Shown: positions 1 to 64,000 of the stretch, in pieces | Layout: the number at the start of each line of letters is the position of its first letter | Position numbering within the stretch: position 1 is the stretch's first letter | DNA from: Eledone cirrhosa | Taxonomy: Eukaryota | Direction of reading: 5' to 3' | NCBI GenBank assembly: GCA_964016885.1 | Contig: OZ024742.1 | Coordinates: forward strand, 69,502,001-69,566,000 | DNA: 64,000 bases | Program-made: the position numbers and the translations under genes | The notes under the pieces: model-generated | What the model saw: only the letters and a program-made list of their open reading frames with translations | The model's database searches: none | Told to the model about the DNA's origin: nothing

Positions 1-900
1 TGTTCTTTCCTCTCGCTTTTATACCAAGTAGTTTCCTCACCGTATTTGCTGTTGCTTTGAGGATATTGTTGCACTGGTGAAGGCTCCTCGCCTCAAGGTA
101 TGGGATGACTTTGTTTACCTTAGCTGTTGTTTCTTTTAACTTTTTCCTGTCTACAAATCTTAGGTTCATAGGTCTCCCACTATCATTGTTCAATTCATCT
201 ACCACTAAATTTAGGATGCCAACTGAATCTTGTCCTAGCCCGTCAGCATTCATCTCCTCAGTGGCCGTATCTCTGTTCCAGGTATTATTTATCTAAGTAT
301 TCAGATCATTGTCTGCTTCGGGTGGTTCCTCCGTTCTCAGGACCTCTTCACCTTCATTTCCCACTGGCTCGCTTGTCTGGCATACTACACCCGCCATCTC
401 CAAGCCATTCTCTCTGCTCAGTTCCTCCAGTTCCAGCTCGCTTATCCACCCATTAGTTCTTATTACCCGAGCCTGCCCGGCCAATTTTTGTTCATCTAAT
501 TTAAATAGACCAATCTCGTTCCAGATGTTATGCATCCGTCTCCTGTAGCCCCTCTCCTTGGGGTTACTTTTCAGGTAACATTGCATAACAGTTCTATTCA
601 ATTCTTTAGTCCAGTTGGTTCTGGCCCCTTTCCTTCTTCTTCTTCCTCCAACATCAGCAGTATTTGGTTGACAGTCAGGTTCCTGCTGCTGAGCCAGGGG
701 GCACCTGTTGGGTGAGAGTCTGTCACATGACGTTCTAGTCTCCATTTCACCGTTATTCGAACTGTTTATGTTCGATATTTCAACACTCTTATCGAGGATT
801 GGCGAATGTATGGTTACATAGCCATCTGTGGATTCGCCGTTCCACTTGGCCCTTGTGTGGCATTATCACCACGCTGTATACGAACACACATAAACAAACA
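1..900 (-). mobile_element. R4/Dong-clade non-LTR retrotransposon, 5' portion (runs off window start)
   Basis: ORF 293..745 contains WTKELNRTVMQCY..GYRRRMHNIW..EQKLAGQARVIRTNGWISELELEEL, the N-terminal region typical of R4/Dong elements. Confidence 0.75.
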
Positions 901-929
901 AACACACAGGCAGAAAGGGCCCCAAAAAT

Positions 930-1800
930 GAATAAGCATAAGTTTCATTGTAATGTAGTGTTCGAATGTCTGACTTAGTTTTTGTTTTTTTAGTTTTAGT
1001 TCCCCCCCCCCTCTTCTCTGTCCGTCCGCCTGCTTCTCTCTTCATTCTTATTTTCTTTACGTTTTTTGTTTTTGTTTTTCTCTGTTTGTTTTTCTCGTTT
1101 TTTGCTGTTGTTGCTGTGCTGCTTTGGTTTTGTTGTTTGTTTTTTCTTTTTTCTTTTGAGTCTATCTATATATTTATTTTGATGCCTTCCTCTTTTTTAG
1201 TAGTAGGAATTCTATAATGTGGTGGCAGCAGCCAGCTATAGAGAAGTGGATGACTGGCGGCGGTAGCGATACTGAGACAGTGGTGGTGGTGATGTCGATA
1301 CCGAGGCAGTGGTGGTGGCGATGTGATCGTATTACTGTGGTGATGGTGTTGTAGTGGTGGTAGCAGTGAAGGAGTGAAGGAGTGGTGATGGGATAGTGGT
1401 CGTAATGATGGCAGTAGTGAGCGGTGGTGGTAAAATTGCCGTTATCTGGCTGTTGTGTTTAGTGTGCACAGGTGATGAGGTGGGTGGTGTATCTAGTTTC
1501 TGGTGTTGGTGAGTTTGGCTGTTCTATATAGTGTAGACAGAGGAGAGGAGGGGGGTTCTTCTTCCATTTATAGCCATTTTCTTTTTTGGATATACAGTGT
1601 ACAATACAAAGTTGAATATTTGAATATTTGAGCCTTATAACAATATATTTTGGGTCCGAATTTTTGGGGCTGAAGCCGGGTGCTTTACGTAGCATTTGTA
1701 CTAAGAGTTGTTATTTCACAAATGATTTAAATATGTTAAAAATTCAAAACTTACGGGAGCGATTTCATGACCTCCGCCACCTCGTGCGTCTTCTTCCTCC
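930..1800 (-). mobile_element. Tx1/L1-like element 5'UTR and ORF1 start, decayed
   Basis: Begins right after an (AAT)n tract; Thr/Pro/Lys-rich low-complexity composition resembles the 5' region of the Tx1-like copies at 2395 and 9627. Confidence 0.4.
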
Positions 1801-2338
1801 AATTATTATTATTATTATTATTATTGTTGTTATTCCTTGAATCTCAGTCATTGATGTTGGTTAACTGGAAAGTCCGTTGGATTGAATATCAAGCCACTAC
1901 CTGCAGCCTCAAATATTCAGGACGTATCGGAGGGTTCTTGCTGTTCCAAGCAAGCATGCCTTTTGAAGCGTTCCAAAAAGCGTGAAGGGGCCGATTTTCT
2001 TTAACCATCCCTGGAAACTTTTGGAGATAGTCCCCAGTGCGCCTATGACAATCGGGATCACTTTGACTTCATGGCAGTTCCAAATCATTTTCACCTCCCA
2101 CTTTAGGTCCTGGTATCGGTTAATTTTCTCCCTCTCCTTCTCTTGCACTCTCGTGTCGAACGGGCAGGCCACATCCACAATCAGACACGATCTTTTTTCT
2201 TTGTCCACAACCACCAGGTCAGGTCTATTGTGTTCCAGTTTTTTGTCCGTCTGTATCCTAAAATCCCACAGCACCTTCACCTGATTGTTCTCCATCACCG
2301 CCTCCGGCCTATGCTCATACCATTTCTCAGAATGTGGT
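1801..2338 (-). mobile_element. R4/Dong-like element 3' fragment (restriction-like endonuclease) with (TAA)n tail
   Basis: ORF 1909..2298: VLWDFRIQTDKKLEHNRPDLVVVDK..IVDVACPFD..KINRYQDL..IPIVIGALG..LQKACLLGTARTLR; flanked on both sides by (ATT)n. Confidence 0.85.
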
Positions 2339-2340
2339 AA

Positions 2341-2394
<54 letters not shown>

Positions 2395-5300
2395 GGCGAC
2401 CTACGTAGTAAATCGTATTATTGTGACCTCCGCAAAGGTTTGTTATTTTCCGTTGTTTAAAATTGCCATTTATGGAAAATTGTTATTGTTAACCATATAT
2501 AAGTGCACATACATTGATTTCTGAAAAGGACACTCAAAAAAGATTGGGGCCTTGAGCCCAAAATTTTAACTTTTTATAATTATCAAACAAACAAAAAAAT
2601 TCTATGAAAAATCATGGCCTACCCACAGCTGAACCCAGTAGCTGAGAGCCTTCCTCACAAACTAACAACTCACACCGACACCACCATTGTAAATATACTA
2701 CGTTTGCCAACACTAAAAATATAAACAGTACCAATATTTTAGATTTGTCTCACGCAGACATTCATTTCCCGCCATTAACATTAACTGCAGGTGTTAAAGC
2801 CGCCACCCCACCACCACCACCACAGCAACAACAGAAACAAAAGAAAAAAATAATTTAACTCGTGATATCGAAATGAATTCAACCAAATTGAACTCTTCCA
2901 CACCGAACACCACTGACGCCACCACCACCACAACTGGAACTAAAATTAACAATAACAAAAATAACGATAACAACAACAACAGCAACAATGAAATTAAGAA
3001 AACCACCCTGAGTTTTGCCAGAGTAGCAAAACAGTGCGAAGCATTCCAGGAAACTCAGGAGGAATTAGAAGAAGCCAAAAAAATGGTAAATAAAGATGGG
3101 TACAGGTCAGCAGCACCCCACACCCACCTAATAAAATGGAGCATCGGCGCCTATGCACCGTGTCTAATCGGACGATTAACATAAAATCGCGCCGAGTGGA
3201 ACGGGCATCCGAGTCCCAAATCGAAAAAGCTTTGGGACATGTGTGGGCAAAAAAACCCCACATCAAACGTGGGCAGAAATATGGAACCGTGGACGTGTTC
3301 TTTGAAACACCACAGGACGCCAGTGAACACTCCATTGCCCCATTAAGAAGTGACGACTTCACACTCGTCCCAAGCTATTGTGGCCAGAGACTCGTGAAGA
3401 TCAGGGTGACCCACGTTCCACCGGCCATCGAAATTCCCTGGCTAATAGCTGCCGTACTCGCCGGCATTTGAAGCCAACACCAAGATAATCGAAATAGCGA
3501 AAGAAAAGCAGGAGAACTGGTCCGGATCTGGGATGGAGCTCTTGATCCAAGCGGACCAAAAAGGCATTGAGGAGATCCCAGAGGTAATAGACCTCACTGA
3601 CGGCAGCCACCTCACCGTAATCGTCGAGGGCAGAAGGCCTAGGTCTGTCGTTTGTGGTGAAGGAACCCACCTAAGGGCTTTCTGCCCTCAGGCTAAAAGG
3701 TTGAAGCCACCTCTCTTACCCACCCCAGTGAATCAACCATCAACACCACCAGCAGCAGAGATGGCAGCAACAACAGAAGCAACTGTAACAGCAACAACCC
3801 CAGTAACAGTAGCAAACCCAACACCACCACCACCCAACGCGCCAGAACTCGCACCAGCGCCTACACCATCCACCACGCCACAACCAAAACCAACGCCTGT
3901 GGACGATTTTACACTCCCCGGCCTATCACAACTGGAGACAGATTGTGACGACGAGGAGTGGGAAACGGTATCAAGAAAAAAGAAAAAAAAGAAACCAAAA
4001 AATAAAAAATTCTCTTCCCTCCCGCTCCAAAAACAAAATACAGAGGGAAACAAATAAACTATCAAACAAAAAAGTTAGGACAGATATGCCACCATCCACA
4101 CCAGCATCACCAACCCCATCACCACAAACACCAACACCACCACCATCATTAACCCAACACCACCATCACCAACACCGCAAAAGTCACCAAAAAGCGAAAC
4201 AGAAACAAACCCACAACAAACGCAAACAAAACAAAACAACCAAAACGATACACACTACACAGCATTAAATTTCGGGGTCGATAAAATAAAGTACCAGTAA
4301 TGCACTGGGTAATTGCTGGCCTTGTGCCTAAAGTAGAAACAATTAAATTTGAACAACAAGCAATTATTACACTACATCCAACACAACACCAGCAACACAG
4401 AAAAAGACTACACAACAACCCCAAAATTCACACCACCTCCACACATACAAATCACTCGCATCATACAGAAAACGTACACGACACTAAAACAAAAATTCAA
4501 AAAAAGACATCGGACACTTCCGACAAACACTCCCCAGGAGGATTTATAAGGACATCCTTCCGGAGGAGGCCACAAGCAGTGAAAAGAATGGACAAACCAT
4601 CCTTCCTCTACGAGAAGTAAGGTAAGTGGTCTTTCCCATCTTTTCCACTCCATTTCAACATGACCTCACTCAGAATAGGCAGCATAAATGCGCGTGGCTT
4701 GGGGTCGTCATGGAAGCAGGGCCACCTGCTCAACGACCTCAGGTAACTATACATAGATGTAGTGGCCATCAGCGAGACCAGAATCTTCGACGCACGGGCC
4801 TTCGCACCGATCTTCGGCGGTTACGATGTGTACGCATCTCCCAGCTTTCCTGGATCGGGGGGAGGAATTGCTGTGCTTTTTCGGAGAGGTTTGGATCTCG
4901 CCATACGGGTCATCTACCTGGTCCCAGAAGGTAAAGTTGGTGGTGCTTGACGTGACCAGCGGAGACGGGCAAGCTTGCAGGCTAGTGGCCGTCTATGCCC
5001 CACAGGAGCAGGGCGGCCTGATTTCTTCCGGCGTCTGGAGATCTTTCTTGGAACGTCCCGCTCTTTAGTGTTAGTGGGCGACTGGAACGGGATCTTAGAT
5101 GCACGCTGGGACTGTGTGGGATTAGCGGATAGGGGAGGAGGGTGAAAGAGCCTCACCAACCTGCTCAGGCGTTTTGAACTCTCTGACAGGTACCGATTGG
5201 ATTTCCCGAATGTGCCAATGTAGACTTGGACGAATCGCATAGGGTCATCCAGATCATATCTAGATAGAGTATTTTGTTGGGAAATAGATAGGTCTAGCAT

Positions 5301-8110
5301 AGGCTGTCCACAATTCAAGATAGTCAGCTACACGGACCACAAATTCGTGTTCTGTGTGCTTGACTTAGATAGGCTTCATAGACGAGGACACGGCTACTGG
5401 AAGCTAAACGCGTCCTTACCAGCGCGCAAGGCCTACAGAAACCGGATTAGCGAACTAGTGGTGGTTTGCTCTAAACAGGTGGTGGTTTGCTCTAAAAAGA
5501 GCGATTAGAATAGAATCCATTAGGTTTAGTAAGGCTTTAGCAATAGAGAAAAATAGAGCAGAGGGAGAACTAGTTAGAAAATTAGACGAGGCGCTTAGCA
5601 AAGGCATCGCGACCGACGTACTTGCGGTTAAATTGGCCCTTGACCAATTCTTCAACGAAGGCTGTGTTGTCTGAGCTAGGGTGCGTGCTCTCAGACACGA
5701 GGGGAGGAACGCCGTTCAATGGGCCCGAGTAGCGAAGGCGCGTCGTGGCAACAAAGCCATGATCCGGTCTTTGGTGGACCACGACGGGCGCATGCTACTC
5801 GATCCCGGGCAAATGTGTGAAGCTTTTCAGCGACACTTCGCACAGCTGTTCGGGGGTAGCGGCGGGCCAGATCGAGGGATGGACTTTAGTGTCTACCTCG
5901 ACGGACTGCCGCTGCTCTCGGCTACTGAGGCGGAGTGTTGCGAAAAGCCGATAACAGCCGCTGAAGTACGGGAGGCAATGACTGGCTGCACAAGGGGTAA
6001 ATCGCCTGGTTTGGATGGTCTGCCCTATGAACTTTACGTACAGATGCCAGAATTGTTCGGAGGCCTCATGGCGGACGTATACTGCAACTGTCAACAGAAC
6101 GAGAGAATTCCCAGCTCTGTGAGCCTTGGAGTGGTGGCGCTGCTGAGAAAGGATCCGAACAAGGGGGATAACATAGATAATTTCAGACCCATAGCTCTGC
6201 TAAACAGTGTTCAAGATTTTCGCCAAGGTGCTAGCAAAAAGGTTGGCGCTTGTCGTTGGTGCTCTGGTGGGAGAGGCGCAGACATGCGCCATTCCCGACA
6301 GATCCATCCACGACAACCTCCACCTCATGCGATACATCGGAGAGAGGGTAGCTAAGGAACCTGGCACGGGTGGGTCCTTGATCAATTTAGATCAGTCGAA
6401 AGCTTTCGATAGGGTCGACCATCGTTACCTAGAGGCAGCCCTGAGGGCGGCTGGCTTTGGCCCCGACTTCAGAGGCTGGATCGCTGCCATGCACAGCGAC
6501 ATCTGCTCTGTGGTGAGAGTGAACGGTCACCTTTCGGAACCGTTCAACATCATGCGCTCGGTCCGCCAAGGATGTCCCTTCTCGTCCCTCTTGTACGTAT
6601 GAGTCTCGAGCGATTACTGCACAAACTGAAGACGTTGAGGGGAGTCCCACGCAAACTAGGATGTGGAAGATCCGTGTCAGCATATGCGGACGATGTCACC
6701 GTAGTGGTGTCGAACGCCAAACACATCGAGGCGATCGGCACTACACTAAGAGAATACGAAGCGGTGATAGGGGCAATGATCAACCAGGAAAAGTCAGTGG
6801 GCCTGCAGCTCGGCACCTGGAGAGGCAGGTCCATGCCGTCCAACAACGTCGTCGGGCGCTGGACGGACGGACCGGTTAAATTGCTAGGGGTCTGGTTCGG
6901 TCCGGACCTCCAGATGGACAAAAACTGGGACGAGGTGACGAGCAGGGTGGCTTCTCTCACCCAGAAATGGGCCGAGAGGAAGCTATCCCTGAAAGGTCGA
7001 GCGGAAGTGGCTAACGCGTACATCGCGTCCGTCATCTACTGCCGCCTGACCGTCGTACCTTGTCCTAAGCCCCGCCTGACTACGCTGGAGCGTTTGCTCT
7101 TTAGCTTTTGTTAAAGGGACGCGCTCCGATGGTCAGGCGGTCCATCTGCTGTCAACACCCGCTACGTGGAGGGCTGGGCATGCCGTGGCTGATGATCCGC
7201 AGACACGCGCTCAGGCTACGTCATCTCCACCTCTTCCTCGACGGTGATCAGGTGTGGTCGCCGTTTGCTAGACACTTCTTTCCAAGCTCGTCTCTTTGAC
7301 GGAGCTGCAGTCCTGGGTCAAGCGAAGACCTAGAGGGAGCGCTTGGAGACTGAAATGTTTTCAGGCGCTCACAGCCCTCGACCAATCGGGCAATGTGATC
7401 GGTGGAAACTCCACCTTGGCGTTCTATAGAGGATTAGTGGAGGGGAAGGGCGACGACGTACTTGGAGAAACTCTAGGCGTCGACGAAAATCAACTAGCCA
7501 ATCTCTTCGGAAGGACTTTCGGGCCGGGGCCTATGGAAAACTTTCAGAAATCCCTGGCCTGGCAATGCTACCGAGGAACTTTGCCAGTTCGGGATAAACT
7601 CTACAGGCATGGAGGTGCCGTCAGCCGGGCATGTCCGAGATGCGCACAGGGCGACGAAACCGTCCTGCACACACTCGTCCAGTGTCCGAGCATTGCTGAC
7701 TTGTGGGTTTATGTCGAACACCTGCTGTCACATGTAGGACGGATCCAGCTATCAGCTGAGTCCATCGTGAGGATTTCCCCGCCCTCCTCCTTTAGCCGGG
7801 AAGGGCAGGCAGAGTTTATCTGTCTGGTGGCCATGGCGAAAGAGATAGTATACACGTTTGAAAGGGCTGAAGACGAGCACTTACCTCTTCGGTGATGCAC
7901 TGATTAACTTTTTCAAATTTCATTTGAAAAGGAAAATCAGGGTAGAGAGGGAAGTGCTCTCTTCCCAGCATTTTGTTGAAAGATGGGTGAGAGAAGCAAG
8001 TATGGCCCGAGTGAATGGGCCTACTCTGAGTATGTGTCTGTAAATTAAAGGTGGAAAACTGGGAGAGGGCACTTGGCCTGGTGGTCAGGGTCACTGTAGC
8101 CTTTTAATGG
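2395..8110 (+). mobile_element. Tx1/L1-clade LINE, near full length, frameshifted (ORF1 ~2870-4270, ORF2 4660-8043)
   Basis: APE endonuclease (SINARGL, VAISETR, YWKLN), RT (SPGLDGLP, FRPIALLN, KAFDRVDH, VRQGCP, AYADD), C-terminal CPRC..ETVLHTLVQC; multiple stops and frameshifts. Confidence 0.9.
4270..4345 (+). mobile_element. tRNA-SINE 3' fragment inserted in the Tx1 element
   Basis: ggggtcgataaaataaagtaccagtaatgcactggg..gtagaaacaatt, shared with the other SINE copies. Confidence 0.75.
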
Positions 8111-9485
8111 GCTTTAAAAAAAACATGGCTGAGCCACGCCACCCAGCAATATGTCTGCTGTCATGTGATAACGGCGTAAAAGTTGAGAGGGTGTTACAGA
8201 ATTTGATAAAACAGACACCACCACAAACAACGCGAACAAAGACAGCAACACTGAGAACGCTAATTTTGAAAAAATTACCACACCAACTACAACAATAACA
8301 GCGTCAACCAAAATACAGACAACAGAAAAAAATGACAACAAATGCAACAACGATATTAACACCACTAACAAGAAAATAAACAACGACAACACCAACAGCA
8401 ACAATATAAATTGCACCGAAAACAACAACAACGGTGGCACCAGAAACACAACCAACTACAACAGTGATAACAGCAACAACAGCAACAACACCGTTTGTAG
8501 CAGTACAACAGCAACAGTACGAACAACAAGACCTGAAAAAGGGGCCCCTTCTTTCGTAGGTGTGGCCCGAAATATAGAGAGAGCGCTAGTCACGGAGGAG
8601 AGATGGCAGTCGCAAGAGCCATGGTGTCGAGAAACGACAATAGAGTTTCCCTGAAACCTCCACCCGATTTCTTCAAAGACCAGCAGCTGCGCACGGTGAC
8701 TTACCGCACCGTAAGAAAAATGTCACATCGGGTGGAGAGAGCCACGGAGGCTCAAATCCAAAAGGCCTTGGGTGCGTCTGGGCGCACAAATCCCACGTCA
8801 CCCGAGGCAAAAAGTACGCCACAGTAGACAGACTTTTCGCCCCCCCCCCCCCCCCCAGATGCGAAGTCTCACTCTTTGGAACCCCTAAAGAGCGAGCGAG
8901 GAGATAGTCTTGGTGCCCTCCTACTTGTGGAGCTATGTCGAACAGTTGCTGTTGTGTGTAGGACTGATCCGGTTATCGACTGAGTCCATTGTCCAGATGG
9001 TCTCACCTTCTTCCTTCGAGGAGGAATGGCAGGCGGTTTTCATATGCCTGGTGGCCATGGCGAAAGAGAATGTGTGATGGATTAACTTTTTCAAGTTTCA
9101 CTTGAAGAGGAAAATCAGGGTGGAGAGGCAAGTACTGCCTTCTAGCAAGTTTGTTGAAAGGTGAGTGTAGTTTGAGGAATGGGAAAAAATTGAGAGAGGG
9201 CGCTTGCCCTGGTGGTCAGGGTAGCCGTGGTCTTTTGTGTGGTTTTCGCCACGAGTAACCCTCGGATGTCCCCCCCCCCCCATTAGGGAATTTTTCATTG
9301 TTTGAATTTTCATTTTTATTATTTATATATATATGTTTCTATGTCTTTTTTCTTTTTCGTTTCTTATATAAATAATAAAAACTTTTACACGCACAAAACC
9401 CACATCATACCGTCCTGTACCGTTCTGTGCAGTCTGTAATGTTTTTTCTTGATGTCAGCCCTTGTGGCCAATAAAGAAATCATTA
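8110..9485 (+). mobile_element. Tx1-like fragments: ORF1 remnant of a related subfamily fused to ORF2 end and 3'UTR
   Basis: RVERATEAQIQKALG matches ORF1 at 3190; 8915-9230 is homologous to 7700-8095; ends cagcccttgtggccaataaagaaat. Confidence 0.75.
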
Positions 9486-9486
9486 T

Positions 9487-9626
9487 AGTTACGTCCCTTT
9501 ACAGTCTGAGTTCAAATCCCGCCGAGGTTAACTTTGCCTTTCATCCTTACCGGGTCGATAAAATAAAGTACCAGTAATGTACAGGCTAATTGCTGGCCTG
9601 TGCCTAATGTAGAAACAATTATTATT
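9487..9626 (+). mobile_element. tRNA-SINE (5' truncated)
   Basis: B-box gagttcaaatccc, core aactttgcctttcatcc..gtcgataaaataaagtaccag, (att)n tail. Confidence 0.8.
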
Positions 9627-11054
9627 GGCGACTTGCGTAGGAAAACGTGTTATCGTGAGCTACTGAAAGTGTTGTTTTAAGTTGTTTTGAATTGCCAGTT
9701 ATGGAAAATTTTTGTTAACTGTTTATATATTGCTTTCTGAAAAGGACACTCCATAATATTGGGGCCTTGAGGCCAAATTTGAACTATATTTTATCAAACA
9801 ATCCATGTTTTTCTAAAAGAAAAAACATGGACGGTATACGCCTTCCCAAATTAAGCCAGCTGTCACGTGACAGTGCCTCTAACATAGACACTACTCCCAC
9901 AAGCACCATTGTGTACCTTGCTACAATTGCCAACACGGATGTTTTCGCTAACAGCAGCAACACCACCAGCAATAGCAGTCACCAAAATTTGCCACGTGTG
10001 AAAGTAGACTTTCCAACTTTGCTAATGTCTATTGGTGTTAAAGATGGCATCTCCACCGCCGCAATGTCGAAGAATACCTCCTACACCACTGATACCACCA
10101 CCACCATCACAGCAACAAATGAAACAAAAAATAATGATAACAAAAATAACAATAACAATAACAACAACAGCAACACCAGCGCAAAAGCAAATGTGTCTTT
10201 TGCTAAAGCGGCGAATAAGAACGAAACGATTGAAGTAAGCCAGGAAGAACAGAATGAGGCCAGGCGAATGGTGAAAAAAATGGTTACAGTGGAGCTGGAA
10301 TCCGAGTCCCAGATTCAAAACGCTTTGGGACTTGTGTGCGCTCAGAAAACCCACATCAGACGTGGACAAAGATATGGGACCATGGATGTGTTCTTTTGAT
10401 TACCACAGGAAGCCAGAAAACACTCCATGGCTCCACTAAAGAGCGAAGATTTCACACTAGTCCAAAAACTGCAGACACAGGCTCGTGAGAATGAGGGTAA
10501 TCCAGGTACCACTGGCCGTTGAAATTCCCTGGCTGATGGCTTCCGTCCTTGCCGACATCGAGGACGATACAAAGATGATCGAGGTGATAAGAATAAAACA
10601 GGAGAACTGCTCCGGATCTGGAATGGAGCTCCTGATCCAAGCGGATCAGAAAAACATCCAAGAGATCCCAGAGCTCATAGACCTCGATGACAGTAGCCAC
10701 CTCACCGTAATGGCTGAAGGTAGGAGGCCAAGGCGTGTCGCTTGTGGCGACGGAACCCACCTAACGGCCTTCTGCCCTCAGGGGATGGTTAAAAAATTGA
10801 GGTTTTTTCTCTTGCCTACCTCACTGGCTCAACCAGCATAAAATAAAAACTGGGAGAGGGCACTTGCCCTGGTGGTCAGGATTACCGTGGCTTTTTAAAT
10901 GAGTTTTCTCCACAAATGACCCCGGAAGTCTCCTCCTCTCTGGGGAATTTTCCTTTGTTTCATTTTTTTTGTTATTTCCTTTGTTATTATTTTTCTTTAC
11001 ACGCCCATTTTTACCGTCCTGTACCGTCCTGTACCGTCCTGTACCGTCCTGTAC
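9627..11054 (+). mobile_element. Internally deleted Tx1-like element (5'UTR + ORF1 joined to 3'UTR, no ORF2)
   Basis: 5' end ggcgac.. homologous to 2395; ORF1 homologous to 3000-3740; at ~10840 jumps to actgggagagggcacttgccctggtggtcagg, the 3'UTR seen at 8057; ends in (gtaccgtcct)n. Confidence 0.8.
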
Positions 11055-11254
11055 NNNNNNNNNNNNNNNNNNNNNNNNNNNNNNNNNNNNNNNNNNNNNN
11101 NNNNNNNNNNNNNNNNNNNNNNNNNNNNNNNNNNNNNNNNNNNNNNNNNNNNNNNNNNNNNNNNNNNNNNNNNNNNNNNNNNNNNNNNNNNNNNNNNNNN
11201 NNNNNNNNNNNNNNNNNNNNNNNNNNNNNNNNNNNNNNNNNNNNNNNNNNNNNN
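11055..11254. other. Assembly gap (200 N)
   Basis: Run of N preceded by a 10-bp tandem repeat. Confidence 1.
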
Positions 11255-11432
11255 GCATCACTGCCGAGTTTACTCCTTACTCTACGCAGTTAGTCTTAGT
11301 GTACTTCATCCTGCTTTTAGGTCATGCTTCGAAGGAAGAGATACTCCATTGGCCGAAATACTGCGAAAACGGCAAAAAAAAATATCCTCGGGTGCATAAG
11401 AGTGTAGGTTTCATTTGTATATACATACATGA

Positions 11433-14400
11433 GGATTGCAGCGTCTTCACCGACGATTGCCCGTCTCTTATTGATTCTTCGTTATCATCCCATCTGCGTC
11501 CCATGACTTCGTAGATGGCTTTGTAGTCCAGCTGTAGATCTGCATGGTTTACGACACAGGTGACAGAAGAGAGTTGTGCTTTCCACAGGACCGGTGGTGT
11601 CACCCTGTGGGATACAATCTGTATGTGCCACCATGTGTCTTTTTATTGTGGAACTAGTTCTACACATTTTGCTGCACGATGTTTCGCCAGGTCTTTGTTG
11701 AGTGGTGTTGTGGGTGGTTATCCTTTCACGTGACATCAGGTGATTAACATAACCAGCTTTTAAGAGGAGTACACGCTGACAGGATTTGTATATCCAACTA
11801 CTGATGACTTCACCAAGACTGTGAGCACAGCCCTTCCGGAGCTGACGCTTTAGTTGTTTATGTTGTAGACGACATTCCTCAAAGGTTTTGCAACTGCCCT
11901 TTATGCGCTTTCTCCACTCAGCCCTATTTAGAGCTATCTCCTCCCAGTTGTCTATATCAAATACCAGCTCTTTGGGATTGTTCTTGGTGCTGTCTCTGAA
12001 CTTCATTTTCGGTTTGTGTTGAGGTCTTTTTCCAAGTGGAGCTCACCATAAAGCGGTTGCTTCGGGATCCTGCTTTCTTTCATGAGAATGATATGTTCTG
12101 TCCAGTGCATTTGAGAAGATGTGACTTAGGACTCAACGCTTGGACATTCTGCTTTGATAAGAACATTTATGTTAGGAGTTCTGTCTTGCTATTTCATGTT
12201 GAATATGCGCCTTAAACATTTCTGATGAAAATGCTCAAGTAATTTAGTGTGTTTGCGGAATCGAATCCAGGTTTCGGCGGAATAAAAAAGAGCAGACAGA
12301 ACACATGATCATACATACACCTTATTATTGTTGGTAATGTTGTGATTTGCCCAAACTCTCTTTTCCAATTTTCTGAAGGCAACAGAGGCCATCTGGATGC
12401 GCAGATTTATTTCAGCATCCAAGGAACAATCATTTGAGAGTGTGTTAGCCATGTAGACAAATTTATCTTACTACTCCCAGCCTGGTTCCATCAACCATGA
12501 TATTGAGTTCAGTCTATGATTCTCCAGGAGCAGGAGTAAACATTACTTTGATCTTTTTAAGGCTGATTGTAAGCCCAAATGCTGTACACGAAGATGAGAA
12601 ACGGTCCATAATGTGTTGCATGCCAGCTTCTGTATGTGCTAGAAAGTCAGCATCGTCGGCTCAAAGAAGGTCTCTGATCAAAGCTTGAAACGTTTCTGTC
12701 TTGCCATTAAACCTTCTTAAATTGAAACATTTCTAGTGGTTTTGAACCGTAAAAGAATGCCTCTGTCACAATCATGCAAAGCAGCAAAGAAGATGGAGAA
12801 AAGCGTAGGAGCAGGAATATCACTTTGCTTTACCCCGTTGTCAGTTGGGATTTCACCAGTTAGTTGGCCATTGAAGGTAACCGAGCTTTCATATTTCTGT
12901 GCAGCTGCTTTAGCATACTCACAAACTTGGGTGGACATCCTACTTTTCCAAGTATTATCTCGAGTGCATCCCTGTTAACCGTGTAAAAGGCCTTCGTTAG
13001 GTCGACAAAGACATCATATAGAGTGACACACTGCTCAATGCATTTTCTTGTGTTTGTCTTACAGAGAAAATCATGTCAAATGTTTCCCTTCCTCTTCTAA
13101 AATCACTCTGTGATTCTGGGATAGTTGTAGGACAGATATCCTCCTCCAGATATCCTATTGAAGAAAAGTGTTGCGAGAACCTTGCCAACAGCTTCCAACA
13201 AAGTGATGCCACGGTAGTTTCTACATCGATTTTTCACCTTTGACTTTGTATAATGGTTTCTTATATAGGCACAAGTCCAGCATTTTGGGGGGAGGGGCAG
13301 TCGATTAAATCGACACCAGTGCATGACTGGTACTTTATTTTATCAACCTCGCAAGGATGAAAGACAAAGTTAACCGCGGGGTTTGAACTTTGCCTTTGTA
13401 TAATGATAACAAAACGCCGTTGATCCAGTCCTGCGGAACCGGGGACCCATTCCAACAATCATTGATGAAGTTATTTATCGCTTCTGTTACATTATCACTA
13501 CCGACTTTCAGCAGTTCGACTGGGATACCATCTGGACCTGGTGTCTTGCCAGAGTTAACCTGCTGGACTTCCAGCTTTATTACATCAGTAGAGGAAGTCG
13601 ATCCATACGGCGGACTATTTCACTATGAGGAAAGCCCTCTATCACTCCAAAATAAACCGCTGATGGGTTGTCAAGCAGGTCAGTAAAATGTTCCTCCCAA
13701 CGCTGAAAGATTTTTTATGGCTCTTTGATAATGATAGTGGCATGGTCCTTTGATAATGATAGTGGCATCTCAGAGGAGTTATTGAGGATGATGGTGGGCC
13801 GAAGACTTGACGTATCAAAGAGTAAAATGACTTCGAATCTTTAGTGTTAAAAGCCTGTTGGATTTCCGAAGAGATATTACTCCACCACTCATTTTGAATA
13901 CTGCGCAGTTAACGTTGCAGTGTTGCCTTGTGATTCTTGTAGGCTTTCCTGGGCAGCTGGTTGTGATACGGGATTCTGATTCAGGAGCTTTTCATAGAGA
14001 GTCTGCTTGATTTTCAGTAGCTGATTGATATTAGGATTGTTGTCATCAAACCAGTTCTGGTGTCTCTTGGTTCTAAAGCCAAGTACCTCAGCCCCCACTG
14101 AGTAAACTTGACTCAAACATTTTTACAGGTGCCAACAAAATCAAGACCATCAAATCTTTCAGTTAGGGTTGTACGCACATCTGCTTGCCACAGTTTGGTG
14201 ATATCAATGCGTTTTGGTGCTTTCACTCCACTCATACGAATTCTTTTGCGGATACTCATCTTGAACTTTCCTCGCACTAATTTGTGGTCAATGCCACATT
14301 CTGCACTACACAACACACTGTACACAAATCACTTAGATCTCGTTTACGAGTGATGATGAAATCAATCATGTATCCATGCTTGGATCTTGGATGATACCAG

Positions 14401-15340
14401 GTAGCTTTATATTTAAGCTTCTGGCGGAAAAGAGAGTTGCAGATGGTTAAGGTCAGTTCTGAGCAGAGTTCAAGTAACCTCAGGCCGCTTGTGTTGGTGG
14501 ACCAATGGCGCTCCACGTCTCGTGATCACTACCCACACGAGCATTAAAATCACCGAGAAGTAACAATTTATCGTCAGCGGGTGTGCATGCAATGACAGCA
14601 CGAAGAGACCCAGAAAGAATCAAGGACCACCTCACTGGCCTGTAGGGTTGGTGCATAAACAGATAAAAGTGTTACATAATGGCCATGTCTCAGAAGAATG
14701 CGAAGTTTCATAATGCGATCGGTTACACCAGTAGGACATTCTATACGATCAAGCAGGGATGTTCTAATGGCGAAGCCAACACCGCGCTCTCTCCATTCAG
14801 CTATGGGTTCACCTACCCCAAAAAGAGATAAAGCTGATGATACTTCTGTTAATTGATATTCTCCCGCCAAACGTGTTTCAGATAAAGCTGCTGTGTCTAT
14901 ATTCAATCGTCTGAGTTCTTTTGTCACAAGTGCAGTTCTACGTTATGGACGTCCAGACGAGTAACTCTCCAGGAGTGTCCTCACGTTCCAACAATAAATG
15001 TTGAGTTTGATTCGATCTTTCACGTATTTTTTGCATTTTGCTCGAGTGAAACCAAGTAAGCTCTGAGCGCCTGTGCGTAGTCTTGTGACTATAAGCTTCC
15101 AACTGGTCAGGTCTGCACATGTTACCATTCGTCTATCACCGCAGTATTTCAAAAATAGGATAGACGAAGAAAGATGTAAGAGACATCTGTACATCAGTAT
15201 ATTATAGTGGGAAACGCTTGTACAACACGAGTACCTCTCTCGGTGTATCACAACTAGAGTCCAGTGACATGCCGGAGCAAGATAACTGGGAGTTGGTTGA
15301 ACTGCAGGTTTTAAGGAGTTTCCTTCTCACTTAGTGACAC
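11433..15340 (-). mobile_element. RTE-clade LINE, near full length, decayed
   Basis: WNVRTL..LNIDTAALSETRLAGE..GVGFAI endonuclease; NYRGITLL, PESQSDFRRGR, GVKQ..PTLFSIFF RT motifs; C-terminal CHLCRKPCRSTAGLQSHLRSH zinc finger. Confidence 0.88.
13267..13389 (-). mobile_element. tRNA-SINE fragment nested in the RTE element
   Basis: ctggtactttattttatcaacctc..gaaagacaaagttaacc..gtttgaact. Confidence 0.75.
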
Positions 15341-15350
15341 CCATGCATAC

Positions 15351-15351
<1 letters not shown>

Positions 15352-15448
<97 letters not shown>

Positions 15449-15490
15449 AAGGTGCGCGCGCACACACACACACACATACACTCACACACA
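15352..15490. repeat. (CA)n microsatellite
   Basis: Direct inspection. Confidence 0.95.
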
Positions 15491-15989
15491 AACACTCATG
15501 CATACGAACAAACAGATACACGCCACTCACTTACACTAACACACAATATTGTTTCCGAAGAAGTCGGTCTGATCGAACCTATAGATGAGGTCTGATAATA
15601 TACAGTAATATAACTGCTATAGGTCAGTCAATATGGTCATTATGATCAACCATCAGAAACGATCGTAAAATAATGATATGAATAGGTAAACTAACTCGAC
15701 TTTGTTATTATGATTTTCATTGTTAAAATAAAGTACCAGTAATGCACTGGGTAATTGGTGGCCTTGTGCCAAAAATTAGAAACAATTATTATCATTGTTA
15801 AATTAATACCTTATATATATATATATATATGTAGGAAAAGAGTCAGGACACCGACGGCTGAGCTCCGGCCGTTTCGACAGCTAAATTTAGCGGGGTCAAG
15901 ACTCTTTTCCTATTACCCACTCTACCACCCTAAGTATCGTGTACTGTGGTGCGTTATGGTTCACCTGGTTCCTTACCACACTTCCTTCG

Positions 15990-16112
<123 letters not shown>

Positions 16113-16156
16113 TAAATATACACGGGTGTGTATGATTGTGTATAGAAGATTATATT

Positions 16157-16923
<767 letters not shown>

Positions 16924-17245
16924 AACGAAGCGATCTGTGTGGTTAATGTAAACAAAGTTTAAGTTGCTAATATGGACGAAATAAGAGAAGAAATCCTTCA
17001 CCAGCTATTAACCGCAGATCATAGATGTTTCGGCGCTTAAAACAGGAGATCAAAAGCGATCAGCGGCGCAACAGGTAGTTCACCATACCGAGAACAAAAG
17101 CAAATGTTTCACCTTATTCAGATCCTCACGGTCTAAAATGTTTGTACTCGGTATGGTGAACTAAGTGTTGTGGAACTACTTCTACCTAACTCGTCCCATG
17201 GACTGAGTGCTCTACTACTACGGATATAACCCACCAGTGTTCTAC

Positions 17246-17325
<80 letters not shown>

Positions 17326-17383
17326 TTATATAGTTATAGTTATAGGAATAACCAAAGAATGCTTAGAAATACATTGTTTTATT

Positions 17384-17430
17384 AGTTAACCGTGTTTCAT
17401 CCATACACTATGGCAGGAATCATCAGAGCC
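17384..17430 (-). ncRNA. Hammerhead-like motif with weak stem I, inverted upstream of the Penelope ORF
   Basis: GGCT-CTGATGA-TTCC..GGAT-GAAA-CACGG-TT-AACT. Confidence 0.5.
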
Positions 17431-17559
17431 TATAAACATGAGTATATCAGTAGTTGCATGCTCCATCGAGCTGCCTCACCAGAACAAGGTTAAAGGACCA
17501 GCAGGGGGGTCCCGAGGCCAGCGCTATATGGAAAAAGACAGAATACATGATGCACATAA

Positions 17560-19950
17560 TGTCATAAAATGTCTTATTCTCGTCGCCTCATATGAAACAA
17601 AAAATGTATATAACTTGGACTACAAGACTTACAGAAACTTCATATACAAGGAACTCCACAGAAATTATAAGAAAACTACCTATGGAAACCTAGATGAGAT
17701 AAATAAGAAAGGGCTAGAAATCGTTAAGATGCTGAACCTGGAAAGATACACCCAGTCTTTCACCCCTAAGCAACCCAGATTCACACTGAAGGATCACAAA
17801 GAGGACTTCCTTAGTAACCCCTCAATTAGGCTCATTAGCCCCTCTAAGTCTGACTTAGGGATAATAAGTAAGAAAATCTTGGACGCCGTCATCCCTGTTA
17901 TACGAAGTAAAATTTACTTCGACCTATGGAGGAATACTGAGGAGGTCATTAAATGATTCTCAAGCATTAGTAACCATAAGTCCCTGAAGTTCATCCAATT
18001 CGATATCAACTCATACTATACCTCGATTTCTCCCATCATTCTCAATAAGACCCTTATATTAGCTATGCAAAATAGTGACCTGACTAGATCCCAAATTGAC
18101 ATCATCCTTGCTGCCCGGAGAACTATCATCCTCTTCGAAGACCAACTTTGGACCCGGAAGAACACGCCGAATAATTTTGATGTCACAATGGGGTCCAGCG
18201 ATTCGGCACAGGTCACTGACTTGGTTGGACTTTACCTCCTCCATGAACTGCATAAAACATTCCCGCATTTCAAAGGCGGGCTATACCGTGACGACGCCCT
18301 GTTCACTATTGAATATAAAAAACATAATATAGAAAGGACGAGAAAAGACCTGCATAAATTCTTCAAAAGCTTTAACCTTAGCATAACGATAGACATAAAT
18401 AGTAAAACGGTTAACTTTCTAGACGTAACCCTGGACTTGGAAAATAAATACTTCTCACCCTATCATAAGCCAGATGAAACACTAACATACGTGAATGCAA
18501 ATTCCAACCACCAAATTCCAACCACTCGTCCTAAATGCCATAATTAAAGGGGTATCTAACAGGATTAGCAGACTATCACATAATGAGCATGCATTTAGGT
18601 CTAATGCAAGGAATTATAATAAAGCACTAGCAAAGTCCGGTTTTAGAGACAAATATACTACATACATAACAACGCCCAAACCACCAGGGCCGGACAATAT
18701 AATGCAATCACACACAATATAGCTTTGCCTAATAGAAGCGGACACAAAAATAGGAACCACACGGGTACTGTAGGCGGCTCTGACCAACCCCAAGGGATTC
18801 CATTTAACACGCCTCATCCGTATGGCAATAATACTAACACTAGGATAAAAGCTAGAAAATTTAAGTGCAATAGGAAAGACAGGGAAACCTGTGAACCCCT
18901 CCGGGTAAGGTTACCACCCCAGGTTCTCTCTACCACGGAAGATGGGTTGTAAATACCATAGTATCATTAATAAAAACACAATTAAGCTATCATTCTCCAC
19001 TACTCCAAATCTAGCTCGTCACCTAACCATAACGAACAACAACAAAATTAGAAAGGGTTTCGATACGATAGCAGCTGCGGCACACTGGCAACCACTAGAT
19101 GGACCTGATGCGGCGTCACCCAGCAATACTATCCACACATCCAATGTACGGTTGCCAAATCTGGAACGCAGGGAAAACCAAACATCTCCTGTGTCGCAGA
19201 CTCACATTCACCGAAAATGTAACTACAGACGAAAGACGGAGTTCCCCCTAAAGGGACAATGCCTTATAAACAATATTGTCTACGCATGTGATGTTACAAC
19301 TCGGACCTCCTCCAAAACATATATAGGGTCTACATCGACCCCCTTTAAGACTAGATACAACTCCCATTGCTATACATGTAGACATGATATACTTAAGAAT
19401 ACTACATCCCTAGCTAGTTACATATCCCTCCTGAAGAACACTGATATTCAATACACGCTTGATTGGAGAATCATCACTAAATCATCGCAGTACAGACCCC
19501 CTAACAAGACCTGTGTCCTTTGTCTCTCTGAATCACGCCATAATACACTCCAAACTGAACCTGCTAAATAGGAAGTCGGAGATATTCTCTTCTTGCCCGC
19601 ACATAAATCTTAGCTCCTTCTATTATTTTAGACCAATTAGCTAACGCTGTAGGACCTGCATACATCCGTCCTGTCTGGCCTACGTAAAACCACGCCGCAC
19701 TGCATCCTGGTTCCTTTGTGACGATAACTGCCCTTCAGGTGCATATAGACTACTCTAATACCTCTTCTTTTCTCCCCACTCTCTTACTTTTCTTCTTCCC
19801 TAGTTCATCTTATTGGACCACAAGCCAAGAACCCTGGGGTAGAACCTACTTAAGGCTTGTCGCTATACCTAGCACAGCTTGACCCTATATCGGCACATAC
19901 CCATACTAACTATGTTAGTATGGTTTATAAACACACTCGCGTAATGGAGA
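17560..19950 (+). mobile_element. Penelope-like retroelement (RT + GIY-YIG endonuclease), decayed
   Basis: TLKDHKEDF..PSIRLISPSKSDLG, FDINSYYTSI, FDVTMGSSDSAQVTDLVG, GLYRDDAL, VNFLDVTLDL, YIGSTSTPFKTRYNSH, CVLCLSE. Confidence 0.92.
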
Positions 19951-20079
19951 GATTGCTTGCTTTCCAACAGACAAGTCTGGCAGAATGTCGGTTGACAGTC
20001 TGTCAAACTACATCCAAGCAATGCAACCCCACATCACTAACACAAGAGAAGTAACCCCACAAGAGCATGAGGATAGGGA

Positions 20080-20350
20080 AAAACCCTCAATGCGCATATG
20101 ATGATGTGGACAAACAAATGAGCCTAACAAAAGGACTGCCAACAACTTCCAGGCCTGGAACAATGACGTGCCAGCGTTGTATGGGCTTCGAAAAGACCAT
20201 AAAACGAGCAGTGACCCTGTCACAGGACCACCAACACGGCCAGTCTGTGGAGCTAACATTGCTAGTAACTACAGACTTTCCTACTTCTTCTCCCTGATCA
20301 TGCGCCCCATCATTGAAATTTCCCCATATATATGTGCCAGCACGGCTTAA
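20080..20350 (+). mobile_element. Penelope-like RT fragment of a second family
   Basis: PALYGLRKDHK..PPTRPVCGAN motif. Confidence 0.65.
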
Positions 20351-20395
20351 GGTATTTGAAAAGATATAAAAACCACCATATTTACTTGGACAGTC

Positions 20396-20446
20396 AGATT
20401 CCTGATGATTTCTCAAGAATGAAACAGTTATAGTCCTGTAGACTCT
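20396..20446 (+). ncRNA. Type I hammerhead ribozyme (same family as 50125-50175)
   Basis: AGATTC-CTGATGA-TTTCTCAAGAAT-GAAA-CAG..CTG-TA-GACTCT; GUA cleavage triplet; one stem-I mismatch. Confidence 0.7.
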
Positions 20447-20461
20447 CATCTATATTAAAAC

Positions 20462-20557
<96 letters not shown>

Positions 20558-20679
20558 TAGAGAGAGAGAGGAAGAGGGAAAAGAGACAGAAAAGTACAGA
20601 TTAAAGAGATGGAGAGATATGTGAATATATAAATACATACATACATATATTAAGTTAAATATAAAGTAGATGAACATAC

Positions 20680-21573
20680 AGCAAATTGTATACTGATACC
20701 ATTGTAGAAAATGACGGTTGCGAATAATATTACGGCTATTGTTGTCAACAATTCAATAGATTTTACATACAAGTCCACATCCTTCTGAAATATGACGTAA
20801 ATCAGTATGCAGGCTTTAATGAATGTAAATAAAAACCAGATGACTAAAAAACTGGAGAAATGTTTGTTAACTTGATCCAGTAGCTCCATTATCTTTTCGT
20901 ATTTCTTCTGCAGATGAATCAGTCTGATATTAATGTCACTTGCTTGTCGTTTGACATCTAGCATCTTCAGTTGCTGGGTGAGAACCTGCAACTCTGAACG
21001 TATTATTTTCAGGAAGATATAAAGTAACAACATGCTGCACAATATTCTAGAGAAACAAAGCCACATGAATAACAGAGAGTTTAGGATTTCAACATCTTCA
21101 TTCCTCCATATTGATGTTGCGAGTAATAATTTCATAATAGTTTCGGTGTATTCACTTTTAAGAGTCACTGTGATAGCAATTGCACTCAACATTATAATGA
21201 AAGACGAAAAGATAATTAAACATTTAACGGCTCGTTTTAATTTCCTGAAATAATCTTGGTCCACCAGAAAAACGTAAGTTATGAATTTGTCTATCAATTT
21301 TCTGCAAAACATAGTGTTGATGTGTTGCATAACACATTCAACAGTGAACAAGAAATATAAAATTAAGATGGATAGCTGGATTATACCGTTCCCTCTTCTA
21401 AATTGTATGTCTGTAATAATACATATCCGTACTAGATTTATAAGCCCAAACAGTAAGACAAGGGCTTCGTAAACTTTAAAGAAATTGTTTTGGCGTCTGG
21501 TGAGATATCCTGATGGATATAATCCATGTCCGCTGAGTGCCGAGAAATGTAATAAAGGTTTGATTGTCTCCAT
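20680..21573 (-). CDS. Gustatory-receptor-like (GRL / 7TM chemosensory ion channel) paralog 1, large coding exon (N-terminus to TM6, 298 codons)
   Basis: Uninterrupted ORF with six hydrophobic segments; N-terminal KPLL..SG helix, LINLVR in TM1, ELQVLTQQLK after TM4, LQKKYEKIMELLDQVNKHFSSF before TM5; ends GCT|GTATGT (phase-0 donor). Confidence 0.82.
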
Positions 21574-21618
21574 GATAATTTTTTTATTTGAATGTTGTGA
21601 ACAATGCTAATGGAGGAA

Positions 21619-21645
21619 CTGCAACCAAGAAAATTAACGCTAGAG
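21619..21645 (-). promoter_or_regulatory. Putative 3' splice acceptor upstream of GRL1 ATG (equivalents at 28161 and 34837)
   Basis: gttaattttcttggttgcag| in copy 1 and gttaactttgttgaattcag| in copies 2 and 3, at the homologous position. Confidence 0.45.
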
Positions 21646-22589
21646 ATGATAGAGGAAGTAAGATGTTGCCTTAGTATTCATTGATTCGGGGCCTTGCAAG
21701 AATGCTGCACTGGTGCTTATTTGAAAAGTTTGTTAATTACTTTTCTATTTCTTTTGACTGATATCAAGTCTATAGGTCTAAATGTTGTTAGGACAATTCT
21801 CCTTAGAGTGGTTATAGTGTTTGTGGATATAGCGGAAGTGCAAGTGTCGATAAAGATATAGAAGTGGTGATGCCGTTATGAATTGTGTTTGTTATGGATT
21901 TTTTGTTGGAGTGGTGACAGATGTTAGGGTGATATCTGTGGAGGTTGTAGTAACTGTAGTGGTATTGGCTCCCAGATTTGTGATGTCTATGGATCTAGTG
22001 GTTTCATTCGTGATTTTGGCTAGATAGTCGCTAATGTTTGTAGTTGTGACATTGACTACAATAGTGCACTTAACTGTAGTAGAGATGATGACTGTAGTGG
22101 TGGAGAGCATACATTCAAATATTGTTCAGTGCTGATGAAGAAATGATGTGGAAATGTGGGCATATGCTTATTGTGTTATGAATCTTTAAATCTTTGAATA
22201 GATATTATTAAAATTCAATTATCATGAATAACTGTCGATAGACGTGAAAGTCTCATATTATTATCTTCAGTCTCTACATATGCCTCCCTTTTCCTGAACA
22301 ATAATTTCTTACTCACTGACTCTTCTATAAATATAAATTATTTCGGTTCATTTAACAGATCAACTGTATTGATCTATCGTAGATTATCGTAAATAACAAA
22401 CGGACATCACAGTTAAGACATTTAATTAATCCTGAAACTTATACCTATAAAAAATATTTCCTATATAATTAACTTCATGGTCGTTTCAATGTCTTTCGTT
22501 GTTTCTCCTGTCCCTCACCTCTTTGTCATTGTTATTTTCTAATCTGTTCTGCGTGTCTGTGTGTTTGACATGGTTCTTTCCCCTGTCAT

Positions 22590-22857
22590 TATTATTGATC
22601 CTAGTTTCTCTACGTCAATGATTCACCGTAGTTAAGTGTTGACACGAACAGCGAATTGTGGATAGTGAGTTTCACTTTTACGCCTACCTTCATTCTTTTG
22701 GCTACTGAATGGTGAAGCTGGCGCATTACTATACTAGCTATTGCAATTCGTGCACTTAATTCATCCTCCTGCATTCCATCACTCGTGAACACGGCCCTGA
22801 GATACTTGAATATCTCTACCTGCTTCAGTGGAACTCCATTCACATGTAGAGTGCACA
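22590..22857 (-). mobile_element. RTE-like RT 3' fragment (duplicate at ~29155-29421)
   Basis: LKQVEIFKYLRAVFTSDG..ELSARIAIAS..LNYGES. Confidence 0.7.
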
Positions 22858-23673
<816 letters not shown>

Positions 23674-24069
23674 AGGGTTTGTGTGTGTGTGTGTGTGTTT
23701 ATAAAATATATATAGTACATGTATATATATATATATAGAGAAAAAAACGCCAGATAAAAATGATGGAGGGATATGTCATTATAGAAATACATACAAACAT
23801 ACGTACATACATACATAGGAGACTGTGATAGGAAAACTCCAAGATAATAAAACACTAGGAAGAGACATGATTGTCGGCTACTGGTACACAAAATTGAAAT
23901 TCTATCGGAGGTATCTTACCGACCTCTACCGACATTAGCACAAACAATACTGGTCCCCAAGAAAAAAGACACCCATTTGGCAAAAGAATACCGACTCATT
24001 GCATGCCAGAACCTGATGTGTAAGATGTATACAGCCTGCCTGAATGTATTCCTCCAAGACCACTGTGAA

Positions 24070-24257
24070 AATAATTGTTTCTACTTTTGGCACAAGGCCA
24101 GCAATTACCCAGTGCATTACTGGCACTTTATTTTATCGACCCCGTAAAGATGAAAGGCAAAGTTAACCTCGGTGGGATTTGAACTCAGAATGGCAAGGGC
24201 CGTAACTCTATACGTCAAAGCATGGCGTCCAACCCTCTACCGATACTGTCAATCCAC
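24070..24257 (-). mobile_element. Full-length tRNA-SINE with aataat target-site duplication (duplicate at ~30746-30933)
   Basis: Reverse complement of the SINE at 61157-61345; flanked by aataat on both sides. Confidence 0.85.
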
Positions 24258-24759
24258 AATAATAACATCATTACAGATGAAGAAGGAGCTGGAAAGAAAG
24301 GGGTTTGGGTGTCTGCTGAACAACTCCTAATTAACAAAACTGCGAACTTGTAATATGGCTACAGTCTGGCTGGACTACAGGAGAGATTTCGATCCCCCCC
24401 TCTTGGATGATAGAGGCCCTCCGACTTGCTAAAGTACCAGACATTATTATCAGAGCCATAGAGGCATTGTCTTCTTCTTGGCCTACTATCCTAAAGTTAA
24501 AAACAGAGAAGGAGGACTCTATTTTCACTGATAAAATAGAATATCACAGAGGTATATTTCAAGGAGACAGTCTCTTTGTGATACTATTTATCCTGTCATT
24601 AAACCCCTTGTCCTTTCTGCTCAAGAAATGTGAAGGATACATCATTGGCTCACAGGAGCACAGAAATACGAACTTAACCCATAATTTATTTGTGGATGAT
24701 CTGAAACTCTATGCCAAGAACATAAATTGGATGAAGAAAAATCTTGACCTGGTTACAAC

Positions 24760-26140
24760 CGCTCTCAGTAAGAAAGAGGGCAATGTCTTCCGGAGGCTGG
24801 CTGCCAGGTGGTCTGCAAGTCCGTAACATACGAACTGGGTGAGGAGTTTAGTCCGGTGCAACTGGGTGTCGGCATGTCCGGTGGCTGTGAGGGGGCCGCT
24901 CATGCAACCAGGCAGTTCTTCAACAGCTGCCCATCGGAACCGGCATCCAGGGACTCCACGCACCTCATTGTCAAGCTTGACATGAGGAATGCCTTCAACT
25001 CTTTACGCCGGGATCATCTGCTCGAGGCATGCCTCAGTCGAGCCCCCTCTGCCTACCCGCTGGCCTACCTGTCTTATGGAGCCCCGAACATGCTCCTTGC
25101 TGCTGATACGGTCATACCCTCGGCTACTGGGGTCCAACAGGGTGACCCTTTGGGACCCCTCCTGTTCGCCCTGGGTATTGACCACATCGCCCGGAGTATC
25201 ACAGCCCGTTTCAACGTTTGGTATCTGGATGATGCTACGTTGGGCGGGCCCGTACGGACGGTCTGCCATGACATTCAATCGGTGGTTCCTACCCTGGCGG
25301 GAATCGGCCTCCAGGTCAACTCGGCCAAGTCGGAGGTGGTGAATGTCAGCCTCGATGCTGCGAGATTTGCAGCCTCCGTCTTGGCTGTGCGGTCCATTCT
25401 CCGTCAGGTTCAGGTAAACCCCAAAAAGTATGTCCTCATCCTCGGATCACCGATCCAACCACCCGCCATCCGCTCCACCATCAGGTCCAAGCTTCAACAG
25501 CGCCAGACTCTCACGAGGTGACTGGGCTTGATTGATGGCCACCCAACTCTCTTTCTGCTGAGGTACTGCTTCGCCATCCCGAAGCTCCTACATACACACC
25601 GCAGCGCTCCGTGCTACACCCAGACATCTATCCTCGCTGACCTCGATACATGTATCCGAGCAGCAGCCGAGGAGATATGGAACGTCAAGTTTGACGACAT
25701 AGGGTGGCAACAGGCCACTTTATCTGTCAGGTATGGCGGCTTTGACTCCGGTCCCCGATCTCACTAGCTTTGCCGGCGTATCTTTCGTCAGTAACCTCGT
25801 GCCGCGTCCTCGTCAGCAGGGTTCTTCAAATCACAACAGAACCCTTTGTGTTCAGAGAACGTGAGGCCGGCTGTGAGACGGGGGAGCGGCTGGGATTTAG
25901 ATCAGTAGACGTCCTTTCTTCTTCTCCCCCTGCTGACGTCAAGTCGCCCCAATGCACTTGGGCTGCCATCCAGTGCAGCCTTGCCTCAGACAGGCTCACG
26001 CGCCAGCTCGACCAGCAACGCCTTGCTTGTTTTCGTGCAGCCTCTAAACCCCACAGTGGTGCCTGGCTACATGCCTTGCCCTCCTTCTCCACTGGCACGC
26101 AGCTAGACAACCATAGCCTGCGCATCGGCGTTTCGCAGTA
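24760..26140 (+). mobile_element. CRE-clade non-LTR retrotransposon RT fragment
   Basis: QLGVGMSGGCEGAAHATR, KLDMRNAFNSLRRD, GVQQGDPLGPLLFALG, WYLDD, SGAWLHALP; GC-rich relative to flanks. Confidence 0.88.
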
Positions 26141-27205
26141 AATCCATGGATGAAAAACTGCATGCTAATCAGCAAAAAATCATACATGGATATGTTGCCA
26201 GGAAGCTCCAGCGTGAGAGTAATGTAGATAAACAAAGTAGTCTATCTTGGACCAACAATCTCTATATTGGCTCCCATTTGAAGAATACGCTTTTGCAATC
26301 CAAGAACAGGAAATCAACACGAAACACCTGATAAACAAAGATGTGACAACAAGTGCAGACTTTGCAGAATTAACATCGAAGATGTCACCCATGTCATAAG
26401 CAGCTGTCCAAAGATGTCATCGCGGTACTATCTACCTATGAGGCATGATGTAGTGGCCAAAACGCTGAACAATGTAATCCGTAGAAAAGATAGCACCGAT
26501 AATAAACACATTAAATATTGCAGCAATGTGGAAGACATACATATACGTAATATGAAAGAGTACTGGTGGAATGTTCCAGTAAAAAACCCCAATAAAATGC
26601 AGGCATAACAGACCAGATATAATGATATGCGACAGGGAAAAGAAGGCATGCACAGTAGTGGAAGTTAGCTGCCCAGCAGATGCCAATATTATATCAAAGA
26701 TTAGCGAACAGGAGAATATTTATGCAGAACTAATGATAAATCTGCTGATACTCCACCCTTACATATACCTTCAGATTTATGCCGGTGATTATTGAGGCAC
26801 TGGGATATGTTAGTAACTGCCCCAATACAAGTCTTGAGAAGCTGGGCTTCACAGGAACAGAAAGAACACAACTAGTTAGGAAATTACAAGTACAATCCAC
26901 AGTAAAAATGGAACAGTAAAAATATGTAAGACATTCCAAAAATTTTGCATCAAATAACTGCATATACACATGTACAGATACAAAGCATATACACATGCAC
27001 ACATACAACTCAAAACATACACATCCACACATACAATAACATCCATATCTATACATGCATGCATAATCTACCTAGTTGATGTGTAAATTCCAGTGATAGA
27101 GTCTTGTGTCTATGTTAGAAACCGACTCTCTCTCTATTGGGAAAAGATTTGTGAAATTATAAAACCAGAAGAACATAAGCATAAATGTAAAATAGAGTAA
27201 CATAC

Positions 27206-28102
27206 GGCAAATTGTATACTGATACCATGGTAGAAAAAGTTGGTTGTTAACAATAGCTTGCTTATTGTTGAAGACGCTAAAATACTTTTTTCATAAAAGT
27301 CCACATCTTTCTGAAATATGATGTAGATCAGTATACAGGTACTGCTGAGTGTACATAACAATGTGATGACTACAAAACTGGAGAAATGTTTGTTGAATTG
27401 ATCCAGTAGCTCCATTATCTCTTCGTATTTCTTCTGTAGATGAATCAGTTTGCTGATAAAGTTAGTTGCTTGTTGTTTGACATCTAGCAGCTTCAGTTGT
27501 TGGGTGAGTACATGTAACTCTGAACATATTATTTTCAGGAAGAAATAAAGTAACATCTCGACGCTGAATATTCTAAGCATAGCAACGCAGGTGTATAACA
27601 GAAAGTTTAGGATTTCAATAGCTTCATTCCTCCATATTGGTACTCTTAATAATATTTTCTTCGCCATACTTGTGGGGTGTTCACTTTTAAGAGTCACTGT
27701 GGCACCAATTAGAACCAACATATTTATGAAAAACGCAAACAAAGTTACACCTTTAACGGCTCGTTTTAATTTCCTGAAATAATCTTGCTCCAGCAGAAAA
27801 ACGTAAGCGATGTACTTGTCTATCAATTTTCCAGCAAACATAGTGTTGATGTGTTGTATAACACATTCACCAGTGTACAATAGATACAAGAGCATGAAGG
27901 ATAGCTGGAGAATAACTTTCCCTGTGCTTAATTGCATGTCTATCAAATAAAATAGCCGTACTAGATTTATAAGCCAAACCAGTAAGACAATAGCTCTGTA
28001 AATTTTAAAGAAATTCTCTTGACGTCTGGTGAGATATCCTGATGGATATATCTCATGACCGCTGAGTGCCATGAGATGTAGTAAAGGTTTCATTGTCTCC
28101 AT
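27206..28102 (-). CDS. GRL paralog 2, large coding exon (N-terminus to TM6, 299 codons)
   Basis: Intact ORF, roughly two-thirds identical to paralog 1 by eye; ends GCC|GTATGT at the same position. Confidence 0.82.
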
Positions 28103-30072
28103 CAGAATTTTTTTATTTGAATTTTTTGTCGATCACCAGTGGTCAATGTTAGTGGAGAAACTGAATTCAACAAAGTTAACGCTAGAGATGGAGTAAGATA
28201 TAGAGAGGAAGTAAGATCTTGCCTTCGAGAATAAGTATTCATTGATTCGGGGCCAAGCAAAAATACTACACTTGGGTTAATATTTTGGAAATTTTGTTGA
28301 TTACTTTCCTCTTTCTCTTGACTGATATCAAGTTAATAGGTCTAAATGTTGTTAGGATAATTCTGCTTAGAGTGGTTATAATGTTTGTTGATATAGCGGA
28401 AGTGCAAATGTCTATAAAGATATAGAAGTGATGATGCAGTTATGAATTGTGTTTGTTATGGATATTTTGCTGGAGTGGTGACAGATATTAGGGTGATATC
28501 TGTGGAGGTTGTAGTAACTGTAGTGGTATTGGCTCCCAGGTTTGTGATGTCTGTGGATCTAGTGGTTTCATTCGTGATTTTGGCTAGATAGTCGCTAATG
28601 TTTGTAGTTGTGACATTGACTACAATAGTGCACTTAACTGTAGTAGAGATGATGACTGTAGTGGTGGAGAGCATACATTCAAATATTGTTCAGTGCTGAT
28701 GAAGAAATGATGTGGAAATGTGGGCATATGCTTATTGTGTTATGAATCTTTAAATCTTTGAATAGATATTATTAAAATTCAATTATCATGAATAACTGTC
28801 GATAGACGTGAAAGTCTCATATTATTATCTTCAGTCTCTACATATGCCTCCCTTTTCCTGAACAATAATTTCTTACTCACTGACTCTTCTATAAATATAA
28901 ATTATTTCGGTTCATTTAACAGATCAACTGTATTGATCTATCGTAGATTATCGTAAATAACAAACGGACATCACAGTTAAGACATTTAATTAATCCTGAA
29001 ACTTATACCTATGAAAAATATTTCCTATATAATTAGCTTCATGGTCGTTTCAATGTCTTTCGTTGTTTCTCCTGTCCCTCACCTCTTTGTCATTGTTATT
29101 TTCTAATCTGTTCTGTGTGTCTATGTGTATGACATAGTTCTTTCCCCTGTCATTATTATTGATCCTAGTTTCTCTACGTCAATGATTCACCGTAGTTAAG
29201 TGTTGACACGAACAGCGAATTGTGGATAGTGAGTTTCACTTTTACGCCTACCTTCATTCTTTTGGCTACTGAATGGTGAAGCTGGCGCATTACTATACTA
29301 GCTATTGCAATTCGTGCACTTAATTCATCCTCCTGCATTCCATCACTCGTGAACACGGCCCTGAGATACTTGAATATATCTACCTGCTTCAGTGGAACTC
29401 CATTCACATGTAGAGTGCACAGGGATCTTAGCTGAGAACGACTTCCTGATGACGAAATGGCTTCTCCATGCTCTCCATTTGGAAACCATGTTTATTCCCT
29501 TTCAGAAACTAATTAGTTGGAGTGAAGTTTTAGTAAATAAGTTAATTTTTATAATTTTCTTATTTTACGACTTTCATATAAATGTCCTGCATCCCCTTGC
29601 ATTGAACCACAAAGTTACGAAGACAAAACCTATATATTTACTAGCATAGGTATGCATCTGTGTATATATGTTGGTAGATCTACTAATTCCTTATAATTAT
29701 ATCCAAATTATTTTGTTGAGCAAAAATTTGCCAAAACTGCTACTATAGTTCATAGTAAAAGCTTGGCTACTGTCTTTTTAAAACCCCACTCCTCACTGAT
29801 TAACCTCGATGTCACGTGATTGATTCTTTTTTCAATGTCTTGGAATTTAGTCCACGCTTGCTTTTTTCCATCCACTGAATTATTTTTGTATAAGTTCCCT
29901 GTGTCCACGCATCGCCTGGGATCTTAGCTAGGAACGACTTCCTGATGAAGAAATAGCTTCTCCATGCTTCTCCATTCGGAAACCATGTTTATTCCCTTTC
30001 AGAAATTAATTAGTTGGAGTGAAATTTTAGTAAGTAAGTTAATTTTTATAATTTTCTTATTTTACGTCTTTC

Positions 30073-30373
<301 letters not shown>

Positions 30374-30491
30374 TTTATAAAATATATATAGTACATGTAT
30401 ATATATATAGAGAGAGAAAAAAACGCCAGATAAAAATGATGGAGGGATATGTCATTATAGAAATACATACAAACATACGTACATACATACA

Positions 30492-33400
30492 TAGGAGACT
30501 GTGATAGGAAAACTCCAAGATAATAAAACACTAGGAAGAGACATGATTGTCGGCTACTGGTACACAAAATTGAAATTCTATCGGAGGTATCTTACCGACC
30601 TCTACCGACATTAACACAAACAATACTGGTCCCCAAGAAAAAAGACACCCATTTGGCAAAAGAATACCGACTCATTGCATGCCAGAACCTGATGTGTAAG
30701 ATGTATACAGCCTGCCTGAATGTATTCCTCCAAGACCACTGTGAAAATAATTGTTTCTACTTTTGGCACAAGGCCAGCAATTACCCAGTGCATTACTGGC
30801 ACTTTATTTTATCGACCCCGTAAAGATGAAAGGCAAAGTTAACCTCGGTGGGATTTGAACTCAGAATGGCAAGGGCCGTAACTCTATACGTCAAAGCATG
30901 GCGTCCAACCCTCTACCGATACTGTCAATCCACAATAATAACATCATTACAGATGAAGAAGGAGCTGGAAAGAAAGGGGTTTGGGTGTCTGCTGAACAAC
31001 TCCTAATTAACAAAACTGCGAACTTGTAATATGGCTACAGTCTGGCTGGACTACAGGAGAGATTTCGATCCCCCCTCTTGGATGATAGAGGCCCTCCGAC
31101 TTACTAAAGTTCCAGACATTATTATCAGAGCCATAGAGGCATTGTCTTGTTCTTGGCCTACTATCCTAAAGTTAAAAACAGAGAAGGAGGACTCTATTTT
31201 CACTGATAAAATAGAATATCACAGAGGTATATTTCAAGGAGATAGTCTCTCTGTGATACTATTTATCCTGTCATTAAACCCCTTGTCCTTTCTGCTCAAG
31301 AAATGTGAAGGATACATCATTGGCTCACAGGAGCACAGAAATACGAACTTAACCCATAATTTATTTGTGGATGATCTGAAACTCTATGCCAAGAACATAA
31401 ATTGGATGAAGAAAAATCTTGACCTGGTTACAACAGCTCTCAGTAAGAAAGAGGGCAATGTCTTCCGGAGGCTGGCTGCCAGGTGATCTGCAAGTCCGTA
31501 ACATACGAACTGGGTGAGGAGTTTAGTCCGGTGCAACTGGGTGTCGGCATGTCCGGTGGCTGTGAGGGGGCCGCTCATGCAACCAGGCAGTTCTTCAACA
31601 GCTGCCCATCGGAACCGGCATCCAGGGACTCCACGCACCTCATTGTCAAGCTTGACATGAGGAATGCCTTCAACTCTTTACGCCGGGATCATCTGCTCGA
31701 GGCATGCCTTAGTCGAGCCCCCTCTGCCTACCCGCTGGCCTACCTGTCTTATGGAGCCCCGAACATGCTCCTTGCTGCTGATACGGTCATACCCTCGGCT
31801 ACTGGGGTCCAACAGGGTGACCCTTTGGGACCCCTCCTGTTCGCCCTGGGTATTGACCACATCGCCCGGAGTATCACAGCCCGTTTCAACGTTTGGTATC
31901 TGGATGATGCTACGTTGGGCGGGCCCGTACGGACGGTCTGCCATGACATTCAATCGGTGGTTCCTACCCTGGCGGGAATCGGCCTCCAGGTCAACTCGGC
32001 CAAGTCGGAGGTGGTGAATGTCAGCCTCGATGCTGCGAGATTTGCAGCCTCCGTCTTGGCTGTGCGGTCCATTCTCCGTCAGGTTCAGGTAAACCCCAAA
32101 AAGTATGTCCTCATCCTCGGATCACCGATCCAACCACCCGCCATCCGCTCCACCATCAGGTCCAAGCTTCAACAGCGCCAGACTCTCACGAGGTGACTGG
32201 GCTTGATTGACGGCCACCCAGCTCTCTTTCTGCTGAGGTACTGCTTCGCCATCCCGAAGCTCCTACATACACACCGCAGCGCTCCGTGCTACACCCAGAC
32301 ATCTATCCTCGCTGACCTCGATACATGTATCCGAGCAGCAGCCGAGGAGATATGAAACGTCAAGTTTGACGACATAGGGTGGCAACAGGCCACTTTATCT
32401 GTCAGGTATGGCGGCTTTGACTCCGGTCCCCGATCTCACTAGCTTTGCCGGCGTATCTTTCGTCAGTAACCTCGTGCCGCGTCCTCGTCAGCAGGGTTCT
32501 TCAAATCACAACAGAACCCTTTGTGTTCAGAGAACGTGAGGCCGGCTGTGAGACGTGGGAGCGGCTGGGATTTAGATCAGTAGACGTCCTTCCTTCTTCT
32601 CCCCCTGCTGACGTCAAGTCGCCCCAATGCACTTGGGCTGCCATCCAGTGCAGCCTTGCCTCAGACAGGCTCACGCGCCAGCTCGACCAGCACCGCCTTG
32701 CTTGTTTTCGTGCAGCCTCTAAACCCCACAGTGGTGCCTGGCTACATGCCTTGCCCTCCTTCTCCACTGGCACGCAGCTAGACAACCATAGCCTGCGCAT
32801 CGGCGTTTCGCAGTAAATCCATGGATGAAAAACTGCATGCTAATCAGCAAAAAATCATACATGGATATGTTGCCAGGAAGCTCCAGCGTGAGAGTAATGT
32901 AGATAAAAAAAGTAGTCTATCTTGGACCAACAATCTCTATATTGGCTCCCATTTGAAGAATACGCTTTTGCAATCCAAGAACAGGAAATCAACACGAAAC
33001 ACCTGATAAACAAAGATGTGACAACAAGTGCAGACTTTGCAGAATTAACATCGAAGATGTCACCCATGTCATAAGCAGCTGTCCAAAGATGTCATCGCGG
33101 TACTATCTACCTATGAGGCATGATGTAGTGGCCAAAACGCTGAGCAATGTAATCCGTAGAAAAGATAGCACCGATAATAAACACATTAAATATTGCAGCA
33201 ATGTGGAAGACATACATATACGTAATATGAAAGAGTACTGGTGGAATGTTCCAGTAAAAAACCCCAATAAAATGCAGGCATAACAGACCAGATATAATGA
33301 TATGCGACAGGGAAAAGAAGGCATGCACAGTAGTGGAAGTTAGCTGTCCAGCAGATGCCAATATTATATCAAAGATTAGCGAACAGGAGAATATTTATGC

Positions 33401-33675
33401 AGAACTAATGATAAATCTGCTGATACTCCACCCTTACATATACCTTCAGATTTATGCCGGTGATTATTGAGGCACTGGGATATGTTAGTAACTGCCTCAA
33501 TACAAGTCTTGAGAAGCTGGGCTTCACAGGAACAGAAAGAACACAACTAGTTAGGAAATTACAAGTACAATCCACAGTAAAAATGGAACAGTAAAAATAT
33601 GTAAGACATTCCAAAAATTTTGCATCAAATAACTGCATATACACATGTACAGATACAAAGCATATACACATGCAC
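30492..33675 (+). mobile_element. Duplicate R4-like LINE with nested SINE and CRE fragment (31435-32815)
   Basis: Near-identical to 23816-27000. Confidence 0.85.
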
Positions 33676-33880
33676 ACATACAACTCAAAACATACACATC
33701 CACACATACAATAACATCCATATCTATACATGCATGCATAATCTACCTAGTTGATGTGTAAATTCCAGTGATAGAGTCTTGTGTCTATGTTAGAAACCGA
33801 CTCTCTCTCTATTGGGAAAAGATTTGTGAAATTATAAAACCAGAAGAACATAAGCATAAATGTAAAATAGAGTAACATAC

Positions 33881-34777
33881 GGCAAATTGTATACTGATAC
33901 CATGGTAGAAAAAGTTGGTTGTTAACAATAGCATGCTTATTGTTGAAGACGCTAAAATACTTTTTTCATAAAAGTCCACATCTTTCTGAAATATGATGTA
34001 GATCAGTATACAGGTACTGCTGAATGTACATAACAACGTGATGACTACAAAACTGGAGAAATGTTTGTTGACTTGATCCAGTAGCTCCATTATCTCTTCG
34101 TATTTCTTCTGTAGATGAATCAGTTTGCTGATAAAGTTAGTTGCTTGTTGTTTGACATCTAGCAGCTTCAGTTGTTGGGTGAGTACATGTAACTCTGAAC
34201 ATATTATTTTCAGGAAGAAATAAAGTAACATCTCGACGCTGAATATTCTAAGCATAGCAACGCAGGTGTATAACAGAAAGTTTAGGATTTCAATAGCTTC
34301 ATTCCTCCATATTGGTACTCTTAATAATATTTTCTTCGCCATACTTGTGGGGTGTTCACTTTTAAGAGTCACTGTGGCACCAATTAGAACCAACATATTT
34401 ATGAAAAACGCAAACAAAGTTACACCTTTAACGGCTCGTTTTAATTTCCTGAAATAATCTTGCTCCAGCAGAAAAACGTAAGCGATGTACTTGTCTATCA
34501 ATTTTCCAGCAAACATAGTGTTGATGTGTTGTATAACACATTCACCAGTGTACAATAGATACAAGAGCATGAAGGATAGCTGGAGAATAACTTTCCCTGT
34601 GCTTAATTGCATGTCTATCAAATAAAATAGCCGTACTAGATTTATAAGCCAAACCAGTAAGACAATAGCTCTGTAAATTTTAAAGAAATTCTCTTGACGT
34701 CTGGTGAGATATCCTGATGGATATATCTCATGACCGCTGAGTGCCATGAGATGTAGTAAAGGTTTCATTGTCTCCAT
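33881..34777 (-). CDS. GRL paralog 3, large coding exon (299 codons)
   Basis: Differs from paralog 2 at three residues (QFN/QVN, TLS/TFS, SKL/SML); same GTATGT donor. Confidence 0.82.
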
Positions 34778-36429
34778 CAGAATTCTTTTATTTGAATTTT
34801 TTTGTCGATCACCAGTGGACAATGTTAGTGGAGAAACTGAATTCAACAAAGTTAACGATAGAGATGGAGTAAGATGTAGAGAGGAAGTAAGATCTTGCCT
34901 TCGAGAATAAGTATTCATTGATTCGGGGCCAAGCAAAAATGCTACACTTGGGTTAATATTTTGGAAATTTTGTTGATTACTTTCCTCTTTCTCTTGACTG
35001 ATATCAAGTTAATAGGTCTAAATGTTGTTAGGATAATTCTGCTTAGAGTGGTTATAATGTCTGTTGATATAGCGGAAGTGCAAATGTCTATAAAGATATA
35101 GAAGTGATGATGCAGTTATGAATTGTGTTTGTTATGGATATTTTGCTGGAGTGGTGACAGATATTAGGGTGATATCTGTGGAGGTTGTAGTAACTGTAGT
35201 GGTATTGGCTCCCAGGTTTGTGATGTCTGTGGATATAGTGGTTTCATTCGTGATTTTGGCTAGATAGTCGCTAGTGACTGTTGTGGGGACATTGATTTCA
35301 GTGATGGACTTAACTGTAGTAGAGCTGATGTCTGTAATGGTGGACAGCATACAGTAATATATTTTTCTGTAGCGGTGATGATGTGCAAATGTGGAAAAGG
35401 ATTTGCTTATTGTGTTTTGAATCTTGAAATCTTGGAATACATACTATTTAGATTCAATCATCACAGATAACTGTCGATAGACGTGAAAGTTTCATATTAT
35501 TATCTTCATTCTGTTCATATGCCTCCCTTTGCCTAAACAATAATTCCTTATTCACTGACTCTGCTATGAATATAAATTATTTCAGATAATTATACCATCA
35601 ATTATATTGATCTATCGTAGATGATGGTGATTAAGAAACGGACATCACAATTAAGACATCTAATTAATCCTTGAAATATATAAAATAGAGTCTATATTAT
35701 TATTGAGGTAATTGATAGGGTAAATCTCTTGGTATTGTTTCACAAAACTGAAGTAGAATAAAAACGTTATGATTTATTGTCTGGGAATTATTTATATATT
35801 TTGTTTTTCGTAAGTTAGAAAGTCATTGCAGCAATCAATACACAACTCCTCAGCAAACACCCTAAACCGAACGTTAACCTAGTACTCATGACTCTTACGA
35901 CATCAAACGCGTACACCAAAACTCAGCTTTCATTACCGCATCGTAACAGCCACCAAATGTGGAAGACATTTTATCAAGCTCAAGCTGGCATATTAGGTAA
36001 TTTCTATATAATAAAGCCAAGATATTATCACCTGTAACTTTTATTATCAAGACTAACAAAGACAAACAAACATTTATGCAAAATCGTGTCAGTATTAGGT
36101 GTTGGGAAAGAAAAGAATATCTCATCGTTTTAGAAGTTAGTCGTTCATCAGGAAAGAATAAAGTTACGAGAAAGAAAAATCTGAACGATTGAAGTAAAAA
36201 CAAGGGAGACTATGAGAATTTATGCGATGGAGAGGTAAGTGAAGTTTATGTTGTACGGCATGCCTAGGGGTGCAGACGGCTTATTAGCCCGGCCTTTGAC
36301 GTACATATACATCCGCATTTCAAGTAAGAGTTCTAACTCCTGTTGGATTGCTTCTCGGCAGGATGTGATGAATTTGTCCTGACAACCAGTCTGAAAAAGA
36401 CAATGGGGATGTAACAGCGTGCACACCGA

Positions 36430-37466
36430 ATGTCATATATTCCACCATTTATATCTTTCAAAGGAGAAATATTGAAAGTTTTGGATCAGTTTGTCTTACT
36501 GGGTAGTATTCTCTCCAGCAAGAGTACCCTTGATGAAGAGATAAGATACTGGCTGTATAAAGATTCTGATGCACCAAGGTATTACATACATACACAATGG
36601 CTGCAAACTCTGCTAAGAGTATTGTAATCGCTTGTCAGATTATAGAGTTCGGTGCACTTTTAGGCAACGGCCAGCCACACGAACCTGTAACACATTCTGA
36701 ACAACCAATGCCTGTCCTTTGAAGGTTTTTTAAGTAGTGAAAGGCCTTGCACTCGATCAATCAAACTCTCTAAGCATCGAAAACACTACCCGAAAAGGAG
36801 TGCTAGTCAACATTATCGCATGCTTCCGAATCCACAGGTTTTTTTCCAGAGTTTTCCTTTCCTGGAAATGTGTTGTGACAACAACTGAGGGTCTTTCACA
36901 CCCAAGTGAAAAAAAAAAATACTATTTGGATGGCCGTCGACTCTGCTGAGTTCCTCCGCCATTTGCCGAGTCTTGTATTTCTTTTAGCAGGGTTCCAAAT
37001 ATCACCCTCCTCAACAAGCTAGCTTGGTGAGGTGCCGGTTTAATCACCGACGACCCGACCACGACAAAGATTATACTGGGTTACATGTTACCAGGAACAC
37101 TCGAGAGCGACCTGACATATATACATACATACATACATGATGGCCGCCAACTCGTTTTCGAGTACGGCCACTACTTTATATCCATGTAGGAGAACCCCTA
37201 CCGATGTGCTTAACGAGTGTGATTTTTAGTCCAGCCAGCGACTTGAAAATTCTGGTACAAACACAACACTTGTGAAAATTATTGACACATAGTGCTGGGC
37301 CCATGGTACCATGTGACGACAAGTGCAGAGAGATCTCCAGATATAAAGCAATGCCTGTGACGTGAAGATTTATAGTGAACAAAGGCACCATATATACATA
37401 CATACATACATACATACATACATACATACATACATACATACATACATACATACATACATACATACA

Positions 37467-37498
<32 letters not shown>

Positions 37499-38110
37499 CA
37501 TATGGTGGCTGTCAACTCGTTTTCGAGTACGGCCACTACTTTATATCAATGTAGGAGAACCCCTACCGATGCGCTGAACAAGTGTGACTTTTTAGTCCAG
37601 CCAGCGACTTGAAAACTCTAGTACAAACACTACACTTGTGACAATTATTGACACATAGTGCTGGGCCCATGGTACCATGTGACGACAAGTGCAGAGAGAT
37701 CTCCAGATATAAAACAATGCCTGTGCGGTGGAGCTTTTATAGTGAGCAAAGGCACTGCACAAAGCCAGTCCCACTCTCTTAACCAAGATGATATTTACCA
37801 AAAAGAAGATCATGTCAACATCATTGGATACCATCAGGGTTGCAGGAGGTATATCAGAGTTTTCCTTCTCCTAGAATTCTGCCTTGACAAAGGCTAAGGG
37901 GTCATCTCTCCCAGTGAGTTTGGATGGCCATTGACTCTTAAGAGCTCGTTTGCCCTTTGACAGGTTTTGTTTTTAGTCCTGCAGGATGTCCAAAGTCACC
38001 CTCCTCACCAAGAAACCTTGGTGGGGTTGCCAGTTTAGTCGCCAACGACCCGACCATGAGACAGGTTGTACTGGGATACATGTTACCAGTAGCACCAACT
38101 GGTGACCTGA
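36430..38110 (-). mobile_element. Cluster of RTE-related short or non-autonomous elements with (TATG)n tails
   Basis: Repeated blocks 37138-37390 / 37500-37755 and 36840-37115 / 37850-38112; gagttttccttctc motif matches the 5' end of the RTE at 15316; separated by (CATA)n. Confidence 0.55.
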
Positions 38111-38229
38111 CATAATACATACATACATACATACATACATACATACATACATACATACATACATACATACATACATACACATCCGACTAAATATTAAGTT
38201 CGTTTTACAAGGATTTGTAACAAACAGCA

Positions 38230-38960
38230 TGATTGAATTCAACATCAACATCAACAACACGTGCTACAGGCAACTATGATACTAGATGTTCTAGCAACCA
38301 GGCTGACAATCAAAACACAACAGCAATACATGAACAGTCCCGTGAAACAACGAAAGCGGTAAGAAATATGACACCACGTGTATCAACTGATTTTACCTCG
38401 ACTATTATGGGATCTCATAGCCACTTTAATCAATATCAAAACGCTGTCAATAATAATATGTCTGCGTTATCTTGAAAGATCAAGAGTGTAAACAATTGAA
38501 ATTTACTTTCAACGAAATCTTCTGGAGAGAAATTCATTCATATATAAATATTTCTCTCGCGGAACGTAATAAAACGATAGTACTAAACAAAATGAAACCA
38601 AATAATCAAATCCTGCGTGCTATTGATGAAATTAGGTGTGAATATATACGACGAATTAAAACCTTCATATTTGGCAACTCAACATCTGTTTATATATCCT
38701 GTCAACGACAGTGAAGCATTACCTTGGTGATAACAGAGATATTAACAAGAACAAAACACCATCATATATTTACTGAAATAGAAAAGAAGATTGCTGGCGT
38801 ACGGAAAATTATAGGATATGTGACGATACTCCTTACATGCAAACAAAAACAAAAAAACTACACTCCCCAACAACAAAGAGTGGAAAATGAAATAGAACTC
38901 TTCAAAATAATGTCCAGGTTCAATATATATATATGTTTATCCTGGGTTCAATATACACAC

Positions 38961-38998
<38 letters not shown>

Positions 38999-40550
38999 TA
39001 CACGGGTGTGTATGATTGTGTATAGAAGATTATATTAATAAAAGGAATTCCAACTTTGTCTGATTTACTCGTTTTATTTACAATCCTTTAAAATTTATAA
39101 TGGTATTAGAATGAAATAGTATGGTAGAATATTAAATGTTAAATGTTAACACTTAACATTTAATATTCTACCAAACTATTGTAACCCGGTTACAACTTTC
39201 TCAAAGGATATAGGAATGAAGTTTGGCCAAGATAAATGTTCATATATGACTGTAAAGCGGGGGAAAACTACAACCCAATCTAGAACATTTTTATAAATGG
39301 CCTAACTGTTTCACCGATATCTGACAAAGAACTGCCTCAAATACCTAGGGATAGATAACAATATACCCTATAATGGTATTTGTAATAAGGAACGTGTAAC
39401 CAGGGAATATTACACCCGATTAAGAATAATATGGTCATTGGAACACACTGCGCTCAGACTAACAGTATCTGTCCCAACAGCAACCTTTTGGAATACTCAA
39501 TTGGACGATAGACGAAATCCGAGCAATTGATGTTAAAACTCGAAAAATTCTAAACAATACCGGAAACTTCCACATCTACAGTGACATAGACCGCCTCTAG
39601 TTGAAACGTGAGCAGGGAGGCAGAGGCCTAACATCGGTCCAAATAGCATTTGACTGTGGCATCATATTCTTCTGACAACATGTACGAACCTCGAAGTGTA
39701 GGAGCCCATCTATTGAGCAATTCTGTCTGCATGAGACAGATAAGATCATGAGAGTTGGGAAGTAACTCCTTGAAACATACTTGAAGCATTATAATTTAAA
39801 AAAACTCACACTCAGGTAAATTGCCCGGCAACACCGCCGTGAATCCATGGATGAAACCTGCATGCTTATCAGCAAAAATTCATGCATGGATATGTTGCCA
39901 GGAAGCTCCAGATTGAGAGTAATATAGATAAGGAAAGTAGTCTATCTTGGACCAACAACCACCATATTAACTCAGCAGAATTAACATCGAAGTCCCCCCC
40001 CCCCCATGTCATAAGCAGCTATCCAAAGATATCATCACGCTACTATCTACCTATGAGGCATGCAGTAGTGGCCAAAATACTGTATAATGCAATCCGTTGA
40101 AAATATAGCCCCGATAATAAACACATTAAAAGCTACAGCAATGTGGAAGACGCACATATACGTAATATGAAAGAGTGCTGGCGGAATGTTCCAGTAAAAA
40201 CCCCAATAAAATGCAGGCATAACAGACCATATATAATGATATGGGTCGGGGAGAAGAAGGCATGCACAGCAGAGGAAGTTAGCTGCACAGCAGATGATAT
40301 TATATTATCAAAGTTTAGCGAAAAGGAGAATATATATGCAGAAATAATGAGAAATCTACAGATACTCCACCTTCAGATTTATAGCTGTGATTATTGGGAC
40401 ATTGGGATATGTTAATAACTGTCTCGGTACAAATCTTGAGAATCTGGGCTTCACAGAAACAGAAACAACACAACTAGTTAGAAAATGACAGGTCAATCCA
40501 TTAATTGAACAGTAAAAATATGTAAAACATTCCAAAACCTCTACATCTAA
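38230..40550 (+). mobile_element. R4-like LINE, paralogous to 23816-27000, lacking the CRE insertion
   Basis: 39842-40620 aligns with 26141-27075; 39197-39841 holds the RT-thumb segment missing in the other two copies. Confidence 0.8.
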
Positions 40551-40626
40551 TAACTGCATATGCACACATACAACTCAAAACATACACATACATATATGCA
40601 GACGTGCATACATATCTACCTAGTTG

Positions 40627-41230
40627 TGGTGGTTTCATTCGTGATTTTTGCGAGATAGTCACTAATGACTGTATTGGTGATAGTGACTGTTGTGGTGACA
40701 TTGACTGTAGTGGACTTAACTGATGTCTGTGGTGGTGAAGAGGTTACAGATATTTTCTGTGGTAGTGGTGGTGATGGTAAAAGTGTTAGAATTGGGTCTA
40801 GTAGTTGTTACACTAGTGTTAGTATATGTTATGAATATAGAAGCATTATTCTATACACTGTGATATAATATTGAGGTGATATACACAGGTCTTGAGGTGA
40901 TGTGGAAATGTGGGCATATGCTTATTGTGTTCTGAATCTTGAAATCTTTGAATAGATATTATTTAAATTCAATTATCATGAATAACTGTCGATTGACGTG
41001 AAAGTCTCATATTATTATCTTCATTCTCTACATATGCCTCCCTTTTCCTGAACAATAATTTCTTACTCACTGACTCTTCTATAAATATAAATTATTTCGG
41101 TTCATTTAATAGATCAACTGTATTGATCTATCGTAGATTATCGTAAATAACAAACGGACATCACAAATCAGACATCTAATTAATCTTGAATTTATACCTA
41201 TAAAAATATTTGCTATATAATTAGTAGCTC
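40627..41230. repeat. Fourth copy of the GRL upstream flanking block
   Basis: Homologous to 21998-22470, 28562-29035 and 35238-35672 (gtggtttcattcgtgatttt.., gacgtgaaagtctcatattattatcttca..). Confidence 0.8.
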
Positions 41231-42849
41231 GCAAAAATTTAGGTAAATCTTTTTACTGAAGTAGAACAGAAAAGTTATTATGTTCTATTTTCTGGTAACT
41301 ATTTACTATATATACGCAAATATATGCCGACCTATTCTGTGACGGCGATTAATTTTTTTATAAAGTTTGTATAAAGTTTTTTATATGAAATCGTGTGTTG
41401 AAACAAATATTGTTATATTTGCGATGGGTCATGTTGTTATGATATTTCCAGTAATATATATTCTATATCCCAACAATCGGCAAACTCCGTTCATGAGCGA
41501 AGTTAACTAATTGACATATTATGTTTAGATGGCATGGTTTTCAAATTATTATCTATATATTAATTTCAACAATGTCAGTATTCCATGTGTCATAATTCTC
41601 GATTATCATTGGTTCATAGGTTTCAAACGACTCCGCCCACCTCAACGACGCCAAACTTAAATTAATATGCATAATGCCAATGGGGGAGTGAGAGGGGAGA
41701 GTAAGAAACAGAGAGGCAAAGTGAACACTGTGTTGGATACACTATGTATATGTGTCAGTGTAGAGACATGTGTGTGTGTGATGTGTCTGGAAATAAGAGA
41801 GGAAGGAAAGCAATAACTATTAACATGTGGGCGTGTGTATGTACGTGTGCGTATGTTTATGTGTGTATTCGTCCGTGCAGCGTTCCACAGAAAGTAAAAA
41901 TTATGTGTGAGTGTCTGCGTGTCTATAAGTACACGGGTGCGTGTGTAAGTTTGCGTGCGTCGCTTCTGATTGCGGTGGTAATAAAACCTCATCATATGCT
42001 GGGTCTGGCAAAAAGGTTGGATCCTAAGGCCGGCCAGGGCTAGAGTAATATTGAAAAACGATTCTATTTTCGAAGTAGAATGATTCGCCATTTGGAGTTC
42101 AAACCAGGCCACCTCCCTGAGTTGAATTCTGGGCAATACTGACTGTCTATTACTCAGTGGCTAAGAGCCTGGAAATTACTGAATAATTTTTTGTGTCAAA
42201 TAATTTGTTGTTTTATTATTATAGCTGACCACTTATAGATAAGCATGTTATCCATAACATATTAATTTGACATTTGTATAAACCATTTCAAGTAAATAGG
42301 GACCTTTTTTACATTGACGGACATCTTTTATATTAATTATCTATATCTATATCTACATATAATATAAAAGATTGGAACTTCCATCATCCTTTTGAGAAAC
42401 GGGGAACAACCACGTCTATGCAATGATACACGTTTACAGTCAGACAGAAGATGAACCATCTCCTAGAGGTCACTATTCTAGGTGGGAGCACCTATAATTG
42501 TTCATATACTATGCACAAACGGTACAAGGAAGAATCTGGTATATCTGAAAGATTTTTTTTACTGTTTTTTGTATCACACAGACACCACGGACCCGCCTCA
42601 TACTGTAACTAGACAAACATCCAATACAGTCATTTTCTCTTTTATCTGTCTTCTCTTATCATCTGTTTACCCGGGCGAAGCTGTTAGTATAAAATATGCT
42701 TATGAAATTTTAGTATTTTGATAGAAAAATGAAAATTAAAGAATTTAGATTGAGAAGAAAGAATGGAATGTAAAATAACAAAAATACCAAAACAAAAATG
42801 GAAATGCTAGGGAAAGACAAAGTCTCTAATGTCACAGAAGAATGGGGAA

Positions 42850-44395
42850 GGGGAGGTTGATTGGGATTTGGGCCAAGGACGCGGCAGTAATGGAGCTGCG
42901 CCACGCGGACAGGACCGCAAAAGCGTTCCCGAAGACAATAGCCAGGGACACCCGCTGCAAACGCAACTCCACCTCTCGGGGCTCCTTCCTCAGACGGGTC
43001 ACCGACGTTCTGAACTTGCTGAGGAGCTCGGCAGTACGAGGTCTAAGTTCACCTGAGGACTCACGGTGACCGGTGCGAAGAGGAAACGGCCGGACAATCC
43101 CCGGTATTTGTTTATCTTCCTTTCCTTTGCATAGCGAGTCTTATTACCGGGGTTTGTGTTCGAAGTGACTAAGTTGGAGGTGGAGAACGTATCATATGTG
43201 ACGTCTCAGATGAGAAATCTACCTCTTTCGAATAGGAAGAGGTTGATTCTATCGGGGCGCTTGCCATCTCCGCAGTCAAGGCCTGCTGGCTCCAGTTGTG
43301 ATGGGAAGCCAGCTGCGTCCACGCTCCTCTCAATATGTCGTTCAGAGCTGCCTGTCGGGGTAACCTGCCTGCACTCTGGCAGCAAGACAGTAGGTGCAGA
43401 CAGAACTTGTCAGCGACAGCCCAGCAACAGCATTTATGGGGTTCACACACGCCGACGCCGAGGCGTTGAGCCACTCCAATGCGAGTACACTTGTCATCAG
43501 AGGAGTACCGGTTTTTTTGAGCCACGATCCGTTGTTTGGCTGTGAAGCGGAGCCGAGGCATGCGAGGCGGTATTGATCCAAGCCAGACTCGATCCAACTG
43601 AAAGAAGATCTACATTTGATGTCCCAGTTGCGTTGGACATTTGTATACTGAGGGACAGAGAGGCCTTCGCCTGTCCAGTCGGTCACAGCCTGTTCAAGCT
43701 TTGGGTCACGTCAAGTTCGGCTATCTGGTTGAGAAACTCACTGACGAAAGTGCGATTGGAGGATATCGAGGAGAGGTAGGTAACGAGGGGGTAAATGGAT
43801 GTGTCTCGTATGAAACACGTCTCTAGGGCGTGATCTCATCTAACGCTGTTTAAGACGTTTGTCATGTCCAGCTTCACAAGGAGGTGGAGTGACGAAGGAG
43901 GCACGTGCTCTATGAAATGCCTGGCCGCATGAGCTGCGGCTCATATCCGCACTTGATTACAACTCCAAGCTAGACAGGGCTTAGCAACTCGACTTTCTCA
44001 TGTCGCATTTAACTGACTTGTAAGCTAACTTGGCTGTAAGTCGTCGGAATGTTGAACGCCACCGTCATTCTTTCTCAGGGCGGTGAGACTGGCTGAGAAG
44101 AAATGATCGTGGGCATGGCTGGGCAAGTTGGCACGGAGGAGATAGTTGGTGAGGACTGTTAACGACTGGAGAAATCGGGTCCCTGTTTCTGCAGCGTGAG
44201 ACGAGATGAAGTCTCTGACTGGGGCACAAGCCGTCAACTCCGCCATTGCTGCTACCTGGAGAAGATATTAGGGCTGCTATGACGTCCTCACTGGATACTG
44301 CCGGGGAAGGATTGCTGGCAGGGTCTTGAACATCGCTGATGTCAGCTGGGGTTCCTGATGTTTTAGGCGAAGCGCTGATAAGACATCCGGCTTTG
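42850..44395 (-). mobile_element. CRE-clade element, decayed
   Basis: FFSASLTALRKNDGGV, KLDMTN, HLLSCCQSAGRLPRQAALNDILR motifs. Confidence 0.75.
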
Positions 44396-45079
44396 GCCGG
44401 GTAAAAAGTTTTAAGTGTCGTTTATAGTATAGTGTTTGTTTCACATAACCAGTTTGTTTTACGTAATGAATTTCCATTATGTAAAGTATCAACAAGATCT
44501 CGAATTTTTGCAACTTCCGGCCACTCACATGCTAAGTGTTCTTTGAAAACAGAAGATTGAATAAGATACTTTGTAGAGGGATTCATAGAGTAGAAGAGGG
44601 TGGAAGAGACCGCGAGAGATGGGAGAGACAGAGCGAGAAAATAAGGGGTGAGAAAGTGAAAGGATAGAGAGCCAAAGTAATAAAATCAAATCAGAAATAA
44701 GATTGAAAGAAAAGATATTATCAGAGAAAAAATGTGTGTGCACGTATGTATGTGTGGGCGTGTGTATATATTTATAGGATATTTATGTATGAAACATTCC
44801 AAATTGTACAGAATTGTTGGAAATGTTTCCAAGGGAATACATATATAACACTAACGTCGATATAGTAAATGTAGAAAAACAGACTTTCATTGTGAAATAA
44901 TCACTCCAGATATTTCAGCACTTTATTTATGTAGCATTCGAATTTTGTGAAAATCGTCAAAGATTTGAGCCTGAATATAAGCCGACACCATTACCATCGA
45001 GTTTTGGTAATATATATATCAACTTATATTGGAGTATATACGATATATATATTATTGAACGAAAGATCATCATAAATGT

Positions 45080-46861
45080 TTCCTATGTGATCTCGTCTTT
45101 TTAATTACACATTAAAAAGAACAAGAAAATCCAAGCGTATGCTGATAAAACAAAGAATATTTATAATTTAGACTGTGAACAATAGAATCAATTTATTTAT
45201 AACGAACTCTTAAAAAATAAGAAGAAAACTAATATTACTAACCTTGATGATATTAATGGACAGACTAAAATTATTGCTAAACAATTTGACATGGAAAAAT
45301 ACACTGAACCTTTTACATCTAAATCAGCTAGATTTAATCTGATGGATCATAAAATAGATTTCCAAAATAACCCTACTATAAAACTTATTTGTCCCTCCAC
45401 TACGGATGTAGGTAGAATAAGTAAAAAGATAATTGACAGAGTAACCCCACAAATTAAAAATAAAATAATGTTAAGTCTCTGGGGTAACACTACCGATGTT
45501 ATCAATTGGTTTAAAAACTTACATAATTGTAGCAAACTAAAATTCATGCAATTTGATATAAATAACTATTATGCCTCTATCTCTCCATCTCTCCTTGATA
45601 AAGTTTTGTTATTTGTTGCTGATCTTACTGACATTACTCACATTGAAATAGATACAACTTTATTATCTAGAAGAACTATAATAGAATTTAATGGGGATCT
45701 ATGGAGTAGGATGGACCACCCGTATAATTTTGATGTCACTATGGGTTCTAGTGACTCGGCCCATGTGATTGATCTGGTTGGATTATTTATTCTAGATAAA
45801 CTTAAGGCCAAGTTTCCTGCTATCGGAGGAGGATTGTACCGCGACGATGCTCTATTTACCTTCGAAAAATTATTCTACCACAGCTTTAGAGAGAGTTAGA
45901 TAACATTTACACAATTTGTTTAAAGAATATAATTTAACAGTTGCAATTGATAATAAAGATAGGATTGTTAATTTCTTAGATGTCAGTTTAGACCTAAATT
46001 ATCATTCATTCCAACCATGCCATATACCTGGTGAGGTTCTATTTTAAGTAAATGAATATTCTAACCATCCTAAATCTATTAAAAAAGCAATTATTGATAA
46101 TATTTCTAATAGAATAAGTTCTCTTTCCTCACAATATTGATGTTTTTTCTTATCAGAATACTAATTACTATAGTGAGGCCTTACATAGATCAGGATACAA
46201 AGAAAAACTAAAATATAACGTTACTGATAATAGAATTTATAAGAAAGTTTATAAAAAAATATAAGAATCTGGTGTCTGAAATTAATATTGACAATAAGGA
46301 ATGTGGTAAAACTAAGTATACCAGTGACATTTTATGGGTGGAGAGTATAATAAGGAAATAATCTGTATTAATAAAGCTGACTACCGTATGTATGTAACAA
46401 ACTTTTGGCAAAGCGGCTGGACCAAACAGCACCAAATTTGTACCATAGATGTAACTTTTTCCAAGGAAGAAAGTGAGGGTATTTTTCTCTAGTAAATTTC
46501 GTTATTATTGATTAAAGATATTTTGTTTATCTGAAGATTCCCTTCTTTAAAATTTTCAAATGTCAACACTTCCGGTTAGCGACCGCTTAAATAAACATGC
46601 ATATATTTTGCAGTTTATATATAATATCGTCTTTTTTTATGTATCATGGATTAAATGTGTGTATATTGTCAATCTCTATCTATATTAATAAAGCTTACTA
46701 CATTACTGGTACTTCATTATATATAATATATATAATACGACATTCCTCTCGCTTTCTTACTCTATCTTTTTAGTTAGATGCATAGCTATAACGTCGTGCG
46801 GTCATAATATCTGTCTGTATGTCTGCTGTCTGCATTGCCTTCGCTTCTAACCAACTTTTAA

Positions 46862-46914
<53 letters not shown>

Positions 46915-47470
46915 TATATTCGTGTACATATTTTCAATAGTAATACTGTACTATATATTTTCAACAGTAATACTATACTATATATTTTCAACAGTAGTAC
47001 TGTACTATATATTTTCAACAGTAATACTGTACTTCATATTTTCAACAGTAATACTATACTATATATTTTGGGGATCAATTGTAATTGTGGAATTCCTAAT
47101 AATTCCCCATTTGGAGGTAAATGTCTTAAAGCAAATGTTATTTATAGATATGAGGTTTCAACTAGGGATAATTGCTTTAATTATATAGGTGCTACTACCA
47201 CTAAATTCAAAACTGGATTCTATGCTCATACTAATTCATTTTAAAGTAAGAAGCTGAAAAATACAACTGGCAAAATTAATCTGGTCCCTTAAATAAGATA
47301 AGGTTAAATATAATGTTAAATGGTCTCTAATTAATACAGCAAGGCCACATGCAGGAAATAGATCCAAATCTAAACTTTTCTTAACAGAGGCGTTTGATTT
47401 CTGACCTCCAATAATGAGGTAATTCCTTCTTGTCAACATAAAACACTACTCCTTTTACTATAGAATTAAG
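45080..47470 (+). mobile_element. Penelope-like element, decayed and interrupted
   Basis: DHKIDFQNNPTIKLICPS, FDINNYYASI, FDVTMGSSDSA, GLYRDDAL; GIY-YIG remnant (YIGATTTKFK) near 47180. Confidence 0.85.
46927..47068. repeat. 27-bp minisatellite, ~5 copies
   Basis: (tatattttcaacagtaatact[a/g]tacta)n. Confidence 0.9.
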
Positions 47471-47781
47471 GAACCTGACTAGAGTTATACTAACTTTAGG
47501 GTTGCTCTTATTTTTAAATTTGTTTATCTCTTTTATATATAGTGTGCGGAAATGGATGTAGTATGTATGTGTGTATTTCTATATATGTATACTTGATGTA
47601 AGCGTCTTCTATGTGTACTTTGGGGTGTGTGTACGTGTGTGTATATTTGTTTACATCTATGTACAAGTATGTAAGTATGTATATTTTATATGAATGTGTT
47701 TGTCCTTGTGTGTGTGTACATTTATGTATATGTGTGTGTATGTGTGTGTATATATATATGTGTGTATGTATGTGTATATAC

Positions 47782-47894
<113 letters not shown>

Positions 47895-48017
47895 CATAGG
47901 TTTTTATGTATTTGTGTATGTATGTATATATATGTATGCGTTGCTTATGCCTATGTTTTTATGAATTTGTGTGGTCGTATATATATATATATGTCTAAAG
48001 TCTGTCATAAACCAGAA

Positions 48018-48285
48018 GGCTCATTTGGCCGGTGCTTATCCCGGTTTCATGGCGTGAAGCGACTGAGAGTACAAGACTAGGGTACAAGTACCAGACTGTG
48101 TAGGAGGCCAGTCCATCGCAGGGTTGAAGGCCAAGCTATTGATGGTACTCATTTTCAGCTGAGTATACTGGAGCAACGCGAAATGAAGTGTTTTGCACAA
48201 GAACACAACACGCAAACCAGGAATCGAACCCAGGACGTAATGATTTTAAGTCCAACACCCCTACCACTGATACACGTGCCTCCAC
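48018..48285 (-). mobile_element. tRNA-derived SINE of a second (CORE-like) family
   Basis: Minus strand reads gtggaggc..tcagtggtagggg..gggttcgattcctgg (A/B boxes) then gtgttcttgtgcaaaacacttcattt..aatgagtacc. Confidence 0.75.
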
Positions 48286-48518
48286 TATATATATATGTGT
48301 GTTTGTGAGTATGTACGTATTTTATATATATGTATATGTGTGTGTATGTGGATGTGCATACGTATATGTGTGGGTGTTAGATACGCATTTATGTCATTTT
48401 TGTTTATGTATGTGTGTGTATATGAATATATCTATGTGATTGTGTATATGTATGTGTGTATATATGTGAATATATGTGTATATATGTGTGTATATTTATA
48501 TGTCAGTATATATAATAA

Positions 48519-49451
48519 GTTGACGGAAGTAGCATAGGTATCACTGCTAGGACTGGTTACATCTCAACGTACTCAATAGGTAATGTTAAACAAACTCCCA
48601 GAGTATACACATAGTTATTCGCTTCAATACAACACACGTAAACGGGCACCTTCAATTATTCCCTAACTCGAGTTTCGGCCACACTTAATGCATCAGTAGT
48701 GTGCACTGCACCCTCTGTTCACATATTTTATGCAAAAATGCATAATCGGCGCACGTGGCTTCATCAGCGGGTTTCACCTAATCAATAACCAATCGATCGA
48801 TAGAATTCGACTCCAGTCCCTGCCGGCTATGACTGTTTGGGACGACCAACACAGTAAAGAGATTAGCAACTGGAATCTCTACGCATCACAATGCCGTCCC
48901 CAGATTTATAAATGTATGTAATGGCAGGAGACGAGAATTCAAATAAGTCTGCTCCCGCCATACGCACTCAGCCAACGTATCTCAAACACAAATTAATAAG
49001 TTAGTGAAAAATTGCTTATTAGAAAACTTCAGTCTCAAATCGCTGTACAATAGAATGGTAGCATTCGGCTCTAGTCTCCAAGTCCCATGGCGAGAAATAG
49101 TACGATAGTAACAATGGTAGTGCCTACAACATTTTCCGGGCATTAAATGCCAACCAAGCGATTACACAGCTATATAGAATAGCGCGGTGGTTAGAGTCTG
49201 AATTCTAGATATTTCAACCAACCACGTGCGTAAATCAATCTATTTCACAACTTGTACGATTCAATAGATGAATGAAAGAGAAAATATATAACAGGAATTA
49301 GAGCGTATATTAAATCAAAACACAAAGAAAAATGTCAAACATTGTTGACGGAAGTAGCATAGGTATCACTGCTAGGACCCGTTGTATCTCAGCGAACTCA
49401 ATAGGTAATGTTAAACAAAGTCCAAGAGTATACACATAGTTATTCGCTTCA
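48519..49451. repeat. 108-bp direct repeats (48519-48626, 49344-49451) bracketing ~720 bp
   Basis: gttgacggaagtagcataggtatcactgctaggac..atagttattcgcttca occurs twice. Confidence 0.85.
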
Positions 49452-49477
49452 CTACAACAGACACACACAGACACACA

Positions 49478-49576
<99 letters not shown>

Positions 49577-49755
49577 AAATGTTTTTTTATTAAAAAAAGA
49601 AAAAAAGAAAAAAAAGAAGAAAAAAAGAAGAAAAAAAGAAGAAAAAAAAGAAGAAAAAGAAAAAAAGAAGAAAAAAGAAAAAAAAAGAAAGAAAAGAAAA
49701 AAAAGAAAAAAAAGAAAAAAGAGATTTCCTACACAGGTGAAAGTATACGGTAAGG

Positions 49756-49953
49756 AAGTCAAAATTCAAAAGTGCAACTGGAGTCTTTTTATGAATATTT
49801 ATTTATTTATTTCCTTTACCGGTTTCACAGTTCTTATTCTTATTCACACCACAAACCGGTCATCTCAATTTTACTTTTGAAAAGCATAAGAACTGTTAGA
49901 CCGGTAAAGGAAATAAATATTCATAAAAAGACTCCAGTTGCATTTTCGACTTC
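49756..49953. repeat. Imperfect inverted repeat (~70-bp arms)
   Basis: tgcaactggagtctttttatgaatattt..tcctttaccggt / accggtaaaggaaataaatattcataaaaagactccagttgca. Confidence 0.85.
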
Positions 49954-50107
49954 ATTTCCTTATATATATGTATATATATTTATTATATATGGTTGCGTTT
50001 GTGTGTGTGTGTGTGTGTGTGCGTATAGATACATATTATATGTGTGTGTATGTGTATGTATGTGTGTATATATATATGTATGGGCATATATATATATATA
50101 AGTATAT

Positions 50108-50235
50108 AAGTTTTAATATAGATGAGATTCTACAGGACTAGAACTGTTTCATTCTTTAGAAATCATCAGGAATCTGATGATTTCTAAAGAATGAAACAGT
50201 TCTAGTCCTGTAGAATCTCATCTATATTAAAACTT
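50108..50235. repeat. Perfect palindrome, 62-bp arms, 4-nt spacer
   Basis: 50108-50169 is the reverse complement of 50174-50235. Confidence 0.92.
50125..50175 (-). ncRNA. Type I hammerhead ribozyme
   Basis: AGATTC-CTGATGA-TTTCTAAAGAAT-GAAA-CAGTTCTAGTCCTG-TA-GAATCT: 6-bp stem I, 4-bp stem III, GUA triplet. Confidence 0.8.
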
Positions 50236-50733
50236 TTATACTCTGCAATGTATTGAGTACCTTACTTACTGTGGTTACCTCCGATTCAACCCGGAATAAC
50301 GTACTATATAAGTATATATATATATGAGTGTGTGTGTGTGTGTGTGTATACGTATGTCTACTTTTTTCTTTTTTCTTTTATAATATTTTTTATCTATATT
50401 ATATTTCTCTTTTTTTTATTTATCAGCTATTTTTTTTTATAGTTATGTGCTGGAGTGGTTTGATGATATACCTCTGCAGTTGGACAACATACATTTTCCA
50501 TGCATCTCCGTCTATAACATCACGGCATCGTTTTAAATGTAGACAAATTCTATGACTGGGCTGTTGAGCTGTTTGGTGAGACGTGTAATGAGATATTTAC
50601 AGATAAATAACAGATTTTGATAAGTCTTACTAAGTGGAGGAAACGTTTGTAAATCGATATTCAATATAAAAACGTATTTGTTAATTACTATATATATATA
50701 TTAGTTATGTAATAAACAACATAACATAATTAT

Positions 50734-50792
50734 TTCATATACCAGTGGTTTCAAGGCAGATATTTATATCTGTCTTCATTCGTCAGAATGAA
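50734..50792 (-). ncRNA. Hammerhead ribozyme variant
   Basis: TTCATT-CTGACGA-atg-AAGACAGATAT..ATATCTGCCTT-GAAA-CCACTGG-TA-TATGAA. Confidence 0.6.
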
Positions 50793-50875
50793 TAAAAAAA
50801 AATAATAAAAAATCTAATAAGCTCTGCAGCCTACATAGAGCACTCTCTTTTCGTGTACCTTTCCTACGGAAATAC

Positions 50876-50941
<66 letters not shown>

Positions 50942-51046
50942 GTATTTCCGTAGGAAAGGTACAGGAAAAGAGAGTGCTCTATGTAGGCTGCAGAGCTTAT
51001 TAGATTTTTTATTATTTTTTTTTTATTCATTCTGACGAATGAAGAC
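50772..51046. repeat. Palindrome with ~108-bp arms centred on (TA)n
   Basis: Arms are near-perfect reverse complements; ORF track shows mirror ORFs on both strands. Confidence 0.92.
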
Positions 51047-51114
51047 TGAAATATATATTGCAGTAATAAACGAAGCTAAATTTTAAACATTTGACTTTTT
51101 ATTTAACTTTATTT

Positions 51115-51186
<72 letters not shown>

Positions 51187-51256
51187 AAATAAAGTTAAAT
51201 AAAAAGTCAAATGTTTAAAATTTAGCTTCGTTTATTACTGCAATATATATTTCAGT
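51045..51256. repeat. Second abutting palindrome with ~72-bp arms centred on (TA)n
   Basis: actgaaatatatattgcagtaataaacgaagc.. / ..gcttcgtttattactgcaatatatatttcagt. Confidence 0.92.
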
Positions 51257-51291
51257 GACAGCCATCTTTGGCTGTGACCTCTTCAGGCAGT
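51237..51291 (-). ncRNA. Type I hammerhead ribozyme
   Basis: ACTGC-CTGAAGA-GGTCACAGCC..GGCTGTCACT-GAAA-TATATA-TT-GCAGT. Confidence 0.75.
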
Positions 51292-51569
51292 CCGAATTAG
51301 TGTGGTATAGACAAGTACATATGTTGTTGAGGTGTATAATTTTGTCAATACTCTGATATGTCCAGTTCCTGGTTGGGTGAAACAGTACTGTACATACATA
51401 CACGTGGAATTTATATTGTGGCAGTTTCAATTAATGAAATTGTGAGTTTTCATATCTTAAGCTGTTGAAACAATAATTCCTCTATGATTTCATAGCTAAG
51501 CCTTGTGGCTCAGCTGGGAAATGCCTTTCATTGGATCCTTGGCGGCTTGAACGAACGGTCAGCTGATGT

Positions 51570-52250
51570 AATCTAAGCACTGCCCGCAACGCAACTCGTA
51601 CTGGCGAGAACGAACGATCGCCGCAAATACAATTGAAGCAATGCCAGCAGCGCCACACGTAGTGGCAAGAATAAGCGTTCGCCACCAATGCAATCAAACA
51701 AATACCCACAAACCTACGCGTAGCTGCGACACGAATGGTCACCGCCAATGCAAGTGCAGCTCTTCCCACAACGCTACGCGTAGCTGCGAGAATTTACTGT
51801 CACCACGTATGCAAGTGAAGCACTGACTGCAGCTCGACGCGTAGCGGCTGGAACTTAGGATCGCCGCCAATGCAAGCGATGAGCTCTCTGCAGCTCGACG
51901 CGTAGCGGCTGGAACTTAGGATCGCCGCCAATGCAAGCGATGAGCTCTCTGCAGCTCGACGCGTAGCGGCTGGAACTTAGGATCGCCGCCAATGCAAGCG
52001 ATGAGCTCTCTGCAGCTCGACGCGTAGCGGCTGGAACTTAGGATCGCCGCCAATGCAAGCGATGAGCTCTCTGCAGCACTACGCGTAGCGGCTGGAACTT
52101 AGGATCGCCGCCAATGCAAGCGATGAGCTCTCTGCAGCTCGACGCGTAGCGGCTGGAACTTAGGATCGCCGCCAATGCAAGCGATGAGCTCTCTGCAGCA
52201 CTACGCGTAGCGATGAGAACGAACGGTCACCGCCGATGCAAGCGAAGCAC
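51570..52250. repeat. GC-rich 61-bp minisatellite: ~6 near-identical units (51827-52212) plus diverged flanking units
   Basis: (ctgcagctcgacgcgtagcggctggaacttaggatcgccgccaatgcaagcgatgagctct)n. Confidence 0.92.
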
Positions 52251-52251
52251 T

Positions 52252-52935
52252 TACTCTCTTTCTCTCTCTTTTACCCCCTTCCCCCACTTCCCCATTTTTC
52301 GCCCTCAATCTCTCTTTGTCCTCTACTGTCCCCCTCTTTCTTCATCTGCCTCCCTCTTTTCCCTCTTTCCCCCACCCTCCTGTCCTTCTCTTTTCCTTTT
52401 CCCCCTTTCTCCTCTTACCACATCCTCCCCTCCTCCCCTTCCTTCCACCTATTCTTGCACTTTCCCCTCTTTCCATCTCTTTCCCCATCTCTCTTGTGTT
52501 TCATCTTTTACACTCTTATACAGCTTTCTCCTTCATTCCTTCATCTCTTTGCCCTATTTGCCCTCCTTGCATTGCTCTTCCTCGTCTGTACCCCCCCCCC
52601 ATCCCACTCTCTATTCATTCCTCTCCCTCTCTACCCCATTCTCCCTTCCTCACCTGTCTTTGTACCTGCCCTTCCTTCTCCTTTTCTCCTTTCTCCTGCC
52701 TCCTCTTTCAATCCTTCCTCCACGCCCTCCCCTTCCCCTTCGCCCTCCCATTTCATCCCTTAATGGTTTTCCTCTACTTGTTCCTCCTTTCCTCGTCTTT
52801 CTCCGTCCCTCCCCTCTGTCTCCCTCTTCCTTTTCTTTCCCTATATTACGCCTTCTTCCCCTTCTTCCCATTTTCCTTTTTCCTCTTCTTCCCCCTCCTT
52901 TATCGCTTCCCTCGATTTCCTCGACTTTCTCTCCT
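52252..52935. repeat. Long polypyrimidine low-complexity tract
   Basis: ~680 bp strongly C/T-dominated on the + strand. Confidence 0.9.
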
Positions 52936-53059
52936 GATACTGTAGTTTGGCTGGAGATAAGAAACTCCACTGTCAAGGTGTAACACCAGAAATGACTACA
53001 CAGACAAGTTTATGCACCAAACAAGGAGTCTGAATACAGATCCTTCCTTGATGAGGTCA

Positions 53060-53805
53060 CTGCAGTGATTAGATGTAATTAAGACTGAGTCAAATGTCCT
53101 ACTGGAAGACTTCAATGAGCATGACGGCACTGACCATCTAACATGGAAAAGAGTAATTGGAAGAAACGGTGATCCTGATCTAAATACGAATAGAGATGCC
53201 TTATGTTCTAGCAAGGGATTCTCTATTATGAACACCATCTTCCGACACAGAGACATCCATAAATATACATGGTATAAGGAGAATCAAGGACAGACATCAA
53301 TAATTGATTTTGTTATTGTCTCCGATTTCTTCGATTCTGTGCTGGATGTTCGTGTTAAGAGAGGGGCTGAGATGTCAACTGATCACCATCTAGTTATCTG
53401 CAACTTAAAACTACCTAAAACAAAATAAGCCTACAAAACTGGCAGATCCAGGTTGACCTTCAAGATAAAGTAGGAAGCGTTGGTGGATAAGGAAGTTAGG
53501 ACCAGATATGTAGATACTATTTCATCGAAATTCAGAAAACTCCCCGAGAAATTTGAGGATGTTGAAACAGTGCAGACTATTCATCTCGGCAGTTTCTGCT
53601 TTAGATGTTAAATACTGCGGGTAAAAGCGGCTTAATGTGGCGCCGAGAGGCATGAAGACCCCTTGATTCAATCATGAGATCAAAGATACCACCCAACCAA
53701 AAATGAGGCCTACAAATCTTTGAGGCCTCAAGAAGGAGGGCTTAGATATAAGCCCTCCTTCTTGCACTTGCGGTACAAGCAGACGCGAAATGTCGCAGCA
53801 AAGAC
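53060..53805 (+). mobile_element. RTE-like endonuclease fragment
   Basis: MNTIFRHRDIHKYTWY..SIIDFVIV..DVRVKRGAEMSTDHHLV. Confidence 0.78.
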
Positions 53806-54315
53806 AGGAATCCGACTTCAGATCTTATATGTACTTAATTCAGCAAGAGGCTGAATTAAGTACATATAAGACTGAATAAGGAAAAAAGACATAAAAATAG
53901 ATTAGTGTAAAAAATAAAATTATGAATGTATGCAAGCAGGAATTTAAGTTAAGGAGTGTGAGAAAACAAAAGAGGAATGTGTGATATAGTATCGCGAGTA
54001 AATGTCAATATTAATTTCGAATGTTGAAGTGTTAAGTCCGGTATGATTCTAAGTTTAATGGCATGTTGCACGGTTACTTGTATCTATGAGGTCTAGATGT
54101 GTATCGTAATTATTAGCGCTAGGTTCAGTGTAAGTATGTGTTATATCATCGCTACTTTAGTTTTAGTTCTAGTATGATTCAGTATTTAAGGATACTAGCA
54201 GAAAAACCGCCCTTCATGCGGTTTTCTGCTAGCATATATAGTGTGCATATTGGTATTATACGCCAATATATATGCGTATAGATATATGTAAATTAAAAAG
54301 TAAATTGACAATATC

Positions 54316-54955
54316 TTCTTCTTCACCCACTTATTTCTGAGTGGGTCGTAGGGGCTGAGTCCTTCTCAAACACTCCTTCCAGCGAGTCCGTCAGTAGCAA
54401 ACATCTCAAACTAATCCAGCTGGATCTCAAAGCGTGACCAGCCAAGCTCCTGGATGTCATCCAACTATCTTGCTCAGGGTCTACCTCTGGGTCTCCTGTC
54501 GGCTGGTTTTGCCCGTAAAATGTGTCCAGCGATTCTTTACTGAGACATTCTAACCACATGCTCATAATATCGGAGTTGTGATCTCTCAATTCGGAGAAGT
54601 AGCGGCTCTACCAGGAGTGACTCTCTCGTCTGTGAGTTATGCACTTTATCGAGTAACGTTACTCCAAAGACCCTTCGGAGGAATCCCATTTCTGCCACTT
54701 TTGTTTGCAATTGTATTCTTTTGGTCATTACTCAAGATTCATGATCCTTGGTAAGAGTTGGCAGGAATACCAGGAAGACAGCGAGTTTGACTTTTACACC
54801 TACCCCTTCATCTGATTGCTGAGGCTGGCGCTTTACGGCATCAGCTTTTGCAATTCTTGCACTTAATTCAATCTCCTACATTCCATCACTCATGAACACG
54901 GCTCCAAGATACTTGAACTTCTCTAGCTGCTTCAGTAGAACTCCATTTACATGTA
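54316..54955 (-). mobile_element. RTE-like 3' fragment with (GAA)n tail
   Basis: AEMGFLRRVFGVTLLDKVHNS..IERSQLRYYEHVVRM. Confidence 0.78.
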
Positions 54956-55284
54956 TATAAATTTGAGGGACTTCTGTCCACCCGTCCATCACGCAATGTG
55001 TATGTGCGTTTGTGTGAATGTATGTGTGTGTAAAAGGAAGGAAAGGGATACATACATATATGTGTCTAACTTAAAAACAGTGACACACAAACACGTGTCT
55101 CTCATTTAAGAACGCCCACAAACACACGCACACGCACATACACACACTGTCCTATTACCACCCAAGAGCTTTGGCCCGGGAAAATATCCCCTAAATTTTG
55201 GAACCGCCTGGGTTGTCCTGAATTAATGAGAAACTTGACGATCTTACTCTGTGCTCCTGGCCAAAAGGCAGGTGCCTTACCTAG

Positions 55285-55610
55285 GACGTCACAGTTAGTG
55301 ACTCTTTTGCTTCTTCTCACATTCTGGATGCAGCGGTAAGGGCGAGAGCTACAGCATCCGCAGCTGAACAGAACAAAATCCTAAAATACCCTCTTCTGTC
55401 AGCTAACTACATTATCCAGCCTGTGGCGTTCGAGACGTTTGGGGGAGTCGGGCTACTGACAGCGAGGTTATTATCTTCACTGGCGGCTCGCCAAACAGAG
55501 ATAACTGGTGGTGCTCGTGAGGGCACTTGGTAGTTCCACCACCTCAGCCTCGCCAGCATCCCAGGTAACGCTGCGAGCGTGTTGGCCTGCCTCAAAAATT
55601 ATTAGAGAGG
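55285..55610 (+). mobile_element. CRE-like 3' endonuclease fragment
   Basis: AAEQNKILKYP..YIIQPVAFETFGGVG..LSLASIPGNAASV. Confidence 0.7.
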
Positions 55611-55919
55611 ATTCCCAGTCCTCTTCGCTATATTGCTATCTTTTGATCTGGTAGCGGCTCGTTTTTCCATTCTTTCGTCTGCATTTTGTTCTATGGAGTC
55701 TAAGACGTGTGTATTACGTGGCTGTGTATTTTTCTCTTTCTTTTTTCCTTTCCTTTTCCTTTGTATATATTATATTTGTTAGTGTTTTCGTTCTGTATCC
55801 ATTATATTAAATGAGTTTTAAAAAAAGAGTTAATAAATAAATAGAGAGTTAATAAATAAATAAAACGTTATACTTGTTTTACCCTCCCATCTCCAATTAA
55901 ACCGAACGCTATCATGACT

Positions 55920-57300
55920 GTATGTGTGTGTTTGTGTAAATGTATATGTGTGAATGTATGTATGTTTGTGTAAATGTATATGTGTGAATGTATGTATGTT
56001 TGTGTAAATGTATATGTGTGAATGTATGTATATTTGTGTGAAAGTATGTGTGAATGTATGTATATTTGTGTGAAAGTATGTGTGAATGTATGTATGTTTG
56101 TGTGAAAGTATGTGTGAATGTATGTATGTTTGTGTGAAAGTATGTGTGAATGTATGTATATTTGTGTGAAAGTATGTGTGAATGTATGTATGTTTGTGTG
56201 AAAGTATGTGTGAATGTATGTATGTTTGTGTGAAAGTATGTGTGAATGTATGTATGTTTGTGTGAAAGTATGTGTGAATGTATGTATGTTTGTGTGAAAG
56301 TATGTGTGAATGTATGTATATTTGTGTGAAAGTATGTGTGAATGTATGTATGTTTGTGTGAAAGTATGTGTGAATGTACGTATGTTTGTGTGAAAGTATG
56401 TGTGAATGTATGTATGTTTGTGTGAAAGTATGTGTGAATGTATGTATATTTGTGTGAAAGTATGTGTGAATGTATGTATGTTTGTGTGAAAGTATGTGTG
56501 AATGTATGTATGTTTGTGTGAAAGTATGTGTGAATGTATGTATGTTTGTGTGAAAGTATGTGTGAATGTATGTATATTTGTTTGAAAGTATGTGTGAATG
56601 TATGTATGTTTGTGTGAAAGTATGTGTGAATGTATGTATATTTGTGTGAAAGTATGTGTGAATGTATGTATGTTTGTGTGAAAGTATGTGTGAATGTATG
56701 TATATTTGTGTGAAAGTATGTGTGAATGTATGTATGTTTGTGTGAAAGTATGTGTGAATGTATGTATGTTTGTGTGAAAGTATGTGTGAATGTATGTATA
56801 TTTGTGTGAAAGTATGTGTGAATGTATGTATATTTGTGTGAAAGTATGTGTGAATGTATGTATGTTTGTGTGAAAGTATGTGTGAATGTATGTATATTTG
56901 TGTGAAAGTATGTGTGAATGTATGTATGTTTGTGTGAAAGTATGTGTGAATGGATGTATATTTGTGTGAAAGTATGTGTGAATGTATGTATGTTTGTGTG
57001 AAAGTATGTGTGAATGTATGTATATTTGTGTGAAAGTATGTGTGAATGTATGTATGTTTGTGTGAAAGTATGTGTGAATGTATGTATATTTGTGTGAAAG
57101 TATGTGTGAATGTATGTATGTTTGTGTGAAAGTATGTGTGAATGTATGTATATTTGTGTAAAAGTATGTGTGAATGTATGTATGTTTGTGTGAAAGTATG
57201 TGGGAATGTATGTATATTTGTGTGAAAGTATGTGTGAATGTATGTATGTTTGTGTGAAACTATGTGGGAATGTATGTATATTTGTGTGAAAGTATGTGTA
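55920..57300. repeat. 32-bp minisatellite, ~40 copies
   Basis: (tgtgtgaatgtatgtat[g/a]tttgtgtgaaagta)n. Confidence 0.95.
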
Positions 57301-58810
57301 TTAGTGTGAATTATGTCCGTGAGAGGGTATTTTATAAGTTTGTGCTTGCGCGATTATAGTTATATACTCATATCATATAGATGTATGTATGTGCACAATC
57401 ATACACGTCGGCGTGTAGAAAGTCATAATCTATCTATCGCTCTCATCACACACTCTCACTTTCTATATATATGTTAGTTGAAGTGGTGGTGGTGGCGACG
57501 ATATACCGGAAGTGCAACTTTGAAAAGAAGTCAATTTGAAATTATTTATTTTTACGAAATTATTTATGTTTACGAAATTGAAACACAAGAAGATGTGAAC
57601 TCCCCTCAAGCTATAGGGACTTCTACAGAACATGAAAACACCTCTCGGCCAGACCTCCCTCAAGCTATATGGGCAATAACAACACCCTAGGTTGTGAACT
57701 CCCCTCAAGCCACAGGGAACAACCCAGGCGGAGCAGACACCATGATAGCCTAGAGATAGAATCGGACACAGCCATAATAATTTGGCCAACATCTATAACA
57801 CAAACACTTTTAATTTACCAGATTTCTGACTTTCAAGTTCCAATCTTAAATCTTGATTTCTCTTTATTAATTTGTTATTTGTTTTCTGCCCTCTTCACTG
57901 TATCACCTTATATTTATTTTAAGTTGAGATAGATTATAACACAAACACATTGAATATCTCATCTTAACATCTTGTATCATACCAATCTATCCAACATATT
58001 CTGACCTAGAGATTGGTTATAGCACACACACACACACTTTATCCTACATTATTTCTCACTTCTCCATATACATTATCATTACTTTTTCACCAATCTCTCA
58101 TTTACTCTTTATTCTTTATTCTCTATTTATTTATTTATTTTCAAATTACACAAATGGTATTAATTATTTTATTTTATTATATTATTTATTTATTTTCTGT
58201 TTTCTTCATTTATTGCCTTATATTTCTTCATATACATGAAAGAACCCCCACCCACCCCACCCACCACCACCACCACCACCACCACCACCACTACGATGGT
58301 GGCGGGAGGGATGAAGAAAAAACACAAACTGGATACTTCTAAATTGTTAGCAGCAGCAAGATATAAGCTGACCACTACAACAACAACAGTACCAAAATAA
58401 TGGTGGAGGTCAAATGTACTGAACAATAGCAGGCAAAAAACACTACAGGGAGCCTCACCCCAGAAAGAATTCTATAGACTTCTGACTGAGCAATGCTCTC
58501 AGAACTGAACAATGGGAAGTTTGACACTTTTTTTGTTATTTTGTTCCTTTAACACCTTGTCCATTCTACCATTTTATCAATTTTTAAGCTAACTCCAACA
58601 ATAACAACACTTAGAATGAGGAATGTTATAATAACTGACCAATGAGAGGAGAACGGGACCTGTGACACGAAAATTCGTTTGTTTGAATTCATATGACTCC
58701 AGTTCCCCCAGTGAATTAACAACCCAACAAGGAACTGGGCATATCAGAGTATTGACAATATCATACACCTAAATAACATATGTACTTGTCTATACCATAC
58801 TAATTCAAAC

Positions 58811-58861
58811 TGCCTGAAGAGGTCACAACCAAGGATGGCTGTCACTGAAATATATATAGCA
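58811..58861 (+). ncRNA. Hammerhead ribozyme, same family as 51237-51291 (within repeat 58730-58915)
   Basis: TGC-CTGAAGA-GGTCACAACC..GGCTGTCACT-GAAA-TATATA-TA-GCA. Confidence 0.65.
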
Positions 58862-59122
58862 ATAATAAACGAAGATAAATTTTAATCATTTGACTTTTAT
58901 TTAACTTTATTTTACACTACTCCGGAGTAACCAAACCAACCTGCGCACTTCGTCGAGTGCTCCAGCCTGCATACTTAGGTGTTGGTATACAACCAACATA
59001 AACTCAAAATCTATATATACATATATATATATATCCTAGCGTCCGAAAAATTAAGACCCTCTTCCTGCTATTTCAAGCGTTAACCTAATATATTCCTTCC
59101 ATATACTGTACCGATTCGGTTG

Positions 59123-59161
<39 letters not shown>

Positions 59162-59294
59162 TAACAGATTAAAGTTTAAGCAAAAATCGCTGCTTTCACC
59201 CTTAAGAAAAACTAAAAAAATCAATCTGTGAACGCAGAAGTAAATATTTCGAAAATCGTTACACACTATATATACATATACTATATACACACAC

Positions 59295-59498
<204 letters not shown>

Positions 59499-60625
59499 AC
59501 GTCATAATGTCGTAATTCAGACAGACATACTGACAGATATTATAAGGGCGCAACGTTATATCTATGTATCTATCTAAAAAGAAAAAGACTAAGAATTATA
59601 GAGAGAGATTTCTAAATCGCCTAATGCCGTCCCTAGGGCATTGAAAGTTTGAAATTTGAAATTTCTTTGTCAAACACTCACAGGACTATAAGTATTACAT
59701 GTGTAAAGTTTGAAAATAATCGGTTGGGTGGGTCTCGAGTTTTAGTGAGCTGACAGACAGATAGACAGACAGACATTTTATGTTTTAGATATATAAATGA
59801 GTGTGTACATGTGAGAGTGTATATATAAAAATACACACAGTGATGGGTACTCTGGTGCATTATGGTCCACCTGTTATCTTACCACACCCTCTTTGTTATA
59901 TATATATATATATATATTTATGTATACAGAAACATTCAGACAGATGCTCGGACAGATAAGTCGTTTATATATTATGATATCATATATAAGCTAGTGTTTA
60001 ATTAATATATATGATATAGTTTTGAGACGATATTTATATTATATATGATGTGGTCATATTTATAATAATGATGAGGTGGTACTAATTTTGTGTTTAGCGG
60101 GATTATTTGCCCTGGTATTTGATTATTTTCTGTAGCCAAAAATACGACGAAAGCTTCTAATTCAATTTTCATATATATATATTCACAATTTTCACCTTAC
60201 ATCCTACCCATGCATTCCTGACTGGTTAATACCCTATTACACCTATATTTTGTGATATCTTTGCCATATTCTGCTATGTATACTTAATACCATTGCTTTC
60301 TTTCCATATTATTCTCTATATGCCTAATACCTCTACATTCTTATTGTCTATATGCCTATGTACCACTAATGTCCTCCTTTACGAGTAATTTTCTTTTATA
60401 ATTCTTTTATAATCTTTATTATACCCATTGCTACTGACCACAACATCTTCACTCTCCTTAAATATGACACTGTTGATAGCAACAATAATATCAACATGAT
60501 TGTTCTGTAGACTAGGAGGTTAATTATATGTTTAAACTTTGCCAATCTCCGATGATCTCAACGGCTGTTTGGAAGAAACGATTGACAGCAATAAAATGTA
60601 TTGAACATAGTTTTCATTGTTTTGA

Positions 60626-60670
<45 letters not shown>

Positions 60671-60719
60671 ATGTGTGTGTGTATTTCTCTGTGTGTGTTA
60701 TAATGTTAGTAATATAATA

Positions 60720-60852
60720 TTGGCACAAGGCCTACAATTTGTGTGGAGGGAAAAGTTGATTAAATCGACACCAGTGCATTACTGGTACTTTATTTTATCG
60801 ACCCCGTATGGATGAAAGGCAAAACTAGCCTCACCAGGATTTGAACTCAGAC
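60720..60852 (-). mobile_element. tRNA-SINE fragment
   Basis: Same core as the other SINE copies. Confidence 0.78.
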
Positions 60853-61154
60853 CATAACGTGTTAGTAATATAATATTGAGATTATATTTGAAAGATTTGA
60901 TTTGTTGTATATTATATGTCGTGTTGTGATGATGTATGCGAAATTACATATACTCGGAAAAACATCAATATCACAACACGCCCTATTATTGATTTGACTT
61001 TCAGAGATGATTAGTTTAGTTATCGAAAGAAAACTTGATTCGATTTCGAATTTATCTTGCAGCATTGGGACGCATTTTACTTTGTTTCATTATATCTAAA
61101 TACCAGTGGAAAGGCATACACGTCAGATATTATTGTTTTCTTCATTGGCAAGGG

Positions 61155-61345
61155 TGGTGGATTGTCAGTATCGGTAGAGGGTCGGACGCCACGCTTTGAA
61201 ACATAGAGTTATGGCCCTTTATGATCTGAGTTCAGATCCACTCGAGGTTAACTTTGCCTATCATCCTTACTGGTTCGATAAAATAAAGTACCAATAATGC
61301 ACTGGATAATTGCTGATCTTATGCCAAAAAGTAGAAACAATTATT
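61155..61345 (+). mobile_element. Full-length tRNA-SINE
   Basis: gtggattgtcagtatcggtagag (A box), gagttcagatcc (B box), conserved core, aacaattatt tail. Confidence 0.85.
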
Positions 61346-61657
61346 GTTTTCTTCATTCTGTAAATGTGTTGCTAAGCATGAATGATGAATTCTTACATTG
61401 TTTAACAATGAAACATATTCGCTTCAAATTCTTAAATCGATCCACTATAATCATTGAGCCGTCGCAAACTATCCTAATTATCACAAGAACACTAAAGATG
61501 CACTAATTATTCTTCCCTCCCCTACTTAAATATAATCAACTTTTTATTTCATCATTTTACGATATAAAAACAATATCTCTGTTAAAAGAGATTATCAACT
61601 GGGCAAATCGCTGGCTAATTATTCATCAAACTGAAGAGATATTATATCCTATTGTAT

Positions 61658-61894
61658 AAAAGTATAAAAGCAAGTTCTACGACCTAAGTCTCTAGCTATT
61701 GTTAGGCTAGATAAATAAAGAAAGAAATAAAGAAAGAAATAAAGAAATAACGAAATAAGTAAATAAACCTAGTTTATTTACTTATTTCGTTATTTCTTTA
61801 TTTCTTACTTTATTTCTTTCTTTATTTCTTTCTTAATTTATCTAGCCTAACAATAGCTAGAGACTTAGGTCGTAGAAGTTGCTTTTATACTTTT
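61658..61894. repeat. ~237-bp palindrome with internal (GAAATAAA)n, 3-nt spacer
   Basis: aaaagtataaaagcaa..gacctaagtctctagctattgttaggctagataaat / its reverse complement; centre ~61770. Confidence 0.9.
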
Positions 61895-62283
61895 TTTCTT
61901 TACACTTATTCGCTTTTCATCACTCTCAGTATTTTTTCTTTCATATATATATTTTTACCCCTCATTGTTCTACCTACCGTTCCGACTTCCTCCCCCTCCC
62001 CCTCCCCAGTACTTTCTTTGACCTCATGCCCAGCTGTAGCTGGCACTACCAACGCATGATTGGGTCTACCCCCCCCCCCTTTTCTCCTACTGGCAGGTTT
62101 AGCCACCATCTCCCCTACTAATTTGCAATCACAGAATTACTACTGACTCTTGACAATCACTTTGACCATATATGGAATTACCCCTTGAGAAGCTCGGCTA
62201 TTTAAATACCAGGATAAATTTTCATTTAGTCCAGAATTAGCCGTCGAAACGGCTTGAGCTCAGCCGTCGGGGTCTTACTGGTT

Positions 62284-62349
<66 letters not shown>

Positions 62350-62472
62350 TGTATACATAGTATATTTGGCAATATACTGTATGCTTAATTAAAAGCATTT
62401 TGAAGACCTTGCGCTATTATTTTAAAGTAGTGAATATGTCACTTACTTCTTTTTTCAACAAACAAAGGGAGA

Positions 62473-62518
62473 TAAGCTGACAGATCTGTTTCATACTGTT
62501 GGTAATCATCAGAGCTTA
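62473..62518 (-). ncRNA. Type I hammerhead ribozyme, canonical GUC site
   Basis: TAAGCT-CTGATGA-TTACCAACAGTAT-GAAA-CAGATCTG-TC-AGCTTA: 6-bp stem I, palindromic stem III ACAGATCTGT. Confidence 0.85.
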
Positions 62519-62739
62519 GCACTCGCCTTATCTGTTGAAAATTATAAATGTTGGATTCTTATAAAATTCCAGTAATAATCAGGAACTGATTATACAGAGC
62601 GATTGCCGGTCCAGCAAAAATTGAAGATTAGAATTGGTGCTCTGAAATAGCGATGTATACATGAATGTATATATAGTATATTTTTATACATGAATGTATA
62701 TATGCTGGACCGGCAATCGCTCTGTATAATCATTTATGT

Positions 62740-63500
62740 TTTAAAGCCTTGGATAAATGTTTCCCTAGAACACATAAATATTACTCTATCTTCAATAAAC
62801 ACACAGTTAAACTCTCTTACTCAACAACTATGAATATGGCTCAAAATATTGCAAAAATAAATAGCAGAATTCTTAGTTCTAACCAACATATAATTAGCGA
62901 TAATGACAATAATAATAATAATGATAATAATAATAATACTATAGTTATTGAGAATAATAATAACAATAATTTAAGCACATATAGTAGAACACCTACAAAT
63001 ATTAACAATGATAATGCAAACAGTTTAGATTATAGACAGCATGAAATTGAACTGTAACTGTAGAAGGAAATCTGAATGCCCTTTGCAAAATAACTGCCTA
63101 TATAAGAATTTAGTATATAAATGTACCATTAAAGCAAATAATAATATTACTTACAACTACATAGGTGCAACTTCATCGAACTTTAAACTGAGATTTTCCA
63201 ATCATAAACATTCTTTTTTTAATCCGGAAAAAAATGTTCTTCTTCATTATCACAATTAATATGGTCTTTAAAATATAAAAATATTAAATACTCAATCTCT
63301 TGGACTAAACTTCGAAACTGTGAACCATATCGGAATAATTCCATCTCACCTAACTGCAATCTTTGCAATCTAGAGACTCTATTAATAATTGCTAATTATG
63401 GTAATTTAATTAATAAAAAAAGTGAATTATTCTCAAATTGCCTCCATAAATCTACAAAAACATTTCATGCATCATATAAATTTAGGAAAAAACATTGACC
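62740..63500 (+). mobile_element. Penelope-like element 3' part (linker + GIY-YIG)
   Basis: DKCFPRTHKYYSIFNKHTVKLSYS, CNCRRKSECPLQNNCL..VYKC..YIGATSSNFKLRFSNHKHSF, CNLCNLE. Confidence 0.88.
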
Positions 63501-64000
63501 GAGTGAGAAAAGATATTGACTCTTAATAATTCTTGTAATGCTACTATCATTGTTATTATTGTTATTATTGATATTATGTATAATGTTTTACCTCACCTTA
63601 GGAAATGCTTATCGGTTCTTTTATAGAGTAGGTTAATCTCCTGATTAAATACCTTTAGTTTGATTTTGAATCCTCTTTTTAAGTCTTGAATTTTCTAATT
63701 TGAGATCTGTAATATTTTCAGGCTTTCAAACCGTTTAGTCAATTTAAACGTTTAGATACGTCGTACGGAACTATTGTTTACATTTATCGTGTATAATTTT
63801 CGTTTTATCCAAATTGATTATTAATCTTTATTTAACTTGATCTATAGTATTGAATAGAGTAAGATTTGGTTGAATCGAAATAATAATACTCTCAAGAGTA
63901 ATTATAGCTAATAATTAATCCTATATGTAATTGACAAGTATTGATTTAAATAGTATTGTTTATAATATTTATATTCCTAAACATTATATAAAATGAATAT

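Follow-up and report, generated by a model that had tools for sequence, protein, structure and literature searches.

Drosophila Gr39a is described as having three small exons besides four large ones (PMC2204066), and Blattella Gr60a-m as yielding 13 isoforms (PMC6175461). In the ancestral Gr intron pattern given by the latter source, three phase-0 introns separate short final exons. In addition, S7 is reported to make up the pore as well as a portion of the anchor domain, with TYhhhhhQF as the S7b signature (PMC12635824). In the literature searched, no molluscan description of such a variable-exon/shared-tail design was found; Robertson 2015, Saina 2015 or supplements may mention spliced molluscan GRLs. 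The initial annotation of the window, that is, the whole 64,000-nucleotide stretch of Eledone cirrhosa DNA that was analyzed (on OZ024742.1, hereafter C3), had proposed that three large GRL exons, A, B, and C, share a terminal exon lying elsewhere. It is very probable that A, B, and C belong to a large-exon array of what is likely one GRL gene, that they are likely alternative first exons, and that they are likely spliced to the same three small exons.

The reported exons were confirmed as three stop-free minus-strand frames running from ATG to the donor, with GISIQFA followed by the phase-0 GTATGT in 3/3. The corresponding features, in window positions, are listed below.

20680..21573, minus strand: variable large exon A, 298 codons, ATG to donor, predicted helices S0-S6 of a GRL channel subunit
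27206..28102, minus strand: variable large exon B, 299 codons, which likely arose by unequal crossover
33881..34777, minus strand: variable large exon C, 299 codons, donor GCC/GTATGT
23509..35682, no strand: tandem duplication, 6.7 kb, bearing B and C, with 5.5 kb at 97.8%
11055..11254, no strand: assembly gap of 200 N between exon A and the tail, the N count not giving the true size

The phase-0 donor of exon A reads GCT/GTATGT at 20680, and the amino-acid identity between A and C is 64.5%. B and C are copies from the recent 6.7-kb tandem duplication; the DNA upstream of B is A-type, while the B exon itself is 99% identical to C. Owing to this identity, the distinct exon types in the window number two, not three. 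The C-B-A interval is gap-free and contains no tail exon. A weak large-exon match at 43747-43860 (E 1.7) was rejected, as it lies in sequence that looks retroelement-like by eye.

Exons A, B, and C are members of the GR/GRL (7TMIC) family. The PF08395 (7tm_7) cut-off of 26.6 bits was passed by all three, with scores of 47.1, 33.8, and 34.9. An AF2 model of exon A (pLDDT 74) showed helices S0-S6 of the 7TMIC fold, and when it was compared with 48,161 chains using VIA-align, the top eight were all insect OR/GR (Z 12.8-18.9, rmsd 3.5-5.0, 240-291 aligned), the next chain scoring 6.6. Foldseek also ranked OR/GR first, but with E >= 0.004. A first AF2 model, made from full-length P0001 with a poor alignment (pLDDT 43), was left out of the fold search. 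In the ESM Atlas, P0001 was nearest to 7tm_7 clusters (0.96), which added nothing beyond Pfam, and a sequence search of the PDB returned nothing relevant. From the predicted fold and a comparison with insect GR structures, the product is predicted to be a tetrameric ligand-gated cation channel, in which the pocket would be built by S2-S6, and the pore, together with a portion of the anchor, by S7.

The terminal exon was indeed absent from the window, where the real tail exons match over no more than 11-12 nt (E >= 0.29). A homology search with the O. bimaculoides tail, of the kind that had been suggested, recovered tail exon sets, one of them intact and 45-46 kb before the window start, where the predicted common C-terminal exons were thereby located. 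A shared C-terminal part exists as proposed, in the form of three small exons rather than one. The exons nearest to the window are as follows, together with a further large exon of the same arm.

C3:69456730-801, minus strand: tail exon E2, 72 nt, phase 0
C3:69456405-491, minus strand: tail exon E3, 87 nt, phase 0
C3:69455593-694, minus strand: tail exon E4, 33 codons and stop, the last exon, with the pore motif
C3:69461208-69462107: fourth intact variable exon of the window's arm

In the 3.0-Gb genome, 9/11 matches to the O. bimaculoides tail made up three sets of three small exons, and the other two fell on C25 and C26 with E values of 2.7 and 7.6. An E3 DNA search gave exactly three copies, and word-7 blastn over 464 kb found E2, E3, and E4 at full length three times each. 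The donor after S6 and exons E2 (72 nt) and E3 (87 nt) are all phase 0 with AG/GT. The S7b signature occurs in degenerate form, as SYGVIVFQT, in 3/3 of these tails. The multiply crippled remnant of a terminal exon that the initial annotation had described, giving no position for it, was not detectable in the window with the real tail exons. The best look-alike seen (33110-33394 and 26435-26719, minus strand) was rejected, since it runs antisense to a fragment of retroelement-like character (zf-RVT, E 0.049, which is below cut-off).

The 464 kb around the window contain nine intact large exons and three tails, one tail per inverted arm. All nine lie upstream of the tails on matching strands, four, three, and two per arm, and each retains the phase-0 donor. 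At least six broken large exons or fragments were also present in this region. In arm 3, the stretch from tail to exon is gap-free and has no intervening tail. The arm centres are without a gap, and A is 93% identical to its mirror copy, observations that bear on whether the arms are a haplotype-duplication artefact. The many-to-one architecture is present within single arms, whatever the origin of the arms.

The closest relatives, O. bimaculoides X1-X3 and O. sinensis X1-X5, have the same junction, together with a shared tail such as is proposed here. Among the isoforms of O. bimaculoides LOC106874590, which like those of O. sinensis are computed models, the tails of X1-X3 are identical at 94/94 residues from the exon junction onward, while the N-parts agree at only 196/360, 206/366, and 218/358 (54-61%), and the break point between isoforms is the exon junction. 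In O. sinensis LOC118764548 X1-X5, the 53 residues of E2 and E3 are identical in 10/10 pairs. O. sinensis X2 has the look of a chimera, agreeing with X1 at 323/369 but having another back part. Exon C is 43% identical to O. bimaculoides X1. In the tree, Obim X1 pairs with Osin X1 (96/100) and Obim X2 with Osin X4/X5 (100/100), and the E. cirrhosa exons stand apart from these isoforms with weak support (71/98). PF08395 is matched by 3/3 O. bimaculoides isoforms, one of them over profile positions 2-367 of 370. Both loci carry the database name 'uncharacterized', and no mention of LOC106874590 was found in the literature searched. The next-best matches were GRL-like proteins of Lottia, Patella, Haliotis, Argopecten, and Sepia at 22-27% identity, several of them named 'Gustatory receptor' and compared here by protein sequence.

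A second array was found on C13, where 12 intact large exons and one E2/E3/E4 set occur in 400 kb with no gap between them and no tail between the tandem long exons. Four further copies are broken. As a positive control, a scan of this type did bring out private tail exons for three neighbouring single-exon genes. Because a homologue search with a C13 exon gave 0/3132 candidates at E <= 1, the C13 tail was found by a splice-site and motif scan; it resembles a Sepia protein tail by eye and carries TYILVVIQT. Both S7b forms keep Y and Q in register, with T in place of the final F. The C3 and C13 lineages are unlinked and roughly 20% identical. C13-type exons elsewhere were counted through the PF08395 search, in which 111/215 candidates were scored; the GRL loci total is a lower bound, with genome-wide coverage coming from the tail and E3 searches rather than the profile.

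According to the proposed model, A, B, and C would each be transcribed as an alternative first exon, probably from a promoter of its own, and spliced from the phase-0 donor to E2-E4 across 66-79 kb, as suggested by the annotated relatives and the insect precedent. The exons in between would be passed over, having no acceptor in use. One locus could then supply several channel subunits that differ in their predicted ligand pockets but have one predicted pore helix in common, presumably with a chemosensory role. New receptors would arise when one exon is duplicated into the intron and then undergoes positive selection or decay. At the tail and proximal exon, three sequencing runs showed continuous intron coverage, which is DNA-like, comes from one sample and has no bearing on expression; among the matches listed from these runs, no exon-exon joint was seen.

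The initial annotation had left alternative and mutually exclusive exons side by side, having noted an acceptor-like AG before each ATG. The sequence in question is as follows.

34778..35000, minus strand: 5' block before the ATG of C, homologous to the coding N-terminal extension of the Octopus isoforms

Within the many-to-one architecture, the exons might instead be mutually exclusive internal exons of the Dscam type, having a shared promoter and non-coding leader, with the AG that lies 45-59 nt before the ATG as acceptor. This sub-variant of the favoured explanation was judged unlikely, that judgement being conditional on the architecture itself. The conservation reported for the YAG stood, since it lies 45/58/59 nt before the ATG and is invariant in 6/6 exon classes, and the start Met of O. 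sinensis X4 falls directly past the homologous position. However, 32/176 adjacent ungapped column pairs of the 5' block are equally invariant, so the YAG is conserved at background level and its reading as an acceptor found no support above chance. The AG before C, at 34836, lies inside the 5' block, which belongs to the coding sequence in O. bimaculoides X1-X3 and has an open frame in several E. cirrhosa copies. Moreover, the DNA at the upstream end of the inter-class homology is ACN-rich by eye rather than pyrimidine-tract-like, and the Gr28b isoforms are reported to use distinct start sites (PMC12635824). Each large exon has its own ATG, and no shared coding 5' exon was evident. At the upstream ATG position of a paralogous class, A, B, and C have ATA, and compared with the Octopus isoforms the start of the A/B/C type seems to be shifted about 70 codons downstream. 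Exon A has lost the N-terminal extension that is present in relatives, a point against the model. Overall, a set of alternative first exons, each with a start codon of its own, seems to fit better than one of mutually exclusive internal exons with an acceptor.

In the window's arm, the assembly gap intervenes between A/B/C and the nearest tail. Its size is not fixed by the assembly, and it was counted against the model. A second gap lies in the inverted arm.

C3:69637208-407: second gap, at the mirrored place in the inverted arm (arm 2)

Since the gap is mirrored in arm 2, the paralogue cannot close that of the window's arm. A further tail set inside the gap at 11055 would make A/B/C a gene separate from the exons beyond it, still with three exons to one tail, and the open gap size and the mirrored gap both leave room for this. 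Nevertheless, it appears improbable: in DNA contigs from a single sample, 7/7 variant letters listed in E2 and E3 agree with tails 2 and 3. The summed depth at the tail (18, 18, 33) is also close to that at the three-copy proximal exon (20, 23, 27), a weak hint given that depth does not equal copy number.

A third possibility is that A, B, and C and the other distal large exons are never-spliced partial duplicates decaying as neutral unprocessed pseudogenes. The donor-to-tail distance of 66-79 kb and the many interspersed broken copies would fit such a reading, and NG86 dN/dS between A-type and B/C-type exons was 1.12-1.23, numerically the value near 1 that had been named as a sign of pseudogenes. 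Yet frame retention and site patterns favour selection over decay. In neutral simulations, A and C stayed stop-free in only 34/20,000, and the 12 C13 exons, chosen as intact with the four broken copies excluded, contained 0 stops against about 14.6 expected. Between A and C, the exon differs more (168/894 codon-aligned bases) than the upstream sequence (105/858), yet the upstream alignment holds 13 frame-breaking indels in 858 aligned bases, whereas the exon is without a frameshift and has one in-frame codon gap in the protein alignment; small exon gaps in the nucleotide alignment were spurious. In codon models of the author's own implementation, on a fixed tree, M0 omega was 1.98 (p 0.001) among the five A/B/C-type exons and 2.07 (p 1.5e-5) on C13, while across all nine C3 exons the value was 0.95, not different from 1 (p 0.65). 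Change was also non-random by region. Variable sites between A and C numbered 54/115 in the outer half vs 14/66 in the anchor region (p 0.00075), and for six of the 12 exons on C13 the counts were 41/108 vs 11/57 (p 0.014), with boundaries hand-drawn from the predicted helices after the selected sites had been seen; the site test can be inflated by recombination among copies. Recent exon copies keep open frames at an omega of about 2, and the change falls mostly in the half predicted to be outer and ligand-facing. As annotated orthologues also join several exons to one tail, neutral decay of these distal exons is highly unlikely. Given the broken copies in both regions, silent ones may nonetheless exist among the intact exons, B for instance. 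Translation of the large exons alone through the donor, giving six-helix proteins without a pore helix and perhaps regulatory subunits, is barely credible: the frames do run on past the donor before a stop, but the added tails vary widely in both length and sequence (2 residues in L006-L008, 9 for exon A, 23 for B/C, and about 97 of low complexity in L002), the donor is kept in 9/9 intact exons, and S7 provides the pore and part of the anchor (PMC12635824).

A broader joint reading can be offered only tentatively. Octopods may have independently evolved a variable/constant-exon chemoreceptor system of at least two GRL arrays with about 21 intact isoforms and four tails in the E. cirrhosa genome, under strong positive selection in the pocket and with cell-specific promoter choice. 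Alongside the chemotactile receptors, it might provide a further repertoire of taste channels, whose isoforms might co-assemble into combinatorial tetramers by virtue of their identical pore/anchor tail. Such a rapidly diversifying octopod receptor set would be under-reported in gene counts, many receptors collapsing into one 'uncharacterized' locus. As exact exon junctions are now defined, expression, promoter choice, and ligand tuning are open to test.

The design is of the Gr39a/Gr28b type, well described for insect Grs, and it is found here in two cephalopod GRL arrays; for the array of the window, this assignment is considered very likely. In Blattella germanica Gr60a-m, as here, long first exons are reported to join three shared short final exons through three phase-0 introns, and the count of up to 13 isoforms (PMC6175461) is close to the 12 intact exons on C13; RNA-seq support is reported for some of these insect splices at least, whereas the present arrays are described from genome sequence. 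The isoforms of Drosophila Gr28b a-e each have a unique exon, as here, and are reported to have distinct start sites and distinct functions such as heat sensing (PMC12635824). Two unlinked lineages in one cephalopod suggest that the ancestral GRL layout, one long exon and three short phase-0 exons, repeatedly invites such diversification. Gr39a resembles the present locus in its several six-TM large exons, each with a GT donor and placed upstream of a common group of three small exons for TM7 and the C-terminus, and in exon gain, loss, and pseudogenisation (PMC2204066). The origin here was probably independent of the insect design. The insect Gr39a is described with four to five exon types under mainly purifying selection, whereas the cephalopod array shows an omega of about 2 among recent copies. 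Unlike Gr39a, moreover, it has donor-to-tail distances of 66-79 kb on C3 and up to about 260 kb on C13, together with a whole-gene inverted triplication.

The window corresponds to G000:C3:69502001-69566000 in a genome of 3.0 Gb. The initial annotation had described three open large GRL exons ending at a common phase-0 GTATGT donor after GISIQFA, and all three frames were confirmed, the 3' end of each being GISIQFA followed by GTATGT:

window 21573-20680, minus strand: exon A, 298 codons, ATG to phase-0 donor
window 28102-27206, minus strand: exon B, 299 codons, ATG to phase-0 donor
window 34777-33881, minus strand: exon C, 299 codons, ATG to phase-0 donor

All three exceeded the PF08395 cut-off, and their nearest database relatives were Octopus proteins. 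Exons B and C were 99% identical and both lay inside a 6.7-kb tandem duplication, while the identity of A to B/C was 64-65%. Since the upstream DNA of B resembles that of A (mismatch 4.9%, versus 12.2% for A versus C) while its exon matches C, B is likely the product of an unequal crossover.

The window also contained fragments of several reverse-transcriptase retroelements, judged by eye from translations (e.g., 24335-26605, 31007-33280, and 5224-7892), and one nested retroelement set was duplicated together with exons B and C. Tandem minisatellite arrays were located at 51549-52245 and 55833-57353, and short palindromic repeats at ~49751-51256. Most large-exon classes of C3, the sequence carrying the window, were preceded by a low-complexity tract, ACN-rich and several hundred bases long (window 21574-22440, 28103-28990, and 34778-35680).

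The best homologue, isoform X1 of O. bimaculoides LOC106874590, runs 94 residues beyond the donor position. A genome search with this tail gave 11 matches. Nine of these made up three small-exon trios in the vicinity of the window; the other two lay elsewhere and were weak (E 2.7 and 7.6). Set 1 was located on the minus strand, 45-46 kb ahead of the window start:

C3:69456730-801, minus strand: E2, 72 nt, phase 0, canonical AG/GT
C3:69456405-491, minus strand: E3, 87 nt, phase 0, canonical AG/GT
C3:69455593-694, minus strand: E4, 33 codons plus stop, phase 0, canonical splice site, carrying SYGVIVFQ

As a DNA query, E3 was found at exactly three places in the whole genome. Within the window, the tail exons had no match longer than 11-12 nt; thus, the window holds no terminal exon, as had been proposed, and the crippled terminal-exon remnant described with it is unsupported. 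The shared C-terminal part placed beyond the window was found, with the O. bimaculoides tail, in the flank of the window start, but as three small exons and not one.

The locus was analyzed over 69.442-69.906 Mb (464 kb) and consisted of three inverted arms, ~93-99% identical in long blocks. The inverted triplication of the array occupies C3:69.455-69.88 Mb, head-to-head near 69.57 Mb and tail-to-tail near 69.73 Mb:

arm 1, minus strand: C, B, A, gap, fragment, broken exon, intact exon, tail 1
arm 2, plus strand: truncated exon, two intact exons, gap, fragment, broken exon, intact exon, tail 2
arm 3, minus strand, gap-free: broken exon, two intact exons, tail 3

In total, nine intact large exons were counted versus three tails, and the donor was kept in all nine (GTATGT or GTACGT). 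As the two assembly gaps sit at mirrored positions, the assembly does not fix what they contain or how the intervening 124 kb are oriented. In either orientation, A, B, and C face one tail, with none between. An orphan 5'-truncated large exon (C3:69065554-69066360, plus strand; L012), open for 278 codons, lay ~390 kb from the cluster.

Exon-class homology reached ~220 nt upstream of the ATG and matched sequence that codes for the N-terminus in the Octopus isoforms. The AG of the acceptor-like sequence reported as conserved 5' of the ATG was indeed invariant, but so were 32 of the 176 adjacent pairs there. Because each large exon has its own ATG and no common coding first exon was seen, alternative first exons are favoured; large exons with a common non-coding leader exon are also conceivable.

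The PF08395 search revealed a second GRL cluster, on sequence C13. Its 400 kb carried 12 intact large exons (84-100% identity to the query) and four broken copies, each in plus orientation, and all 12 intact exons ended in TCG followed by GTAAGT. The stretch between the large exons and their single tail was gap-free; the tail exons are predictions based on splice sites, length, and motif:

G000:C13:13020164-13305326, plus strand: array, large exons over ~260 kb (L017-L022, L025, L033, L097-L125)
E2 13282184, E3 13302335, E4 13305276 (with TYILVVIQ): tail, 3' of the large exons, each found once
G000:C13:12971787-12978348, 12994193-12999938, and 13366583-13389076: three flanking single-exon GRL-like genes, one exon-one tail

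The flanking genes had small exons of their own within 1-22 kb (E2 and E3 in all three, E4 in one), so the scan finds private tails where present. They matched the large-exon profile, which included one of them, and not the Pfam model, for which they are too divergent. The C13 E3 has one further copy in the genome (L144, G000:C3:362901795-362901921), a broken orphan with a stop codon and a lost donor, inside a 2.1-kb duplicated block. In some C13 exons, the donor is directly followed by what is left of an older, divergent exon, its 3' end with another GTAAGT donor (C13:13128021-13128136 and 13162842-13162925); recombination may have replaced exons there.

A protein search with the tail only yielded seven proteins out of 13 candidates. 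Among the Octopus isoforms, which are computed annotation models, O. bimaculoides X1-X3 had tails identical at 94/94 residues and N-parts 54-61% identical, and in O. sinensis X1-X5 the 53 residues of E2 and E3 were identical in 10/10 pairs. Annotated splice variants usually rest on transcript alignments. The isoforms switched from differing to common parts at the donor position, and X1-type and X2-type exons paired across the two species in a tree; O. sinensis X2 appears chimeric. The variable-exon/shared-tail pattern is implicit in the database annotation of two Octopus species. Remoter matches, at 22-27%, came from Sepia, limpets, scallop, abalone, and a tardigrade, judging by the 10 of 28 hits that were looked up. 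In one Argonauta hians model (P0007), a retroelement endonuclease-like part was fused to the tail exons of a GRL; the model is probably misannotated because the link to the large exons is missing.

For exon A, the AF2 model (pLDDT 74) had insect OR/GR structures as its top eight of 48,161 chains (Z 12.8-18.9), the next fold match reaching Z 6.6. According to PMC12635824, S2-S6 line the pocket of insect GRs, S7b, which bears the motif TYhhhhhQF, lines the pore, and S7a is part of the anchor domain. By homology, the exon split would therefore part the predicted pocket from the pore.

The NG86 dN/dS was 1.12-1.23 for A-type versus B/C-type exons, 0.35-0.58 between older classes, and 1.57 (median of 66 pairs) among the 12 C13 exons. 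As 1.12-1.23 touches the value near 1 named initially as a sign of pseudogenes, neutrality was tested further, on intact copies. In a neutral simulation, A and C both remained stop-free in 34 of 20,000 runs. Moreover, 13 frame-breaking indels occurred in 858 upstream-flank bases, while the exon had only one in-frame codon gap. Under our own implementation of the codon models, M0 omega was 1.98 for the A/B/C type (p 0.001), 2.07 for the C13 exons (p 1.5e-5), and 0.95 for all nine C3 exons (p 0.65); M2a was better than M1a in all three sets, a result that recombination can inflate. Sites varying between A and C numbered 54/115 in the predicted outer half versus 14/66 in the anchor, and selected sites 16/115 versus 1/66 and 21/112 versus 2/61, with limits drawn by hand once the selected sites were known. 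The stop-free frames, indel contrast, and site pattern fit a pocket under diversifying selection better than decaying exons.

In a literature search covering few subscription papers, the accessible texts gave no account of a variable-exon/shared-tail GRL architecture in a mollusc, and those of PMC7067487, PMC11526382, PMC4244043, and PMC11682238 held nothing on spliced molluscan GRLs. In Gr39a, four large exons, each encoding six TM helices, stand beside three small ones used in common (PMC2204066). In Blattella, 26 Gr genes are alternatively spliced, and one of them yields 13 isoforms; the source of these counts treats the three phase-0 introns as ancestral for GRLs (PMC6175461). The C3 locus of this cephalopod very probably has the Gr39a-type architecture, with large exons upstream of a common small-exon tail and predicted splicing between them. 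To this, the cephalopod genome adds an even larger second array, on C13, and evidence of positive selection.
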